Virus record (IMG/VR): IMGVR_UViG_3300031707_002920
Coordinates: 21,904-85,903 of that record
DNA length: 64,000 bases
Reading direction: 5' to 3' (one strand)
From: a virus
Positions 1 through 64,000 of the stretch are shown piece after piece; within the stretch, counting starts at the first letter, position 1; every line of letters starts with the position of its first letter. The translations under genes and the position numbers were made by a program. Under the pieces are notes generated by a model. It was not told where the DNA came from, did not search any database, and saw only the letters and a list, made by a program, of their open reading frames with translations.

Positions 1-155
1 ATAATTACAAGAGAGCATTGATTCGCAAACCATTTGCTCCGAGATTAGATAAGGCAGCTCCGGCTCATTTGGTTAGTAAAATAGCTGCTGAAATTCCACA
101 TAAGACGTGGATCGATTACATTTATTGGAACGTAATATTAGAGCCGTAGGTCAAT

Positions 156-227
156 GCTGGTATAGCTCAATCGTAGAGCAATGGTATTGTAAACCATAGG
201 TTGTGGGTTCAAGTCCTGCTACCAGCT
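156..227 (+). tRNA. tRNA-Thr(TGT)
   Basis: Acceptor GCTGGTA/TACCAGC, anticodon stem ATGGT/ACCAT with loop ATTGTAA, T-loop TTCAAGT. Confidence 0.85.
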
Positions 228-247
228 TTTTAGCAATTGGGGCTTAT

Positions 248-607
248 ATGAATACTACGATAGTAAATCGACAAGTCAAGCCTATTGATAGTATTATATT
301 TTCGATTAAACCTGTAGCTGAAAGACGAAAGCTTGTATTTAGAAAAAAGAAGAAGATTACAGTAGTTGAAGACTATATACAGACTATTGAGAAACGAATT
401 GAATTAGTAAATAAAGATTTTTTGCAAAAGAAACTACTATATAAGTTTGCATTATGCGAATTTGACGGTCAATTTCTACTATATATGGTAATTAATAATG
501 ATAAAGGTGACGTCGTCATGTGCTATACACGCGAAGTCACTCGCGATAATTTTAAAAAAATTTTAGACGAAATGTTTCTAGGCACGGGCTTTATGTTCGA
601 TAGTTAG
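248..607 (+). CDS. hypothetical protein
   Basis: ORF track 203-607; start moved to ATG 248 because the upstream part overlaps the tRNA. Confidence 0.65.
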   Translation: MNTTIVNRQVKPIDSIIFSIKPVAERRKLVFRKKKKITVVEDYIQTIEKRIELVNKDFLQKKLLYKFALCEFDGQFLLYMVINNDKGDVVMCYTREVTRDNFKKILDEMFLGTGFMFDS

Positions 608-616
608 ACAATAAAT

Positions 617-693
617 AGGCGTATCATCCAAACGGTTCAGGATACATGTCTGATAAGCATGAAATAGTAGTTCAATTCTACTTACGCCTACCA
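617..693 (+). tRNA. tRNA-Ile(GAT)
   Basis: AGGCGTA/TACGCCT acceptor, CATGT-CTGATAA-GCATG anticodon arm, encoded CCA. Confidence 0.9.
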
Positions 694-713
694 TTTTTTA
701 CAAAGGATCAACA

Positions 714-923
714 ATGGTTCGCATCTTGTGCGCTGTATGCTTATCGATGTCGTTTTTAAATTGCGCAGCTCATAAGTTGATCATTGATCCGGCAGAGTAT
801 AGCGTAGTAAAATTGTATATGATACCACATGCTATTATTATTAGAGTCGATACTATTAAAGTCGACAATTCAAAAATGTTGCAAATTAAATATTTTGGTA
901 AAGAAAATAAATCAAGAGACTGA
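714..923 (+). CDS. small hypothetical protein with signal-peptide/lipoprotein-like N-terminus
   Basis: AAGGA RBS, hydrophobic N-terminus ending LNC. Confidence 0.55.
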   Translation: MVRILCAVCLSMSFLNCAAHKLIIDPAEYSVVKLYMIPHAIIIRVDTIKVDNSKMLQIKYFGKENKSRD

Positions 924-927
924 TCGA

Positions 928-1000
928 GGGGCTATAGCTCAATTGGGAGAGCCGGTGCTTTGCAGGCACAAGGTTGGAGGTTCAAATCCTCTTAGCTCCA
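928..1000 (+). tRNA. tRNA-Ala(TGC)
   Basis: GGGGCTATAGCTCA start, TTTGCAG anticodon loop, G3:U70 pair, ends TAGCTCCA. Confidence 0.9.
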
Positions 1001-1280
1001 TAAATATAAACTACAAATTCAATTTCTGTTATCATTTATATACAACTATGTCTTATAGAAAAGCAATTAAATCAGTTTATAGGGCAAACTGTCTCTGCTA
1101 ATGAAGTTGATGACATTAAAAATGTCGTTAGTAATTTGTTACGATCGGGTGTTGGTTTAAGTCGATAGCAGAAAATTCTATTCATACAAATATATAACAA
1201 CAATGCGTGTTCAGTGCCACTAGAATTTATTGAAAGCGATGCAGGTTGTTACAACTGCTTAAGGACTAACTTTTTCAGGA

Positions 1281-1496
1281 GTGTTTATGGCTACGAAGCA
1301 CGTCTCTCGCTTACCTCTTTTAGGAAAGCCGCTGCCTGAGTTTGATTATCGAACCTCGCAATCTTCCATAATTGTTGTGGATGATCCTGGAGATAAAGAT
1401 ATGGTAATTGTTAAAAAAGGTGAAAAACCTGTTGGCAGATGTGCCTGCTTTAATAATGGATTCACCCGTGACGGATTACCACTTCCTTTAGAATAA
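1281..1496 (+). CDS. hypothetical protein
   Basis: ORF track, AGGAG just upstream. Confidence 0.5.
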   Translation: MFMATKHVSRLPLLGKPLPEFDYRTSQSSIIVVDDPGDKDMVIVKKGEKPVGRCACFNNGFTRDGLPLPLE

Positions 1497-1565
1497 ATGA
1501 ATAGAGCCTAACACAAAGCAGATGTAAAGAAATTATGATAGTTAAACGTTACAACAAAACGAAAG

Positions 1566-1769
1566 GTGAATCATGCGAGCAAAGGTCATGCAGATTTAAA
1601 TGTCGATGCAATTGAATTCGATAAAAATCCTGAAGATACAACGGAACTTTTACTTGCGAATTTATACACATTACTCTTAATGATGAATATTTTTGTAAAA
1701 TATGACGATGTAAAATGTAAAGAAGAATATAAATTAGAAAATGGAACAACAATTAAATTTATTCGATAA
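1566..1769 (+). CDS. hypothetical protein
   Basis: ORF track, same strand as neighbours. Confidence 0.4.
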   Translation: MNHASKGHADLNVDAIEFDKNPEDTTELLLANLYTLLLMMNIFVKYDDVKCKEEYKLENGTTIKFIR

Positions 1770-1813
1770 TCTTTGAGGTTTATAAAAGGCACTTTCACTC
1801 TCAACAAACCCTT

Positions 1814-1888
1814 GCCCCAGTAGCTCAGCTTGGATAGAGCCACAGTTTTCTAAACTGTACGTCATCGGTTCGAGTCCGATCTGGGGTT
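1814..1888 (+). tRNA. tRNA-Arg(TCT)
   Basis: GCCCCAG/CTGGGGT acceptor, ACAGT-TTTCTAA-ACTGT arm, GGTTCGAGTCC. Confidence 0.9.
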
Positions 1889-1892
1889 TTTT

Positions 1893-2099
1893 ATGAAAAA
1901 ATACGGACGACAGAAACAACATCCAGGTAATTTACCTGACAATCATCCACCGAAAAGATTTCGAAATTGGTGGGAAATTGAATATCATAACGGTAAGTCA
2001 AAGAAGCGTGAATGCAGGCAAGCTGCCATTGATATCATCAAAGAACTAATTGAAAAATCCTCTCTTATTACGAACTTTGATAGTATTATTACTCTTTAA
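1893..2099 (+). CDS. hypothetical protein
   Basis: ORF track; basic phage-type small protein. Confidence 0.5.
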   Translation: MKKYGRQKQHPGNLPDNHPPKRFRNWWEIEYHNGKSKKRECRQAAIDIIKELIEKSSLITNFDSIITL

Positions 2100-2153
2100 T
2101 TATTTTTCGTATGTTTGATAAAATGAACAATTTATATGAAGAGGTAAAAAATT

Positions 2154-2354
2154 ATGGACGAAATTAAAAGGACTCTCATAGAGAAAGCAAAAGAAGAATA
2201 TGGTCATATAAGACCAATTAGGGGTAAATTAGGACAACACATGTCTTTAAATGATTGTTTTACATTACATGATGGTAAACTATTGTTTTGGTTTAATACG
2301 TCAGATGATACTACTAGAATGTTAATTAAAGAGGTTGTAAATGGAAGTAATTGA
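2154..2354 (+). CDS. hypothetical protein
   Basis: GAGG RBS; overlaps start of ACP gene. Confidence 0.7.
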   Translation: MDEIKRTLIEKAKEEYGHIRPIRGKLGQHMSLNDCFTLHDGKLLFWFNTSDDTTRMLIKEVVNGSN

Positions 2355-2568
2355 TAAAATTAAACAAATAATAGCTGATCAATTATGTATAGAAGAATCG
2401 TTTATATTAATGCGTTCAAAATTTGAAGACGATTTAGGATCGGATTCAGTAAGCTTAGTTGAAATAATAATTGCTGTAGAAGACGAATTTAATATTAGTA
2501 TATCTGATGAAAGTCTTCAAAAGATGAAAACAGTTGAAGATTTAGTTAATCATGTTAAAAACATTTAA
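2341..2568 (+). CDS. acpP: acyl carrier protein
   Basis: 75 aa acidic; DDLGSDSVSLVE phosphopantetheine-Ser motif; EDEFNISISDE and TVEDLVN. Confidence 0.9.
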   Translation: MEVIDKIKQIIADQLCIEESFILMRSKFEDDLGSDSVSLVEIIIAVEDEFNISISDESLQKMKTVEDLVNHVKNI

Positions 2569-2588
2569 CGTTCATCAGAGGTGTTATT

Positions 2589-3080
2589 ATGAAAATATTG
2601 TTGTTTGTATTATTACTTTGTATAGGCAGTAACGCTAGTGCTAGCGTTAGTGCTATTAACGACACAGTCGATTCATTAAGAACGTATTCGGGCGCTATTA
2701 AAAAAATTGAAAAATTTTATGCTAAGCAACAACTTGATTATTCTGGTAGAATTTTAACACATGTACTAATTCCTGTTTCAATGTTTCCATTTTTATGTAT
2801 GCCAGATTCGATCACAAAAAATTTGCAACGCGGACAATTAGTATGGATGAATTCATTTGAATTAAATATGAGAAAACGAGTTGATAAATCAAATGAATAT
2901 TTGCAAATTGCAACTGTTAGTTATGTCGGGCTGCCTAATGGGCATCCTGATTTTAAAACATATAGATTATTCTTTTTCGTAAAAAATGTAGCGATGGGAG
3001 ATTGGGAAGAAACAAGAGATCCATTAGTAGTAATACTTGATCTTACAAGTAAATTAGAAGTCACTTATGGTTGTCATTAA
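2589..3080 (+). CDS. hypothetical exported protein
   Basis: Classical signal peptide MKILLFVLLLCIGSNASA. Confidence 0.7.
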   Translation: MKILLFVLLLCIGSNASASVSAINDTVDSLRTYSGAIKKIEKFYAKQQLDYSGRILTHVLIPVSMFPFLCMPDSITKNLQRGQLVWMNSFELNMRKRVDKSNEYLQIATVSYVGLPNGHPDFKTYRLFFFVKNVAMGDWEETRDPLVVILDLTSKLEVTYGCH

Positions 3081-3110
3081 TAATAATCTTATGATTTTTT
3101 AGACAAAAAT

Positions 3111-3813
3111 ATGAAACATCTAATGATAGTCCAAAAAGAATTCTTGAAATATGCGTCAGACGGTCGTTCTATTCCTGTGTCGCAACTTGGCATTCATAGA
3201 CCTGGATCATGGTGGGATGATTTATGATCCTGTGAGCGAGAAAACCCACGGTTTCAACCGTGGGATGAAAGCGAACCAGTACACATAAAAAATAAATTAC
3301 ATTCTTTGTGAAAAATAATGTATATTTAAATCCAGACAGAGATTGTTCCTCAAAGCTGAAAATGCTGGTTGAACACTAAAAATCTCTATCTACTTTTCTC
3401 CTTGCTTCAGACCTAATAAATCTGATTCGGAGATCTCAAAGTTTTTAAAAGAACTCAGACTCGGGCTGGAGTCTGTTGAGCGACCCCCGCATCGCCGCAA
3501 GGCGGCAGCACGGGTGAGGGCTCATAGAAGCCCACGACTTTAGTCGTGGGAGCAGTCACCTTATAAAGAACAGATAGCATATCTTAGAAGACATCCAAAA
3601 TCATTCTGGAAACGATATCTAAAAAAACCACCTAAAGAAGAAACTATTGAACTTTCTACTGAGCCTTTAATTCAACCTACAGACTATTATGGAGAAGATT
3701 GGGACAGTCTAACACGAAAAGAACAACTACAGGAATTAGCTTATCATCAACGAAAACAACTTAAAAAACGACAAAACCTTCAACGGCAACTTATACTAAA
3801 GGGCATGATTTAA
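3111..3813 (+). pseudogene. hypothetical gene interrupted by a mini IS605 element
   Basis: Removing 3226-3559 rejoins ...WWDDL-S-YKEQIAYLRRHPKSFWKR...LKGMI* in one frame. Confidence 0.75.
3226..3559 (+). mobile_element. non-autonomous IS200/IS605 miniature (tnpB deleted), same ends as element 45188-46453
   Basis: Follows TTTAT; left hairpin CCCACGGTTTCAACCGTGGG; right end ACTCAGACTCGGGCTGG...CCCACGACTTTAGTCGTGGGAGCAGTCAC nearly identical to 46346-46453. Confidence 0.9.
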
Positions 3814-4080
3814 CTAAGAAATTAGGGTTAAAGTAATCTTAAGATTAACTTATAATTAATGGTTTTACTACGATATTTATAATGATTATTTATAATAGAA
3901 GTGGTGCTTAGAAGAAAATTTCAGAATTTACTTAATCTCAATTTTCTTCGAATTTCATCCTTCTTTTAAACTAAAAAAGGTTTTAAAATGACGATTCGTA
4001 GGCAGCCGCAACAGCAACGTCGCCCTCAACCAGGACGGTGTATGCTCAAGTGAAGCTGTCGAATTAACGTTATATTTATT

Positions 4081-4113
4081 AAAGGCTTCACTTGAAAAAG
4101 TGGAGCCTTTTTT
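4081..4113 (+). terminator. intrinsic terminator
   Basis: AAAGGCTTCAC...GTGGAGCCTTTTTT hairpin plus U-tract. Confidence 0.7.
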
Positions 4114-4129
4114 ATTGTTGAAATAAGCA

Positions 4130-4204
4130 CGGGACGTAATGCAGTGGGAGCATGCAACATTTGGGATGTTGTAGTCGTCGGTTCGAATCCGACCGTCCCG
4201 ACCA
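4130..4204 (+). tRNA. tRNA-Pro(TGG)
   Basis: CGGGACG/CGTCCCG, CAACA-TTTGGGA-TGTTG, CCA end. Confidence 0.92.
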
Positions 4205-4211
4205 ATTTTAT

Positions 4212-4286
4212 TGGAGTATAGCTCAATGATAGAGCACTGAGCTCTGGACTCAGATGTTTGAGGTTTAAATCCTCATACCCCAGCCA
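4212..4286 (+). tRNA. tRNA-Gln(CTG)
   Basis: TGGAGTA/TACCCCA, CTGAG-CTCTGGA-CTCAG, GCCA end. Confidence 0.85.
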
Positions 4287-4291
4287 AGTTT

Positions 4292-4364
4292 CGGGATGTA
4301 TTTCAAATGGTAGAATTTCTGATCCGGGATCAGAAGGTTAGCAGTTCAAGTCTGCTCATCCCGA
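4292..4364 (+). tRNA. tRNA-Pro(CGG)
   Basis: CGGGATG/CATCCCG, TCTGA-TCCGGGA-TCAGA. Confidence 0.85.
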
Positions 4365-4388
4365 TTACATAAGTGTCTGATTGTAAAA

Positions 4389-4463
4389 CGGAGCGTGGCC
4401 CAGTCGGTTCAGGGCTCCTGAACGGGGTTCAGGAGATCGGCAGTTCGAATCTGCCCGCTCCGA
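4389..4463 (+). tRNA. tRNA-Pro(GGG)
   Basis: CGGAGCG/CGCTCCG, CCTGA-ACGGGGT-TCAGG. Confidence 0.85.
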
Positions 4464-4468
4464 TTAAT

Positions 4469-4543
4469 GTTCCTATAGCTCAACTGGATTAGAGCAGTAG
4501 TTTCCGATACTACAGGTTAACCGTTCAAATCGGTTTAGGAACA
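4469..4543 (+). tRNA. tRNA-Arg(CCG)
   Basis: GTTCCTA/TAGGAAC, GTAGT-TTCCGAT-ACTAC. Confidence 0.88.
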
Positions 4544-4550
4544 ATAAATT

Positions 4551-4624
4551 AGGGGTGTAGCTCAGTTGGCTAGAGCAGCAGATTTTGATTCTGCGAGTCG
4601 TGGGTTCGAGTCCCTCCACCCCCA
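4551..4624 (+). tRNA. tRNA with TTG anticodon (Gln by anticodon; atypical body)
   Basis: AGGGGTG/CACCCCC (A1:C72 mismatch), GCAGA-TTTTGAT-TCTGC. Confidence 0.75.
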
Positions 4625-4631
4625 TTAACAT

Positions 4632-4705
4632 ATCTCTATAGCTCAATGGATTAGAGCAGCGATTTCCTACATCGCAGGTTGAGAGTTCAAATCTCTCTAG
4701 AGATA
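4632..4705 (+). tRNA. tRNA-Arg(CCT)
   Basis: ATCTCTA/TAGAGAT, GCGAT-TTCCTAC-ATCGC. Confidence 0.88.
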
Positions 4706-4720
4706 CTATTTCAATATGCT

Positions 4721-4782
4721 TGTTTCTTAATTCAACGGTAGAATGCAAGCTTTGAAACTTGACACAGAGGTTCGACACCTTT
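4721..4782 (+). pseudogene. degenerate tRNA (Gln-like) lacking 3' acceptor strand
   Basis: D-arm ATTC-AACGGTA-GAAT, CAAG-CTTTGAAA-CTTG, GAGGTTCGACACCT, no acceptor partner. Confidence 0.5.
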
Positions 4783-4809
4783 TGCTATTGCTATTTCTAG
4801 TAAAATGAT

Positions 4810-5133
4810 ATGAACAATGTAATTCAGAAAAACTTGTACAAAACTTGTACAAGATGTAAATTAACAAAACCTATTGAAGAGTTTTATAAACAGGTTCAAG
4901 GAATATATGGTTGCAAGAGTGAGTGTAAAGAGTGTTCAAAAAAATTAACAAGCGACGATTATCAAATACATAAAAAAGAAAGAAATGCTACAAAAAGAAA
5001 ATGGTGCATAAGAAATAGGAAAAGATATAATGAAGTCCATTTAAAATGGGTACACGATAATAGAGAGCATTACAACGCTTATCATAGAGAGTATAAACAA
5101 AGACAAGCTCGTTTATTTGTGCCTGTTTCCTAA
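4810..5133 (+). CDS. Zn-binding protein resembling the N-terminal part of phage HNH/EndoVII homing endonucleases (nuclease domain absent)
   Basis: KTCTRC..KP..EFY...CKEC followed by basic helical repeats; sits inside tRNA cluster. Confidence 0.6.
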   Translation: MNNVIQKNLYKTCTRCKLTKPIEEFYKQVQGIYGCKSECKECSKKLTSDDYQIHKKERNATKRKWCIRNRKRYNEVHLKWVHDNREHYNAYHREYKQRQARLFVPVS

Positions 5134-5191
5134 CAGGATAGGGGATCAGATTACGAATCTGATTGTGAGAGTTCGAATCTCTCCAGGCACA
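5119..5191 (+). tRNA. tRNA-Arg(ACG)
   Basis: GTGCCTG/CAGGCAC, TCAGA-TTACGAA-TCTGA. Confidence 0.88.
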
Positions 5192-5327
5192 CTTTTTTCT
5201 TCATAGTTAATCTCACCTGATTGGTAAATTAAATTTAAAATTTATCATAAGATCAAATTTGAAGAACTGATTAGTTCGTGAAAAATGTATAGAAATTTAT
5301 AAATGTACTAAACTAAAAAGGATCTTT

Positions 5328-6554
5328 ATGAAGAAAAATGTATTAATTATTGGTGCTGGCGGTGTTGCACAAGTAGCAGCTCATAAATGTGCACAAAATA
5401 ATGATATTTTAGGTGATATTTGTATTGCATCTCGTACTAAAAGCAAATGTGAAGAAATAATTAATGGTATTTATCGATTGAATAATTTAAAAGATAAGAC
5501 AAAAATGATATGCTCACGACAAATAGACGCTCTAAACGTGCAGTCTACAATACAATTGATAAAAGATACGAATTCATCAATTGTACTGAATTTAGGATCA
5601 GCGTTTATTAACATGTCAGTTCTTGAAGCATGTATTCAAGCTAAAGTAGATTATTTAGACACTGCGATTCATGAAGAACTTGATAGAGTAGCAACTATTT
5701 GCGAACCACCGCCGTGGTACGCAAATTACGAATGGAAAAGGAAAGATCGTTGTACCGCTGCTAAAATTAATGCTATTTTGGGCGTAGGTTTCGATCCAGG
5801 CGTCGTCAATGCTTATTGTAAGCTTGCTGCAAATGAATATTTTGATAAAATTGATACTATCGATATTATGGATGTAAATGACGGTCGTCATGGTAAGTAT
5901 TTTGCTACTAATTTTGATCCAGAAATTAATTTTAGAGAATTTGTTGGTACGGTATTAACGTGGGTCGATCAAAAATGGGTCCGTAAATCGATGCATTCTG
6001 AAAAAATGATTTATAAATTCCCGATAGTTGGTGAACAGACGATTTATCTTACAGGTCACGACGAATTACATTCATTGTCTAAAAATATAGATGCTAATAG
6101 TATTCGATTTTGGATGGGATTTAGCGATCATTATATTAATTGTTTTACCGTGCTTAAAAATATTGGTCTGTTATCAGAAAAACCAGTAATTGTCGAAGGT
6201 TGCGAAATTAGACCGTTGAAAGTAGTTAAAGCTTGTTTACCTGATCCTAAGACATTAGCACCCGATTATAAAGGTAAAACATGCATCGGCTGTCTAGTGA
6301 AAGGCACAAGAGATAATCAAAATAGAGAATTGTTTATTTATAACATCTGCGATCACGAAGATTGTTATCGTGAAACAGCGTCGCAGGCAATAAGTTATAC
6401 TGCAGGCGTACCGATTGTAGCAGCTGCCATACTTGTTGCGACAGACGTGTGGAGTCCTAAAACCATGGTAAATGTCGAAGAATTGCAGCCTGACGTATTT
6501 CTGCGATTGCTTGATAAGATGGGCCTCCCGACAACGCTAAGCTTTTTAAAATGA
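5328..6554 (+). CDS. carboxy(nor)spermidine dehydrogenase (saccharopine dehydrogenase family)
   Basis: IIGAGGVAQVAAHKCAQNND Rossmann start, GFDPGVVN, FATNFDPEINFRE, SQAISYTAGVP. Confidence 0.88.
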   Translation: MKKNVLIIGAGGVAQVAAHKCAQNNDILGDICIASRTKSKCEEIINGIYRLNNLKDKTKMICSRQIDALNVQSTIQLIKDTNSSIVLNLGSAFINMSVLEACIQAKVDYLDTAIHEELDRVATICEPPPWYANYEWKRKDRCTAAKINAILGVGFDPGVVNAYCKLAANEYFDKIDTIDIMDVNDGRHGKYFATNFDPEINFREFVGTVLTWVDQKWVRKSMHSEKMIYKFPIVGEQTIYLTGHDELHSLSKNIDANSIRFWMGFSDHYINCFTVLKNIGLLSEKPVIVEGCEIRPLKVVKACLPDPKTLAPDYKGKTCIGCLVKGTRDNQNRELFIYNICDHEDCYRETASQAISYTAGVPIVAAAILVATDVWSPKTMVNVEELQPDVFLRLLDKMGLPTTLSFLK

Positions 6555-6564
6555 TTAGATTAAT

Positions 6565-7122
6565 ATGAATGTGTATGTGCTTTCTCGCCAAGAAATTGAA
6601 CATATTATTACGTCGCATTATAAGAAATTTAATAAATGGGCATTGATTTCAATTTATAATATGTCAGGACCATTACTCAATGAGTGTACTAAAGAAATAT
6701 TACGTCTTATTGGTTGTCATAAAACGTTAAGCCTTAAGTTTTCTGATATTTCAAACACTGAATATTATAGATTAATAAATCAGTTTAAGACGAGAGCAGT
6801 CAATAGATTATTTTTATTTTCAACTGTTCAAGCGAAGAAAATAATATCTTTTGTAGATCGTATAAATACTAATACCACTGATCTAGTCGTCCATTGTGAG
6901 GCCGGAATAAGTAGATCTGGAGCTGTCGCATTATTTGCTTGTAGATATTTAAATTTAGATGAACAGCAATTTTGGCAATTAAATAAACGCAAAGGCAAGC
7001 ATAAACAGATTCAGCCTAATCGATATGTGTATGACACGCTATATCACGTGTCGGGTATGAAGAAGTTATATCAAAGTTTTTGGCAAGGCGCTATAAGCGA
7101 CAAACTTACAACAAAAACTTGA
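6565..7122 (+). CDS. protein tyrosine/dual-specificity phosphatase-like
   Basis: HCEAGISRS = HCX5R P-loop; C-terminal PNRYV. Confidence 0.85.
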   Translation: MNVYVLSRQEIEHIITSHYKKFNKWALISIYNMSGPLLNECTKEILRLIGCHKTLSLKFSDISNTEYYRLINQFKTRAVNRLFLFSTVQAKKIISFVDRINTNTTDLVVHCEAGISRSGAVALFACRYLNLDEQQFWQLNKRKGKHKQIQPNRYVYDTLYHVSGMKKLYQSFWQGAISDKLTTKT

Positions 7123-7139
7123 CTAAACAAGGAGGAGTC

Positions 7140-7355
7140 ATGTTTTGTGCATCATGTAATATTGAAGTAGACAATGATGATTTTACATGTGAAGAGTGTG
7201 GTAGCGCTTTATGTGAAACTTGTTATAAAGAAAATGATAGTTTATGTAAAGATTGTGTAAATACATTAGTTAATGATGACGAAGAAGTTAGTGAGTTGGG
7301 AAAATCTAAAAATACAACATTTGATTACGACGCCGCTTTTAACGAAGATGAATAA
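7140..7355 (+). CDS. small Cys-rich Zn-finger protein
   Basis: AGGAGG RBS; CxxC repeats. Confidence 0.7.
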   Translation: MFCASCNIEVDNDDFTCEECGSALCETCYKENDSLCKDCVNTLVNDDEEVSELGKSKNTTFDYDAAFNEDE

Positions 7356-7357
7356 TT

Positions 7358-8023
7358 ATGAATTTTGCGAATTTTATTGAAACATGTCGAGTATTGAGGG
7401 CAACGTCGACTGCAGCTATTGTTAGTTTAGTGTTTGCAGACATCGAGCACGAATATAATATGTCATACAGACATTATCACAACAAATCGCATATTGAAGA
7501 TTGCCAGGCTGAATTAAAACAAATTATAGCAGATGATGCTAAATTGCTTGATTTGTATGAAATAGCAATTATCTCATTTGCGATTTATTATCACGATATT
7601 GTTATGTTATATCAAAACTACGTGTGTTCTTGCGAATGGTTGTCAACGCAACGTTCAGAATATGATTGTTTGCGGTTAGGCATAGACTCCAATGTACAGC
7701 GCGATGCTAGGCTGCTTATATTAGCAACAGAATTAAGTAGGCAAACGACACAATTATTTTTAACATCGTCTAAGCAAAAGATTATAGCTGACATTGATAT
7801 TTCAGTGTTTGGTAAAAATATGCAAGATTTACTAGAAGTAGAGCAACAAATTAGACAAGAACATTTTTACGTACCAAATGATTTATACATTAAAGAACGA
7901 ACTAAGATATTACAATCATTTTTAGATCGACCACATGTTTATCACACTCCATATTTTTGTGAAAAATATGAGAAAATTGCGATTGATAATTTGAAAGAAC
8001 TAATCATTAGTTTAAAAGAGTAA
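7358..8023 (+). CDS. HD-superfamily metal-dependent phosphohydrolase
   Basis: RHYHN..HI, YHDIV, DIDIS, IRQE, ER..IL..FL.R. Confidence 0.85.
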   Translation: MNFANFIETCRVLRATSTAAIVSLVFADIEHEYNMSYRHYHNKSHIEDCQAELKQIIADDAKLLDLYEIAIISFAIYYHDIVMLYQNYVCSCEWLSTQRSEYDCLRLGIDSNVQRDARLLILATELSRQTTQLFLTSSKQKIIADIDISVFGKNMQDLLEVEQQIRQEHFYVPNDLYIKERTKILQSFLDRPHVYHTPYFCEKYEKIAIDNLKELIISLKE

Positions 8024-8024
8024 T

Positions 8025-8378
8025 ATGCGAGGTTACATACGAGTATATGATTGTGAAAATAATATTAGTGTACAATGGACACGATATCCAATAACACGTT
8101 TAAAAATACCGTTTGAAACAGGCATCGCAGAAGCTAACACTATAAATGATAAAGATTGGTGGATTACTCGCGTATTAGTTAATCCTAAATCGCTTCGAAA
8201 TAAAGGTATTGGTTCTCGGATTTTAACTCGATTATGTAAAGAAATTAGAAAGAAGAATTATAAATCAATATCTGTAGCGCCCGGTGGATATGATAACGAT
8301 AAATCTCGACAATTTAAGTTTTATCAAAAAAATGGTTTTCGTATTTCTACTACATCAAAAGAATTATTATTATTATGA
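8025..8378 (+). CDS. GNAT acetyltransferase
   Basis: V.P..RNKGIGSRIL motif A, FYQKNGF. Confidence 0.85.
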   Translation: MRGYIRVYDCENNISVQWTRYPITRLKIPFETGIAEANTINDKDWWITRVLVNPKSLRNKGIGSRILTRLCKEIRKKNYKSISVAPGGYDNDKSRQFKFYQKNGFRISTTSKELLLL

Positions 8379-8845
8379 AAACGCTTGTATTTATATTTTT
8401 AATAGTACTGTGTTGTAATGCATCTGACTCATTAGCTGACTCAATTACAAGTATAATTAATAAAAAAGGTGAAAATTTTATTATCAATTGCTTAGCTGAT
8501 AGGGTCAAATTAGACCTTGATACTATAGACGAGTTTGAATGGACGTATCAATCTTTAAGGACATTTCCTATTAAAACCGGTGATACATTTAATATTCCTG
8601 GTTGCGATGAAGATAAAAATTATAAAACCATTGTAGGATTCAACAATATTATTTATTTATTTGATAATAAAACTGCTATAATTGGTATTAAATATCGGTA
8701 TGCATCATTTAATGATGATGAGCCTTATATATATACGACACTTAAATATGAGATTAAGACAGTTTTAAGTCAATGGCCAATGTGGAAATTTGTAAAATGT
8801 TATTATACGGTGACGTCAAAAAATCAAATTATGGGAATTCAATGA
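8375..8845 (+). CDS. hypothetical exported protein
   Basis: Signal peptide MKTLVFIFLIVLCCNA. Confidence 0.7.
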   Translation: MKTLVFIFLIVLCCNASDSLADSITSIINKKGENFIINCLADRVKLDLDTIDEFEWTYQSLRTFPIKTGDTFNIPGCDEDKNYKTIVGFNNIIYLFDNKTAIIGIKYRYASFNDDEPYIYTTLKYEIKTVLSQWPMWKFVKCYYTVTSKNQIMGIQ

Positions 8846-8892
8846 CAATAATGTTGATTATTTAATTGATAATCACTTTAACACGATAGACC

Positions 8893-9304
8893 GGGGGTGT
8901 AAGGTTTCGACAGATTGGGTGAAGTAACAGTTGCATGTAGAGGAAATCACTGGTTGGCCTCTTAAATCATCCGGTGAACTTTAACTGCCAACACAGGTGC
9001 AGTTCTGGGTGCAAAATTCGCAACACAGTTTGCTGTTCTTTGCGGATTGACCTCCCAGGTCAGCGTTGCTTAATTTAAAAGCAACAGAGTTTTAGTGAGA
9101 GCCACGGTAGCTAAAACTTCAAGTAGTGTGGATAGGACAACCGAATCGCAGTAGAGAAGGGGACCGAAATGACGTCTGCGCCTCTTACTTGTGAAGCTTG
9201 CTGATTCTTAGTAATAAGATAAGAGGAAGTTACAGAATCAGATAAACATGTAGTAACTGTTATAGAGCACATTCTGGACAGGGGTTCAATTCCCCTCACC
9301 TCCA
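8893..9304 (+). ncRNA. ssrA: tmRNA
   Basis: 5' GGGGGTGTAAGGTTTCGAC, 3' GACAGGGGTTCAATTCCCCTCACCTCCA; resume context TTAACT-GCC; tag ANTGAVLGAKFATQFAVLCGLTSQVSVA* at 8987-9073. Confidence 0.92.
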
Positions 9305-9321
9305 TTTTTTCTAAAAATCAA

Positions 9322-10020
9322 ATGATTAAAGACATTCGATTTTTGTCATTCGAAATTGGTACTACTTGTAATCTTTCTAATAAGCATTCTTGGTGCCCTA
9401 TCAACGATCAATTACGATATCCTCTGCACGAATCAAAACTACTCTTAAATGATAATGACATTGTAAAGTTCGCTAAATCAGTGATAAGTCGAGGATTCAA
9501 TGGTGAAATAGCGTTTCATTACTACAACGAACCATGTTTATCGCCCGATCGCATGAAAAATATCATGAATCAATTACCGGTAGCAAAATTTATATTGTGG
9601 ACTAATGGTCTTTTATTAAGAAATCTTGATCAAAAATTAATAAAATCTATGAATCGCGTATGCATATCAATCTACGAACTTGATAAAATGGACTACTTCA
9701 ACAACTTTTGTAAGCAATTTTCTAATATGACAGCATCACTGGCTCCCCACGATGCTCGCGCAAATGTTTATAAAGCGCCCGCTGCTAATCCGGGATTTTG
9801 TATACGACCATCACAGACTGAAATAGCTATAAATGCCTATGGAAACTTAAGGATGTGTTGCTCAGATTTTAGAGGCCAAGTAAGCTTAGGAAATATCACT
9901 CTTGAAGATCATAATTTTTTATTAGATGCTTGGGAAGAAATGGCTATTTTAATACAAGAATATGGATCTCATCTATGTTCTCAGTGCCGTAGCATTCATT
10001 CACCCTGTATAATGACATGA
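9322..10020 (+). CDS. radical SAM-like protein with SPASM/twitch domain
   Basis: FEIGTTCNL..HSWCP, FHYYNEP, LWTNG, C..P...I...G....CC.D, C..C. Confidence 0.75.
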   Translation: MIKDIRFLSFEIGTTCNLSNKHSWCPINDQLRYPLHESKLLLNDNDIVKFAKSVISRGFNGEIAFHYYNEPCLSPDRMKNIMNQLPVAKFILWTNGLLLRNLDQKLIKSMNRVCISIYELDKMDYFNNFCKQFSNMTASLAPHDARANVYKAPAANPGFCIRPSQTEIAINAYGNLRMCCSDFRGQVSLGNITLEDHNFLLDAWEEMAILIQEYGSHLCSQCRSIHSPCIMT

Positions 10021-10796
10021 AAATCGGTGCTACTTTACTTGTATATAATGAAATTGATGTAATACATCAAGTAATGCGTCATTATATTCCCGTGCTCGAT
10101 TATTTTATCGTGCTTAACAATATGAGCACAGATGGAACTCGAGAAGCTGTTCAATCGTACACGCAGTGTTCTAATGTGACTAATGTAATATTATTGGACG
10201 TTATATCGAAGACTTATTGGCAAAAAGAATGGGTGACTCGTGCATGTAAGCATCTCATTCAATTGGGCGCAGACTGGATAATTAATTTGGACGCAGATGA
10301 AATTTATACTGGCAGTATTAGAAATGTTATAGAGCAAGTAGACGCTCAGGGATTTAATCAAATTTATGCGACAGGCGCTTTTTATTATCCTACCATATTT
10401 GACGACGCGTTTGAATTAAATCCGTTTAAACGTATAACTTATCATGATTCATTTGATATTAAGTATAGTAACGATAAGATGATATTTAAAAAAGATGGAT
10501 TTTTGTCTGTCTGTCAAGGCAATCATTGGGCATTCTTTGATGGTATGATAAAACCACGCATGATGCGAACTCAAAATATATTATTACACCATTATCCAGA
10601 TAGGTCGGCGCAGCAATTTGCTTCTAAGTATCGGGGTAAATTCTCTGAACAGAAATTGAAGAATATGGGTGTCGGATGGCAAGCTAAAAATCGTATTTGG
10701 TTAGAAGGAGGCGATGAAGCTTTAATACGATATTATAACGACAATGTTGTCTTGAAAGAGAGGGATATAGTAGAAAGGAAATTAATAAATGATTAA
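10017..10796 (+). CDS. glycosyltransferase family 2
   Basis: YNE.D, NNMSTDGT, WIINLDADE (DxD). Confidence 0.85.
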   Translation: MKIGATLLVYNEIDVIHQVMRHYIPVLDYFIVLNNMSTDGTREAVQSYTQCSNVTNVILLDVISKTYWQKEWVTRACKHLIQLGADWIINLDADEIYTGSIRNVIEQVDAQGFNQIYATGAFYYPTIFDDAFELNPFKRITYHDSFDIKYSNDKMIFKKDGFLSVCQGNHWAFFDGMIKPRMMRTQNILLHHYPDRSAQQFASKYRGKFSEQKLKNMGVGWQAKNRIWLEGGDEALIRYYNDNVVLKERDIVERKLIND

Positions 10797-11382
10797 TATA
10801 GCTATACTTGGTGGAGCATTCGATCCAATTACTAATGGGCATGTTAAAATTGTCGAGGTCGTTTTAAATTCAAATTGTGCCGACGAAGTCTGGATAATGC
10901 CTTGTTATAGACATAAATATAATAAGCAAATGGTGACTGCTAATGATCGTTTAAACATGTGTAAGTTGGCTGTAGGACTTAATACCAGGATTAAAGTATC
11001 AAGTTTTGAGATTCGTTATAGATTTACTGGTGAAGTTTATAATATGTTTAAATTTTTACAATCTAAATTAAGCAGATTAGGGACGTATAGTTTTATTATA
11101 GGTACGGACAATGCTAATACGATTGATCAATGGTTTAACTATCAAGAGCTATTGACTATTGTTAGATTTATCGTCGTCTCGAGACAAGGTGAGATACAAG
11201 ATCCAAAAGTCGACTGGTATTTAAAACGACCTCACATTTATTTACAGAGTAATGATATACCTGAAATCTCATCAACTCAAATAAGAAATGCTATAAAGTC
11301 GCACGATGATGTATTTGTTAGAAAAAATGTAAATCCTGAAGTTTTAGATTATGTTCATAAGAATAAATTTTATATTAGTTAG
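10789..11382 (+). CDS. nadD: nicotinate-nucleotide adenylyltransferase
   Basis: GGAFDPITNGH, FIIGTDN, ISSTQIR. Confidence 0.9.
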   Translation: MINIAILGGAFDPITNGHVKIVEVVLNSNCADEVWIMPCYRHKYNKQMVTANDRLNMCKLAVGLNTRIKVSSFEIRYRFTGEVYNMFKFLQSKLSRLGTYSFIIGTDNANTIDQWFNYQELLTIVRFIVVSRQGEIQDPKVDWYLKRPHIYLQSNDIPEISSTQIRNAIKSHDDVFVRKNVNPEVLDYVHKNKFYIS

Positions 11383-11433
11383 ATAAAAGCATTAATTACA
11401 GGACCTTTTTAAAAATTTAATTAGGAGGATCAC

Positions 11434-11763
11434 ATGGCTATTAAGAAAGCAGTCGTATTACCGAGCGGTGTTGAATTGCCTGAAGCGTACCATAAAGTTA
11501 TTGCTATAAACAATATTCGAAATGGTACTGACAATCGAGTATTGTACGAAGTAGCAGTGTACAAAGATAGCACTGCAAGAACAGCTAATAGAGGATCTGT
11601 TTTACAATTTACTATTCCAGTTACTGGTGACGATACTGCTAGATTTTTTGGAATTGATGTATTGAGTGTTGCGGGCGTTAATCAAGTTAAACAATGTTAC
11701 GAACATTTAAAAACTCAAACAGCTAGAGATATTGATTATAGAGTCGATACTCTTGATGTATAA
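11434..11763 (+). CDS. hypothetical phage protein
   Basis: AGGAGG RBS; followed by terminator. Confidence 0.75.
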   Translation: MAIKKAVVLPSGVELPEAYHKVIAINNIRNGTDNRVLYEVAVYKDSTARTANRGSVLQFTIPVTGDDTARFFGIDVLSVAGVNQVKQCYEHLKTQTARDIDYRVDTLDV

Positions 11764-11790
11764 AAAAACTAAATAAAATCAATTTTAATG

Positions 11791-11824
11791 TAAGCTGTTT
11801 GTCTAAAGATAAACAGCTTTTTTT
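11791..11824 (+). terminator. intrinsic terminator
   Basis: AAGCTGTTT...AAACAGCTTTTTT. Confidence 0.75.
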
Positions 11825-12133
11825 ATGTTAGCTCTCTTAACTATAAAGTTATGTATTTAATCATAATAAAATTTGTTATATAAATTTAATACTGATAAGC
11901 ATTTTCGTATGTCTGTAGTCACGAAACAATTATTTATTTCATCTATATGGCGACATATATGCAAATATGACATGTATATATTTTTAGATTAGCAGAGAGT
12001 GTTTTCAATTTTACAATTACATCTTCGCCAAACTGTCGAGTAAAATACACAATTAAAACTCACAAGTATTAACAAATATTATTATTAGCGATTAATATAG
12101 TCGGTCTTCAAGTTTTAAATTGACAATATAATT

Positions 12134-13270
12134 ATGTATTACTCTAAGTTAGAGTTACAAAAGATTTATCAAAAGATAGATATCGATAAATTTTTTAAAC
12201 ATTACAATACTAAGATAGATAGTCAATTTGGCGATGAACTTAGAATGTGCTGCATCTTACCAGGTCATAAAGATAATTCACCGTCTGCAAGTTTTAACGT
12301 AAAGAAGGGCATATATAATTGTTTTGTTTGTGGTGGAAAAAATTTTTTTACGCTAGTTCAAGAATTAGAAAGTTTGAAATCTTTTAAGAATAGTGTTGAA
12401 TTCGTTAAAAAAATGATCGGTTATGATAGTGATGAGACTACTCAAATAGATAATTTATTAGACGAATTGAAAGATATAAGAAATGAAGAAGACATTGAAT
12501 TAGAAAAACTAGAATATATAGAAATAGATTTTGTCAAGCACTTAGAATTCGAAAATGCTTTTAAATACTTTAGTAAAGTTAAAAAACGCGTTAATAAGCA
12601 AATGATAGATTTTTGGCATTTAAAATATGCAACGAGTGGTTATTACAAGGGTAGATTAATCGTTCCAATTACTGTCGACAATAGAGTCATGTCTTTTGCA
12701 GCTCGTGATATGACCGGTAAAGCAAATAGGTGGTTAAAGTTATTAAAACAAGCAAAAAAAGATAGGCTGACTATAACAGAAATCGCAGAATTAAAAATAA
12801 AGTATGAGTGTAAAAAGATATTATATCCGCCCGTCATCGATAAGGATAGTGAAATAGTTCATAAAGATAACATAATTTATGGTACTCATGTAAAATTTCT
12901 ATTGTTTAATTTTGACAATGCAGTCGGCACAAATAAAGATTATGTTATTTTAGTTGAGGGTGTTTTTGATTGTATGAGATTGTTTTCGTGGGGATTCAAT
13001 GCTGTCGCTCTATGTGGTACAAAGTTGAGTTCATACAACAGGTCATTATTACTCAGACATTTTGATAAAATATTCGTAGCACTCGACAATGATGCTGATA
13101 AGACAAAGAATGCGGGACAAGTGGCTGCACAATCAATTATAGACAGTCTTAAAGCTGAAGTTGATGTTTATAATATAGTTTTACCGTCAAACAAAGATCC
13201 TGATGAATGTACTCTAGAACAATTTACACATTGTTTTAATGAGTCAATGAATGAAAAAATAATTTTTTGA
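12134..13270 (+). CDS. dnaG: DNA primase (CHC2 Zn finger + TOPRIM)
   Basis: C..PGH.D.SPS...YNCFVC; LVEGVFD; ALDND; KDPDE. Confidence 0.9.
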   Translation: MYYSKLELQKIYQKIDIDKFFKHYNTKIDSQFGDELRMCCILPGHKDNSPSASFNVKKGIYNCFVCGGKNFFTLVQELESLKSFKNSVEFVKKMIGYDSDETTQIDNLLDELKDIRNEEDIELEKLEYIEIDFVKHLEFENAFKYFSKVKKRVNKQMIDFWHLKYATSGYYKGRLIVPITVDNRVMSFAARDMTGKANRWLKLLKQAKKDRLTITEIAELKIKYECKKILYPPVIDKDSEIVHKDNIIYGTHVKFLLFNFDNAVGTNKDYVILVEGVFDCMRLFSWGFNAVALCGTKLSSYNRSLLLRHFDKIFVALDNDADKTKNAGQVAAQSIIDSLKAEVDVYNIVLPSNKDPDECTLEQFTHCFNESMNEKIIF

Positions 13271-13388
13271 AAAAAAGTATGTACATCGAACAATTTATAA
13301 ATTATTTATAATTAGTATAGGTTATTTTTGTTTAAATGGATTCTCGCTTCGTCGACTCATTAACAATCTACTGTCGGGAGGGGATTTC

Positions 13389-14135
13389 ATGCCGATTATA
13401 ACTGATGAATCTTTGATTGCACAATACAGATTGCCACAGACTACAGAAACGAAGCAAACACGAATTTTTAAAATATTATTAAATCGCAGACGCGAAAATG
13501 ATAGTAAAAATTCATGGCATATAGTCATTAAAAAATACGTTAAATGGCGCATATCGAAATCAAAACACGGATTTGATATATACGATGAAGACGATCTGTA
13601 CCAGCGCTGTCTATGCTGTTTATACAAGGCTGTATCTGAAAAATTTGATTTCGATTACGGCGTAAAGTTTTCTACTTATATGTACACAGCATTGGAGAAG
13701 ACAGTTAATAGAGTTATGGTCGAACTTCGAAAAAAGAAGCGCACAGTCGAAGTCAATTTTGAAATTGACGGTAAGATCGTCAGTAAACGATTAAGTCCTC
13801 GATCTTTTACGGATAGCTTACAAGAGCCTGTTAATAGCGATGAACATTCAATAACATTGAGCGAAGTAATACCTGACAAAAGTGATGATATATCTGAAGA
13901 TGAAGGCGAAATTGCAGAAGCTATACTTGATAAATGTAAAAAATATCTATCGCCGATGCAATATGACATATTTATAAGAAGTAATATTCAAGGTTTAATT
14001 TCTGGTAAAGAATTGGCAAAAAAATATAATAAATCAGAACCCACAATATCAGCTATTAAAAAACGAAAAATCGCTAGAGCATTAGAGAAAATTAGAAACG
14101 AAACCATTGAAGAGTTCAATCTTGCAGTTCATTAA
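13389..14135 (+). CDS. RNA polymerase sigma-70 family factor
   Basis: DDLYQ...LYKAV.KFD...GVKFSTY region 2; C-terminal HTH ELAKKYNKSEPTIS. Confidence 0.85.
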   Translation: MPIITDESLIAQYRLPQTTETKQTRIFKILLNRRRENDSKNSWHIVIKKYVKWRISKSKHGFDIYDEDDLYQRCLCCLYKAVSEKFDFDYGVKFSTYMYTALEKTVNRVMVELRKKKRTVEVNFEIDGKIVSKRLSPRSFTDSLQEPVNSDEHSITLSEVIPDKSDDISEDEGEIAEAILDKCKKYLSPMQYDIFIRSNIQGLISGKELAKKYNKSEPTISAIKKRKIARALEKIRNETIEEFNLAVH

Positions 14136-14178
14136 CAATTTCGTAAATCAATGAAGAAATTTTGTTAATGAATTATAT

Positions 14179-14691
14179 ATGAGTAAAAACAAAAATTGGT
14201 TCGTTCTTTTCGTAATGCAAGGTAAAGAATTTTATATTAAAGACAAACTTCTCCAACTAGTAGAAGATAAAAAAATTGACGATGTTTTATTACCAACAAT
14301 TAAAGAAATATCTGAAGTCCGCAGGAAGAAAATAGTCAGAAACCTTCCAGTATATCCAAGCTACTTGTTCATCCACGCTTGTCTTACAAGTGACATCAAA
14401 TCAGCGATCCTCGAAACAAACTTCGTAGTAAAATTTTTAGGCGTCAACCATCCACGACCAATTAAAGATGAAGAAATGGACATTGTAAGAGCTATTGCCG
14501 GAAATTGTAAAATTAATAGCGCGTTCAAATTTAAGATCGGTGATATGATAGAAATATTAGGCGGTCATTGTAAAGGACTATCGGGTAGAGTGGTTGATAT
14601 CCTCAACGTCAATAACTTAAAAATAGAAATTCAAATTTTTAATAGGGCTATTTATACTGATTTACGAATAGAAGACGTCAAAGTGGCATAA
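14179..14691 (+). CDS. nusG: transcription termination/antitermination factor NusG
   Basis: NGN (WFVLFV..GKE, YPSYLF) plus KOW (FKIGDMIEILGG..KGLSGRV), IFNR. Confidence 0.88.
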   Translation: MSKNKNWFVLFVMQGKEFYIKDKLLQLVEDKKIDDVLLPTIKEISEVRRKKIVRNLPVYPSYLFIHACLTSDIKSAILETNFVVKFLGVNHPRPIKDEEMDIVRAIAGNCKINSAFKFKIGDMIEILGGHCKGLSGRVVDILNVNNLKIEIQIFNRAIYTDLRIEDVKVA

Positions 14692-14829
14692 GACATCTCA
14701 CAGTCATCAATTTGATAAAAAGAAAATTATACGCATAACACACGATCTTATACTGACTCTTCGATAATTCATTCTAAACTTATAAAAACATTGTAAGATT
14801 TAGTATATACTTTACTTAAGAGGTGTTGT

Positions 14830-15714
14830 ATGAGAATTAAAAAAAAATTAGCTTGCAAAATTTGTAGTGGATTAAATTTTCATCCTGATCAAGTTGAAAT
14901 TTTACTTGAAAAAGCATTTAAGTGTGAATATTGTAATGAGACATTTTTTGACAAAATTAACAAAGATCGAAAATATTGTAATGAATGTCAGTTATTAGCT
15001 AATAATAAAATCACAGGTAGATCACAATGTAGAAATAAAACAACGTCTAATTTCATAAAATATAATGGTATAACATTTAGAAGTTCTTGGGAAGCGCTAG
15101 TCGCACAACGCTTGCATAAATCACTATTCAAATATGAATATGAAAAATATAAGTTTTTTCTTAATGACAAGTTAGGTCACTATATACCTGATTTTTATAT
15201 TCCAGAAAAAGATGTATTTATTGAAGTAAAAAGTCAATGGTTATATAATTCAAGACAAAAAGTTGTAGAATTTAGAAAAAAATATCCTGAAAAAAAGTTA
15301 TATGTTATTGAACCAATGGACGAATTTAGCATGATGATGATGATGCAATATTTATATGGATTATCACATTATGATTTTAATTCAATTGATGAAAAGTATA
15401 TTGAAGATAAAATAAAATATACATGTATGTTAATGATTGATGAGATAATAGAACTTCTTCGTGAAACGAATTATAAAGAACATAAAGAACGCAAACCCAT
15501 TGATAAACAACACTTAATAGAAGAAACAACAGATGTTTTTATTTTTTTAATGAATATATTACACTTATTAAAAATTGATCCTAAAACGTTCATTCATACA
15601 GTTAAACAAAAATATACATTAAATAGATTTAGAATATTGTTTCCAAAAATTAAATTCAAATCAATTTCTTCTTTTGCAACAGATTTTCATATAAGTTCTT
15701 TAAAAAGACAATGA
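14830..15714 (+). CDS. fusion: Zn-ribbon/PD-(D/E)xK nuclease + all-alpha (MazG/dimeric dUTPase-like) NTP pyrophosphatase
   Basis: FRSSWE, YIPDF...FIEVK; DEIIELLRETNYKEHK...IEETTDVFIFLMN. Confidence 0.75.
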   Translation: MRIKKKLACKICSGLNFHPDQVEILLEKAFKCEYCNETFFDKINKDRKYCNECQLLANNKITGRSQCRNKTTSNFIKYNGITFRSSWEALVAQRLHKSLFKYEYEKYKFFLNDKLGHYIPDFYIPEKDVFIEVKSQWLYNSRQKVVEFRKKYPEKKLYVIEPMDEFSMMMMMQYLYGLSHYDFNSIDEKYIEDKIKYTCMLMIDEIIELLRETNYKEHKERKPIDKQHLIEETTDVFIFLMNILHLLKIDPKTFIHTVKQKYTLNRFRILFPKIKFKSISSFATDFHISSLKRQ

Positions 15715-15765
15715 ACTAACTTTTATTTTTAACAAGACATTGTAAATTTATAGGACTATATTATT

Positions 15766-16890
15766 ATGAGAATTGGCTATTCAGCATGGGGATTTATAGG
15801 TGATGGACTCGTAGACTCTCCAGACGGTGGACGTTTAACAAGAGCATTGCTTATTGAACACTTACTTAAAGAAAACTACGACATTATGTGGTTACAAGAA
15901 AATCGTGATGTCGATTATCATAGCATGCCATTATTTAGGCTCTCAGTAAGTAAATCTTACAAAGATGAACAAAGACAAACGCTTTGTAAAATAAAATATG
16001 ATAATGGTTTTCCACAAATTGATGTATTATTCCTTGAATGGCGATGGAAAATACCGGGCAGGAATTGTGACGTTTCTATTGAAGATGCTAAATACACTCC
16101 AGATTATGATAGACAGACGCAATTACTATTACATTACATCAACATGTCAACTAAAATTATCATTTGGGATAAGGATGAAAAACTCACTTTTAATGACGAA
16201 CATTGGCTTGATCATCATAAGAAGCATCAATTTCAAGTCACAATATTGTCGCCTGCGATTTATCCTCCTAAGATAATCTTCGAACGAAAAACGCTATTGT
16301 TTCCGTGTCAGTTAAGTAAGATAAAGGGCACTAAAATAAACAAACGATACGAATATCTTATTGGTTATGTTGGTTCTCAGTATGAGCGCGATGACCAGAT
16401 CTATAAATATATCAATCCTTTTTCTTTTCAATGGGCTCAATTAACTAAACAACTGCAAGTGATATTTGTCGGCAATTGGTTAAAATATGATGATCAGGCT
16501 AAGAGAAATTTAGTCAATTTTCCGCATATTAAATTTGAAGATAGAATCTTACCAAAAGATATGGGAACTATTTATAGTAAATGTTTGGCTTCAGTCTTAT
16601 TATGCAAACAAAACTATGCACGGCATTGTCACATAACACAGAGGATTTATGAACTTGCAATGAACGGCGTGATTGCTATCGGCCTTAAAGAGCAAATAGA
16701 CATTGATAAATTTATTAATAAGTCACTCATAATTTCAGATGCTTATGATCTTGTACAAGTGATCGACATGCTGCGCAGGTCGTCAATTGATTTTCGACAG
16801 CAAATATTAGATGAGCATATCGAAAGATTAGAACCATTTGATATAAACAATGTCATGAACAAGTTTAGAGAAGTACTAAGCCATGCATAG
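15766..16890 (+). CDS. GT-B glycosyltransferase, candidate DNA base glycosyltransferase
   Basis: MRIGYSAWGF.GD...DSPDGG, LFLEWRW, IIWDKD, YVGSQYERD, QRIYE. Confidence 0.7.
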   Translation: MRIGYSAWGFIGDGLVDSPDGGRLTRALLIEHLLKENYDIMWLQENRDVDYHSMPLFRLSVSKSYKDEQRQTLCKIKYDNGFPQIDVLFLEWRWKIPGRNCDVSIEDAKYTPDYDRQTQLLLHYINMSTKIIIWDKDEKLTFNDEHWLDHHKKHQFQVTILSPAIYPPKIIFERKTLLFPCQLSKIKGTKINKRYEYLIGYVGSQYERDDQIYKYINPFSFQWAQLTKQLQVIFVGNWLKYDDQAKRNLVNFPHIKFEDRILPKDMGTIYSKCLASVLLCKQNYARHCHITQRIYELAMNGVIAIGLKEQIDIDKFINKSLIISDAYDLVQVIDMLRRSSIDFRQQILDEHIERLEPFDINNVMNKFREVLSHA

Positions 16891-18502
16891 ATTTGACCAA
16901 AAAAATGTGTCTGATTTCTTTCCGTATCCGACATATAGACAGTATCAATTAGAGACCATTAATAAAATTCAACAACATTTTGTTGATGGTGTTAAAGACA
17001 TTATTATAGAGATGCCTACTGGTTCTGGAAAATCGCCTGTAGCAATTGCATGTGGATTATGGTCAGAGAATTCTTATTGTTTAACTTCACAAAAAATCTT
17101 GCAAGATCAATATATTAAAGATTTCACTGAAGATTACAGGATTTCTGTGTTGAAAGGTCGCAGCAATTATGAGTGCACATTTTTGGGTGATCCTGCAATG
17201 TGTAACGAGTGCTATGAACCTGCCAGAAAGCAATGTTATAAAAACGGAACGTGCCTTTATCAGATTGCTAAGAAAAGAACAATTAATTCTATTATAGCGT
17301 TGATGAATTATTCATACTTTCTGAATGTGACAGATTGTGATCCTAATAAATCGTTCGGTAAGAAGAAATTGTTGATTTGTGACGAGTGTCACTCGCTTGA
17401 GGGCGAGCTTATGGGGCAGGTCGAGTTCATTTTATCAGAATTTATGTTTAAGCGATCAGGGTATCCTGTTGCTATTCCCACATATGAATCATTAGATCAA
17501 TATGAAGCGTGGATAAAAGAAAATATAGAACAAGTGCAAGCGATTTTAAAGAAAAAAAATGATGAGTTAGATAGTTTGAATAGACAGCGAGTGAGTCTTA
17601 GTCGTGAATCTTTTAATTTTAAAAAAATGTCAGGAGAGACGGCTGAACTAGTGTCGCAAGTTGAAGAAATTGATCGTCTTTATCGACGAATGAATACGTT
17701 TTTGAATACTATAGGTTTAGTTGAATGGGTGTTTACGGTCGAAAGAACTGAAAAATTAAAGATGAAGAAAGTGATTTTTAAACCATTGACGATTAATTTA
17801 TTTGCACCCGATTGTTTATTAAATTACGGTGAACAACGACTTTACATGTCAGCTACTATTTTAGATAAAAAGAGTTTTTGTCATAGTCTTGGTATCAATT
17901 GTGATGAAGCTGCTTTTATAAGAGTGCCATCAACGTTTCCTGCTAAAAATCGGAAGATATTTTTTACAAATTCTGGTTTTATGAACTTAGCGAATATCGA
18001 CGATACGTTACCAAATATTGTCAGAGACTTGAAAAAAGCACTGGCATATCATAAGTCTGAAAAAGCACTAGTGCATTGTCATTCATATAAGATTGCAAAT
18101 TACATACAAGAAAATTGTCATGACCATCGGTTGATTTTTCATAATTCAGAGAATCGTGAAAAGATGCTTCAAAAGTTTATGCAATCGACAGATCCTATGG
18201 TTTTAGTTTCGCCGTCTATGACTGAGGGTCTTGATCTTAAAGATGACTTAGCACGTTGGGAAATTATAGTCAAAGTACCGTATTTATATTTGGGTGATAA
18301 ACAAGTATCTAGAAGAATGGCAATTGATCCTGATTGGTACAATTGGCAAACATGCCTGACACTGGTTCAGAGTTACGGTCGCATTTTTAGATCAGAGACT
18401 GATTGGGGAACAGTATATGTATTTGATAGTGGAGCAAGAGGATTTATACAACGTAATGTAAGTATTTTACCACAATGGTTTATCGACGCTTGTCAATTTT
18501 AA
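16883..18502 (+). CDS. DinG/XPD-family SF2 helicase
   Basis: Q motif, MPTGSGKS, KGRSNY.C Cys cluster, DECH, SAT, EGLD, QSYGRIFR. Confidence 0.9.
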   Translation: MHRFDQKNVSDFFPYPTYRQYQLETINKIQQHFVDGVKDIIIEMPTGSGKSPVAIACGLWSENSYCLTSQKILQDQYIKDFTEDYRISVLKGRSNYECTFLGDPAMCNECYEPARKQCYKNGTCLYQIAKKRTINSIIALMNYSYFLNVTDCDPNKSFGKKKLLICDECHSLEGELMGQVEFILSEFMFKRSGYPVAIPTYESLDQYEAWIKENIEQVQAILKKKNDELDSLNRQRVSLSRESFNFKKMSGETAELVSQVEEIDRLYRRMNTFLNTIGLVEWVFTVERTEKLKMKKVIFKPLTINLFAPDCLLNYGEQRLYMSATILDKKSFCHSLGINCDEAAFIRVPSTFPAKNRKIFFTNSGFMNLANIDDTLPNIVRDLKKALAYHKSEKALVHCHSYKIANYIQENCHDHRLIFHNSENREKMLQKFMQSTDPMVLVSPSMTEGLDLKDDLARWEIIVKVPYLYLGDKQVSRRMAIDPDWYNWQTCLTLVQSYGRIFRSETDWGTVYVFDSGARGFIQRNVSILPQWFIDACQF

Positions 18503-18550
18503 GTAGAGCAGCTATATCAATCTACGCAAAGCAGGTTGATTATAAAAGTT

Positions 18551-18766
18551 ATGAGAACTACAATTGAAGTAGCTCCTGATAAACGAAGAATTTGGCGACA
18601 ATGGTGTAAGAAATTTAAATTAAGTAGTGTAAAGTTATTTGATAAATTAATTGAGAAGATCGAGCAACGACAACAACAAGAGTTTTATAATTCATTGCCA
18701 AGACCTATAAAATATGTTAAGCCATTGGAAAATAAAAGAATTAGGAAATTTGTATACAAAAAATAG
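18551..18766 (+). CDS. small basic protein, possibly ribbon-helix-helix-like (copy 1)
   Basis: MRTTIEV strand then helices; immediately upstream of attI-like site. Confidence 0.6.
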   Translation: MRTTIEVAPDKRRIWRQWCKKFKLSSVKLFDKLIEKIEQRQQQEFYNSLPRPIKYVKPLENKRIRKFVYKK

Positions 18767-18777
18767 GTTCATATAAT
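18750..18777 (+). promoter_or_regulatory. sigma70-type promoter (Pc-like) overlapping attI-like site
   Basis: TTGTAT-16 bp-TATAAT; predicted +1 near the GTT at 18783; repeated at 19753-19780. Confidence 0.6.
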
Positions 18778-18789
18778 AACTAGTTGCAC
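18771..18789 (+). other. attI-like recombination site 1
   Basis: ATATAAT-AACTA-GTTGCAC; no hairpin precedes this GTT, and GTTGCACG is complementary to CGTGCAAC at 18961 closing cassette 1. Confidence 0.75.
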
Positions 18790-18822
18790 GCAATAGGCCG
18801 CGAACCATGTTGGAGGTGAATT

Positions 18823-19056
18823 TTGGAAACGAGAATTATTCGTAACGCCAGTTGTAAATGTAGCGATTGCATGGGACCGGAGCGGGGTATCTGCCCTCGT
18901 AAGGGTTTCCAAAATTCACGGAGCACTAAGGAGTCGCGGCCTACAGTCCGGCGAAACGCCCGTGCAACAGACAAAGTGCGCCATGTAGATGATGGCCGTG
19001 TCGTTCCAGTAGATGGGTATGGTCAGCACAGCCACCCCGATTTTTTTCACGATTGA
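18823..19056 (+). CDS. cassette ORF, hypothetical Cys-containing
   Basis: GGAGGTG RBS before TTG; ends inside attC loop. Confidence 0.55.
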   Translation: METRIIRNASCKCSDCMGPERGICPRKGFQNSRSTKESRPTVRRNARATDKVRHVDDGRVVPVDGYGQHSHPDFFHD

Positions 19057-19085
19057 TTACGGCGCACGTTTGTCAACCGTTGTTT
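18962..19085 (+). repeat. attC-like site
   Basis: AAC-A-GACAAA-GTGCGCC...GGCGCAC-G-TTTGTC-AACC-GTT. Confidence 0.85.
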
Positions 19086-19122
19086 GCAATTGTCAATTTC
19101 TCTTATATACTGAGGTGGCGCT

Positions 19123-19362
19123 ATGATGACAGAACGGTGCGGAAGGTGTGCGAATCTAAGTGGGTTATGTGCTATGGTCGGCTGTGGTGGCTTCGTCGAG
19201 AAAGCGCCACTGGAAGCTGTGGAAGAAATTGCCAACAGCACACAACAAACCAATGGCGCAGGGGCTGAAGCCACATTACCGCCCAGGTGCCTCATCACTG
19301 GTTGTTACGACGATGCAGAACCTACATCTGTGTTCTGTGCGTGGCATAATATAGGGCGGTAA
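19123..19362 (+). CDS. cassette ORF, Cys-rich hypothetical
   Basis: GAGG RBS; ORF track. Confidence 0.6.
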   Translation: MMTERCGRCANLSGLCAMVGCGGFVEKAPLEAVEEIANSTQQTNGAGAEATLPPRCLITGCYDDAEPTSVFCAWHNIGR

Positions 19363-19387
19363 CGTCGCCATTGGTCAAACGTTGTAA
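19240..19387 (+). repeat. attC-like site
   Basis: AAC-AA-ACCAATGGCG...CGCCATTGGT-CAAAC-GTT. Confidence 0.8.
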
Positions 19388-19477
19388 GAAATGCTGGCCG
19401 TTCTGAAATTATAGGGCGGCGGCAAAACCAAAACAAGGAGAAAACATGAAACGCATTATCGAGAAGTACGACCACCA
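19381..19477 (+). pseudogene. truncated copy of the cassette at 21274 (5' leader and first codons)
   Basis: Identical to 21274-21370, then fused to repeat copy 2. Confidence 0.9.
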
Positions 19478-19789
19478 ATGGTTTATCGACGCTTGTCAAT
19501 TTTAAGTAGAGCAGCTATATCAATCTACGCAAAGCAGGTTGATTATAAAAGTTATGAGAACTACAATTGAAGTAGCTCCTGATAAACGAAGAATTTGGCG
19601 ACAATGGTGTAAGAAATTTAAATTAAGTAGTGTAAAGTTATTTGATAAATTAATTGAGAAGATCGAGCAACGACAACAACAAGAGTTTTATAATTCATTG
19701 CCAAGACCTATAAAATATGTTAAGCCATTGGAAAATAAAAGAATTAGGAAATTTGTATACAAAAAATAGGTTCATATAATAACTAGTTG
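19476..19789 (+). repeat. 314-bp direct repeat copy 2 with attI-like site 2 (GTT at 19786)
   Basis: Identical to 18473-18786; followed by a different cassette (GTTGTCGG). Confidence 0.95.
19554..19769 (+). CDS. small basic protein (copy 2)
   Basis: Identical to 18551-18766. Confidence 0.6.
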   Translation: MRTTIEVAPDKRRIWRQWCKKFKLSSVKLFDKLIEKIEQRQQQEFYNSLPRPIKYVKPLENKRIRKFVYKK

Positions 19790-19828
19790 TCGGAAATTCC
19801 GCGCAGGTTTTATGATTGGAGGCGGCGC

Positions 19829-20059
19829 ATGAGAGATAGTGATTTCAAACGCAAATTGTTCTGGGAGTGCATCGACAATCTGGGATCGAAGGGGCGTAGC
19901 AGCGCCGCTAAACTGGCGGAACCTGCGCTCCACATCCCACAACAGGGCCAGCACAAAATTTGCCCTCAATGTGGTGGCAATCTTGTGGAGATGTATCAGG
20001 CTGATGTTTACATTTGCAATGATTGCGGTATCAAGGTTACGGGCAAACTTCGTGCGTAG
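19829..20059 (+). CDS. cassette ORF, Zn-ribbon hypothetical
   Basis: GGAGG RBS; CPQC..CNDC encoded in the attC loop. Confidence 0.65.
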   Translation: MRDSDFKRKLFWECIDNLGSKGRSSAAKLAEPALHIPQQGQHKICPQCGGNLVEMYQADVYICNDCGIKVTGKLRA

Positions 20060-20074
20060 CCCGAACCGTTGTAT
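19937..20074 (+). repeat. attC-like site
   Basis: AAC-A-GGGCCA-GCAC...GTGC-G-TAGCCC-GAACC-GTT. Confidence 0.8.
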
Positions 20075-20112
20075 GCAACCGGTCACGCGACCATATTGTA
20101 AAGGGGCGACAA

Positions 20113-20436
20113 ATGACAATCATCCAGGCGTTATCAAGCATTCGCGGTGAGTTGGAGGAAGCGGAGCGCAAGTTCCCCTCGTTTCCTACAGACCCGGTAC
20201 ACGCCGCCGCAATAGTGGTTGAGGAAGCTGGTGAGCTACAACAGGCAGCATTGCAGTTTACGTATGAAGGCGGCGGCTGGGCTGAGTTGCACAACGAGGC
20301 TGTGCAGGTTGGCGCGATGGCGCTCCGCTTTCTTTGTCACATAGATTCGATGAAGAGTCGTCCCTCCGAGCAGGTGGAGCGCGTGCCCGGCAGCATACAA
20401 CAGGGCCAGCACGAAACGGCGGCTGACAAGGGGTAG
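20113..20436 (+). CDS. cassette ORF, MazG-like nucleotide pyrophosphohydrolase
   Basis: HAAAIVVEEAGEL...EAVQVGAMALRFL. Confidence 0.7.
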   Translation: MTIIQALSSIRGELEEAERKFPSFPTDPVHAAAIVVEEAGELQQAALQFTYEGGGWAELHNEAVQVGAMALRFLCHIDSMKSRPSEQVERVPGSIQQGQHETAADKG

Positions 20437-20482
20437 GGGATTATAGGCCGCCGCATCGTGCGAGTGGCCCGGGACGTTGTAA
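20395..20482 (+). repeat. attC-like site
   Basis: AAC-A-GGGCCA-GCACGA...TCGTGC-GAG-TGGCCC-GGGAC-GTT. Confidence 0.85.
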
Positions 20483-20548
20483 GAAATTCGCCCCGCTTTG
20501 AGAATATTTAGGCGAGCGCGAAAACCAAAAACAAAAAAGGAGAAACAA

Positions 20549-20884
20549 ATGCAAGCAGGACCGGTATCGATATTTCAGTCCCCGAATATTGTAAGGGACC
20601 TTCGTGTCTTGCCCGAGTTTAAGACCGTTGCACAACAATTTCGAGATGATTTAGGGCACAAAATGGTGGAGCACAAAAAGAAAATCAAAACTGACGGTAA
20701 TAAACTGTGTGGATTTATTGTGTCTCCTGAGTACAAAGCTATGTTACTTACTTTTTGCCAGGACCTTGTTCAGCTACCTACTATTATGGGTGAGTTACCT
20801 ATGCTGTACGGGATGCCCATTGAAGATGGAGAGGTCTCAAATATCGCGTTCAAATTTGAAAAAGACGCGCTCGCAGGACACTAA
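20549..20884 (+). CDS. cassette ORF, hypothetical
   Basis: AAGGAG RBS. Confidence 0.7.
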   Translation: MQAGPVSIFQSPNIVRDLRVLPEFKTVAQQFRDDLGHKMVEHKKKIKTDGNKLCGFIVSPEYKAMLLTFCQDLVQLPTIMGELPMLYGMPIEDGEVSNIAFKFEKDALAGH

Positions 20885-20902
20885 GGAGGCGGGGCGAACA
20901 TC

Positions 20903-20995
20903 TTACAACACAGCAAGGGATGCCAGAAACGCAGGACATTAAGGATTGAATTTTATTATAGGCGTTTCCAGCACCCGTTGCTGAACGCGTTGGTT
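20903..20995 (+). repeat. attC-like site (86 bp identical to 21726-21811)
   Basis: AAC-A-CAGCAA-GGG...CCC-G-TTGCTG-AACGC-GTT. Confidence 0.85.
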
Positions 20996-21035
20996 GAAAT
21001 TCCAGTCGATTTATTTTATTGAAAGGTTGCGAATT

Positions 21036-21248
21036 ATGTTTGTTCCAATTTGGCTGCTTATCGTCTTATCGGGGTTTGGTTGCTGGGGCACACTTATATT
21101 CATCAATGCCATTCGCAACAGGAAATCTAAGGTGGTATCTCCTTCCGCATTCGCACAACAGGCAAAGTGTGCCATGCTTCCGTGTCTCGGCTATTTAGAA
21201 TCTGAGTGTGAAAATTGTAGCAACTACAATCTGTACCGTAAACCGTAG
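21036..21248 (+). CDS. cassette ORF, membrane-anchored Cys-rich hypothetical
   Basis: AAGG RBS; N-terminal TM helix. Confidence 0.6.
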   Translation: MFVPIWLLIVLSGFGCWGTLIFINAIRNRKSKVVSPSAFAQQAKCAMLPCLGYLESECENCSNYNLYRKP

Positions 21249-21280
21249 CGGCACGGCACACATTTGCCGAACCGTTGTAA
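21153..21280 (+). repeat. attC-like site
   Basis: AAC-A-GGCAAA-GTGTGCC...GGCACAC-A-TTTGCC-GAACC-GTT. Confidence 0.85.
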
Positions 21281-21338
21281 GAAATGCTGGCCGTTCTGAA
21301 ATTATAGGGCGGCGGCAAAACCAAAACAAGGAGAAAAC

Positions 21339-21689
21339 ATGAAACGCATTATCGAGAAGTACGACCACCAGTTTATCAAAGATGGTAAGCGCATTTTCTG
21401 TACCTATGTTACTGTGCCATTTTCAGAGTTGCCTGAAGACTGTGATTTTTCTGGATTGGATGTGTCTATTATCAACGTGCTGTATGATGACTGTCACATC
21501 GCTGTTACGGGGTTTGATAGCAATCAAAACGGTATCTCAGTAGAGATACCCCCTACGCTGAAATTTCTATTTTATAAGGCAAGGGAGCAAGGTCAAGCGG
21601 TGTGTGCTGAATTGCTGACGAAGCATAACTTTGAAACAAACTGCATCAAGTTCAAAAAGGATATAGGGTACAGTAACACGGTAGCATAA
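21339..21689 (+). CDS. cassette ORF, hypothetical
   Basis: AAGGAG RBS. Confidence 0.75.
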   Translation: MKRIIEKYDHQFIKDGKRIFCTYVTVPFSELPEDCDFSGLDVSIINVLYDDCHIAVTGFDSNQNGISVEIPPTLKFLFYKAREQGQAVCAELLTKHNFETNCIKFKKDIGYSNTVA

Positions 21690-21730
21690 GAGAGCCGCCG
21701 CCAAGACATTAGGGATACGGCCAGCACATC

Positions 21731-21821
21731 TTACAACACAGCAAGGGATGCCAGAAACGCAGGACATTAAGGATTGAATTTTATTATAGGCGTTTCCAGC
21801 ACCCGTTGCTGGGCGTTGGTG
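21731..21821 (+). repeat. attC-like site
   Basis: Same body as 20903-20995. Confidence 0.85.
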
Positions 21822-21847
21822 GAAATAAACTTTTCTTTGGAGGTTAT

Positions 21848-22114
21848 ATGTTTGCCGAATTTGACAAGGTGATTAGGTGCCTTGCGTTGGAGTTACCCGA
21901 GTCCGTACATGCCGATGTTGTGGCGAAGTACGGCAAACTGAAAGCTGAGGTGGAAAAGTTTACATCCACCAACAGCGCTATGGATGCAATAAACGCTTAC
22001 ATTAAGGAATATGATAGCAAGCTGATTACTACTCCCGATGAAAAATGTGCATTGGCGGTGTGTGAATTTACGGATAAGTATGCTAATATTTTTAGGCGTT
22101 TACTGCACCAGTAG
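21848..22114 (+). CDS. cassette ORF, hypothetical
   Basis: GGAGG RBS; C-terminal half encoded by attC. Confidence 0.7.
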   Translation: MFAEFDKVIRCLALELPESVHADVVAKYGKLKAEVEKFTSTNSAMDAINAYIKEYDSKLITTPDEKCALAVCEFTDKYANIFRRLLHQ

Positions 22115-22128
22115 CGCAGACGTTGGGT
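21967..22128 (+). repeat. attC-like site
   Basis: AAC-A-GCGCTA-TGG...CCA-G-TAGCGC-AGAC-GTT. Confidence 0.85.
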
Positions 22129-22165
22129 GCAATTCGCGCCCGACCATATGATAGGCGGTTTCGCT

Positions 22166-22453
22166 ATGAAGATATGTCGAAAGTGTAGTATCGTTTACGA
22201 GAATCGTACTTGCCCGCTGTGTAATCTGCGCAAGCACGATAATCTTGTCCACGACTTCATCGAGTCAAAGGGACGAAGTCTTGTTCGGGAGTTGGTAGCC
22301 TATTTGCAGCACCGCGAAACCGCAGCAGATAGCGGAGCGGGCGCGAACAGCACCCAACATTCGCAGCACAAAAGTTGCCCTACATTCAACCGAGATTGTC
22401 ATTTCTCTGTTGTCAAGATACAGTGTACGAATGCCGGAGATTGTCCATGTTAA
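22166..22453 (+). CDS. cassette ORF, Zn-ribbon hypothetical
   Basis: CRKC..CPLC. Confidence 0.65.
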   Translation: MKICRKCSIVYENRTCPLCNLRKHDNLVHDFIESKGRSLVRELVAYLQHRETAADSGAGANSTQHSQHKSCPTFNRDCHFSVVKIQCTNAGDCPC

Positions 22454-22489
22454 ACGGGCAACCTTCGTGCGGTGCGGTGAACGTTGGTG
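22352..22489 (+). repeat. attC-like site
   Basis: AAC...CGCA-GCAC..GTTGCCC / GGGCAAC..GTGC-G-GTGCG...GTT. Confidence 0.75.
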
Positions 22490-22533
22490 TAAATTTCGGT
22501 CGCTCTAAAACACGAATTATAGGAGGCGCAAAA

Positions 22534-22809
22534 ATGTCAGGAACGATTTATCATACGTGTTCGGTATGTGGAAGCGAAATGTATCCGAAGATTGGAGGGC
22601 GATCAAACGGCGACACCATAACAGAGTTTGTCATGGTGCCGTGTAAGATTTGCGCCTCTGAAAAAGAGGAATCCGCTCCCTCCGCATCCACCAACAGCGC
22701 TATGGTGTCATTGTGCTTAAAATGTAAATATACTTTTTCTTGTATAATGGCTGGTGAACACGTGCGAGAATCTTGTCCTACAAATGAGTTCGCACAACGG
22801 CACCAGTAG
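22534..22809 (+). CDS. cassette ORF, Zn-ribbon hypothetical
   Basis: AGGAGG RBS; CSVC..CKIC. Confidence 0.7.
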   Translation: MSGTIYHTCSVCGSEMYPKIGGRSNGDTITEFVMVPCKICASEKEESAPSASTNSAMVSLCLKCKYTFSCIMAGEHVRESCPTNEFAQRHQ

Positions 22810-22823
22810 CGCGGACGGTGGTG
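22689..22823 (+). repeat. attC-like site with mutated core (GGT)
   Basis: AAC-A-GCGCTA-TGG...CCA-G-TAGCGC-GGAC-GGT. Confidence 0.8.
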
Positions 22824-22850
22824 TAAATAAACCGCGCTTGGAGGTTATAG

Positions 22851-23087
22851 GTGGCCGCCGATGAAGTGCTTCGATTTATGATCCGATGGTTTGCGCGACA
22901 CGATACGCCGCCGACGGTTCGCCAGGTATGGAAAGCGGCCACGAAAGCAGCGGAGGCGCGGTTTACATCCACCAACAAAGCAAGTGCGCCATGCCCACAG
23001 TGTGTAGATTTTGGCGCTATTCCGCCGCTTGTCAACTATTGTAAAACCTGTGGCCGTAAGCTACATGAGCACGGCGCACGTTGCTGA
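22851..23087 (+). CDS. cassette ORF, hypothetical
   Basis: GGAGG RBS before GTG. Confidence 0.6.
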   Translation: MAADEVLRFMIRWFARHDTPPTVRQVWKAATKAAEARFTSTNKASAPCPQCVDFGAIPPLVNYCKTCGRKLHEHGARC

Positions 23088-23097
23088 ACCGTTGTAA
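22970..23097 (+). repeat. attC-like site
   Basis: AAC-A-AAGCAA-GTGCGCC...GGCGCAC-G-TTGCTG-AACC-GTT. Confidence 0.85.
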
Positions 23098-23147
23098 GAA
23101 ATGCTCACCATTTTTGAATTTATGGGTGGGCGCAAAAAGGAGACCTA

Positions 23148-23468
23148 ATGCAGAACGTTTACGATGTTTTAAAATACAGGTTGTCTTTTATCTATGTTGT
23201 GTTAGCCTACACCTATTTGGTGTTAGCCTACATTTTTTGTATCATCATTAGTCCTTTGGGATTATTTTTAATGCTTTTTGAAAAACCTAAAATATGTTGT
23301 GTATGTAATAAGCGTATTGGTAAAAAAGAAGCTTGGACAAGTTATATTCATAGACCTGCTCATTATTCGTGTGTAGAAAACAAATGGTCATACTGGTATC
23401 AATTTGGCCCTATGGATAATCCTGATTATTGGCGTTATTTAGGTAGGAGTGCGCCCACAGAACAATAA
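23148..23468 (+). CDS. cassette ORF, membrane protein with CxxC/HxxC
   Basis: AAGGAG RBS; long hydrophobic N-terminus. Confidence 0.7.
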   Translation: MQNVYDVLKYRLSFIYVVLAYTYLVLAYIFCIIISPLGLFLMLFEKPKICCVCNKRIGKKEAWTSYIHRPAHYSCVENKWSYWYQFGPMDNPDYWRYLGRSAPTEQ

Positions 23469-23486
23469 GGAAATGGTGAGCACATC

Positions 23487-23556
23487 TTACAACAAACAAA
23501 TGGTGCCGAAGACTAAATCGTGAGTACACGACTTCACCATTTGTTGGACGTTGTAC
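23487..23556 (+). repeat. attC-like site (short, 70 bp)
   Basis: AAC-A-AACAAATGGTG...CACCATTTGTT-GGAC-GTT. Confidence 0.85.
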
Positions 23557-23600
23557 GCAAGTTTGGCGGTTCTGAATTTGATAGGCCGCCGAGGAGAAAT

Positions 23601-23974
23601 ATGGCATACCTTCATTGTCACAAGTGCGGCTGGTCACAGGATGATTTTTGGTATTGGCGGTGGTCTGGCCTCAAACAGTTTTGGAGGTGGCGGCATATGC
23701 CATTTGGCTATAATCCCGTTTCTCTTATTCTCGAAGATTTTGCCGAATACTGGAAGCCGCGCATGATAGGAATGGACTGTGTTTGGGCGCGTGAAAATGG
23801 TTTTAAAAGTAGTAATATTTTTCTTGGCATATTATGCTTTGGTCAATGGGTCGTCATGCGCGGCGTGTATTTAGTCAACGGTGGTGGTTTGACGATCAGT
23901 TTAAACGGGATTATAAAAACAATAAGGCCAAATGTCCTTCGTGCAAGTCACCAGATGATTTTGATATAGACTAA
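23601..23974 (+). pseudogene. cassette ORF, Zn-ribbon protein with probable 1-nt frameshift near 23820
   Basis: MAYLHCHKCGWSQDDFW... continues in the shifted frame as FSWHIML...KCPSCKSPDDFDID*. Confidence 0.6.
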
Positions 23975-24011
23975 TCGGCGGCAGAAGAATATTGAAACCG
24001 CCAAACCAGAC

Positions 24012-24094
24012 GTACAACAGCCGCAGCTTGAAACGGCTTTACACTAATGATTATGTTTTTGTAGGCCGCATCAAGCGTGCGGCAAACGTTGTAG
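24012..24094 (+). repeat. attC-like site
   Basis: AAC-A-GCCGCA-GCTTGA...TCAAGC-G-TGCGGC-AAAC-GTT. Confidence 0.88.
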
Positions 24095-24143
24095 TCAATG
24101 CCGTGCCGAGTCTTTATTGTAGGTGCGGCCATAAGGAGCAAGT

Positions 24144-24371
24144 ATGTTTTCATGGATGCATCGTGGTAAAGTTGAACGACCTATGTCCGAATTTCATGCC
24201 GAGTATATGGCCACACAGAGAGCAAAAGAGGAGTCGGCACGTCACAGCCTACAACAGCTAAAGGCTGAAATTGCCGCTACTATGCTTCCAGCTATTGTGG
24301 CATTAAGTAAAGGTGATATGATTACAGTCGCTAAATGTATTGACGAACTGCGGCAACTATCAGCCGTTTAG
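24144..24371 (+). CDS. cassette ORF ending QQLKAEIA...LRQLSAV
   Basis: AAGGAG RBS; stop TAG within attC right arm. Confidence 0.65.
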   Translation: MFSWMHRGKVERPMSEFHAEYMATQRAKEESARHSLQQLKAEIAATMLPAIVALSKGDMITVAKCIDELRQLSAV

Positions 24372-24383
24372 CGAACGTTGGTT
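24249..24383 (+). repeat. attC-like site
   Basis: AAC-A-GCTAAA-GGCTGA...TCAGCC-G-TTTAGC-GAAC-GTT. Confidence 0.88.
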
Positions 24384-24420
24384 GAAATTCCAGTCATGCT
24401 TTTTATGTTTGGAGGCGAAC

Positions 24421-24639
24421 ATGCTGTACTTTATCATAGGATGTCTAATAATCGGGTTGTTTATCTCGTTTTCAATAGGTTGGTGGTGTGGCGAACGGCA
24501 TGTTCGCAGAAACACTATGGTAGGCATTCCTTCCACATCAACCAACAGCAAAAGTACGCCATGTAAATGCACCTCAGTGCCGTTGGTAATATCTGAGAAG
24601 TGTAGATGTCGTATCTGTGGTCGAGTGTGGGTTCAGTAA
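24421..24639 (+). CDS. cassette ORF, membrane-anchored Cys-rich hypothetical
   Basis: GGAGG RBS; TM helix. Confidence 0.65.
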   Translation: MLYFIIGCLIIGLFISFSIGWWCGERHVRRNTMVGIPSTSTNSKSTPCKCTSVPLVISEKCRCRICGRVWVQ

Positions 24640-24667
24640 CACGGCGTACATTTTGCGGACGTTGTAA
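24540..24667 (+). repeat. attC-like site
   Basis: AAC-A-GCAAAA-GTACGCC...GGCGTAC-A-TTTTGC-GGAC-GTT. Confidence 0.85.
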
Positions 24668-24725
24668 GAAATGCGGTTGGCTCTGAAAATTATAAGCCGC
24701 CGCTAAAATCAAAACAAGGTATCAC

Positions 24726-25121
24726 ATGAAATTATCATCCTGCTCTCAAAAATTATATGGTAAACCTTTTTCAGATCTCACAGACTCTGAAAAAATAACA
24801 GTTAGAAAAGAAACTGCAAAATTAACTGTAGAAGAAGAACTCGAAAAACAAACCAAACGCGAACAAGAGTGGCATGACAGAATCGAGGATCCTGGACAAT
24901 GGTTCTGCCCCCGATGCGGTCATAAACTAGAACCGGTAAGCAAGGACAATGAAGACTGGGGAGATTTTTGTAGCGGATACCATGAGGAGCACGGCACTTT
25001 CTGGTTTCTATGCTCTAACAAAGACTGCACTTACAGTGAGGCTCCTCTTGTCGTCCATCATCCTGTTTATGGATGGCAATGCAGATCAGGAGATAGTTGG
25101 GCTATTGGTTACGTCAAATAA
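24726..25121 (+). CDS. cassette ORF, Zn-ribbon hypothetical
   Basis: CPRC..CSNKDC. Confidence 0.75.
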   Translation: MKLSSCSQKLYGKPFSDLTDSEKITVRKETAKLTVEEELEKQTKREQEWHDRIEDPGQWFCPRCGHKLEPVSKDNEDWGDFCSGYHEEHGTFWFLCSNKDCTYSEAPLVVHHPVYGWQCRSGDSWAIGYVK

Positions 25122-25162
25122 AGGCAGCGGCGGCGGGAAAGTAAGGAAGCCAACCGCACATC

Positions 25163-25235
25163 TTACAACAAATGCATGGCGGGGAGTACCCGCAAATTTG
25201 GAGTACCAAACTTCGCCATGCATCGGACGTTGTAG
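25163..25235 (+). repeat. attC-like site (near-identical to 26485-26557)
   Basis: AAC-AA-ATGCATGGCG...CGCCATGCAT-CGGAC-GTT. Confidence 0.85.
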
Positions 25236-25266
25236 TCAATTGTCGAGCGCAAAGAAAGGAAATTAT

Positions 25267-25497
25267 ATGCCCGCCGAAGAATTGCTTCCGTGTCGTAAAT
25301 GTGGGGCTCCTGCTGCGCCGATAGCTCCACCGAAAGATGGCTGGTCGTGTTTAATACACTGTTCAAAGTTTTGCGGTTATCATGAGCATGAAGGAACGGT
25401 AGAGAAAACGGTTCTTGCGTGGAATCGGCGGGCGGACACTAAGGAGTGCGCTCGCCAACAGCCTACAACAACCGTATGCCAAAATGTCGACGAGTAA
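25267..25497 (+). CDS. cassette ORF, Lar-like (restriction alleviation) Zn-ribbon protein
   Basis: ELLPCRKCG..A...IHC..C....A WNRR pattern. Confidence 0.65.
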   Translation: MPAEELLPCRKCGAPAAPIAPPKDGWSCLIHCSKFCGYHEHEGTVEKTVLAWNRRADTKECARQQPTTTVCQNVDE

Positions 25498-25739
25498 CCG
25501 ACGTGACTATGAACGCTCAGATTTTCAGTTCCCTGAGAAAACACGGAAAAGATATGTTGGATGTCTCCTGCTTAGCTAAAGAATTAAAAAAGGGTCTTAT
25601 GGGGACGATGTGGGGTGCTCGCGTGTGGGTTCATAGAGATGCTACAGAAATTAGGTGTTACGGAGAAAATAGTGTTGAGTTTGAAAAGCAATTCCCTTTT
25701 CTCAAGGAGTCTAAAAGAGTTCTCAAAATTAAAGACTAA
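25476..25739 (+). CDS. hypothetical protein (possible capsid-protein-like fragment)
   Basis: ORF track; MNAQ..SLRK.G.D.LD...ELKKGLMGTMWGA. Confidence 0.5.
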   Translation: MPKCRRVTDVTMNAQIFSSLRKHGKDMLDVSCLAKELKKGLMGTMWGARVWVHRDATEIRCYGENSVEFEKQFPFLKESKRVLKIKD

Positions 25740-25770
25740 AAGCCACAAACGAAGAGAGAGGAGGGATGTG

Positions 25771-26160
25771 ATGAGCCGGTCGTACTTTACAACACAGAAA
25801 ATTTCACGTAAGATATTTCCTAATAAAGTGGGAGATAGCATCCTACTTAAAAATGGAGAAAAACTAACTATTGGATCAGATAGAAAGGATATATCTGGAT
25901 CATTCTATCTGACGGATGGGATAGCAAGTGTGTGGTTGTATTTCGATAAGGGCCTTCTCTCTATGTACGATATAAACAATACATTTGCATGGAATGGTAC
26001 TGGAGAGCCATTGCTGAAAAAAATCCGATCATACGTGCGCAAACCAAAAGCAAAAGAGGCACGTCCTGTGCCTAAGAGCCGCCACAAGGACACTATGGTA
26101 GCGCGAAAAATAGCAGCCAACAGCCACAGCCCAAAACAGTGGAAGTTGACTAAGGACTAA
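25771..26160 (+). CDS. cassette ORF, hypothetical
   Basis: GGAGG RBS. Confidence 0.65.
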   Translation: MSRSYFTTQKISRKIFPNKVGDSILLKNGEKLTIGSDRKDISGSFYLTDGIASVWLYFDKGLLSMYDINNTFAWNGTGEPLLKKIRSYVRKPKAKEARPVPKSRHKDTMVARKIAANSHSPKQWKLTKD

Positions 26161-26204
26161 TTTTATTATAGTCCGCTGCATCGGGCGTGCGGCGGACGTT
26201 GTAC
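26115..26204 (+). repeat. attC-like site
   Basis: AAC-A-GCCACA-GCCC...GGGC-G-TGCGGC-GGAC-GTT. Confidence 0.8.
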
Positions 26205-26257
26205 AAAATTTAACCGCGTCTTGGATTTATAGCCGGGGCGCAAAACAGGAGAAAAAC

Positions 26258-26479
26258 ATGAAAGACACAGAGTTGAGAATTATCAGCGACGGTACTGTTG
26301 CTGGCACACAGGTGGTGGATTCTAAAGGTAACAGGGTCAAATTAGTACAGAAAATAAAATGGGAGTTATCCCTATCGTCTGGTATATCTAAAGTTACATT
26401 GGAAATTGCCAAAACACCTATTGATGTCATCGCCAAAAAAGCAAGAGCGCCCCGGAGGAACATTAAGGAACGCGGTTAA
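26258..26479 (+). CDS. cassette ORF, hypothetical
   Basis: AGGAG RBS. Confidence 0.75.
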   Translation: MKDTELRIISDGTVAGTQVVDSKGNRVKLVQKIKWELSLSSGISKVTLEIAKTPIDVIAKKARAPRRNIKERG

Positions 26480-26484
26480 ACTTC

Positions 26485-26557
26485 GTACAACAAATGCATG
26501 GCGGGGAGTACCCCCAAATTTGGAGTACCAAACTTCGCCATGCATCAAACGTTGTGC
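26485..26557 (+). repeat. attC-like site
   Basis: Same body as 25163-25235 with one internal difference. Confidence 0.85.
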
Positions 26558-26589
26558 GAAATAACCGGCGAACCATATTGGAGGCGCGA

Positions 26590-26919
26590 ATGATTCACAA
26601 ACACGATCTGCGTACCGCTATCAGCGATCTCGGGCAGGCTCTGGAGCATGTCGAGCACTATAGTGGTAGGCCGGAAGTTTTTTGCCTTAAGCAGCTTTTG
26701 GTCAATCCACTTTCGTACGCGCAGAACAATGGGAGTCGCCGGTTACATCGCACAACAGCGAAAGTGCGCAATGTCAACACAATTTTCAAGAGTCTATTTG
26801 TATTCGCTGTGGTAAAAAATTGTGATGCCACAGCGCACGTTTCGCGAGACGTTGGTTGCAATGGTCTTCTTAAATTTATTATAGGCGGCGCAAATGGCAA
26901 TTCCATTTTTCAAATGTAG
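26590..26919 (+). CDS. cassette ORF, hypothetical (3' end uncertain, reads across attC)
   Basis: GGAGG RBS before ATG 26590. Confidence 0.45.
   Translation: MIHKHDLRTAISDLGQALEHVEHYSGRPEVFCLKQLLVNPLSYAQNNGSRRLHRTTAKVRNVNTIFKSLFVFAVVKNCDATAHVSRDVGCNGLLKFIIGGANGNSIFQM
26750..26857 (+). repeat. attC-like site
   Basis: AAC-A-GCGAAA-GTGCGC...GCGCAC-G-TTTCGC-GAGAC-GTT. Confidence 0.85.
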
Positions 26920-27130
26920 TAAACATGGTGTTGTGAAGTTCAGGGTTATTCACGAGTGCGAGGTATGCGCCGCTGAAAACCGCTGTACTCAGCCCACAGA
27001 CAACCAACATACGCAGCTTGCAATTGCAGCTCTTCGCGGCGCGTTGTCTCGGTTGCCCGTCAATCTTGGCATGGTAGATCAGATATTGGTTGCCTTCGAG
27101 GAAGAGCTGCAACAGCAAGCGAGTGCGTAA
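26894..27130 (+). CDS. cassette ORF; C-terminus shared with 63336-63701
   Basis: QHTQLAIAALRGALSRLP...EELQQQASA. Confidence 0.65.
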   Translation: MAIPFFKCSKHGVVKFRVIHECEVCAAENRCTQPTDNQHTQLAIAALRGALSRLPVNLGMVDQILVAFEEELQQQASA

Positions 27131-27140
27131 AACGTTGGCC
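27002..27140 (+). repeat. attC-like site
   Basis: AAC-A-TACGCA-GCTTGC...GCAAGC-GAG-TGCGTA-AAAC-GTT. Confidence 0.85.
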
Positions 27141-27260
27141 GAAACTCCACGGCCAAAACGAATATAGATAGGCGGCATTATGCGGCCAAAGCGCCGCACT
27201 GCGCATAATCGCGGGCGTTGTACGCAATGGGCTTCTTAAATTTATTGGAGGTGGTTGCTT

Positions 27261-27497
27261 ATGTCAAAATGCAATAGTTGCGGTCGTGAGCCTCTTGAAT
27301 ATGTAACAAGGTGTGTGCGTTGCGGAGCGGCGCAACCACTGGAAAGCAGCGGTACTCAGCCCACAGACGTACAACAGCTAAAGGCCGAAATCGCCATGTG
27401 TGCGGCGTTGCTTGAGCCTTTATTCGGGGCGACTGAGGAACAAAGTAAGGTCATTACCGATGTCACGCAAAGACTGTGGCGACTATCAGCCGTTTAG
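27261..27497 (+). CDS. cassette ORF, Zn-ribbon, ends QQLKAEIA...LWRLSAV
   Basis: GGAGG RBS. Confidence 0.65.
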   Translation: MSKCNSCGREPLEYVTRCVRCGAAQPLESSGTQPTDVQQLKAEIAMCAALLEPLFGATEEQSKVITDVTQRLWRLSAV

Positions 27498-27509
27498 CAA
27501 ACGTTGTAT
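27369..27509 (+). repeat. attC-like site
   Basis: AAC-A-GCTAAA-GGCCGA...TCAGCC-G-TTTAGC-AAAC-GTT. Confidence 0.85.
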
Positions 27510-27541
27510 GCCATTTACATTTTCTCGGAGGTTATAGGCAC

Positions 27542-27763
27542 ATGGCTATATGCGGTACGAATCAATGCGTAGAGTGCGAGCTGTATATACACTGCATACG
27601 ACATGTGCGCGACGTAGTTCCGCCATGTGCAAAAAATGTAAACCAGCTAAAAGCCGAAATTCGCGCATTGCTAAACGACAATTGTGAGTTTTACGAAAGT
27701 AACGCTTCGTTAAGTAACATTAGCGCGTTTTTGTTCAAATTGCGCGAACTATCGGCTGTTTAG
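27542..27763 (+). CDS. cassette ORF, Cys-rich, ends QLKAEI...LRELSAV
   Basis: GGAGG RBS. Confidence 0.65.
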   Translation: MAICGTNQCVECELYIHCIRHVRDVVPPCAKNVNQLKAEIRALLNDNCEFYESNASLSNISAFLFKLRELSAV

Positions 27764-27776
27764 CAAATCGTTGTGC
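27637..27776 (+). repeat. attC-like site with eroded inverse core
   Basis: GCTAAA-AGCCGA...TCGGCT-G-TTTAGC-AAATC-GTT. Confidence 0.75.
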
Positions 27777-27812
27777 GCCATTAGAACCAGTCTTTATATC
27801 GAGAGGTAAAAC

Positions 27813-28046
27813 ATGTTTGCTTTGCAGTTAGTAGCACTCGTGCTGATTCTGTCTGCCGCTGCCCTCATAGTTACGATGCTTTTATTGGGTGTCGTAAGTT
27901 CGTTTTCGTCAAGTAAATGGTTCTGTACATCAATGGGTTGGCATCGTCAGCCAGACTCCATAGGCTTTGATGGCTGCTCGATGCTTGGTTGCTGTCCTCG
28001 GTGCGGCAAACATGTTTTACTGGATAGTCAAGGTAACTGGTTCTAA
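27813..28046 (+). CDS. cassette ORF, membrane-anchored Zn-ribbon
   Basis: GAGG RBS; WFC..MGWH...FDGCS...CPRCGK..L.DSQGNWF. Confidence 0.75.
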   Translation: MFALQLVALVLILSAAALIVTMLLLGVVSSFSSSKWFCTSMGWHRQPDSIGFDGCSMLGCCPRCGKHVLLDSQGNWF

Positions 28047-28077
28047 CAGCGCACAACAAATAGACAAGGAGATTTAT

Positions 28078-28386
28078 ATGGCGCGCAAGATTGTAAAGTT
28101 CGATGTTCAGCAGGTGCCGAATGATTATTGGAGTCAGTGTCACTACATATCGTGGTGTCTGTGCGACGACGGTACTATGTGGGAATTGCAAGATAATGAA
28201 AGCGCGTGGCGTCAGTTGCCTGTACCGGGGTGCGCGCCGGACACTGTGGAAGGCGCAAATTTACATCCACCAAGTGTGCCAGTTTGCCCTTCATGGTGTA
28301 AGGATACGTCAAGTGGTACGTGGGGGTGTTTGAAGGGCAAACCAGCACACATTTTGAAAGGTGGCGATCATGTCAACAGACATTAA
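28078..28386 (+). CDS. cassette-derived ORF, hypothetical
   Basis: AAGGAG RBS; degenerate inverse core TTACATCCACCAAG at 28261. Confidence 0.6.
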   Translation: MARKIVKFDVQQVPNDYWSQCHYISWCLCDDGTMWELQDNESAWRQLPVPGCAPDTVEGANLHPPSVPVCPSWCKDTSSGTWGCLKGKPAHILKGGDHVNRH

Positions 28387-28723
28387 CGTAGGTTTGGGAG
28401 AGTTTAAACTATTAGAGAGATTTGTGGTAGCTATGGAGCGAATCGCCACCAAACTGGAGGAAATCGCTCCTTCCACACCAACTAACAAAAGTGTGCCATT
28501 ATCTAAAACTAGTTATAAATTTCCAGAAACTGGAGTCTTTTTGGATATCCCTGTCAAAGCTCATTGGGTTCATAAAAATGTTAGTGAGATGAAAGAGGTC
28601 CGTATTTTTGGTAACATTTTAAAACTGGCTGAAACTTATGACATAATGATAACGCGGTCAGATTCTGAAAAATTGGTAATTTATATCGATGAGCCAGGAA
28701 AAAAATTCCGAATAAGAGGTTAA
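28370..28723 (+). CDS. cassette-derived ORF, hypothetical
   Basis: Contains attC-type peptide APSTPTNK. Confidence 0.55.
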   Translation: MSTDINVGLGEFKLLERFVVAMERIATKLEEIAPSTPTNKSVPLSKTSYKFPETGVFLDIPVKAHWVHKNVSEMKEVRIFGNILKLAETYDIMITRSDSEKLVIYIDEPGKKFRIRG

Positions 28724-28813
28724 AAGGATATTTTATGATCTGGATAGAGGTAAACAATTTGGAATTATTGTCAATGTGGAAACAATGTGTACTTTTTAGA
28801 ATTGGAGGGTGCA

Positions 28814-29089
28814 ATGAAAGTTTTGCCGTTGTGTGATACGTCTGGACACGATATGGAGATTGTTGCTGAAACAGACTTTGAGGCGGAGTGGCTTAAATGT
28901 CATTTCAAGGTTTGGCGCGGTGTAGATGGATTTGTTGATGATACAACAGTAGGTGGTGTTCGCCTCAAAGTCAAGAGCGCATGGTGGGATTGCACTAGAG
29001 CACTGGCGGAAGCGCACACACAGCCTACAACAGCGCCATGCGGTACGGGGCAGAAGCCCCAAATTGCCGAAGCGTCAACTTCCGCATAG
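28814..29089 (+). CDS. last cassette ORF, hypothetical
   Basis: GGAGG RBS; GCCTACAAC inverse core at 29023, right core degenerate (AAACTTGG). Confidence 0.65.
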   Translation: MKVLPLCDTSGHDMEIVAETDFEAEWLKCHFKVWRGVDGFVDDTTVGGVRLKVKSAWWDCTRALAEAHTQPTTAPCGTGQKPQIAEASTSA

Positions 29090-29372
29090 CGCAAACTTGG
29101 AAGAAAAATGAAACTTACATCGTTTGCGTAACTCAGGCCGGTTCGTGATGCAGCGATGCGTGTCGTTGAGGCTCAAACAGCGCCTCAATGCCGCTATTGT
29201 TTAAGCTTCATTGATGATTCTCATAAATTTATAGTTTTAAACTGTATATAGTAGCTAAAAATGTGTACAATATAAACTAATATCCCACTCAGGTATGTCG
29301 TATTTAAATACTCTGTTTGTGGTAGTTTTTAATGTAATCACATGAATATGAAAAACAAAACAGAAGAAGAAA

Positions 29373-30632
29373 ATGAAACTCGTACACAAATTTAACTATA
29401 GAAAGAAAAACATTGAGCTGGATACTTTGTGTAGAGTGTCTAATGATATCTATAATCAAGCGAATTATACCATAAAACAGGAGCTAAATAAATCTGGTAA
29501 ATGGATACGATATAACGAGCTAGACCAAATAATGAAAGTCACAGAGAATCTAGAGCACGAGATAAATTATAGGAAACTAAAAGCACAGGCGGCTCAGCAA
29601 ACATTAAGGATGCTGGATAAAAACTGGAACTCTTATTTCAGAGCACTCAAACCGTTTAAAAAGGATCCCAATAAATTTACCGGTCAACCGAGACCTCCTA
29701 GATTTCTAAAACGTGGGAGCATAAATTTACTAGTTTATACTAATCAATGCTCCCAAATAAAGGATAATAAAATAGTATTAGAAGAAAACATATCCATAGG
29801 AATACCCGAGGTAGATAAAGATTTTAGTAAATTTAATCAGATAAGAATTTTGCCGAGAAAAAATAGATATGAGATAGAGATAGTCTATAGCGTAGATTGT
29901 GCCAATTTAGAACTAGATCAGAACAATTATTTATCAATAGATTTGGGAGTCAACAATTTAGCGGCTTGTATTTCTAAAGATAAATCTTTTCTTTTAGACG
30001 GCAAACCTATTAAGTCTATAAATCAGTTTTTTAACAAAACTCTTGCAAAGAATAGATCTTTCAGAGACAAAAAAGGAGGCGGAGCATGCCGTAGAAAATC
30101 AAACGAACTAAGTAATTACAGAGAGTTTTTTATCAGGGATCAGTTTCATAAAATGACGAGGCTTCTTGTAAATTATTGCATAGTGAAAAACATTGGTACT
30201 ATAGTTTGTGGGTATAATAAGCGATGGAAAGACTCCATCGATATTGGTAAAGTTTCGAATCAGAAGTTTACCAACATACCTCATAAACTATTTTTGAAGA
30301 TGTTAAAATACAAATGTAATTTAGTAGGCATTGTGTTGATTTGTAAAGAGGAGTCATACACATCTAAGTGCGATGGACTAGCATTAGAGCCCGTAAAAAA
30401 GCACAAAGTTTACTTGGGCAAGAGGATTAAGAGAGGGCTTTTTCAGAGCTCTGTTGGAAAGCTTATCAATGCTGATATTGGTGGGTCTTTAAATACACTT
30501 AGAAAAGTAATCGGTGATGGTTCCTTTATCAGGGATCTAATCGATAGTGTGGTTCTGTTTAACCCAGTGAAGATAAGGTTTGCGGATTTAAGCTGCAAGC
30601 AGACTCTTTCAAATTTTTTGGTTAGATGTTAA
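29373..30632 (+). CDS. tnpB: TnpB (IS200/IS605, IS1341-type, no tnpA)
   Basis: YNQANY, SIDLGVNNL, EESYTSK, RIKRGLF, INADIGGSLN. Confidence 0.9.
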   Translation: MKLVHKFNYRKKNIELDTLCRVSNDIYNQANYTIKQELNKSGKWIRYNELDQIMKVTENLEHEINYRKLKAQAAQQTLRMLDKNWNSYFRALKPFKKDPNKFTGQPRPPRFLKRGSINLLVYTNQCSQIKDNKIVLEENISIGIPEVDKDFSKFNQIRILPRKNRYEIEIVYSVDCANLELDQNNYLSIDLGVNNLAACISKDKSFLLDGKPIKSINQFFNKTLAKNRSFRDKKGGGACRRKSNELSNYREFFIRDQFHKMTRLLVNYCIVKNIGTIVCGYNKRWKDSIDIGKVSNQKFTNIPHKLFLKMLKYKCNLVGIVLICKEESYTSKCDGLALEPVKKHKVYLGKRIKRGLFQSSVGKLINADIGGSLNTLRKVIGDGSFIRDLIDSVVLFNPVKIRFADLSCKQTLSNFLVRC

Positions 30633-30837
30633 AAGGTGAATACATTTTTTAACATTATTAACGAAAAGGATAACATGTCTAAAAGATATCGCAAATGTGA
30701 TGATCACGATATAAAAGATTTTTCATATCTTCTACAAACTTACGGGATTCATTGGGAAAATGCTGATAAAATTCTCAAAGCAAAGACGGCGCATGAAAAA
30801 GAAAAAAATGAAGTAAATAAGTAAGAAAGATTGTGCT

Positions 30838-31806
30838 ATGCTGCGTTGTCAAGAATCTGCGAAGCTTCAGCTCAAGCAAAGTTTCAAAAAAGTCATTCTG
30901 ATAGATGCAAATCATTTATTGAGCAGGACATTTCATGTACCGTCATTTCAAAATTTAAAAGCTACAATTGATGGCAATGAAGTGTTCACTGGCGCTACGT
31001 ACGGTTTCTTATGGTCGCTCAAAAAAATAGTAGATACACATAGGCAACTTAATGATGTATTAATAGTCGTCTGGGACGGTGGCGGTAAAAATTTCAGGCA
31101 CGAACTTAGTGCAGACTATAAAGCTACTAGGGCTAAAAAAACACCAGAATTCTTGTTCCAAGTCGGTCTGACTAGGGACGTACTGAAAACATTAGGAATA
31201 ATGCAGTGTCAGATGCCTAATACAGAAGCTGATGACATTATCGGCGTATTGACAAAGCAAGCTAGATTGAAAGGTTATAAAGTCCTCATCATTTCGGGCG
31301 ATAAGGATTTCAACCAATTAGTCAGTAACAATGTTTCAGTATTACATCCCGGTTCTGGTCAAAGTGAAGATAAATTGATGACCCCTGATGTGATTAAAGA
31401 AGAGTATGGTATTTCGCCCAATCAATTTATCGATTGGTTAACTTTACAAGGAGATGGTTCGGATAATATCGCCGGAATCGAGGGTATAGGTAAAAAGACT
31501 GCGTCAGAATTGATTCAATGTAATGGTACGATAGAGAATATAATTAGTTCTGATATTCATTACAAGTTTAATCGGAAAGGGTTAAAAAAAGAAATAAGTG
31601 ATAACTTGCAACAAAAGATAAACGCATCTAAAGATAAGCTTAAATTATCAAAACAATTAGTGACAATTAAGACGGATATAAAAGATTTAGACGTTAATGT
31701 AGAACAAAGTAAGCCAGACTTCTCTCATTTAAGAGATTTATTTAAGACGTATAAGTTTTCTACGATCTTGCAAAAATTCAATGAATTCATAACTACGTTT
31801 TCATGA
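30838..31806 (+). CDS. 5'-3' exonuclease / flap endonuclease (PolI N-terminal-like)
   Basis: LIDAN, YKATR, EADDIIG, SGDKDFNQL, GDGSDNIAGIEGIGKKTA. Confidence 0.92.
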   Translation: MLRCQESAKLQLKQSFKKVILIDANHLLSRTFHVPSFQNLKATIDGNEVFTGATYGFLWSLKKIVDTHRQLNDVLIVVWDGGGKNFRHELSADYKATRAKKTPEFLFQVGLTRDVLKTLGIMQCQMPNTEADDIIGVLTKQARLKGYKVLIISGDKDFNQLVSNNVSVLHPGSGQSEDKLMTPDVIKEEYGISPNQFIDWLTLQGDGSDNIAGIEGIGKKTASELIQCNGTIENIISSDIHYKFNRKGLKKEISDNLQQKINASKDKLKLSKQLVTIKTDIKDLDVNVEQSKPDFSHLRDLFKTYKFSTILQKFNEFITTFS

Positions 31807-31835
31807 TACAATGTTTGATCTAATAAAGAAGAAAA

Positions 31836-32027
31836 ATGTCAGAAATAATTTGTAAAGGATGCAATAGAAGAACAATAACATCACTATCTATAGGGCCCTT
31901 TGAAAAAGAAGCCATAGAATGTTATGTAGCTCTTGAAAATGGACAAATTGTTAAAGGATGTGGCTACGAACGTGCGGATATTTTTTATAAAGAACTTGCT
32001 GATAAATATTTGAAAGATAATGCGTAG
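31836..32027 (+). CDS. hypothetical protein
   Basis: ORF track. Confidence 0.55.
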   Translation: MSEIICKGCNRRTITSLSIGPFEKEAIECYVALENGQIVKGCGYERADIFYKELADKYLKDNA

Positions 32028-32208
32028 TTAAGTGCATTCAAATATTTTTTTGCGAGAATATTATCTGCATGACATCTTTGAAGCTGTTAACACTTACTAC
32101 TACGATGCAATAAAATATGTAAAATTTATAGCGCAAGCAGTATAGAATAAAACCGTAGTATAAAAGTTGGTTGTAGTATAACTTTTAACTTAACAGCAGG
32201 AGGTTTTC

Positions 32209-32586
32209 ATGGCTAAAGAAGGGAAAGTCAAGAAACAACGTCGGTCAAAGGCTGAACAATTCCGTATGCCTGATCTCATTACGGTTGTTCAAGATGTAAC
32301 CAGTCTTTCACGTCGTGAGTCGAAAGTAGCTATTCAGGCTGTGGTTTATGCTATTAAGAAAGGTTTGATAGAGAAAGGTTACGTAAAGATCCCAGGTTTT
32401 GGCAAGTTTGTCAAGATTCATAAGAAAGCTACAGAGCGCAAATCATTCGGTAAAATGACCAAGATTCCTGAAAAAGATGTTGTGAAATTCCGCCCGCTAA
32501 AGAGTCTGAAGCTGCTTGTCAACGGTGCTATTGAGCTTGAAAAGTATGTTGAAGAAGAAGAGACAGCCGGCGACGACAAAAAGTAA
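32209..32586 (+). CDS. HU/IHF-family DNA-binding protein
   Basis: VKIPGFGKF...IP.K.VVKFRP.KSLK. Confidence 0.88.
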   Translation: MAKEGKVKKQRRSKAEQFRMPDLITVVQDVTSLSRRESKVAIQAVVYAIKKGLIEKGYVKIPGFGKFVKIHKKATERKSFGKMTKIPEKDVVKFRPLKSLKLLVNGAIELEKYVEEEETAGDDKK

Positions 32587-32617
32587 ATTGATCCTTAAAG
32601 ATTAACATCGATTCACA

Positions 32618-32650
32618 AAGGCTGGTGCATTTTTGCATCAGCTTTTTTTT
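32618..32650 (+). terminator. intrinsic terminator
   Basis: GCTGGTGCA...TGCATCAGCTTTTTTT. Confidence 0.75.
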
Positions 32651-32749
32651 CGTAAAGTAGAAGACCAAAATTGTAAAGAATTTTCTTAAATTATGAAGCA
32701 GGAATCTTGAATGCTTCCAATAAGCACTTAGAAAGTAGCAGGTTTTTGA

Positions 32750-33754
32750 ATGAATGAATTTAATTGTACAATGGCAACTTCATTTGAGCACGCATATATT
32801 CAGGCAATTGATGCATTAATGAGACTAGGTCAGACGTCATATCCAAGAGGTTTGGAAACAAAAGAATTAATATCATATATGCTTGGATTTGAAAATTCTA
32901 GAAAACGGTTGATATTTAATCCTGAAAGAAAAATCAATTTGGCTTTTATGCTCGCAGAATGTTTATGGATTATGAACGGTCGCGAAGATGTCGACATGAT
33001 TTCATTTTATAATTCAAAAATTAGTCAATTTTCAGATAATAGTCACACTTTTCATGGTGCTTACGGACCAAGACTTCGAAGATTACCTGATAAAAATCTA
33101 ATACCTCTTGACCAATTTCGATTAGTCATTGATAAATTAAAATCTGATTCTGATAGTCGACAAGCTATTTGCAACATATTTTTAGCAGGATCAGATTATG
33201 TTATTACAAAAGATGTACCATGCACGATAAGCTTTCAATTTTTACTTAGACGTAATAAATTGAACATGATAGCTAGCATGCGATCGAACGATGTACTTTT
33301 GGGGCTTAGCACTGACGTATATAATTTTTCGACAATTCAAGAAGTGATGGCTTCAGAGCTTGAAGTTGAACTGGGTTGGTATTATCACGTCGATGGTTCG
33401 TTACACATTTACAAAAAAGATTTTGAATGGGCGCAAAGAATATTAGCTAATAGTAGCAGAACAGTCAGCGAAATATTAGAAATGCCGCCGATGCCGACAC
33501 ATTCTCTACAATATGTGAAAATGCTCGGCGAATTTGAAGAACAGTTAAGGACTCGGACTGTGTTTATGGACGATTTGCCAGAATATTGGCATAAATGGTT
33601 GTTAGTGTTTGCGTGTTATAAATATCTTAAAGAAAATAATATTGATAAAGCAGAAGATTGTAATGACCGTATTGGTAAAGATCATCCATTTTATGTTTTT
33701 ATGAAGAGGAGTATTGATAGAAAACTTGCAAAACGAGCAGGTGAACATGAATGA
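32750..33754 (+). CDS. thymidylate synthase-fold enzyme, probable dCMP hydroxymethylase
   Basis: GAYGPR, DSRQA, DVPCT, MRSND...GLSTD (Asp at specificity position), SLHIY. Confidence 0.8.
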   Translation: MNEFNCTMATSFEHAYIQAIDALMRLGQTSYPRGLETKELISYMLGFENSRKRLIFNPERKINLAFMLAECLWIMNGREDVDMISFYNSKISQFSDNSHTFHGAYGPRLRRLPDKNLIPLDQFRLVIDKLKSDSDSRQAICNIFLAGSDYVITKDVPCTISFQFLLRRNKLNMIASMRSNDVLLGLSTDVYNFSTIQEVMASELEVELGWYYHVDGSLHIYKKDFEWAQRILANSSRTVSEILEMPPMPTHSLQYVKMLGEFEEQLRTRTVFMDDLPEYWHKWLLVFACYKYLKENNIDKAEDCNDRIGKDHPFYVFMKRSIDRKLAKRAGEHE

Positions 33755-33948
33755 TTCATTTTTAACAGCACTTACAGCACTTTTTAAAAAATATTCAAAA
33801 AAACAATTAGCGACAATGTCATTTGTAGAATTTACGATCTTGCGAGCGGGAAAGCCCACGACTTCAGTCGTGGGATGAAAGCGAGCAATAGATAAGTCGA
33901 ACTCTTCTATGAAAATATAGTATATTAGATAAACGGGAGGTATCTAAT

Positions 33949-34344
33949 ATGCCAAGATGGGACAAGTCAAACAAGGCGACCTATAATTTGGGATACCACT
34001 TAATCTGGTGCCCCAAGTACCGACGCAAAGTCTTGGTTGGAGATGTAGAGAAAAGACTCAAAGAGCTGTTCCATGAAAAGGCAAAGGAGCTTTCTATTTC
34101 TATTGAGAAAATGGAAGTCATGCCCGATCATGTTCATCTTTTCGTTAAATGCTCTCCAGTCAATTCTCCTCATCTGATCGTAAAGCACCTCAAGGGATAC
34201 AGTTCGAGAGTGATGAGGATAGAGTTCCCAAAATTGAAATCAAGACTCCCGTCACTGTGGACCCGATCCTACTACTGTGAATCGATAGGTCACATTTCAG
34301 AAGAGACAATCAAAAAGTACATCGACGACCAAAAGAACAAATGA
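33949..34344 (+). CDS. tnpA: Y1 HUH transposase
   Basis: YHLIWCPKYRR, PDHVH, LWTRSYY, YIDDQ. Confidence 0.95.
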   Translation: MPRWDKSNKATYNLGYHLIWCPKYRRKVLVGDVEKRLKELFHEKAKELSISIEKMEVMPDHVHLFVKCSPVNSPHLIVKHLKGYSSRVMRIEFPKLKSRLPSLWTRSYYCESIGHISEETIKKYIDDQKNK

Positions 34345-35366
34345 TCCTCACAATCAAAATCAAACATGGAGTAGACCTATCTGTCGAGCTTGAAAAGGCT
34401 CGCCGGATAGCTGTGTTTGCTTTGAAGACTGGATCACGTAGCTCGAAGGACGTTAAACACTTCGGTCTGAAATCAGCGCTGTCAAATCAGGTGCTCAAAA
34501 AGTACAGCGCGAATAAAAAGCTCAAGAGAGTCAGTCGTGTCAAGCTCACGGTGCCTAACCAGTCTGTCAAGGCTGAATCTGAACAACTCTCTATCCCCTG
34601 TCTGAAGCTCAAACTCCCCACTGAGCACTTCAGGTATGAGTTTCAGAAAATCAACCAGATAGAACTCGACAAGACATACGCCTATATTACCGGAGAGGTC
34701 AAAGAGCCGGATCTGATTAAGTCTGAGAAGCACCTTGGTGTTGATCTGAATACCAAAGGCCACTGTGCTGTTATTGGAATTCCTTCTACTGGTGATGTTA
34801 TTAAGCTTGGAAAGAAAGCTCTCCACATTCACACCAAGTACAAAAGCATCAGAAGGAAACTACAGAGCAAGAAGAAGTATAGGAAGCTCAATCAGATCAA
34901 GCGAAGAGAGTCAAATATCGTCCGAGATTTGAATCACAAGATTTCAAAGAAGATAATCTTAACTGCAAAGGAGAATGGCTGCTCGATTAAGTTGGAGAAT
35001 CTCAAGGGAATTCGAAACAACAAAAAACAAGCTCGATCTTTTAAGTACTCCTTATCCTCTTGGTCTTATTTCCAACTACTGACGATGATTCAGTACAAGG
35101 CCAAAAAGTTTGGAGTAGATGTAGGCTTAGTTGATCCCCGCTACACTTCAAAAACGTGTAGTAGATGCGGGACTATAGGCATACGGCAAGATAAGAGCTT
35201 CACGTGTCCGTCATGTGGGCACGTAGATCATGCGGATGCTAATGCTGCCTTTAACATTGCAGCATGGCCTCTAATTGATCCATTGCATACAGACAGAGAT
35301 GTATGTAAAGGGAGCACTGATGCCCCGCAATGTGGAGTAGCCTTATCGAGCGGCGTAGCCGCATGA
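34341..35366 (+). CDS. tnpB: TnpB
   Basis: GVDLN, LENL, YTSKTCSRCG..CPSCG, ADANAAFNI. Confidence 0.92.
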   Translation: MILTIKIKHGVDLSVELEKARRIAVFALKTGSRSSKDVKHFGLKSALSNQVLKKYSANKKLKRVSRVKLTVPNQSVKAESEQLSIPCLKLKLPTEHFRYEFQKINQIELDKTYAYITGEVKEPDLIKSEKHLGVDLNTKGHCAVIGIPSTGDVIKLGKKALHIHTKYKSIRRKLQSKKKYRKLNQIKRRESNIVRDLNHKISKKIILTAKENGCSIKLENLKGIRNNKKQARSFKYSLSSWSYFQLLTMIQYKAKKFGVDVGLVDPRYTSKTCSRCGTIGIRQDKSFTCPSCGHVDHADANAAFNIAAWPLIDPLHTDRDVCKGSTDAPQCGVALSSGVAA

Positions 35367-35550
35367 TGAGCGCAATGGACACAAGAACCCCACGACTTTA
35401 GTCGTGGGAGTACGTCAGATAAAATAACTAAGCGTATTCTTTTATTTAAGCAATATTTAAAAAATTATAGTAGATAAAAACGTATACTATATAAATTATT
35501 ATCATACTCAAGCGCATTACGTTCAGCATTCTGTTTGCGAAAAGGATAAC

Positions 35551-37824
35551 ATGGACAAAGAAGAAATTAGACAGTTATTATATAAAACAGGCGATAAAAA
35601 AGATTTCGTCCATCTTCACTTACATAGTGATTTTTCGCTTAAAGATGGTATTGGTAAACCCAACCAATACGCTAAAAAAGCGCTTGAGATCGGAATGTCT
35701 GCATTAGCAATAACAGATCATGGTAGTATTGGCGCACATCCGTCATTTTTTATGTACTGTAGGTCGGTCAATTTGAAGCCGATTGTCGGTGTCGAAATGT
35801 ACATGCAAAATAGACGGTCAGAAGTAGAAGAATATGACAGGACGATTGATGAATTGAATAAAAAAATCAAGATTTTAAAACAATTTATCAAACGTAAAAG
35901 CGCGAGCAGACAAGTGTTTGAATCGTATGCTGATATCATTAGACAAATACTTGATATGCCAAGTGCTGAATTTGAAGATATTAATACATTAGATTTTTCA
36001 GAAGTTAAAGAAAAAATTAATGAGATAATTAAACATCGGCAGATCGAAGAAAAAGAGTATTCTAAAAATAGGGATATACTTAAGAAGAACCAGCATATTA
36101 TATTGATCGCCAAAAATGAAATTGGTCGAAAAAACATTACAAAAATCGTAAGCGATGCTGCCAGAAATGGATTTTATTATAAACCGCGTACTGCATTAGA
36201 TTTTATAGTCGAAAATAAAAGCGGTATAATCGTTACCACTGCGTGTCTCGCAGGTATAATTAATAACGAGATGTTACAGTTTGAAGACGAAAAGGCAGCA
36301 AGGACAATGGGATTAAATGTAGCTAAAAAGTATAAAGACATTTTCGGCGATGATTTTTATATTGAAATAATGATGATTGATATCGACAAGCAACGATTAG
36401 TAAATAAATTGTTATTAGAAATTGCAAAAGAATTAGATATAAAGTTTATCGTGACGAACGACGTCCACTACATTGACAAAGACGGCGCAAAAGCTCAAGA
36501 GATATCTTTAATGCTCGGCTCTAAAGATGAAGGCGAGCAGGTTACGATGAAAGATAAGAAGAGATTGAATGCCATGAGAGAGATATTAGATGCTATAGGA
36601 GAAAATAATTCGCCTGAACACGTTAGGGCAGTATATAACGATTTTATTGAGCTCGATCGGTTTAAAGAATTCAAGTCATCGAATAAAGAAACTAGTATCG
36701 TTTTTGATGAAATAATGGATATTGTTGTTGGTAAGAAAAAATTTAAAAAAGTGTGGGAGTTTTCTACTAAAGATTTTTGGTTTAAAGATCGACATCAGAT
36801 GATTGATGCTTATATAGATCAAGGTCATCATGAATATATTGAGATTGATGATTTTAGACAAGCGTTAGATAATACAATTAAAGTAGCAAATAAAGTCGAG
36901 ACATGGGATTGGGATACTACGGAGAAGTTACCAAAAATAGATACTGGTAATTTAAGTAGTTACGATTTTTTAGTTTCACTAACTAGAGAAGGTTGGTCAC
37001 GTAAAGCTGAAGAGCACTGGTATGATGAAAGTAGTGAATATGCTAAACGAGTTAAATATGAATTGAGCGTAATTAGACGGACGCAGATGGCAGATTATTT
37101 CCTCATTGTTGCAGATTATATTAAGTATGCTAAGTCCCATAATGTGCTGGTAGGCGGAGCAAGAGGGTGTTTCGTTCCAGACTCTTTAATTAGAATGGCA
37201 GATAATACAGTAAAGTCAATTCAAGATGTGCAAGTTGGAGATAATGTAAAAAATCTTTTTTTGCACGATGTTGAAGTTTGTAATAAATTCATTTATGAAA
37301 TCGAGGAAAATATTGTAGAATTAAAATTTGATGACAAGATCATTAAATGCACATGTGATCATAAGTTTTTAACTAAAAATAGAGGTTGGGTAAAAGCAAT
37401 AAATTTAACTGACACTGATGAAGTAGTATTATTTGATTTAGGATTTAAAAATTTAAGTGAATTTCAACGAGAAATTGTTCCAATTTCAAAAACAATCAAA
37501 TTAACATCTAAAAAAATAATTCCTTATAAAGGTAAAGTGTTTGATTTAGCTGTTAAATCAGATGATAAGTCTTATAATGTGCAAGATATTGTTGTTCATA
37601 ATTCTTCGTGCGGGAGCCTTGTCTGTTATTTACTTGATATCACGAACATTGATCCTTTGAAGCATGATTTGTTGTTTGAAAGATTTTTGAGTATGTCTAG
37701 GAGTATGGCTATATATGATTTAACAGTGTCTACATTTAAAGAAATAGATGACAAAGTTGAGTTATTTTTAGGCGATGACTTTGAAGATTGGTCGAATAAT
37801 AGACTTGTGAGGTTAAACGAATGA
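35551..37824 (+). CDS. dnaE: DNA polymerase III alpha, N-terminal gene (PHP + start of palm), one intein
   Basis: FVHLHLHS.FS..DG, AITDHG, TNDVHY, RG|S.CGSLV.Y...IDP....LLFERFL. Confidence 0.92.
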   Translation: MDKEEIRQLLYKTGDKKDFVHLHLHSDFSLKDGIGKPNQYAKKALEIGMSALAITDHGSIGAHPSFFMYCRSVNLKPIVGVEMYMQNRRSEVEEYDRTIDELNKKIKILKQFIKRKSASRQVFESYADIIRQILDMPSAEFEDINTLDFSEVKEKINEIIKHRQIEEKEYSKNRDILKKNQHIILIAKNEIGRKNITKIVSDAARNGFYYKPRTALDFIVENKSGIIVTTACLAGIINNEMLQFEDEKAARTMGLNVAKKYKDIFGDDFYIEIMMIDIDKQRLVNKLLLEIAKELDIKFIVTNDVHYIDKDGAKAQEISLMLGSKDEGEQVTMKDKKRLNAMREILDAIGENNSPEHVRAVYNDFIELDRFKEFKSSNKETSIVFDEIMDIVVGKKKFKKVWEFSTKDFWFKDRHQMIDAYIDQGHHEYIEIDDFRQALDNTIKVANKVETWDWDTTEKLPKIDTGNLSSYDFLVSLTREGWSRKAEEHWYDESSEYAKRVKYELSVIRRTQMADYFLIVADYIKYAKSHNVLVGGARGCFVPDSLIRMADNTVKSIQDVQVGDNVKNLFLHDVEVCNKFIYEIEENIVELKFDDKIIKCTCDHKFLTKNRGWVKAINLTDTDEVVLFDLGFKNLSEFQREIVPISKTIKLTSKKIIPYKGKVFDLAVKSDDKSYNVQDIVVHNSSCGSLVCYLLDITNIDPLKHDLLFERFLSMSRSMAIYDLTVSTFKEIDDKVELFLGDDFEDWSNNRLVRLNE
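37168..37602 (+). mobile_element. mini-intein 1 (145 aa)
   Basis: GARG|CFVPD...TCDHKF...VVHN|S. Confidence 0.9.
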
Positions 37825-38015
37825 AATTTCGTTTTTTAAAAGATGTCACAGTTTATAGTTGCATAATAATATAGATTTTAGTAAGTTATCATCATTTTTG
37901 AATAATTAAATTATGAACATGCGATGAGCCACAATTCACAAGGTTTTAACTCTCGATGGTTATGCTCACTAAAAATAATTGTTGACAATAAACTGGAGTG
38001 TTATACATTAAGATT

Positions 38016-41000
38016 ATGAATAAAGCCATAACAAAATTAGATTATATACAATATCTTTGTGAGCGAAAGTTAAAAAATTTATCATTAGAAAACGATGAAT
38101 ACATTCAACAACTTGAAAGAGAACTTACAAATATTGACGTGCAAGATTTGCAAGATTATGTGATTAATTTGATTAAAAACAAGACAAAAATTGACAGACA
38201 TGGTTCGTTAATCTATTATCTTATTGGCGTGTCTGATATCGATCCAATTAAAAATAAAATACCTATTAAAGTTAAAAAACAGTCTTCGTTTCCCGATATT
38301 GACTCAGATTTTAGCATGAATGAAAGGGAAGAAGTCGTAAAGTATTTCATTAATAAATATGGAAGTGATCACGTCGCGCCGATTGGATCGTATGGTCAAA
38401 TGAAAATGAAAATGGTTATGAGAGATATTGCTAGGATTTTTGATGTAGATTTAAATGACACGAATGAAGTTGTAAAAAATCTTGGCGAAGATGTTGATGC
38501 AATGACAGAAGAAGAATTTGATGTAGCAATTGCTATCGAACCAGGCGAAGACGGTTTCAGGAACGATTTATATGAATTGAGAAAATATCTCGAACGACAT
38601 CCTGAAGTACGAGAAATATTATTCAAACTTAAAGGTCAATTGCGACATCTTACCAAACATCCTGCCGGCGTGGTTGCGACTCCTACCAAAATTGATGAGA
38701 CGATTCCATTAATGAGGCACAAAGACGAACTTATAACTAGTTGGGTTGACGGCATTACTCGAAAAGATTTACAATCTTCGGGCTTCATAAAATTCGATAT
38801 TTTGGGACTTAAGACATTGACGATTATTAAAGAAATTCTTGAACTTATTAGGAATCGTAAGTCGTATAATAAAAATGCAGACTTTGATCTTCAGTCAATT
38901 GATAGAGGTCAAATAACGTCATTACTTTATGAAGAATTTTCAAGCAAATTACCGTTAGACGGTAATGACATTATTTATGAAAGATTCAGAAATACAGATA
39001 CTAATGGCATTTTTCAATTTGAATGTATTGCCGGCGATTCATGGATCGGTAATTATAGAATAAAAGAGTTATACAAAGACTTTTTGAGAGGACCGGTACA
39101 TAAAATTGGATGTGTAGACATTAAGAAAAAAAGAAAAATTAGACAAATTGTTTACGCGATGAAGAAACAAGAAAGAGAAGTATATCGAGTGGTTGTCGAT
39201 TATGATAATAGATGCATTGAAACTTCTATTTTGCACGAATATTATACTCCGAAAAGTTGGAAAAAGCTGCAAGATTTGAAAATCGGTGATAAGATACTTA
39301 TCGACACTGAAAGATGTAGGACTCAATATTATTGTCCTGTCTCACAAACAGTGATGGATGTGTTAGGCATTAAAACTGGTTGTGAAGAATGTATTAAAAA
39401 CGGCAAGAGAATCTGTAAAACGCAAGTATTGAAAAAATTTAGACAAGTTAAAATTCGATATAAATTCGTTAAAATAAAGCAAATTGATTTTGTGGGCCTG
39501 AAAGAGGTTTATGATATTGGATTTTCAAACAAGCAACATCGCAATTACGTCGCAAATGGGTTCGTAGTTCATAATAGTAATTTAATGAAATCATTACTCA
39601 GAGAGATTAAGCCGACTACATTTAATGATATTACTTCTACTACTGCGTTAGGTCGACCGGGACCTTTAGACATGGGCATGCATCATGAATATGCTCAGAG
39701 AAAAAATGGGAAAAAGTTTGATTTTGGATCGCCATTAATTGAAAAATGTTTAAAAGACAGTTTTGGCATATTAACATATCAAGAAGACGTAATGAGACTA
39801 TGCAACATCGTCGCAGGATTTCCATTAGATTTAACTGATACAGTTAGAAAAAATTTGATGAAATCTATCAGAGATAAAGATGCGAAAGATAAAGAAGCAA
39901 AACAGAGAAAAGAAATTCATGAAAAATTCATCAGAGGCTGTGTTGAGCGAGGCCTTAAAGAGCAAATTGCTGAATCGTGGTGGCAAAGTTGTGTATCATT
40001 TGCTCGCTACGGGTTCAATAAGTGTTTAACTGGCGATACTGTTCTTACAAGATGTAACGGCAATCAACATACAAAAAGAAATATTACAATTAGAGAACTA
40101 TATTCAGCCTATAGATCAGACACAAAGGTCGGACAAAAGTATAGAAGATCTGGTTATCCAATAATACATTCAATGATTGATGGTAGAATTAAGATTGAAA
40201 AAATAAAAGATATAGTTTACAATGGTAGAAAGCCAGTATTTAGAATCACAACAGATAATGGGTTCAGTATTAAAGCTACTGACATTCATAGATTTTTAAG
40301 TGAGTTTGGTTGGAAGATGGTTAAAGATTTCAACATTAGTGATTTGATAGCAATTACATTACAAGAATATGATGACTATAAACGAATAGGTTATTATGAT
40401 ATGGATCGAACAAAACGATATGAAAAAGGGTTTGAAGTAACTTATGCAAAAATTGTCAGTATTGAACTTGTTGGTATTGAAGATGTTTATGATGTTGAAA
40501 TGTATGGCGATGAACACAATTTTGTAGCAAATGGATTTATAAGTCATAATTCTCACGCTGTAGCGTACACTGTTCTCAGTTATCAAATGATGTGGTTTAA
40601 AGTGTATTATCCGTTAGAATTTTATGTAGTGTTGTTATCAAATTCAATTAAAGAGAAGTTCGTCGATTATTTTTCCGAGATAATGGGTAAGGGCATCAAC
40701 ATTGTTCCGGCAAATATTAATAAATCAAAAGAAGGATTTACAATACACGGTGAAGATAATAGCATAATGTTTGGATTGGGATATGTCATAGGAGTAGGGC
40801 CGGCAATTATTAATGTAATCACTCAGACACAACCGTTTGATTCATTTATAGATTTTTGGCATAAAACAGAGAGGATTAAAAAAATTGGTAAATCTGCTAT
40901 TGTCGCACTAATAAGTGCTCATGCATTTGATGACTTTGGAGCTCAAAATGAGATGTTAGAAAAGTATTATAAAGTCATTAGACAAGATACAAAATGGGAA

Positions 41001-41528
41001 CGTGATATTGATTATAATGACCGTAGATATGAACACGAGCAATTTGTTGAAGCGTATAGTTTAGATTGGCGAACAAAATTATCAGATAAACAAAAGGCAG
41101 AAGTAACTAAGCTAAATGCTAAATTGTTGACAAAATTAGTGCAACCTAAAGCTAACATGAAAAAAACGATATGGGGCATTATTACTGGTATAATCGAAAA
41201 AACTAGTAAAAACGATAATAATTATTTTTATGTGATGTTGACAGATTCAAAATTTAATATTGTAAAAATCAGAATTCCTTGTTATAATAAAAGATGTAAA
41301 TACGCATTTATTCTTAATCAAGAGTCAGGAAAATATAGGAAAGTACCAGTTCAAGACGTTATTAAAATGGATAATATTTTAGTAGGAGATGCCGAAACAA
41401 GCGAATATATGGATAGAATATTTATTGATTTGTTTGACATTTGTTGCGTGGGTAACGTATATGAGAAAACGATAGAACAAATAGAAAAATTAGCAAAATA
41501 TGACAAGATAGCTGCAGAAGAAGAATAA
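38016..41528 (+). CDS. dnaE: DNA polymerase III alpha, C-terminal gene, two inteins
   Basis: PDIDSDF, KFDILGL, ALGRPGP, YQE, YGFNK|SHAVAY, OB-fold tail. Confidence 0.92.
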   Translation: MNKAITKLDYIQYLCERKLKNLSLENDEYIQQLERELTNIDVQDLQDYVINLIKNKTKIDRHGSLIYYLIGVSDIDPIKNKIPIKVKKQSSFPDIDSDFSMNEREEVVKYFINKYGSDHVAPIGSYGQMKMKMVMRDIARIFDVDLNDTNEVVKNLGEDVDAMTEEEFDVAIAIEPGEDGFRNDLYELRKYLERHPEVREILFKLKGQLRHLTKHPAGVVATPTKIDETIPLMRHKDELITSWVDGITRKDLQSSGFIKFDILGLKTLTIIKEILELIRNRKSYNKNADFDLQSIDRGQITSLLYEEFSSKLPLDGNDIIYERFRNTDTNGIFQFECIAGDSWIGNYRIKELYKDFLRGPVHKIGCVDIKKKRKIRQIVYAMKKQEREVYRVVVDYDNRCIETSILHEYYTPKSWKKLQDLKIGDKILIDTERCRTQYYCPVSQTVMDVLGIKTGCEECIKNGKRICKTQVLKKFRQVKIRYKFVKIKQIDFVGLKEVYDIGFSNKQHRNYVANGFVVHNSNLMKSLLREIKPTTFNDITSTTALGRPGPLDMGMHHEYAQRKNGKKFDFGSPLIEKCLKDSFGILTYQEDVMRLCNIVAGFPLDLTDTVRKNLMKSIRDKDAKDKEAKQRKEIHEKFIRGCVERGLKEQIAESWWQSCVSFARYGFNKCLTGDTVLTRCNGNQHTKRNITIRELYSAYRSDTKVGQKYRRSGYPIIHSMIDGRIKIEKIKDIVYNGRKPVFRITTDNGFSIKATDIHRFLSEFGWKMVKDFNISDLIAITLQEYDDYKRIGYYDMDRTKRYEKGFEVTYAKIVSIELVGIEDVYDVEMYGDEHNFVANGFISHNSHAVAYTVLSYQMMWFKVYYPLEFYVVLLSNSIKEKFVDYFSEIMGKGINIVPANINKSKEGFTIHGEDNSIMFGLGYVIGVGPAIINVITQTQPFDSFIDFWHKTERIKKIGKSAIVALISAHAFDDFGAQNEMLEKYYKVIRQDTKWERDIDYNDRRYEHEQFVEAYSLDWRTKLSDKQKAEVTKLNAKLLTKLVQPKANMKKTIWGIITGIIEKTSKNDNNYFYVMLTDSKFNIVKIRIPCYNKRCKYAFILNQESGKYRKVPVQDVIKMDNILVGDAETSEYMDRIFIDLFDICCVGNVYEKTIEQIEKLAKYDKIAAEEE
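39024..39575 (+). mobile_element. mini-intein 2 (184 aa)
   Basis: IFQFE|CIAGD...VVHN|S. Confidence 0.88.
40023..40550 (+). mobile_element. mini-intein 3 (176 aa)
   Basis: YGFNK|CLTGD...ATDIHRF...ISHN|S. Confidence 0.9.
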
Positions 41529-41577
41529 TTTACTTTAACGTCTTAAATTTGATGTGTTTTTCTGTATATAATATATC

Positions 41578-42138
41578 ATGATGGGAAAAAAAGGCAAACA
41601 AGTAGATTCATTTAAAGTACAATTGTCAGTTCGACAAGAGACATTAGAGATTGATATAAATGACAAATTATATATTCCATCAATCGATGTTTTAACACCT
41701 GCAAAAGCATGTAATATGATGGCTGAGAATCCTGCATTACATGCAAGATGGAACGTGCTTGCTAACGAAGCAGCGATGGATTTTGATAAAGAAAAAATGG
41801 AATTTGATATATGGGTTAAAGAAAGATCAAAACATTATAGAGAAGATTTAGCTGATGTGCTAGGTGGCAAAAGGATAACAGATAAAATGGTTGAAGAATC
41901 TGTGATGACTGATCCAGAATACATGAGGCGTTATAAACAAGTTTTAGAGAAAAAGAAAGATGCTGCAAATATAAGGTCTATTTCATTTGGATTCGGTGAA
42001 CGGGGCGAACGATTAGTCAACATTGTATCAATGATGAAGTCTGAAAAACCATCATCAAATATTAGAAGACAAGACGATGATGATAAAAATGCATTTACTG
42101 ACAGCCCATATCCTATGGATGATACGACTGAAGATTAG
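41578..42138 (+). CDS. putative UvsY-like recombination mediator
   Basis: Helical protein with K.IT.K.VE..V..DPEY, adjacent to SSB and RecA. Confidence 0.5.
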   Translation: MMGKKGKQVDSFKVQLSVRQETLEIDINDKLYIPSIDVLTPAKACNMMAENPALHARWNVLANEAAMDFDKEKMEFDIWVKERSKHYREDLADVLGGKRITDKMVEESVMTDPEYMRRYKQVLEKKKDAANIRSISFGFGERGERLVNIVSMMKSEKPSSNIRRQDDDDKNAFTDSPYPMDDTTED

Positions 42139-42178
42139 AAAAATATGAAAACAAACACAATTAACAAAGGAGTCAGTT

Positions 42179-43441
42179 ATGCACGATGATAACCCGTGGG
42201 CAAAAGAATATGAAGAAAATGCACCGAGAACTAGACGATCTGATATTACAGGTATGACGTGGAAACAGGGTGACAACACTATTCGCATCCTTCCGAATCC
42301 AAAGGGTGGTTTGCCGTTCGTAAAATATACTGTACACTGGATTCCAATGAAGACTAGTAAGAATAATCGGCCAATCATTCACGATGTTAAATTTAAATGT
42401 CCGGTTTGCGAGTTCGTAGGATCATTATGGAGCGAAGTGTATCGGCTTAAAGAAGAAGAAGGAATGACTGATAAAGATCCAGAAATTCAGAAACTGTTAA
42501 AACAAATTGGTGTTTTTCGTGGTAAAAAGACGTATGATATGAATGTCATACATCGAGAAGATTATCGCGCAGACGATTCTAAAATTAAAATTAAAAGATT
42601 AGTTGCAGGACCGACTATTTGGAAACCGATTATCGAACTCGGTAATAGTTCAAAATGGGGGAATCCTTCGACTGCAAGCGCGAAAGGGTATGACTTAACG
42701 ATAACTGTAGATGGTGAAAAACTAAAAAGAGAATATACAGTGCTTCCTGATTCTGAAAGAAAAGCGTTGACAGACGAAGAAATGACGGCTGTTAAAGAAC
42801 GCGCTTATGATCTTGCAAAATTAAGAGTGTTTTCGTCACCTACAGAGATGCTGGATGTCATTGAAAATTCTAAACCACCGCTTGATGGTATCAGTCTGAA
42901 AAAATTGAGAAAATTAATAAAAGGTGATGATGAAGAAGAAACGTCGACGGTTGGTCATGTAAATGAAGAAGATACTCAAGAACGTGCAACTGATACTGAC
43001 GATGATGACGACGATACAACTCCGGCGACTGCTACAGCGTCAATTGCAAAGGCACCGGCACCGGCAAAAGCAACGCCTGATGACGACGATGACAAGGACG
43101 TACCAGATCCAGATGATGACGATGATGACGACAAGACAAAAAAAGAAGTAGCAGAATCGAAAAAAGATTCAAAAGCATTTACAGAAGCAAATGAACCGGC
43201 GGCTGAGTCTGACGATGCTACTGTGACTTTAAATAATATGGATTGTCGTGGTACTTATGATCCTGAAGATATCGGTTGTCAAGATTGCTCATTAGCTAAT
43301 GAATGTCAAGAATTGAAAAAAGAAAAAGAAAAAGCAGCTGTGCCAAAGACGATGGGCAAACAAGGGAAAGCTGGTAAGCAGACCGAAACTACACCTGATG
43401 CAAAACCGGTCGATTCTCCAAAACGTAAATTACCGTTTTAA
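42179..43441 (+). CDS. single-stranded DNA-binding protein (gp32-like) with long acidic tail
   Basis: IRILP, HW, CPVC, GYDLTI...Y; Asp-rich C-terminus. Confidence 0.75.
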   Translation: MHDDNPWAKEYEENAPRTRRSDITGMTWKQGDNTIRILPNPKGGLPFVKYTVHWIPMKTSKNNRPIIHDVKFKCPVCEFVGSLWSEVYRLKEEEGMTDKDPEIQKLLKQIGVFRGKKTYDMNVIHREDYRADDSKIKIKRLVAGPTIWKPIIELGNSSKWGNPSTASAKGYDLTITVDGEKLKREYTVLPDSERKALTDEEMTAVKERAYDLAKLRVFSSPTEMLDVIENSKPPLDGISLKKLRKLIKGDDEEETSTVGHVNEEDTQERATDTDDDDDDTTPATATASIAKAPAPAKATPDDDDDKDVPDPDDDDDDDKTKKEVAESKKDSKAFTEANEPAAESDDATVTLNNMDCRGTYDPEDIGCQDCSLANECQELKKEKEKAAVPKTMGKQGKAGKQTETTPDAKPVDSPKRKLPF

Positions 43442-43449
43442 ATTCAACA

Positions 43450-43485
43450 AAAGTGAGTATTAATTTATAGTACTCACTTTTTTTT
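43450..43485 (+). terminator. intrinsic terminator
   Basis: AAAGTGAGTA...TACTCACTTTTTTTT. Confidence 0.7.
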
Positions 43486-43500
43486 GAAAAGGAGATTAAT

Positions 43501-44850
43501 ATGTCTAATGATGAAAATATTGAAATCGAAAGTGAAGAAGAGTCTTTAGATGAAAGTTCGGGAAGACGTAAAAAAGAACGAAAACTAATGACTGTGACTG
43601 CTGCTGCTATAATACAAAAACGTTTTGGTCGATCGATTGTACCTGCTGGCAATAAATATAAAGATTTACCGAAAGCGATATCTACTGGTTCAATACTTCT
43701 CGATAATGCGATAGGACCTTGTAAGGGCTATCCATACGGTTCGGTAATCGAAGTTTTTGGCTGGGAAGGCGCAGGCAAAACGTTAATGCTTTATCTTGCA
43801 ATCGCTGAATCTCAGAGAAATTGTCCTGAAAAACCATGTGTATTAATTGATGCTGAACGTCAATTTCAATTTCAGGCAAAATGGGCTGCCCAAGTCGGTG
43901 TTGACATTGAGAAATTAATTGTTATTCCCGTGTCCACAGCTGAAGAGGCATTTGACATAATGCATGCTCTCGTTCTTGGCGAACACGAAGTCGATAAAAA
44001 GACTAATCAAGTCGTTCGAGTCATTACGCCCGGTAATTATGCGATCATCGGTATTGATAGCGTCACCCAATTAGTGTCGACCACTGACGCGACAAAAGGT
44101 ATGGAACAAACTAGACAGAGAGGGACACAAGCATCTGCTATCGGTCTCGGTCTTAAAAAAGTTACATCAGCAATGGCCAGGTCAGACGTCGATTCAAAAA
44201 CCATATTGTATTTCATCAATCAACTAAGGAAAAATCCAAATAAGCGATTTGGCAATCCCGAATACAGAACAGGCGGAAACGCACTACCTTTTTATGATAC
44301 GATTGCAATTAAAGTGGCAAAAGTATGGGATTCAGAGGTAAGAAATGAAAATAGTGAAATAATATCTCACGATGTAAAAGTCACATTTGAGAAGAATAAA
44401 GCAGGTTCAATGCCAGAAGAAGCAATAGTATTTACATTGAAACATGATGGTACAGGCGTTGATAACCAAAAAGAATTATTTGATGTCGCAATGTTGAATG
44501 GTATTTTGAAAGAATTTGAAGTACAAAAAGACGACAAAGTCGTTTTACGATATAATTTTGTTAATGAAAATGGCGAGAAATTATATCCTGATCTTAAAGA
44601 CTTTGGCAAAAAGAAGTTTGAAACAGTTTTAGATGAAAATCCAAAGATTAAAGATAGAATTCAACTATTGATTGAAGATAAAAAAATATTTGTTAAAAAA
44701 GACAATGTAAAAGAGACTATTCCTGAATCAGTATATTCTGACAGTGAAGAAGACGAAACAGAAACAATTGAAGACGCTGAAGAAAATCTTGAAGATAAAG
44801 AATCTAGAAGAGACAGACGAGAAAAGAAAAGATCACTCAAGATCAAATAA
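43501..44850 (+). CDS. recA: RecA/UvsX recombinase
   Basis: ISTGSILLD.AIG..GYP, GWEGAGKT, IDAE, IDSV, FINQLR, TGGNAL.FY, KNK. Confidence 0.92.
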   Translation: MSNDENIEIESEEESLDESSGRRKKERKLMTVTAAAIIQKRFGRSIVPAGNKYKDLPKAISTGSILLDNAIGPCKGYPYGSVIEVFGWEGAGKTLMLYLAIAESQRNCPEKPCVLIDAERQFQFQAKWAAQVGVDIEKLIVIPVSTAEEAFDIMHALVLGEHEVDKKTNQVVRVITPGNYAIIGIDSVTQLVSTTDATKGMEQTRQRGTQASAIGLGLKKVTSAMARSDVDSKTILYFINQLRKNPNKRFGNPEYRTGGNALPFYDTIAIKVAKVWDSEVRNENSEIISHDVKVTFEKNKAGSMPEEAIVFTLKHDGTGVDNQKELFDVAMLNGILKEFEVQKDDKVVLRYNFVNENGEKLYPDLKDFGKKKFETVLDENPKIKDRIQLLIEDKKIFVKKDNVKETIPESVYSDSEEDETETIEDAEENLEDKESRRDRREKKRSLKIK

Positions 44851-44852
44851 TT

Positions 44853-45197
44853 ATGGATAAGCATCAAATCCTTTATCAACTATCTCAAGTATATTGTCGA
44901 TTAATGCCATCTAACATTTCGGGCGTAGGCGTCTTTGCGATCAAACTAATTCCCCAAGGAACTGATCCTTTTGTCGGATGCTTCTCTGACGAGTATATAG
45001 AGGTAACATCACAAGAATTACAGACAGTTGATCTCGCTGTGCAAGCATATGTTAAAGACATTTGCGCTTTCCAAGAGGGTAAGTATTTTTTACCATCGTG
45101 CGGGATACCACGAATTGATATGTCATTTTTTCTAAACCACTCTTTCCATCCTAACATGCAATCATTCGATTTGGGTGATAAATTTATGCTCCTGTGA
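44853..45197 (+). pseudogene. SET-domain protein truncated by tnpB element
   Basis: S.I.GVGVFAI..IP.GT, FLNHS..PN; IS starts after TTTAT at 45187. Confidence 0.75.
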
Positions 45198-46453
45198 GCG
45201 AGAAAACCCACGGTTTTAACCGTGGGATGAAAGCGAACCAGTACTATCTATTAAAAATAGTCATACTCTTTGTGCAAAATGTAGTATATTACCTCTAATG
45301 CGCAAAACTTTCAAATACCGATTATACCCCACCAAACTTCAAATCACCAAAATGAATAACATTTTGGAACAAACTCGTTGGGTCTACAATGAAACTCTTG
45401 CACTCAGAAAAAACGCCTGGGAAATTGAAAAGAAATCTATATCCCTTTATGATACAGCTAATAAACTTCCTGAATGGAAAGCCAATAAACCTGAGCTGAG
45501 TGACGTGTATTCTCAGGTACTTCAGAATGCCCAGATACGCGTAGATCTTGCTTTCAAAGCCTTCTGGAGACGCTGTAAATCTGGAGAGAACCCTGGTTTC
45601 CCTCGGTTCAAAGGAAAGGGATGGTACGACTCTATCACCTACCCCCAGTCTGGATTCAGACTTCACTCTGACGGAGTCTACCTCTCTAAAATAGACCGAG
45701 TTCCTATTGTTTTTCATAGACCTCTTGAGGGTACCATCAAAACCTGTACAGTTAAAAAGACTCCTACCGGAAAATGGTTTGTGTATTTCTCTTGTGAAAC
45801 AAAAAGACCAGAGTCCCTTCCAAAAACTGAGAAAATAGTTGGAATTGATCTTGGACTTCTCACCTACGTTCAATGTTCTGACGGGTCGAAGATAGATAAA
45901 CCTCGCTTTTTCAAACAGGAGCAAGAGGCTCTTGCTCAAGTTCAGAGAAGATTTTCTAAAAACAAGAGCCCCATAAACAAACACTCTGTAGCTCTTGTGC
46001 ATGAGCGCATTAGAAACAAGAGAGAGGACTTTTGCCACAAAGTTTCGAAAAAACTGGTTGATAAGTATGATTTTATCGCACATGAAAATCTGAACGTGAA
46101 AGATATGTTGGAGCAGAAGAAATTCAGTAAGAGTATCTCTGATGCTGCCTGGAGTACACTGATACAGTTTCTGATCTACAAAGCTGAAAACGCTGGTAGA
46201 ATCAGAGTAGCAGTGGACCCAAGGGGTACGAGTCAGAGATGCTCTCAGTGTGGGTCGGTGGTGAGTAAAGATTTAAGTGTTAGAGTACATCACTGTCCTC
46301 ATTGCGGTTTCAAAACGGGTAGAGACCTGAACTCTGCACTTGAAATACTCAGACTCGGGCTGGAGTCTGTTGAGCGACCCCCGCATCGCCGTAAGGCGAA
46401 AGCACTGGTGAGGGCTCATAGAAGCCCACGACTTTAGTCGTGGGAGCAGTCAC
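45188..46453 (+). mobile_element. IS200/IS605 element with tnpB only
   Basis: TTTAT target, terminal hairpins, TCAC right end. Confidence 0.9.
45298..46437 (+). CDS. tnpB: TnpB
   Basis: FKYRLYPT, GIDLGL, HENL, TSQRCSQCG..CPHCG, RDLNSA. Confidence 0.95.
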   Translation: MRKTFKYRLYPTKLQITKMNNILEQTRWVYNETLALRKNAWEIEKKSISLYDTANKLPEWKANKPELSDVYSQVLQNAQIRVDLAFKAFWRRCKSGENPGFPRFKGKGWYDSITYPQSGFRLHSDGVYLSKIDRVPIVFHRPLEGTIKTCTVKKTPTGKWFVYFSCETKRPESLPKTEKIVGIDLGLLTYVQCSDGSKIDKPRFFKQEQEALAQVQRRFSKNKSPINKHSVALVHERIRNKREDFCHKVSKKLVDKYDFIAHENLNVKDMLEQKKFSKSISDAAWSTLIQFLIYKAENAGRIRVAVDPRGTSQRCSQCGSVVSKDLSVRVHHCPHCGFKTGRDLNSALEILRLGLESVERPPHRRKAKALVRAHRSPRL

Positions 46454-46505
46454 ACAACATATATAGATATAGACATAAACAAACGAGAATTTTTGCTAAA
46501 GACAC

Positions 46506-46991
46506 ATGATGGGAAGTTGCATGGCAGGGACTTGTAAATATTGTGGTTTTAGCGGCACTCACGAAATGCTGGCAGATCATGCATGTCATTGTCCTGCTGA
46601 AACATCTCCATCTGACGCCATAGCGAAAAAGATGACGAATGTTAAGTTTATAGGAAGTTTTCAAGGACTTCTTGCAAAAGGACATATTTTTACAGTTACG
46701 TCGATACAAACGACCATTTACAAAAATAAAGAAAAGAGTGCTAATCGTAGATGTTGGGGTTGGTTTCCAACAGAAAAAGAAGCTAAGCACGCAGTCGACA
46801 TAAATGCAGGTGATATGATGGAAATATCTTATACGTATGTAGTCATTGAAAAGCATCCTGCAGGAATTTTAGTAGAACCTGTAGTAATTGCTTGGTATAA
46901 ATGGACAGGTCGATATCCCAAAGGCAAAATTTGGAAACGATGCAAAGCTCCAGAATGGGCTGAAGGTACAATTGGGTGGGGGTTTGGATGA
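46506..46991 (+). CDS. hypothetical protein
   Basis: ORF track; RCWGWF...E..Y.YVVIE phage-type motif. Confidence 0.65.
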   Translation: MMGSCMAGTCKYCGFSGTHEMLADHACHCPAETSPSDAIAKKMTNVKFIGSFQGLLAKGHIFTVTSIQTTIYKNKEKSANRRCWGWFPTEKEAKHAVDINAGDMMEISYTYVVIEKHPAGILVEPVVIAWYKWTGRYPKGKIWKRCKAPEWAEGTIGWGFG

Positions 46992-47758
46992 ATGTTGATG
47001 ACGTCGAATTACTTCTTAGATATCAAAAGACTACTACAGGTCGGCTAAAATTTGCCGCAGCAATTATAAATCCAATTAAAAATCAAATCTCAAAACTATC
47101 GCTGGCTAGAAAATTATTAAATACTTACAATCTCGTTGCCGGTCAATTGTCACCCGTTATTTTTGAAAATAGTCTATATCTCGGTGAAGAATGCACAATA
47201 CGTACTTCAAGTTGTGCGCGACAATATTTGCCAGAATTTGAGATTAATTACAGTTATTTTATACCCTTTAATATTCGCTACAACTGCAAGTGTTTACATA
47301 ATTTACTCCAAATTGATAATGAGATTTCTAAAAATATTGCAAAGACAGAATCTGATTCATGTGAAAAGATATTACACGCCTTTTATCAATCGACAAACGA
47401 AATTAATTCATGTAACATCCACGATCTAGTAAATTATAGATATATTTTTTGTAATAATTCTACTATATATGGTCAATTATTATTGAGTAATAATCGTCTA
47501 ATGACAATTATTAGATCAAATTTTGTTGAACCAGAAATTATATTTGCTATTAGCGATTTAGACGGTATAATTATAGATAGAAGATTAGAACCGGAAGTTT
47601 TACTAACTGATAATCCGGCTGAAACTTTACTTGGCTATACTTATGCTGAAACTATTGGGATGATGATTAAGCGACCAACAGAATGCGTAAAGTTTGTCGA
47701 TAAAGACATATACGAGCAAACACATACGAACAAATTTAAATGGATGGTGCATTCATGA
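46988..47758 (+). CDS. hypothetical protein, possible diverged major-capsid paralogue
   Basis: GRLKFAAAIINPIK...LARKLL, PEFEI, GY...E.IGM. Confidence 0.5.
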   Translation: MNVDDVELLLRYQKTTTGRLKFAAAIINPIKNQISKLSLARKLLNTYNLVAGQLSPVIFENSLYLGEECTIRTSSCARQYLPEFEINYSYFIPFNIRYNCKCLHNLLQIDNEISKNIAKTESDSCEKILHAFYQSTNEINSCNIHDLVNYRYIFCNNSTIYGQLLLSNNRLMTIIRSNFVEPEIIFAISDLDGIIIDRRLEPEVLLTDNPAETLLGYTYAETIGMMIKRPTECVKFVDKDIYEQTHTNKFKWMVHS

Positions 47759-48507
47759 AGATTCTGGGCGTTGACATTTCCTCGAGATCGACTGGTTGGT
47801 CGCTTTTAGATGGCGACAAGATACTTGATTTTGGTAAAGTAAATCCGACGGGTAAATTATCGTCTGCTAATAAATTGTTTTTATTCGCAGTTGAATTAAA
47901 GCGAATTATTGAAAGATGTAAGCCTGATGAAATTGCTATCGAAGATGTCGTGCAAGTGAAAAGCGTAAAAGTTGCAAAAATATTAGCGCGTTTTAACGGC
48001 GTGGCTATTATCGAATCGTATCGATATTTACAACGAGATCCTACTTTATTTGAACCTAGTGCATGGAAAAAGCAAATGGACAATTGTACAGGCGGTTCGA
48101 AGAAGAGCGAAGTTCAATTAGCTGTCTGTAGGAAATATAAATTTCTAACTAGTGACAGGTTACAATATTTTCAAGAAAAAATCGATGCTGCTAGATCAAA
48201 ATTTAAAGATTCAAATGAAGAATCAGGTAATAGTCTTAAAGACTTAAAAAAGCAACTAAAGAAGTGCCTTAAAAAAGATCCAGATAATAAAAACAAGATT
48301 AGTGAATTAACGAAACAAATTGAAAGCGCATCGAATATTTCTACTAAAAGTAGAAAGTTAAAAAAGAAAGAAATGAATGAAGCGTTTGATAAAATTAGTA
48401 TGGACATCTATACAGAATCTTCAATAAATGAAGATATAGCAGATTCTATAGGTGTTGCTTACGCATTTCAGAAGCTTGGTTCAAGTCAATCAAGGGATGA
48501 AGAATGA
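47755..48507 (+). CDS. ruvC: RuvC-like Holliday junction resolvase
   Basis: ILGVDISSRSTGW, IAIED, P..WKK, EDIADSIGVA. Confidence 0.85.
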   Translation: MKILGVDISSRSTGWSLLDGDKILDFGKVNPTGKLSSANKLFLFAVELKRIIERCKPDEIAIEDVVQVKSVKVAKILARFNGVAIIESYRYLQRDPTLFEPSAWKKQMDNCTGGSKKSEVQLAVCRKYKFLTSDRLQYFQEKIDAARSKFKDSNEESGNSLKDLKKQLKKCLKKDPDNKNKISELTKQIESASNISTKSRKLKKKEMNEAFDKISMDIYTESSINEDIADSIGVAYAFQKLGSSQSRDEE

Positions 48508-49565
48508 TTCGAGATGAATATAGCCCGTATAAAGTAGTTCACCATCCAGAAAAAATTGCGCAATTAAAAAATAAACAGCAAACTTATCCTATACAGGTTC
48601 AATTAGTACCTACTAATGAATGCTGTCAGTCGTGCACATTTTGTGCATACCGCATGAAAGACTACCCGTCAAATGAACGATTTAATGATAAAGATACGTT
48701 ATCGTATGAAAAAATAGTCGAAACATTAGATTGTATGAAAGAAATGAATGTAAAAGCGATACATATCACGGGCGGTGGAGAACCATTAGTTCATCCGAGG
48801 ATATACGACATATTTAAAGCTACAAATGATAAGACGGTAGAGTTAGCATTAGTGTCAAATGGCCAATTATTGACCGAACAAATGTGTGAATTGTTGGGCA
48901 ACGCTTCATGGGTTAGGATTTCTATAGATTGCTTTTCACCAAAGCTATATGCATTTTTAAGAAATGTGCACCAAAATATATATGATAGAGTCATAAACAA
49001 TATTAAATTGCTCGTTAAATATCGACAATCTTGTATATTGGGTATAGGTTTTGTAGTTGAGCGAGAAAATTATAAAGAAATATACGATGCCGCAAAATTC
49101 TTTAAAGATATCGGCGTCGATAACTTTAGAATATCAGCTGCATTTACACCCATGGGTTATGAATATTTTAGCGGATTTGAACAAGAAGCTAGAGATTTAG
49201 CAAAAAGAGCTGAAAGTCTGTCTGACAATAATTTTACGGTATTTAACTTGTTCAATGACAGAGTTCGTGATTGCTTCGAAGGCACTCAAAATTATGCATT
49301 TTGTCCCACAAAAGAGTTACTGACGTACGTGGGTGCTGATTATAATGTGTACACATGTTGTACGTTTGCTTATAATTCTCTTGGATATATTGGTTCGATA
49401 AAAAATCAATCTTTCAAGCAATTATGGGACAGCGACCAAAAACAGATGTTATTTGCAAAACACGTGCCCGCACAAAATTGCAAGTGCGTGTGTATGTATA
49501 AAAATAAAAATGATTTCATAAACTATTGTATTAAGCGTGACGCTAGACACATTAACTTCATATGA
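48504..49565 (+). CDS. radical SAM/SPASM protein
   Basis: CCQSCTFC (CX3CX2C), GGGEP, SNG, C.....GAD..VY.CC. Confidence 0.9.
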   Translation: MIRDEYSPYKVVHHPEKIAQLKNKQQTYPIQVQLVPTNECCQSCTFCAYRMKDYPSNERFNDKDTLSYEKIVETLDCMKEMNVKAIHITGGGEPLVHPRIYDIFKATNDKTVELALVSNGQLLTEQMCELLGNASWVRISIDCFSPKLYAFLRNVHQNIYDRVINNIKLLVKYRQSCILGIGFVVERENYKEIYDAAKFFKDIGVDNFRISAAFTPMGYEYFSGFEQEARDLAKRAESLSDNNFTVFNLFNDRVRDCFEGTQNYAFCPTKELLTYVGADYNVYTCCTFAYNSLGYIGSIKNQSFKQLWDSDQKQMLFAKHVPAQNCKCVCMYKNKNDFINYCIKRDARHINFI

Positions 49566-50173
49566 TAGATTTAAGACGACATTGGCAAAATGTACACGTG
49601 ACAGGAAATACGTATTGGTTGACGGGATCTAATCCCGAGTATGTATATGACGTTCACCACCTGTCTGATTTGTTAAAAAACAAAGATTTGAATATAACAG
49701 AGATTGGTATTGGCAAAGGCGATTCTATTAAGTATTTAGCGGCGTTTAATAACGTTATTGCTATCGACATTGTGCCCGATGCATTTGAAAAAATCGCTAA
49801 CTGTAGCAGGACAATTTTAATTAACGATTTTAATATTGTAGAATCTAACTCTCAAGATTTAATATTATGTCATTTAGTTATACAACATTGTTCTAAAGAC
49901 ATGGTTCGACACTTAATAAATAATTCTATTAGATGTCTTAAAAAACAAGGCATCTTTTCGTTCCAATTTGCATATTTGCCAAATGATTGTAATATGATTG
50001 AAGATCATAAAAAATATATTGAAGACGGACTGCTTTATTTTTATTCTTTACACGAGATAATACAAATCGTAAAAGAGTTTAATGGCAAGATTGATGACGT
50101 GTTTGGACCGATAATACATAAATTGGAATCTAACATTCATTGGTATATTGTGCATTGTAAAATAGAAATGTGA
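49562..50173 (+). CDS. class I SAM methyltransferase
   Basis: EIGIGKG, DLILCHLVIQH, LKKQGIF. Confidence 0.85.
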   Translation: MIDLRRHWQNVHVTGNTYWLTGSNPEYVYDVHHLSDLLKNKDLNITEIGIGKGDSIKYLAAFNNVIAIDIVPDAFEKIANCSRTILINDFNIVESNSQDLILCHLVIQHCSKDMVRHLINNSIRCLKKQGIFSFQFAYLPNDCNMIEDHKKYIEDGLLYFYSLHEIIQIVKEFNGKIDDVFGPIIHKLESNIHWYIVHCKIEM

Positions 50174-50649
50174 TTATGGACGGCACAAACGAGTTTATAC
50201 GGCAGCACGTAATGCCCAATGATAGTGTGCTGGACATCGGTTGTGGTGATAAGCATCGGACTGCTTATTTGACGGATAATAAAGTCGTGTCGCTCGATGC
50301 TTGGGAAAAAGTTAATCCTGACATATTGTTAGATTTAGAAGTCAGTTCATTACCGTTTAAAGAAAATTCGTTCGATGTCATTCTAATGATAGACTTTATC
50401 GAACATCTTAGCAAAATTTCAGGCAAGCGCATATTAGAAGAAGCTTATAAGATTTGTCGAAAAAAGATTATATTGTTAACGCCGTTGTGGTGGTCGGATA
50501 ATTCTGAAAATGTCAATAATCCGGCTTTGTGGTGTTATAAAAATCAGTTTGATTATCATAAAAGCTTATGGACAGTCGAAGATTTTTCAAGTTGGACGTC
50601 AATACCTTGTGGACAATATTACTTGGGAATTTGGTACAAAGTAAAATGA
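50170..50649 (+). CDS. class I SAM methyltransferase
   Basis: VLDIGCG, LPF.ENSFDVI...DFIEHL. Confidence 0.85.
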   Translation: MIMDGTNEFIRQHVMPNDSVLDIGCGDKHRTAYLTDNKVVSLDAWEKVNPDILLDLEVSSLPFKENSFDVILMIDFIEHLSKISGKRILEEAYKICRKKIILLTPLWWSDNSENVNNPALWCYKNQFDYHKSLWTVEDFSSWTSIPCGQYYLGIWYKVK

Positions 50650-51801
50650 AAATGATAACGGGCCGCAATCCACGGCATTTTAATGCCGGTGGTTAGGCCC
50701 CCAAGATTATTGATTTTTCTCAAGCGATTGCGTATATTTAAACTATGGCAAAAAGAAAAAATCCAAATAAATTCGGCAAATCAGTGTCCAGTTCTGGGCA
50801 CTATCAACTTCGACGACAAATCTCTTACAAAAGCAGTATATGCGGTAGGAGATTTTTAGAAATTGATTCACGAAATTCCACCAGGATTTGTTCGTACTGT
50901 GGGTCCTTAACTGGCCCTACTGGATGGACAGGACTGTCGGTAAGAGAATGGGTGTGTTCGGCTTGTGGTGCCGTATTGGATCGAGATGTAAACTCGGCCA
51001 TAAACACCCTTATCGGGGCGGGTGCCGCCCACGAGGTGCTACATGCAGCAGCATGATTGCAGTCAAGAATCTGCGGGGATTTATCCCCGGCAGAGGCTCA
51101 AATATAGTTTTATAATGCCATATTACAATCGCGAGAGTTTAGAATATACGTTATTGTCATTTAAATGTTTATATGAGCATCGACACGACTTTGAAGTCAT
51201 CGTAGTCGAAGAGAAGAAAAATGTGATGAATGATGAGTATCATAGTAAATTAATGAATATAATTTCTATATTTAACGAAATAATGTCGATTCAGCATTTG
51301 ACGTATTTAACGGCAGAATTGTTTAATCCTTCGCCGTTGTTTAATTTAGGCGTCGATCATGCTAAAGGTCAGTATATGGTATTGACTAATCCTGAGTGTT
51401 ATCATGCTGCAGATATATTACAAGGTTTTGACGAAGAATTTGATAAAAATAGTAATTGTTATGTAGTTTGTTCGTGTATTAACGTCATCCAATGTGCATC
51501 CAAAGATTTTGTCCAACAACAGTGGCTTCAACATTCTATTCACAATAATAGACTTTTACATTTTTGTTCGTGTATTTCTAGAGAAAATTATATTAAAATC
51601 GGCGGATTTGATGAAGAATACGCAAAAGGTATTGCTTATGATGATGATGATTTTAGAAACACAGTCCAAATAAATAATATACAAATAATACCTCGTGACG
51701 ATTTATTGATTTATCATATTAGTCACGATGTCAAATATCAATACAACGTTGATTTATGGAATGTTAATGCAAAATATTATGTAAGCAAGTGGCAAAGATA
51801 A
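50646..51801 (+). pseudogene. glycosyltransferase family 2 with IS miniature after codon 3 (could restart at ATG 51115)
   Basis: Removing 50657-51101 gives MKMIYSFIMPYYNR...; GGFDEEY, YDDDDF. Confidence 0.75.
50657..51101 (+). mobile_element. internally deleted IS200/IS605 element with tnpB 3' remnant (50745-51056)
   Basis: After ATGAT; terminal hairpins; ends TCAA; STRICSYCG..CSACG..DRDVNSAIN. Confidence 0.85.
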
Positions 51802-52520
51802 TGATAGACATTTACATGACAAGTTTTTTTAGAAAGCATTTTACAGTTGAAGCTGTGAAGAAAATTCACAATAGGACTGAATCTGGTACTTTTCAAATTC
51901 ATATTTTTGATAATGGCAGCGACTTTGAAACACAGTGTGAGCTCTTTAAACTTTTACAGACAAAATTAATAGTGTCATTACATTTAGATTCTAGAAATAC
52001 TGGTTGTCTTTATAACAAATTAATTTTTAATTCTATGACAGAATCGACAAGTAAATATTATGTAGTAACAGATAATGATGTTTTACCGCCCGACTTAAAA
52101 CCTTCGTGGTTAACGCAGATGATTAATATCATGGATAATCATCTCGAATTAGCATTTTTAGCGCCGCAATTACCACCGGTCAGTTTACAACAACCGTACG
52201 AGATACATGATGATATTGTTTATTGTCAAGCTGTCGGTAACACGTTTAAATTAGTTAGGCGAGATACTTTTCCGATAATTGAACAAAAATTAGACGCTTT
52301 CGGAGATGATGGATTAGTTTGTAAAATAGTCGCCGGACAAAAAATGAAAGTCGCATTTTGCAAAAATATATTTTGCTGGCATGCAGGACAATGTACTAAT
52401 TGGGGATATAATACGAGCGAATTAGCGTTAGATAAACGAAAATGCGGTTATGGACAACCGTTTATTTATCAACCTGTAAATGAATTAACATACGAACCGC
52501 CTGCACATTTAAAGCTTTAA
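51801..52520 (+). CDS. glycosyltransferase family 2-like
   Basis: IDIYMTSFFR, FDNGS, VTDND. Confidence 0.75.
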   Translation: MIDIYMTSFFRKHFTVEAVKKIHNRTESGTFQIHIFDNGSDFETQCELFKLLQTKLIVSLHLDSRNTGCLYNKLIFNSMTESTSKYYVVTDNDVLPPDLKPSWLTQMINIMDNHLELAFLAPQLPPVSLQQPYEIHDDIVYCQAVGNTFKLVRRDTFPIIEQKLDAFGDDGLVCKIVAGQKMKVAFCKNIFCWHAGQCTNWGYNTSELALDKRKCGYGQPFIYQPVNELTYEPPAHLKL

Positions 52521-52550
52521 ATAGTTAAATAAACTGATTTGATATTAGTG

Positions 52551-52579
52551 AAAGCAGATGAAAAACATCTGCTTTTTTT
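52551..52579 (+). terminator. intrinsic terminator
   Basis: AAAGCAGATG-AAAAA-CATCTGCTTTTTT. Confidence 0.75.
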
Positions 52580-52606
52580 ATGTGAATTTGAAGAGAAAAT
52601 TTAAAT

Positions 52607-52993
52607 ATGATTATTAATATGAAAACGGAAAAACTTAAAATTAGTGAAGACGGCACCGTTCCATTAATAATAAACGACGTAAAAGTCACATATGCAGAAA
52701 GTGAATTGAATACTAATTGGTTACTTAACAAAATACTTTGTGCTAAAAATTTGCAAATTACGCAAATTGACGATAAACAATTGCAAAAATTTTTAGAAAT
52801 TCTTTGCATTAGTAAACTAAAAATGCCAGATGGAACTGACTCATTAGAGTGGTTGAAGAAACGTATAGCTAAACGGTATGAACAATCTCAAAACCAACGA
52901 GGAATGACGTGGGACATTATTTCTCATAGATATCGATTTATACTTGAACAAATCGACATACTGCTGGCTACAAGAAGTGTAAATGATAGTTAA
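52607..52993 (+). CDS. hypothetical protein
   Basis: ORF track. Confidence 0.6.
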   Translation: MIINMKTEKLKISEDGTVPLIINDVKVTYAESELNTNWLLNKILCAKNLQITQIDDKQLQKFLEILCISKLKMPDGTDSLEWLKKRIAKRYEQSQNQRGMTWDIISHRYRFILEQIDILLATRSVNDS

Positions 52994-53057
52994 AATCGAG
53001 TTTATCAAAATTGTAATTATGTTACAAAAATTAATTAAAATTTAACAATTTGTAAAC

Positions 53058-55652
53058 ATGGGAGAAATGATGATTTTTAAGACGGCGATTGCGTATGAAA
53101 ATTGGCGCAAAAAATATAGATATAAAGACGAACAACCAATTGAAACGTTCATGCGATGTGCGAAGGCATTAGCTGCTATCGAAAATGATCCTCAAAAATG
53201 GTATAAGCAATTTCTTAAAGTGCTACTTAAATTTGACGGTGATATAGAAATTGATGAAAAAGGTTATCCTAATAAATACCCTGTCGGATTAAATGCGACT
53301 CTTGGCGGTCGAATCACCGCTAATATCGGTACTTCATTTAAAAATGCCACATTGATGAATTGCTTTGTAAATGGCCCGGTTTCAGGCGCTACAATTAACT
53401 ACAATAGAAAATCTGTAGATAAAACTATCAATTATGATGTTACGATTAAGACTGATGAAAATACAGATGATTTGTCTAATATTTTTCTTACGATTTTAGA
53501 ACAAGCAAAAACGCTTGCAGCTGAAGGTGGTTATGGCATTAACTTCGGCTTCATTCGACCTCGTGGTGCGATAATCAAAGGTACTGGAGTAAAGCATCCT
53601 GGCGTACTGTCGTATATGAAATTATGGGATTCAGTTTCAAATTGTATGGTAAAAGGTAACGATGACGGATATATTGATAAATTAAAAAACTATTTGTCAA
53701 ATGAACAAATTGAAGATTCAAAAATTGTAATTAAAAGTATGACAAGGCGCGGAGCTATGATGGGATGCTTACCCGTATGGCACCCAGACATCGAAGAATT
53801 TGTAAAAGCAAAACAGACTAAAGGTGTATTGACGAAGTTTAATATATCTGTACTGATTGATGACAAGTTCATGAATGCAGTTTTAAACGATGATTTTTAC
53901 GATTTGTTTTTTAAAGACAAAGTTTATAAAAAAATTAAAGCTCGTGATCTTTATGATTTAATAACATTGTCGACATATAATAGAGCTGAACCAGGTGTAC
54001 TTTTTTATGATAACATGCAGAAAAACAATCCGGTGTCATACTTAGGATCGTGCAGTGCTACAAATCCCTGCGGTGAAGTTCCGGGCATAGGTGACATTAC
54101 AACTGTTTGTTTGCTTGGCTCTTTAAATGTTACACAATACATTTATATCGATTCTGATAAGACAGTAAAATTTGATTATGATAAATATATCGCTGACATT
54201 ATGGTGTTCGTAAGAATGCTCGATAATGTTAACGATATAACAAGCGCACCTTTACCATCATATAAATATGTTATCAAAAAATTGAGACAATTCGGTATGG
54301 GGCTTAATGGTCTTGGATCGGCATTAATGATGATGGGAATACCATATAATTCAGATAAAGCTGTACAATTTACAAAGAAATTATGTGAATTAAAAGAAAA
54401 TTATACGTGGCAAGCATCAGCTTCATTAGCAAACGAAAAGGGCCAGTGTGAAGCATATGATGCAGAGAAATTTCAAAACACAAAATATTTTAAATCAGAT
54501 CGACTGTGGGAAGAAACCAAAGATTTGATTCGAAAATATGGTGTAAGAAACGCTAAAACCACAACAAACCCACCGCTGGGCAACAGCTCTGTCGTTTGCG
54601 ATAATGTGTCTAATGCAATTGAACCAGTATTTTCTCTGCAATACGAACGCAAGACCGTGTGCAAATGGCCTGAAGGACTTAATGAAGATAATGTGAAAGA
54701 CACATTAAAACATTGTAAAGAAAAAGATTATGAATATTGGAAAGGCACTTATAATAATGCGACATATTATTATGAACCTCATAATAGAGGACTTTGTGAA
54801 ATTAATATCGTAAGAGATTACGGTTATCAATGGTTATTAGATAATTTTCCAAATAAAGATCATTCTTCATATTTAGTGACCACGAGAGATCTTTCAGCTA
54901 AAAATCATATTGACATTCAACACATTGTTCAATATTATTGCAATCAATCAGTATCAAAAACTTGCAATTTGCCAAAAGATTATCCATTTGAAGATTTTAA
55001 ACAACTATATATTGAAGCTTGGAAAAATGAATTAAACGGTTTTACTGTTTACCGCGATAGTTGCATGGAATCTGTTATCTCGAGCTTAGAAGATGCTAAT
55101 AGAGAACAAAAAATAATAAGCAAAGATATTAAATTACCAGAAGAATTTCTTAATGGACCATGTCGTATTATTAAACGTGAAGGTATGAAATTCTACATTC
55201 ATTTCAGTTATTTACCAGAAGATCCCGAAATGAAATATCCAATTTGTTTATGGATATATAGCAATTCGAAAGAAGTGGGCAGGACAAAAGTTTGTAATAA
55301 TGCTGCTAGGAAATTAGCTCAATTAGCGCTTCAAAAGGGAATTACGATTGAAATAATTCAACAATGTATCGATAAGGCACGTACAGATTATTCTTATAAT
55401 AGATTGGGTAGAATGATATCGTTGTGCTTGCGTCACAATATTAAACGTGAAGAGATATTAGTCACATTAAAAGGTATTGAAGGCGATAATGTTTCGACAT
55501 TATTGACCGCCGTTAGAAAATTTATTGCATTAACAATCAAAGACGGCACTTTACTTAAAGGCATGATTTGTGAAGAATGTAAAGGAGACAAAATAATACT
55601 TGAAACAGGATGTTATAAGTGTCAAGATTGTGGTGCGAGCGTTTGCGGATAA
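53058..55652 (+). CDS. nrdJ: class II (B12-dependent) ribonucleotide reductase
   Basis: NCFV, RRGAMM, AEPG, TNPCGE, CLLGS, SVSKT.N, C-terminal Zn ribbon; no nrdB adjacent. Confidence 0.88.
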   Translation: MGEMMIFKTAIAYENWRKKYRYKDEQPIETFMRCAKALAAIENDPQKWYKQFLKVLLKFDGDIEIDEKGYPNKYPVGLNATLGGRITANIGTSFKNATLMNCFVNGPVSGATINYNRKSVDKTINYDVTIKTDENTDDLSNIFLTILEQAKTLAAEGGYGINFGFIRPRGAIIKGTGVKHPGVLSYMKLWDSVSNCMVKGNDDGYIDKLKNYLSNEQIEDSKIVIKSMTRRGAMMGCLPVWHPDIEEFVKAKQTKGVLTKFNISVLIDDKFMNAVLNDDFYDLFFKDKVYKKIKARDLYDLITLSTYNRAEPGVLFYDNMQKNNPVSYLGSCSATNPCGEVPGIGDITTVCLLGSLNVTQYIYIDSDKTVKFDYDKYIADIMVFVRMLDNVNDITSAPLPSYKYVIKKLRQFGMGLNGLGSALMMMGIPYNSDKAVQFTKKLCELKENYTWQASASLANEKGQCEAYDAEKFQNTKYFKSDRLWEETKDLIRKYGVRNAKTTTNPPLGNSSVVCDNVSNAIEPVFSLQYERKTVCKWPEGLNEDNVKDTLKHCKEKDYEYWKGTYNNATYYYEPHNRGLCEINIVRDYGYQWLLDNFPNKDHSSYLVTTRDLSAKNHIDIQHIVQYYCNQSVSKTCNLPKDYPFEDFKQLYIEAWKNELNGFTVYRDSCMESVISSLEDANREQKIISKDIKLPEEFLNGPCRIIKREGMKFYIHFSYLPEDPEMKYPICLWIYSNSKEVGRTKVCNNAARKLAQLALQKGITIEIIQQCIDKARTDYSYNRLGRMISLCLRHNIKREEILVTLKGIEGDNVSTLLTAVRKFIALTIKDGTLLKGMICEECKGDKIILETGCYKCQDCGASVCG

Positions 55653-55672
55653 ATTAAAACGAAAGGACGAAT

Positions 55673-56158
55673 ATGTACGTAAAAAAGATGTTTGCAGATG
55701 CAAAATTACCAGAAAGATGTCACTCTACAGATTCAGGTGCAGATGTATTCGTTTATCGATTTGAGAAATTATTTGGTTTGCATCAAATTAGAGAAGACGA
55801 CGACTTACACAATCAAAAGAGTTTAATATTGCGCCCGTTAGAGCGCGTGCTTATTCATACCGGTATAATTGTGACTTATGGGAAAGGATATGAAATTCAA
55901 GTACGACCTCGAAGCGGTAATGCTTTAAAGCGCGGATTGACTATTTTGAACACGCCAGGGACAATCGATGAATCATATAGAGGTTTAGTCGGAGTTATAA
56001 TTGTTAATGTCGGAAATGATATTCAAGAGATCAATGTCGGGGAAAAAATTGCTCAATTAGTTGTTTGTCCGGTTATTACATCTGACATTATAGAAGTTGA
56101 TGACATTGACAAGACGACCAGAAATGATAAAGGTTTTGGTAGTTCAGGAAACATTTAA
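55673..56158 (+). CDS. dut: trimeric dUTPase
   Basis: GAD, RPRSG, PGTIDE.YRG, IAQLV, R...GFGSSG. Confidence 0.95.
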   Translation: MYVKKMFADAKLPERCHSTDSGADVFVYRFEKLFGLHQIREDDDLHNQKSLILRPLERVLIHTGIIVTYGKGYEIQVRPRSGNALKRGLTILNTPGTIDESYRGLVGVIIVNVGNDIQEINVGEKIAQLVVCPVITSDIIEVDDIDKTTRNDKGFGSSGNI

Positions 56159-56418
56159 CAGGGAGAGTAGTTATGTCAATTTGTAAAAGTTGCCATAAGC
56201 AGTATGCTTCTGGAGAAGTTGATGACGGATATTGTTCAAATGAATGTTGGGAAAAAGAAAATTGTGGTGAACCTGAATTACCTGAACCAATAATGGAAGA
56301 AGAACTTGCATAGCTTAGCAAAGAAATTGTTAGAGCTAAAAGCTTGAAAAATATTGTCATTGTATCTTAAGATCGCGTATGCGTAAATCATTTGATCAAT
56401 TGAGTATATAATTTTACT

Positions 56419-57627
56419 ATGAGTTTAGTCATAGTATCAGATCCACATATTGGCGAATATAGTTATGGACGTACAGATCCTACTACAGGATTAAATACTC
56501 GTCTACTTGATTTACTTAATAATTTTGATCAAACTATCACATACGCAATTGATGTTAAAGCTGCTGCTTACATTATCGTAGGTGACATTTACAGAGTCAA
56601 ACATCCTAATTCTAAAATAAGAAAGCAGTTTGCATCAAAGCTCAAGCGTCTTATAAAAGCTAATATACTGGTAATATTGATGACCGGTAATCACGACATG
56701 ACTGCTACATCTGACGGTGCTCATGCAATGTCAGAAATGGAAGAATTATCAGATCTTATCGATAATCTTACGATAGTATCTTCGCCTCAAATAATTCCAG
56801 TCAATGATGATGAACTCTATTTACTACCATTTGTAAATAGGGGTGAACAAGGATTGTTAACACCTCAAGAATTTCTTGAATATCAAAGAAAATGTATTGA
56901 TGATTTCAATCTTAAAACGAATAAAAGTCGATTTAAGAATAAATTGTTTTTTGGACATTTTGGAACTGATAAGTCAGTCATTGGTAATAGTTTTGATTTA
57001 GACATGTCTGATAATGAGCATGAAAATAAAGTCTCGTTGTCAGCGTTTGACGGTGGCGATTGGACGAAAGTTTATTTAGGACACATACATAAACAGCAGG
57101 AATTTAATAAAATCGCACGTCATGTAGGTTCTTTATGTCGAGTCGATTTCACCGAAGAAAAAGAACAAAAAGGATTCTATCATTACAATAAAGGACTTGA
57201 CCAATTCATACATCTTGATGATCGACAGTTTTTAACATTAGAATTAAAATTGCTAGATGAAAATTACAAAACTACATTGGTTGATTTTCAAACCATGTTA
57301 AATGATTTAAACGACAATGACAAGTTAAAAACTGCGATTGTTAAATTAAAAGTCGATGTGCTACAGACATACTATACTGCTATAAAACTCGATAGAATCG
57401 AATCATTTTTACGAGAAAATTGCTGGCACTTTACAGGCGCTAGTATTAATGTAAGTTCGAAAGAAGTAATTGACGATAATGTTAGTAAAATCACTAATAT
57501 AGACGCACCCGATGAAGCGTTGAAGAAATTTGTCGATAAACATTCTGATAGGTTTAAAGACATTAAAGATAAAATGGTAGATAAAGGTATTGATATTCTT
57601 AAACAGGTCAAATCATTTAGGAGTTAA
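56419..57627 (+). CDS. SbcD/Mre11-like nuclease
   Basis: SDPH, GD, GNHD, GH, LGHIH..Q, GSL...DF.E. Confidence 0.9.
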   Translation: MSLVIVSDPHIGEYSYGRTDPTTGLNTRLLDLLNNFDQTITYAIDVKAAAYIIVGDIYRVKHPNSKIRKQFASKLKRLIKANILVILMTGNHDMTATSDGAHAMSEMEELSDLIDNLTIVSSPQIIPVNDDELYLLPFVNRGEQGLLTPQEFLEYQRKCIDDFNLKTNKSRFKNKLFFGHFGTDKSVIGNSFDLDMSDNEHENKVSLSAFDGGDWTKVYLGHIHKQQEFNKIARHVGSLCRVDFTEEKEQKGFYHYNKGLDQFIHLDDRQFLTLELKLLDENYKTTLVDFQTMLNDLNDNDKLKTAIVKLKVDVLQTYYTAIKLDRIESFLRENCWHFTGASINVSSKEVIDDNVSKITNIDAPDEALKKFVDKHSDRFKDIKDKMVDKGIDILKQVKSFRS

Positions 57628-57628
57628 T

Positions 57629-58192
57629 ATGGTTCTTACAGGTCTTGAAATTATTGAACAAGTTAAACAAGGTAATATCTATATTGAAGATTTTGATCCT
57701 GCAAGAGTTAATCCTAATTCTTATAATCTTAAGTTATATAATGAGCTGCTTGTTTATGATGATCGTTATTTAGAACGTATTGCTTGTGGCGCACCGTTTT
57801 TAGATATGAAAAAGAAAAATGTTACAAGACGAATAATCATACCTGAAGATGGGTTTATTTTGTCACCCGGAGAATTGTATTTAGGTAGAACAGTAGAAAT
57901 GACAAAGACTATTGGATTCGTACCGCAAATTCAGGGTCGCAGTTCTATAGGTAGGCTCGGTATTGATGTACATAAAACTGCTGGTTGGGGTGATGATGGA
58001 TTTGAGAATTATTGGACATTAGAAATCGTCGCTACAAAACTAGTGAAAATTTATCCGTTCGTTGAGTTCTGTCAGATTATATATATGAAGACATTTGGTG
58101 ATGCTTCTTTGAAATATAAAGGTAAGTATCATAAAGTAAATGCTAATGCTATTGATGGCAGCAAACTTTATGAAGAGTTTAAAAAACTATAA
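57629..58192 (+). CDS. dcd: dCTP deaminase
   Basis: NPNSYNL, GRSSIGRLG, H.TAG.GD.GF...WTLE. Confidence 0.92.
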   Translation: MVLTGLEIIEQVKQGNIYIEDFDPARVNPNSYNLKLYNELLVYDDRYLERIACGAPFLDMKKKNVTRRIIIPEDGFILSPGELYLGRTVEMTKTIGFVPQIQGRSSIGRLGIDVHKTAGWGDDGFENYWTLEIVATKLVKIYPFVEFCQIIYMKTFGDASLKYKGKYHKVNANAIDGSKLYEEFKKL

Positions 58193-58221
58193 GTCATTAA
58201 TCTATGAGATTTTGATTGATT

Positions 58222-58470
58222 ATGATAATAAATCGCAGCTATTTAAAAGATTTTGCTGATGGCTGTTGCATTACAGCTATAGAAGATTTGACTATTGATG
58301 TCAATATCAATAATCTTAAATTTTATATTCATAAAGGATCAAAATTAAAATTATGTAAGTTTTTCAACGAACATTTTTTAGTAATACCATTATGTTGTGG
58401 TGTTGACATTTTACAACCAATTAATAAATTTACGTTAGAAGAAAAGTTTAATAGATTTTTCGATGACTAA
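58222..58470 (+). CDS. hypothetical protein
   Basis: ORF track. Confidence 0.45.
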   Translation: MIINRSYLKDFADGCCITAIEDLTIDVNINNLKFYIHKGSKLKLCKFFNEHFLVIPLCCGVDILQPINKFTLEEKFNRFFDD

Positions 58471-58482
58471 AAAGGAGATATC

Positions 58483-58674
58483 ATGAAATATAAAGTAATA
58501 GTGCATCACGATGGTTCATGGAATTGTGATGTTTTAAATCACGAAAAGCATCAATGCAGTGAAATCGTAAATGTTATTGGGTCGTTTGGTGAAATCAAAG
58601 CTGTAAAAGACAAGCGCGATGAAGTTCCCGTCAAAGATTCGATTCATATAATAGGAGGTGCGAATGTCTACTAG
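58483..58674 (+). CDS. small protein, DUF2997-like
   Basis: V..DG....V......C; precedes Ycf35-like gene. Confidence 0.5.
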   Translation: MKYKVIVHHDGSWNCDVLNHEKHQCSEIVNVIGSFGEIKAVKDKRDEVPVKDSIHIIGGANVY

Positions 58675-58975
58675 CGTTATTGGTTTAACTGAAATTCGCA
58701 ATACTGCGATTTTAAAACAAACTCTTACTGAGCTTGGTATCAGTTATAGAGAAGTTAATGCAGAAACTTTAACTTGGGGTGAAGGTTATCAAAAAATGAT
58801 GATTAATACTAATACTGGTGAAATCAAATACGATAATATGTATAATGAAAGTGTTAATCATATTAAACAAAATTACAGTAAAAATTTTATCATCGCAGAG
58901 ATTGCTAAAAAAGGTCATCGTATAAGTTCTATTAATAATGTCAATAATACAATAGAAATTATTGCAAGTTACTAA
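58664..58975 (+). CDS. Ycf35/DUF1257-like protein
   Basis: TEIRN..IL...L.ELG, IKQ.YS......K.G. Confidence 0.6.
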   Translation: MSTSVIGLTEIRNTAILKQTLTELGISYREVNAETLTWGEGYQKMMINTNTGEIKYDNMYNESVNHIKQNYSKNFIIAEIAKKGHRISSINNVNNTIEIIASY

Positions 58976-59157
58976 TGCAAACTGTCGTTTCAGAACAAAA
59001 ATTTATCATTCAACCTGACGGTACTATAATTGTTGAATGGGTTAATCCTGATTTTTCTGATGTTATAATAGACGCACTTTATTCTGAAAAAGAAAAAGAA
59101 GAAATTTATAAATTAAGTAAGAAAACAAAGCTTAAACCTAAAATTTGGTGCGGTTAA
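58975..59157 (+). CDS. hypothetical protein
   Basis: Coupled TAATG start. Confidence 0.6.
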   Translation: MQTVVSEQKFIIQPDGTIIVEWVNPDFSDVIIDALYSEKEKEEIYKLSKKTKLKPKIWCG

Positions 59158-59159
59158 CT

Positions 59160-59702
59160 ATGAGAACATTAAATACAAACGTTTTATGCAATACTAAGTT
59201 TGTTAATCTTAATGAGACGCATTATGAAGACAATAAAAAAGAAATACAAACTTGGGTATGGGCACAACGATCAAACGAAGTAAAAGCAGTCATGATTGTC
59301 GCTACTGTAAACGGTCGATTAGTAGTTACAAAAGAATTTAGAGTCCCCATTGGTGATTATGAATGGGGTTGTCCTGCAGGATTAATAAATGAAAATGAAA
59401 CGGTATTACAGGCAGCTTCTAGAGAATTTGAAGAAGAGACGGGATTAAAAATTGTTCGATTTCTTAGAGATCCAAGTCCATTGACGTATAATAGTGCTGG
59501 ATTAACTGATGAAAGTATTTACATTATATTCGCAAATGCAGAAGGTAAAGTTAATAGTTCAAATGCCGGTGATTCTGAAGATATAACTGTTTATCTTATG
59601 GATCAAAAAGAAGTTCGCGATTTATTAAATAATACTGAATGTAAAAAAGGCGCAAAATCGTATTTGATATTTTTATACTTCTCTAAGTATGGCACGATCT
59701 AA
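59160..59702 (+). CDS. Nudix hydrolase (ADP-ribose pyrophosphatase-like)
   Basis: PAGLINENE....AASREFEEETG. Confidence 0.9.
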   Translation: MRTLNTNVLCNTKFVNLNETHYEDNKKEIQTWVWAQRSNEVKAVMIVATVNGRLVVTKEFRVPIGDYEWGCPAGLINENETVLQAASREFEEETGLKIVRFLRDPSPLTYNSAGLTDESIYIIFANAEGKVNSSNAGDSEDITVYLMDQKEVRDLLNNTECKKGAKSYLIFLYFSKYGTI

Positions 59703-59937
59703 GCATATAGTTTCTTCGTCTAGATTACCACGACCGTGCTCAAGATGTCCCGTTGAGAAATTTATGTGCGGCCGATGTTTTGGTGATGTATTATCTTTCT
59801 TTTTACCCAATATAATAGAAAATTCTTGAAAAATATCCAGCAATTATCTATCTATAAAAATACACTATAAACACATTTGATAAATAATTTCGAATATAGT
59901 ATATTACTGATATACTATATAGCAAAACCACTAAAAA

Positions 59938-61433
59938 TGATAACCATAAAACTCCCCTATCAATCTTCAAAAAATAATAAAGAGATTATTATGAAGCTCA
60001 TGAAGCAGCAAAATAGCTGCATGCATCATATTTTTAACAAAATAAAAGATAGTGAAAACAGTCTGGACCAAAAAGATCTAACGGTTTTAGTAAATAGCAT
60101 GAATAATATAGATGACATAGATAGCTGGTTTAAACAGTCAGCAGTCTTTACAGCTAACTCTAAATACGGAATTTTAAAAGAAAACATAAAACAAATAGAG
60201 AGCCACAATAAAGAAAATCCTGGTAACAAAAAGAGAATACCGAACTCGGTACTATTTGGAGGAAAGAAACTTTTTATAGATAGAGTTTTAAAAAAGATAA
60301 AGAAAAAAGATTTTAAACTAATGCGGCTGGATCCTTTGATTTCTGTTGGAGAAACGTGCAAAGAAGGTAATAGAAAATACTTGTTTGATGTGATAGAAAA
60401 TAATCTGATCATGTTTTATCCAGATAGGCATACTGAGATAGAAATCAAACTCCCTAAATTAAGAAAGAATTATAAAAGAGATCTCTATAAAATTCAAAAT
60501 TTGGTGGAAAATAAAAAAATGCCGGTACAGATTGGGATCGATCTTTCTCATATATACATATCTTATGATGAAGATAATTTAAAAGAAAATGCATGCTGCC
60601 CCTATATATATAAAAGATTTATGGCTATAGACATGAATCCAAATGAGATAGGGTACTCTATAGTAGACTGGATAGATGAAAATAATTTTAATATTGTAAC
60701 TACCGGTATTTTATCCATTAGAAAAATAAATGATGAGCAATTCAAACTGAGAGCCCCTTCAAATGATCCTAGAAATATTTATTTGAATAATAAAAGAGAG
60801 TATGAGATATTCGAAATATCCAAAGAACTTGTTGAGATAGCTAAATACTATCAGGTAAGTACTTTTGGTTTGGAGAATTTAGATTTATATTCTAAAGATT
60901 ATACTAAAGGTAATAAAAATAATAGGTTGATAAACAATTTCTGGGCTTATAATAGATTTTCAAAAAACTTGATAAAGAGATTAGTCATAAATAGTATAAA
61001 ATATTACGAAGTTCCTGCTGCATATAGTTCATTTATAGGTAATTTGGTTCATAGTAATTATCCGGATGCAGTAGCGGCTTCTATAGAAATAAATCGTAGA
61101 GTTTATTTGTCTTTTATAGAGGATTCTTCAACAAAGGCAAGAGTTAAATTTCATGGGTTAAAGAAAAATAAGATAAAGGCACGTCCTAAGAAAATTGCTA
61201 TATTTCCTGAGTTTAAGGAAGTTAAAGATGCTCTTATTCATACATTGGAAGTAATGAATTTGAGGCCTCTAAAATCTTTGACAGACTCGGACTCATGGAA
61301 AGACTTATATAGCAAAGTAAAAAACTTTAAATTGAGATATAGAGTTTCCTTGGACTTATTCAAGTTCGAGGTTTTCAGTTTAGGTAATAGAAAATCTTTG
61401 GTACAGAGTATGGGATGTTTTTCTATTATTTAA
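59938..61433 (+). CDS. large divergent TnpB-like RuvC protein
   Basis: AIDMNP (RuvC-I), GLENL (RuvC-II), AYSSFIG..PDAVAASIEI (RuvC-III); similar hairpins at ~59716 and ~61447. Confidence 0.8.
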
Positions 61434-61491
61434 GTATCTTATGTTCTCGTGAATTAGCACGATATTTTTTACGACAGAAGAAGAAAAAATT

Positions 61492-63204
61492 ATGAATATG
61501 ACTTCAATAGATTATTTGCAATCTAAATTAGACCAAATAACGCCCGTAATTTATGTTCTCACAGACGATGAGCACAGGTCTATTTTAGGTATCGATAATA
61601 TGTCACAAAGACAATCTAATAAATTTGCTACAGAAGTTTACGTCTATAAATCGACAATTGGTATTAAGTCTATTGCAAATTATAAAAGAGATATTGACGA
61701 AAAAAAAGGCGAAATTGATAGTGCGACGATAGATATTCATAATACATTAATTCATATTTATACGCAGAATAAAAAAGATCGTCGTCAGATCTATATAATC
61801 ACTGAAGCTGATTATCATTTAGAAGACGCGCAGGTTGTTCGACGAATAAAAGATTTTGTTATTCAGGCTGACAATAGTGATAGTAATTTAAAGATTATAA
61901 TACTAATGTCGTCAAAATTACATTTACCAGAAAAATTAGAAAAGTATATTGATGTATTTACGTATCCATATCCAACAGAAAATGAAATTAAAGAAGAAAT
62001 AAATTCTTGGGTTGCAAAATTTAATGGTGCTATTAGAGATAAGAAAAAGCAGGTTGAAATACGGACTGACTTTGAAATTATCAATTCTTTAAAAGGCATT
62101 GTAGTATCACAAATTCACCAAACGATAACTGCATGTATTGATATTACAAGGAGAGACGATAAATCAGGTAAAGGCCGGCTCGATCCATCGATTATCAATA
62201 TGTTGAAAAGAGAAGCTATTAATAAATCGACTCATTTGAAATTTAAAGAATCAAAAATTTCATTTAAAGATGTTGGTGGATTAGGTAGGTTAAAAAAATG
62301 GCTTAAAAAAATGTATGGCGGGTGGACTAATGACGGGCAAAAATTCGGTTTGCCTTTAATAAAAGGGTGTTTACTTATAGGCTTGCCAGGGTGCGGCAAA
62401 TCTTTAATTTGCGAAGCTCTTGCAAATGAATGGAATTTAAATTTGATTGAATTTGATCCATCAAAAGTATATTCATCAAGAGTTGGTGAGAGTGAAGGTA
62501 ACATGCGTATGGCTTTAGCGAGGATAGAAAGTATGGCGCCAGCTCTGCTTTTCATTGATGAAGTAGAAAAAGCATTTGCAGGTTTACAAAGTTCTTCATT
62601 CTCTGATGCTGGGACAACAGCTCGTACGATTGGTATATATCTGATTTGGATGAATAATAATAATTCATGGATATTTAATATGGCTACATGTAATCAAATA
62701 CATTTTTTACCGCCTGAATTAGTATCGAGATATGATGCTGTATTTTATGTTGGTCCGCCTGATACTAATGAAAGAAAAGAAATATTACAGATTCAAATTC
62801 GAAATAACAATAGAGATCCTTCAAAATTTAATTTAGACGAATTAGCAAGTGTTTGCGATCGTTTAGCAGGTCGCGAAATAAAACATGCAGTTAATGAGGC
62901 AATGTATGACGCATTTGGTTTATATAAAACTGATGGTCAAACTGATTTAAACACTGATGTTTTGAAAGAGACGTTAAAAAGAAAAATACCTGTGACTAAA
63001 ACAATGGAAAAGCAATTAGAATATTTGATTAAATGGGTTGGATATGACAAAGAACGTCGTGACGGAGTGAGGGCAAGATTTGCCAATAATGAAATAGATG
63101 ATATCGATGCATTATTTACTGAAATATTAACAAATACAGATGCAAATGAACAAGCAGGTACAAATTATGGACTGGGAATTGATCCAAATATACCGAATTT
63201 TTAG
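61492..63204 (+). CDS. Ycf46-like AAA+ ATPase
   Basis: VGGL..LK.WL, GLPGCGKS, FIDEVEK, ATCN...LPPE..R.D. Confidence 0.88.
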   Translation: MNMTSIDYLQSKLDQITPVIYVLTDDEHRSILGIDNMSQRQSNKFATEVYVYKSTIGIKSIANYKRDIDEKKGEIDSATIDIHNTLIHIYTQNKKDRRQIYIITEADYHLEDAQVVRRIKDFVIQADNSDSNLKIIILMSSKLHLPEKLEKYIDVFTYPYPTENEIKEEINSWVAKFNGAIRDKKKQVEIRTDFEIINSLKGIVVSQIHQTITACIDITRRDDKSGKGRLDPSIINMLKREAINKSTHLKFKESKISFKDVGGLGRLKKWLKKMYGGWTNDGQKFGLPLIKGCLLIGLPGCGKSLICEALANEWNLNLIEFDPSKVYSSRVGESEGNMRMALARIESMAPALLFIDEVEKAFAGLQSSSFSDAGTTARTIGIYLIWMNNNNSWIFNMATCNQIHFLPPELVSRYDAVFYVGPPDTNERKEILQIQIRNNNRDPSKFNLDELASVCDRLAGREIKHAVNEAMYDAFGLYKTDGQTDLNTDVLKETLKRKIPVTKTMEKQLEYLIKWVGYDKERRDGVRARFANNEIDDIDALFTEILTNTDANEQAGTNYGLGIDPNIPNF

Positions 63205-63276
63205 AGAAAGAGTCATAATGAACGAAGAGAAAATGTAAGGGTTTAATAGGCTGTACTTCGAGCGAGTGCTGTAAAC

Positions 63277-63620
63277 GTTGTTTGTAATGTCCGATAAGAG
63301 TGTTATTATAAGCCAGGCGAGAAGGGTGGTAGATTGTGAGTGATGATGAAATATTAGTTCCGATAGTGCGCGAGTCTTTGCGAGCGATAGTTGCAGATGA
63401 GGAAAGTTGTCGTCTTCTCAAACAAGCGTTAATCAATAGTGGTGTAATTGTCGCCCAGCAGAACACTGTGAAATCACCGGGCACAGACAAACAACATACA
63501 CAGCTTGCAATTACAGCTCTTCGCAGTGCGCTATCTCGGTTGCCTATCAAACTTAATATGGTAGATCAAATATTGGTTGCCTTCGATGAGGAGTTGCAAC
63601 AGCAAACGAGTGCGTTAAGG
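63277..63620 (+). mobile_element. isolated decayed gene cassette related to the main array
   Basis: AAAC-GTTGTTTG core at 63277, CAAACAAC inverse core at 63488, attC body homologous to 27002-27130. Confidence 0.75.
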
Positions 63621-63701
63621 ATGCCACCATGCCCATCATTTAACTCGTGTCATAACGATAGAAAAAATGACAAGTGTTTTGCTGGTCATCCATTTCAGTA
63701 A
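63336..63701 (+). CDS. cassette-derived hypothetical protein
   Basis: Contains QHTQLAI.ALR.ALSRLP..L.MVDQILVAF.EELQQQ module. Confidence 0.6.
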   Translation: MSDDEILVPIVRESLRAIVADEESCRLLKQALINSGVIVAQQNTVKSPGTDKQHTQLAITALRSALSRLPIKLNMVDQILVAFDEELQQQTSALRMPPCPSFNSCHNDRKNDKCFAGHPFQ

Positions 63702-64000
63702 GCGCTTCATGTAGGCACGGCAGGCTTGCGCCATGGCACCTTTATACATCGCACAGCACGCACTAGTAAGGAGGTGATATGACAGTTTGTAAAGGATGTG
63801 GTAGAAACAGCACATGACTCAGGAGCATTTTAAAGATTTCTTCATGGTAACTAACAGATCTATTTATGATCCGGCCTGCCTTGACGCCGGAAGCACAAGA
63901 ATTCGTTTCAAAACTATAAGGAGGGCCAATGAAATTTCAGCGCACCATCAAACGGCAACTTTACGTTTCGCTCACAGCCATCGAGAGGGATACGGCGGTA

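Follow-up and report, generated by a model that had tools for sequence, protein, structure and literature searches.

Complementary cassette ends in a phage-borne integron-like array as probable halves of an enlarged, cassette-private recombination site

A 64,000-nt stretch (the window) of an 85.9-kb giant-phage record (IMG/VR IMGVR_UViG_3300031707_002920, positions 21,904 to 85,903) carries an integron-like array in which each cassette is bracketed by nested, mutually complementary ends. What are these ends, and in which form of the DNA do they act? A first-pass annotation of the sequence took them for terminal inverted repeats through which a single cassette folds end-to-end as ssDNA or RNA, so as to favour precise excision, define RNase processing units or record how cassettes are created. 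That interpretation as a whole was partly supported. The array has a GC content of 45-47%, against 33% in the phage backbone. It starts after ...ATAATAACTA|GTTG, and its final hairpin terminates in ...GCGCAAAC|TTGGAAG. Its features are collected in Table 1. Every ORF of the array is on the plus strand, and many run through a site.

Table 1. Array, cassette frames and related features, numbered from the first nucleotide of the window
Feature	Position	Strand	5′ arm (R′-AA-X)	3′ arm (X′-CA-R″)	Remarks
Integron-like cassette array	18783..29090	+			~25 units
Cassette frame	19079..19246	+	19079-19099	19226-19246	X 9/10
Cassette frame	20068..20401	+	20068-20088	20381-20401	core 9/9, X 9/10
Cassette frame, 5′ half	20476..20909	+	R′ 20476-20484, AA 20485-20486, X 20487-20496		loop5 20497-20511, Y 20512-20520
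Cassette frame, 3′ half	20476..20909	+		X′ 20889-20898, CA 20899-20900, R″ 20901-20909	Y′ 20866-20874, loop3 20875-20888
attC-like hairpin (B module) of cassette 20476	20910..20988	+			
Cassette frame	21274..21737	+	21274-21294	21717-21737	X 10/10
Inner stem of cassette 21274		+			Y about 21309-21316, Y′ about 21695-21702
Short cassette frame	21815..21973	+	21815-21835	21953-21973	
Cassette frame	22122..22358	+	22122-22142	22338-22358	10/10; Y CGGTTTCGC, Y′ GCGAAACCG
Cassette frame	22817..22976	+	22817-22837	22956-22976	GGTG core variant; X 10/10
Cassette frame	23091..23493	+	23091-23111	23473-23493	X 10/10; Y GTGGGCGC(A), Y′ TGCGCCCAC
Cassette frame	24088..24255	+	24088-24108	24235-24255	X 9/10
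Cassette frame	24661..25169	+	24661-24681	25149-25169	X 10/10; Y CCGCCGCT, Y′ AGCGGCGG
Cassette frame	25229..25469	+	25229-25249	25449-25469	X 9/10
Cassette frame	26198..26491	+	26198-26218	26471-26491	X 10/10, bubble AA/CT; Y CCGGGGCGC, Y′ GCGCCCCGG
Cassette frame	26551..26756	+	26551-26571	26736-26756	core 9/9, X 10/10
83-nt ORF-less unit	27134..27216	+			R′ closed on nearby R″-like sequence, then hairpin with TATAGATAGG motif
Cassette frame	27770..28057	+	27770-27790	28037-28057	core 9/9, X 10/10, bubble CA/CA

The 5′ end of a cassette has the design R′(GTTGnnnnn)-AA-X(10)-loop-Y, and its partner within the same cassette is Y′-loop-X′(10)-CA-R″(nnnnnCAAC). In cassette 20476, GTTGTAAGA-AA-TTCGCCCCGC (20476-20496) is complementary to GCGGGGCGAA-CA-TCTTACAAC (20889-20909), with the AA/CA bubble that had been described. 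The same design was present wherever else it had been proposed (21274, 21815, 22122, 23091, 24661, 26198, 26551 and 27770) and also at 19079, 20068, 22817, 24088 and 25229. The initial 9 nt of nearly all units were complementary (8-9/9) to an nnnnnCAAC in the same unit, and the five inner pairs named in the annotation came out as the best duplex that the remaining flanks can form. Outer pairing was weak or shifted in the short cassettes at 20989, 22483, 26851 and 27217, and the sequence between 25469 and 26197 represents a fusion to the 3′ part of a different cassette.

Pairing was quantified over 31 distinct cassettes, comprising those of the window and metagenome copies. Watson-Crick pairs occupied 436 of 465 variable stem cells (94%), compared with 181 on average (sd 13, at most 232) over 2000 permutations of partners and 105-165 when the register was shifted. 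For the X stem the count was 297/310; there were ~30 different X sequences, each with its own complement, and all four pair types were seen in every X column. In the bubble, position 10 was A.A in 27/31 cassettes and position 11 was A.C in 31/31. When the 9-nt core was left out, the duplex of a cassette's own ends was better than all 40 non-own pairings in 17 of the 21 window cassettes, and a pattern scan returned 45 cis pairs with X ≥8/10 against 0.0 in shuffled sequence. The Y stem was less cassette-specific (own pair in the top 3 of 60 for 19/31) because many Y stems share GGCGGC-type sequence. These data confirm that own-end pairing is real and far above chance.

Comparison of related frames gave the compensatory changes that a covariation check was expected to reveal: of 96 differing columns, 76 were compensated and 20 were not. 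The X′, Y′ and R″ of short cassettes are located within an ORF that 10 synonymous changes against 2 non-synonymous mark as genuinely coding, as in cassette 21815, whose 3′ arm falls within ORF 21848-22114. In one homologue, from viral contig L013, a hybrid 5′ end disrupts the pairing with no compensatory change. The pattern of substitutions supports the view that pairing between the ends of a single cassette is under selection.

The cassettes move as units. Cassette 21274 was found at 15 metagenome loci in differing contexts, at least 11 upstream and at least 7 downstream, and homology broke at GTTG on both sides. This places the crossover at G|TT, with a resolution of ±1 nt since the G is invariant, and the complementarity of each cassette to its own core follows the logic of circular cassettes. 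The same architecture was also found in viral contigs L013 and L059. The frame of cassette 20476 recurs with unrelated cargo in L124:122-781, and that of cassette 23091 with unrelated cargo and a different hairpin in L122:1297; in such frame-sharing cassettes homology is lost at the inner boundaries of Y and Y′. A hairpin identical to that of cassette 20476 sits 3′ of cassette 21274, at 21738-21814. The reuse of one frame with unrelated cargo and a different hairpin shows that frame, cargo and hairpin are separate modules, which is new here. The suggestion that the ends hint at how cassettes are created gains support from these identical frames with unrelated cargo.

No tyrosine recombinase and no PF00589 match was found in the phage record, which is 43% complete, and the array may therefore be inert here. 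Elsewhere, recombinase genes adjoin arrays of this kind. On contig L123 a tyrosine recombinase (4998-5933) ends 2 nt before the first GTTG and is co-oriented with its array. The recombinase of L189 is 42% identical to it, with a 3-cassette array of the same design ~60 nt downstream. Both enzymes are Xer-sized, at about 280-293 aa. The L123 enzyme scored 171 bits on TIGR02249, in two stretches, the cut-off being 265. Against VchIntIA (2a3v) it aligned at query 37-187 to 17-170 and query 219-294 to 244-319, leaving about 40 IntI residues unmatched, and Foldseek ranked IntI and archaeal XerA equally. From these alignments, the array-adjacent enzyme is a predicted Xer-like tyrosine recombinase without the IntI-specific insertion (I2 domain). 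An integron integrase of IntI type was rejected as a candidate, there being none in the record and no I2 domain in the L123 and L189 enzymes.

Taken with the architecture of the ends, these findings suggest that the nested repeats are probably the two halves of an enlarged recombination site private to each cassette. The units would be mobile cassettes of an integron-like system with crossover at G|TTG. An excised circle would bring together Y′-loop3-X′-CA-R″-(attC-like hairpin)-R′-AA-X-loop5-Y, a junction for which a single interrupted hairpin of about 200 nt is predicted, more favourably on the minus (bottom) strand, with the cleavage site mid-hairpin and the cargo gene as its far loop. Integration would open the circle at G|TTG and split the hairpin, so that R′-AA-X-loop5-Y would come to lie at the 5′ end and Y′-loop3-X′-CA-R″ just upstream of the hairpin. 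The label of terminal inverted repeats is then a misnomer, as the ends would be halves of the cassette's own recombination site, divided because integration opens the circle there. Selection on the folded DNA site would maintain the complementary halves, even where the 3′ half is inside coding sequence. At the five variable core positions, which take all four bases and follow no RRRY/RYYY rule, own R′ matched R″ at 4.35/5 and the next cassette's R′ at 2.25/5, where random is 2.29. As R″ matches the next R′ at chance, each R′ would pair with its own R″ in ssDNA, giving every junction a perfect R box regardless of neighbour. The likely benefit would be a stable duplex-like R arm for an Xer-type recombinase lacking the IntI domain that reads extrahelical bases, and the outer stems and conserved loops may have a role for the enzyme. 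Circular junctions were not observed; the arms are near-identical inverted repeats, which made contig joints that 'go back' ambiguous.

Predicted folds, in linear and circularised form, were consistent with the split-site explanation. Circular-form junctions had mean energies of -44.3 (plus) and -47.5 (minus) kcal/mol compared with -33 for the array form. The own-end fold was better in 19/19 cassettes, and the minus strand was more stable in 17/19. In 1.4 kb of array ssDNA, the predicted minimum-energy fold used the own-end stems in full and contained no array-form R boxes. End-to-end folding of a single cassette was supported for ssDNA but not for RNA: the sense strand has just 1 G.T(U) pair in about 590 cells of the stems. 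The cells that depart from Watson-Crick pairing read A.C and T.C on the plus strand, equivalent to G.T and G.A on the minus, and these mismatch types favour minus-strand ssDNA over sense RNA. A G:T bias of the bottom strand has been reported for attC sites, with which the minus-strand mismatches agree (PMC5027507).

The loop motifs noticed between the stems are enriched and strand-specific. TTATAGG occurs 9 times on the plus strand and once on the minus (0.9 expected), and TAAGGA 12 times and not at all (4.1 expected). The two are joined in hairpin loops at about 20933, 21761 and 26148, as had been described; in hairpin 20910..20988 they read ACATTAAGGA and TTGAATTTTATTATAGG (about 20933-20960). 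The Shine-Dalgarno-like GGAGG of short cassettes is located in loop5. The role of the conserved internal loops is not accounted for by the split-site explanation. The hairpins themselves are bounded by CAAC...GTTG and span 56-148 nt, with a core that does not follow RRRY/RYYY and, read from the sequence, spacers of 0-1 nt after R″ and 4-5 nt before R′. By eye, they carry a single bulged G on the plus-strand 3′ arm (CCC-G-TTGCTG, CCA-G-TAGCGC, TCAGCC-G-TTTAGC). This is the opposite arm from the classical bottom-strand extrahelical bases, and the minus strand suggested by the folds is therefore only a candidate for the reactive strand.

An explanation that overlaps with the split site differs from it solely in the state under selection, which would be the integrated array, not the circle. 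The own ends would pair over long range in ssDNA to give a three-way junction (own R-X-Y stem and two flanking hairpins) that would provide a perfect R box in cis and also draw the two crossover sites of one cassette together, in favour of precise single-cassette excision. Array-form R boxes are at chance complementarity, the core uses all four bases instead of the GTTRRRY purine/pyrimidine rule, so hybrid R boxes are poor, and the array ssDNA fold has own-end stems without array-form R boxes; all this would be expected of such a clamp. We nevertheless hold it to be rather unlikely. Local hairpins may form earlier in replication, a stable clamp could just as well tie up R′ and R″ and hinder recombination, and GC skew suggests that the minus strand is the leading-strand template and would thus rarely be single-stranded. 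It is improbable that the pairing is a non-functional relic of a frame that began as an ORF-less palindromic element, with genes inserted at its apex. Such a history would fit the unrelated cargo in identical frames with homology ending at the inner edges of Y/Y′, the 83-nt ORF-less unit and the joined loop3 and loop5 motifs of some hairpin loops. It would also fit four cassettes that are apparently skipped from about Y to about Y′ in contigs of four sediment runs. A neutral relic would decay, yet Watson-Crick pairs fill 94% of variable cells in frames that differ greatly, most differences between related frames are compensated (76 vs 20), and pairing is maintained within coding sequence. Frame reuse, moreover, amounts to 'same attC, different gene', which is expected in any integron.

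Stems in the polycistronic transcript that would flank each ORF and serve RNase III-type processing, mRNA stabilisation or translational control are more doubtful still. Plus-strand ORFs throughout, a 21-bp helix of R + X and GGAGG in loop5 would all suit such a function. On the sense strand, however, there is only 1 G.U-type pair, deviations are A.C and U.C, the 3′ arm of short cassettes is mid-coding ORF, no Rfam family was found in the array at gathering thresholds, and cassette ends have no consistent promoter or terminator signal. The proposal of RNase processing units is not supported, given these deviations and the position of the 3′ arms, since cleavage at X′, Y′ and R″ of short cassettes would cut the message. 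We give almost no credence to transposon-type ends, whether TIRs of a DDE element or IS200/IS605-type (TnpA/TnpB) ends. IS200/IS605 elements, which encode the Y1 HUH transposase TnpA, also use ssDNA circles and hairpin-dependent ends, and they occur in this phage: a complete TnpA+TnpB element occupies about 33.85-35.41 kb, a TnpB gene (29373-30632) adjoins the array, and TnpB genes lie near the arrays of L120, L121 and L123. Their ends, however, are local subterminal hairpins of conserved sequence; the hairpin CCCACGACTT(C/T)AGTCGTGGG occurs at 3531, 33855, 35389 and 46425 only, never in the array, and neither IS200/IS605 nor PATE elements were recognised there. Whereas TIRs are conserved in sequence, the X/Y stems are cassette-private and covarying. 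Boundaries at GTTG cores and own-core complementarity are typical of site-specific recombination via a circle. DDE-transposon TIRs and MITEs were rejected on the ~30 different X sequences and the lack of target-site duplications at junctions.

Classical integrons are among the closest known systems. Classical attC (R″-L″...L′-R′, bottom-strand hairpin, crossover G|TT) and its cassettes share the imperfect palindrome with conserved AAC/GTT, though not the RRRY/RYYY core, and they share the GTT-core crossover and unit movement between contexts (PMC5027507, PMC5371416). Also shared are the greater stability of the minus/bottom strand, the same-strand array with short ORFs, and first bases complementary to the cassette's own inverse core, not the neighbour's. 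For classical integron cassettes this split-site logic is established knowledge as regards the 7-bp core. Here, in contrast, the core has 9 nt, five of which may be any base, and pairing extends about 45 nt past the R box in both directions. It takes the form of two covarying stems, private to the cassette, between which lie conserved 11-14-nt loops and a fixed A.A/A.C bubble. The spacer at the centre is markedly asymmetric (0-1 nt vs 4-5 nt), many ORFs read through the site, and the recombinase is co-oriented with the array and lacks the IntI-specific insertion. The L″-arm extrahelical bases on the bottom strand and the 5-6-nt spacers on both arms that mark attC sites were not found. No paper describing split outer stems was found, nor, in the integron literature searched, was an enlarged site design with an Xer-like rather than a classical integron enzyme.

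In CTX-type phages, an Xer enzyme acts on a duplex-like site formed by folded ssDNA, with one strand exchange that is completed by replication. There, host XerCD/dif integrates the whole phage genome; the present system would instead use a dedicated recombinase to shuffle numerous small cassettes. With at least two attC-type sites and no integrase nearby, the array corresponds to a CALIN, although its about 25 sites are non-canonical and the record is 43% complete. The CALINs and integron parts described in phages (Qi et al. 2023, PMC9892861) share the attC-type cluster without integrase in a virulent-type phage genome, but those clusters were small and made up of classical attC sites that IntI1 recognises; the ~25 cassettes here differ in their enlarged site design and in the family of the enzyme.

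Nearly every unit in the array opened with a 9-nt core, GTTGnnnnn (R'), whose complement, nnnnnCAAC (R''), was found further down the same unit with 8–9 of nine positions matching. R'' was followed by a hairpin of 56–148 nt and then by the next GTTG. This order of core, inverse core, hairpin and next core is that of integron cassettes. One unit, 21274–21815, was recovered from 15 metagenome loci at 88–100% identity. It was joined to at least 11 different upstream and at least seven different downstream sequences, with homology breaking exactly at GTTG on both sides. The layout of the units, together with the many contexts of this one (cassette 21274, named like the others by its start in the window), shows that they are mobile cassettes, and that their crossover is of the integron type. 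In the short cassettes, the ORF continued through R'' and the hairpin. This ORF is real, as the window copy and its homologue on a second viral contig, L013, differed by 10 synonymous and two non-synonymous codon changes. Separately, more diverged cassette homologues (P0003–P0007) had 52–77% identity.

Arrays of the same design, with some cassettes in common, were present on L013 (164 kb, backbone 22–24% GC) and on contigs L059, L126 (52% GC) and L189. In a 14-mer scan of viral contigs, single matches were mostly due to chance, and two, on L013 and L059, later proved to be real arrays. The phage-like contigs that carry these arrays differ widely in base composition, which implies that sediment communities draw on a common pool of cassettes; large sediment phages with backbones of 23–52% GC share highly mobile small-gene cassettes.

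The first-pass annotation had proposed that the two ends of each cassette pair beyond the core, and all of its examples were correct on checking. Across 31 distinct cassettes, the 5' end was R'(9)-AA-X(10)-loop5-Y, with a loop5 of 11–14 nt ending TTATA^GG or TTGGA^GG, and the 3' end was Y'-loop3-X'(10)-CA-R''(9), with a loop3 of 12–14 nt ending in TAAGGAG/GCGGAG-like sequence. X/X' and Y/Y' are the outer stems. Stem positions 1–4 were invariant, positions 5–9 and 13–21 covaried, and every X column contained all four Watson–Crick types. Positions 10, 11 and 12 were A·A in 27, A·C in 31 and T-A in 27 of the 31 cassettes, respectively.

Watson–Crick pairs occupied 436 of 465 variable cells, compared with 181 ± 13 when partners were permuted (maximum 232 in 2000 permutations) and 105–165 when the register was slid. 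A pattern scan recovered 45 cis pairs of the R'-AA-X / X'-CA-R'' kind and 0.0 in shuffled sequence. When the core was left out, the duplex between a cassette's own ends exceeded every non-own pairing in 17 of the 21 window cassettes. When clearly related frames (R-X-loops-Y) were compared with their stems anchored, 76 differing columns were compensated and 20 were not; examples are L121:71 against L121:1168 (2/2) and window cassette 21274 against 23091 (3/3). Compensatory change among homologues, on which the annotation had made its proposal depend, was thus found. There were counter-examples: outer pairing was weak in four short cassettes, and the L013 homologue of cassette 21815 had a hybrid 5' end in which pairing was broken.

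Since crossover falls between G and TTG, all sequence after TTG is the cassette's own. On circularisation, Y'-loop3-X'-CA-R''-hairpin-R'-AA-X-loop5-Y would become one continuous run, and the 'terminal repeats' would form the outer section of the recombination hairpin that the cassette itself carries, a section that integration splits. Such split-site logic is already standard for the 7-bp core of classical integron cassettes (PMC5371416), and the variable part of R' is not required to match R'' in classical arrays (Loot et al., PMC5371416). The window cassettes differ in that pairing extends a further ~45 nt on both sides and forms two private stems with conserved loops; such an extension beyond the core was not described in the integron literature searched.

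Folding of the junctions gave a more stable circular form (the predicted excised cassette, ends joined round the hairpin) than array form (R'' beside the next cassette's R') in 19/19 cassettes, with mean energies of −44.3/−47.5 versus −33.1/−33.3 kcal/mol. Over the five variable core positions, R'' matched its own R' at 4.35 and the next R' at 2.25, the chance value being 2.29. When 1.4 kb of array ssDNA was folded, the minimum-energy structure of either strand contained complete own-end stems and lacked the array-form R box. On the best reading, the outer stems enlarge an attC-type site that is private to each cassette and belongs to an integron-like system run by a Xer-type enzyme. Selection on them could act on the circle, for integration, or on the array, where the clamp would give the R box in cis and juxtapose both crossover sites; both may hold.

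Several other origins for the pairing were considered. The annotation had suggested that the folded ends define RNase processing units. A sense-RNA helix under selection would be rich in G·U, and the single plus-strand G·T among ~590 stem cells therefore argues against this; the non-Watson–Crick cells were almost always A·C or T·C on the plus strand, corresponding to G·T or G·A on the minus strand. In addition, the 3' arm of short cassettes falls inside coding sequence, the Rfam matches at gathering thresholds were all to tRNAs or a tmRNA and lay outside the array, and a scan for promoters and terminators at cassette ends gave no consistent signal. On these results, the RNase-processing reading was rejected. 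What stands of the original interpretation is end-to-end folding that is real and selected, at the level of DNA. A purely historical relic of cassette genesis would leave paired ends too, but is unlikely because the pairing is maintained and compensated. Transposon or IS200/IS605 ends were excluded, as the four sites of the conserved local IS hairpin all lay outside the array.

Within the split-site reading, the reactive strand is likely the minus strand. This strand was the more stable in 17/19 cassettes, as is the bottom strand of attC (PMC5027507). As a caution, each hairpin has its one bulged G in the plus-strand 3' arm, opposite to the arm that carries the classical extrahelical bases.

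Comparison between contigs revealed an organisation that was unexpected and absent from the annotation: frame, cargo (the gene between Y and Y') and hairpin assort separately. The unit at L124:122-781 carried the frame of cassette 20476, differing by 2–3 substitutions across the 5'-terminal 60 nt and the 3'-terminal 130 nt, around an unrelated cargo of ~600 nt; homology stopped at Y+AA and resumed at GA+Y'. Similarly, L122:1297 carried the frame of cassette 23091 but differed from it in the hairpin after R'' and in its cargo, which was unrelated. Across such frame reuse, the breaks in homology had defined positions: Y+AA(AAA) at one edge of the cargo and GA(G)+Y' at the other. The reverse was seen in cassettes 20476 and 21274, whose hairpins were identical but whose frames and cargo differed, and a copy of cassette 21274 on L116 lost homology just before R''. 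This separate assortment implies that exchange occurs at both R' and R'', and that some process inserts genes between Y and Y'.

In four cassettes, contigs of four sediment runs jumped from near Y to near Y', which may hint at additional cargo variants or at frames that are empty. As evidence for circles, these jumps and two contig joints that 'go back' were discounted, their sides being short near-palindromic arms. L129:3804 was rejected as frame reuse, having only AA+X in common with cassette 22817. Separately, an oversized 'cassette' at 25229–26197 is a fusion. It comprises its own frame with R'' at 25461, an AT-rich stretch of ~550 nt with two ORFs, a second X'-R'' (GCGCGAAAAA-TA-GCAGCCAAC, ~26098–26116) and a hairpin that shares homology with the end of L121:1168.

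The source record, a viral contig of 85.9 kb in IMG/VR with an estimated completeness of 43%, contained no tyrosine or serine recombinase. A tyrosine recombinase of 293–312 aa was found on contig L123, co-oriented with an array. The gene ended 2 nt before the first GTTG, and its stop codon overlapped the core, placing an attI-like site within its 3' end. The sequence there (L123:5920–5940) is ...GGG TAG TTG TAA G..., and first-cassette junctions in the window, L059, L126/L129 and L189 also read (T/G)A^GTTG. The viral contig L189 (42 kb) encoded a relative 42% identical to this recombinase, followed after ~60 nt by three cassettes of the same design. A single-protein search of genome and viral contigs with the L123 recombinase gave no matches, and a profile search found relatives at 42% identity or less, with an array in L189 alone.

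The L123 recombinase scored under the cut-off for XerA, XerC/D and integron integrase. It aligned to VchIntIA in two blocks that left ~40 IntI residues unmatched at the IntI-specific domain, its close relatives were all 274–296 aa, and its predicted model (pLDDT 75) matched IntI and archaeal XerA about equally. By these measures it is a Xer-like recombinase without the IntI insert. The I2 domain reads extrahelical bases and blocks second-strand cleavage (PMC4792948). An enzyme lacking it may require a more duplex-like, self-stabilised site, from which we infer a reason for the outer stems.

The co-evolution of attC and the IntI-specific domain has been called a 'chicken-egg paradox', and a reliable model of cassette genesis is still lacking (PMC4792948). 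A cassette system with a Xer-like enzyme lacking the IntI domain, with sites enlarged by private covarying stems and with the same frame around unrelated genes, opens both gaps to simple assays, and its three-module organisation bears on the second. A further reading, which we put forward tentatively and consider rather improbable as a whole, is that the cassettes consist of three exchangeable modules, the frame being a reusable gene-capture scaffold. The own-end clamp would then give the recombinase a perfect duplex arm in cis, replacing I2 and extrahelical bases, and the system would be a candidate pre-IntI or parallel solution to ssDNA recombination. If true, the three-module reading would offer a concrete, testable route to cassette genesis.

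The phage backbone is ~33% GC, with genes nearly all on the plus strand, and includes genes for a DnaG-type primase, sigma-like factor, helicase, Pol III alpha and TnpB. Viral contigs 63 kb and 416 kb long encoded relatives of the helicase, which places the phage in a large-phage lineage; the array was absent from the corresponding position on these contigs. A blastn search of deposited phages with the array gave zero matches.

Coordinates of backbone features, cassette island and IS element in the window
Feature	Position	Strand	Remarks
11 tRNA genes and full-length tmRNA (125 bits)	1–5191 and 8893–9307		Backbone; Rfam
Cassette island	18783 to ~29090	+	~25 short units, 45–47% GC, all on plus strand
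Complete IS200/IS605-type element	33855–35408		Flanking near-identical subterminal hairpins CCCACGACTT(C/T)AGTCGTGGG
TnpA (Y1 HUH)	~33979–34332		PF01797, E 6.6e-42
TnpB-like ORF	34341–35366		3' of TnpA in same element
Pol III alpha-type polymerase	35551–37824		PHP + NTPase domains; weak match to intein-splicing domain (PF14890, 25 bits, below 35.8-bit cut-off)

Solo copies of the IS hairpin lay at 3531 and 46425. TnpB (OrfB_IS605 / Cas12f-like TNB) was encoded beside arrays on four independent contigs (window 29373–30632, L120:1943-3184, L121:6134-7345 and L123:2437-3522), reflecting either a recurrent association or a common preference for hairpin-rich DNA. At the left of the array, an exact 300-nt backbone duplication (18473–18772 = 19476–19775; helicase 3' end and a 76-aa ORF) bracketed the first two cassettes, and at its junction, ~19470, a short microhomology marked the point where a truncated copy of cassette 21274 was fused with the end of the helicase gene. 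The right boundary (29080–29095) was atypical, the last hairpin being followed by C^TTGGAAG with the usual core G missing. Finally, three hairpin modules (24250–24377, 27370–27503 and 27639–27770) followed different N-terminal modules but encoded homologous C-terminal peptides (QLKAEI...LSAV*). The differences among the three were synonymous in the protein and also compensatory in the stem (GGCTGA/TCAGCC versus AGCCGA/TCGGCT), indicating that these modules are under both coding and pairing constraint.
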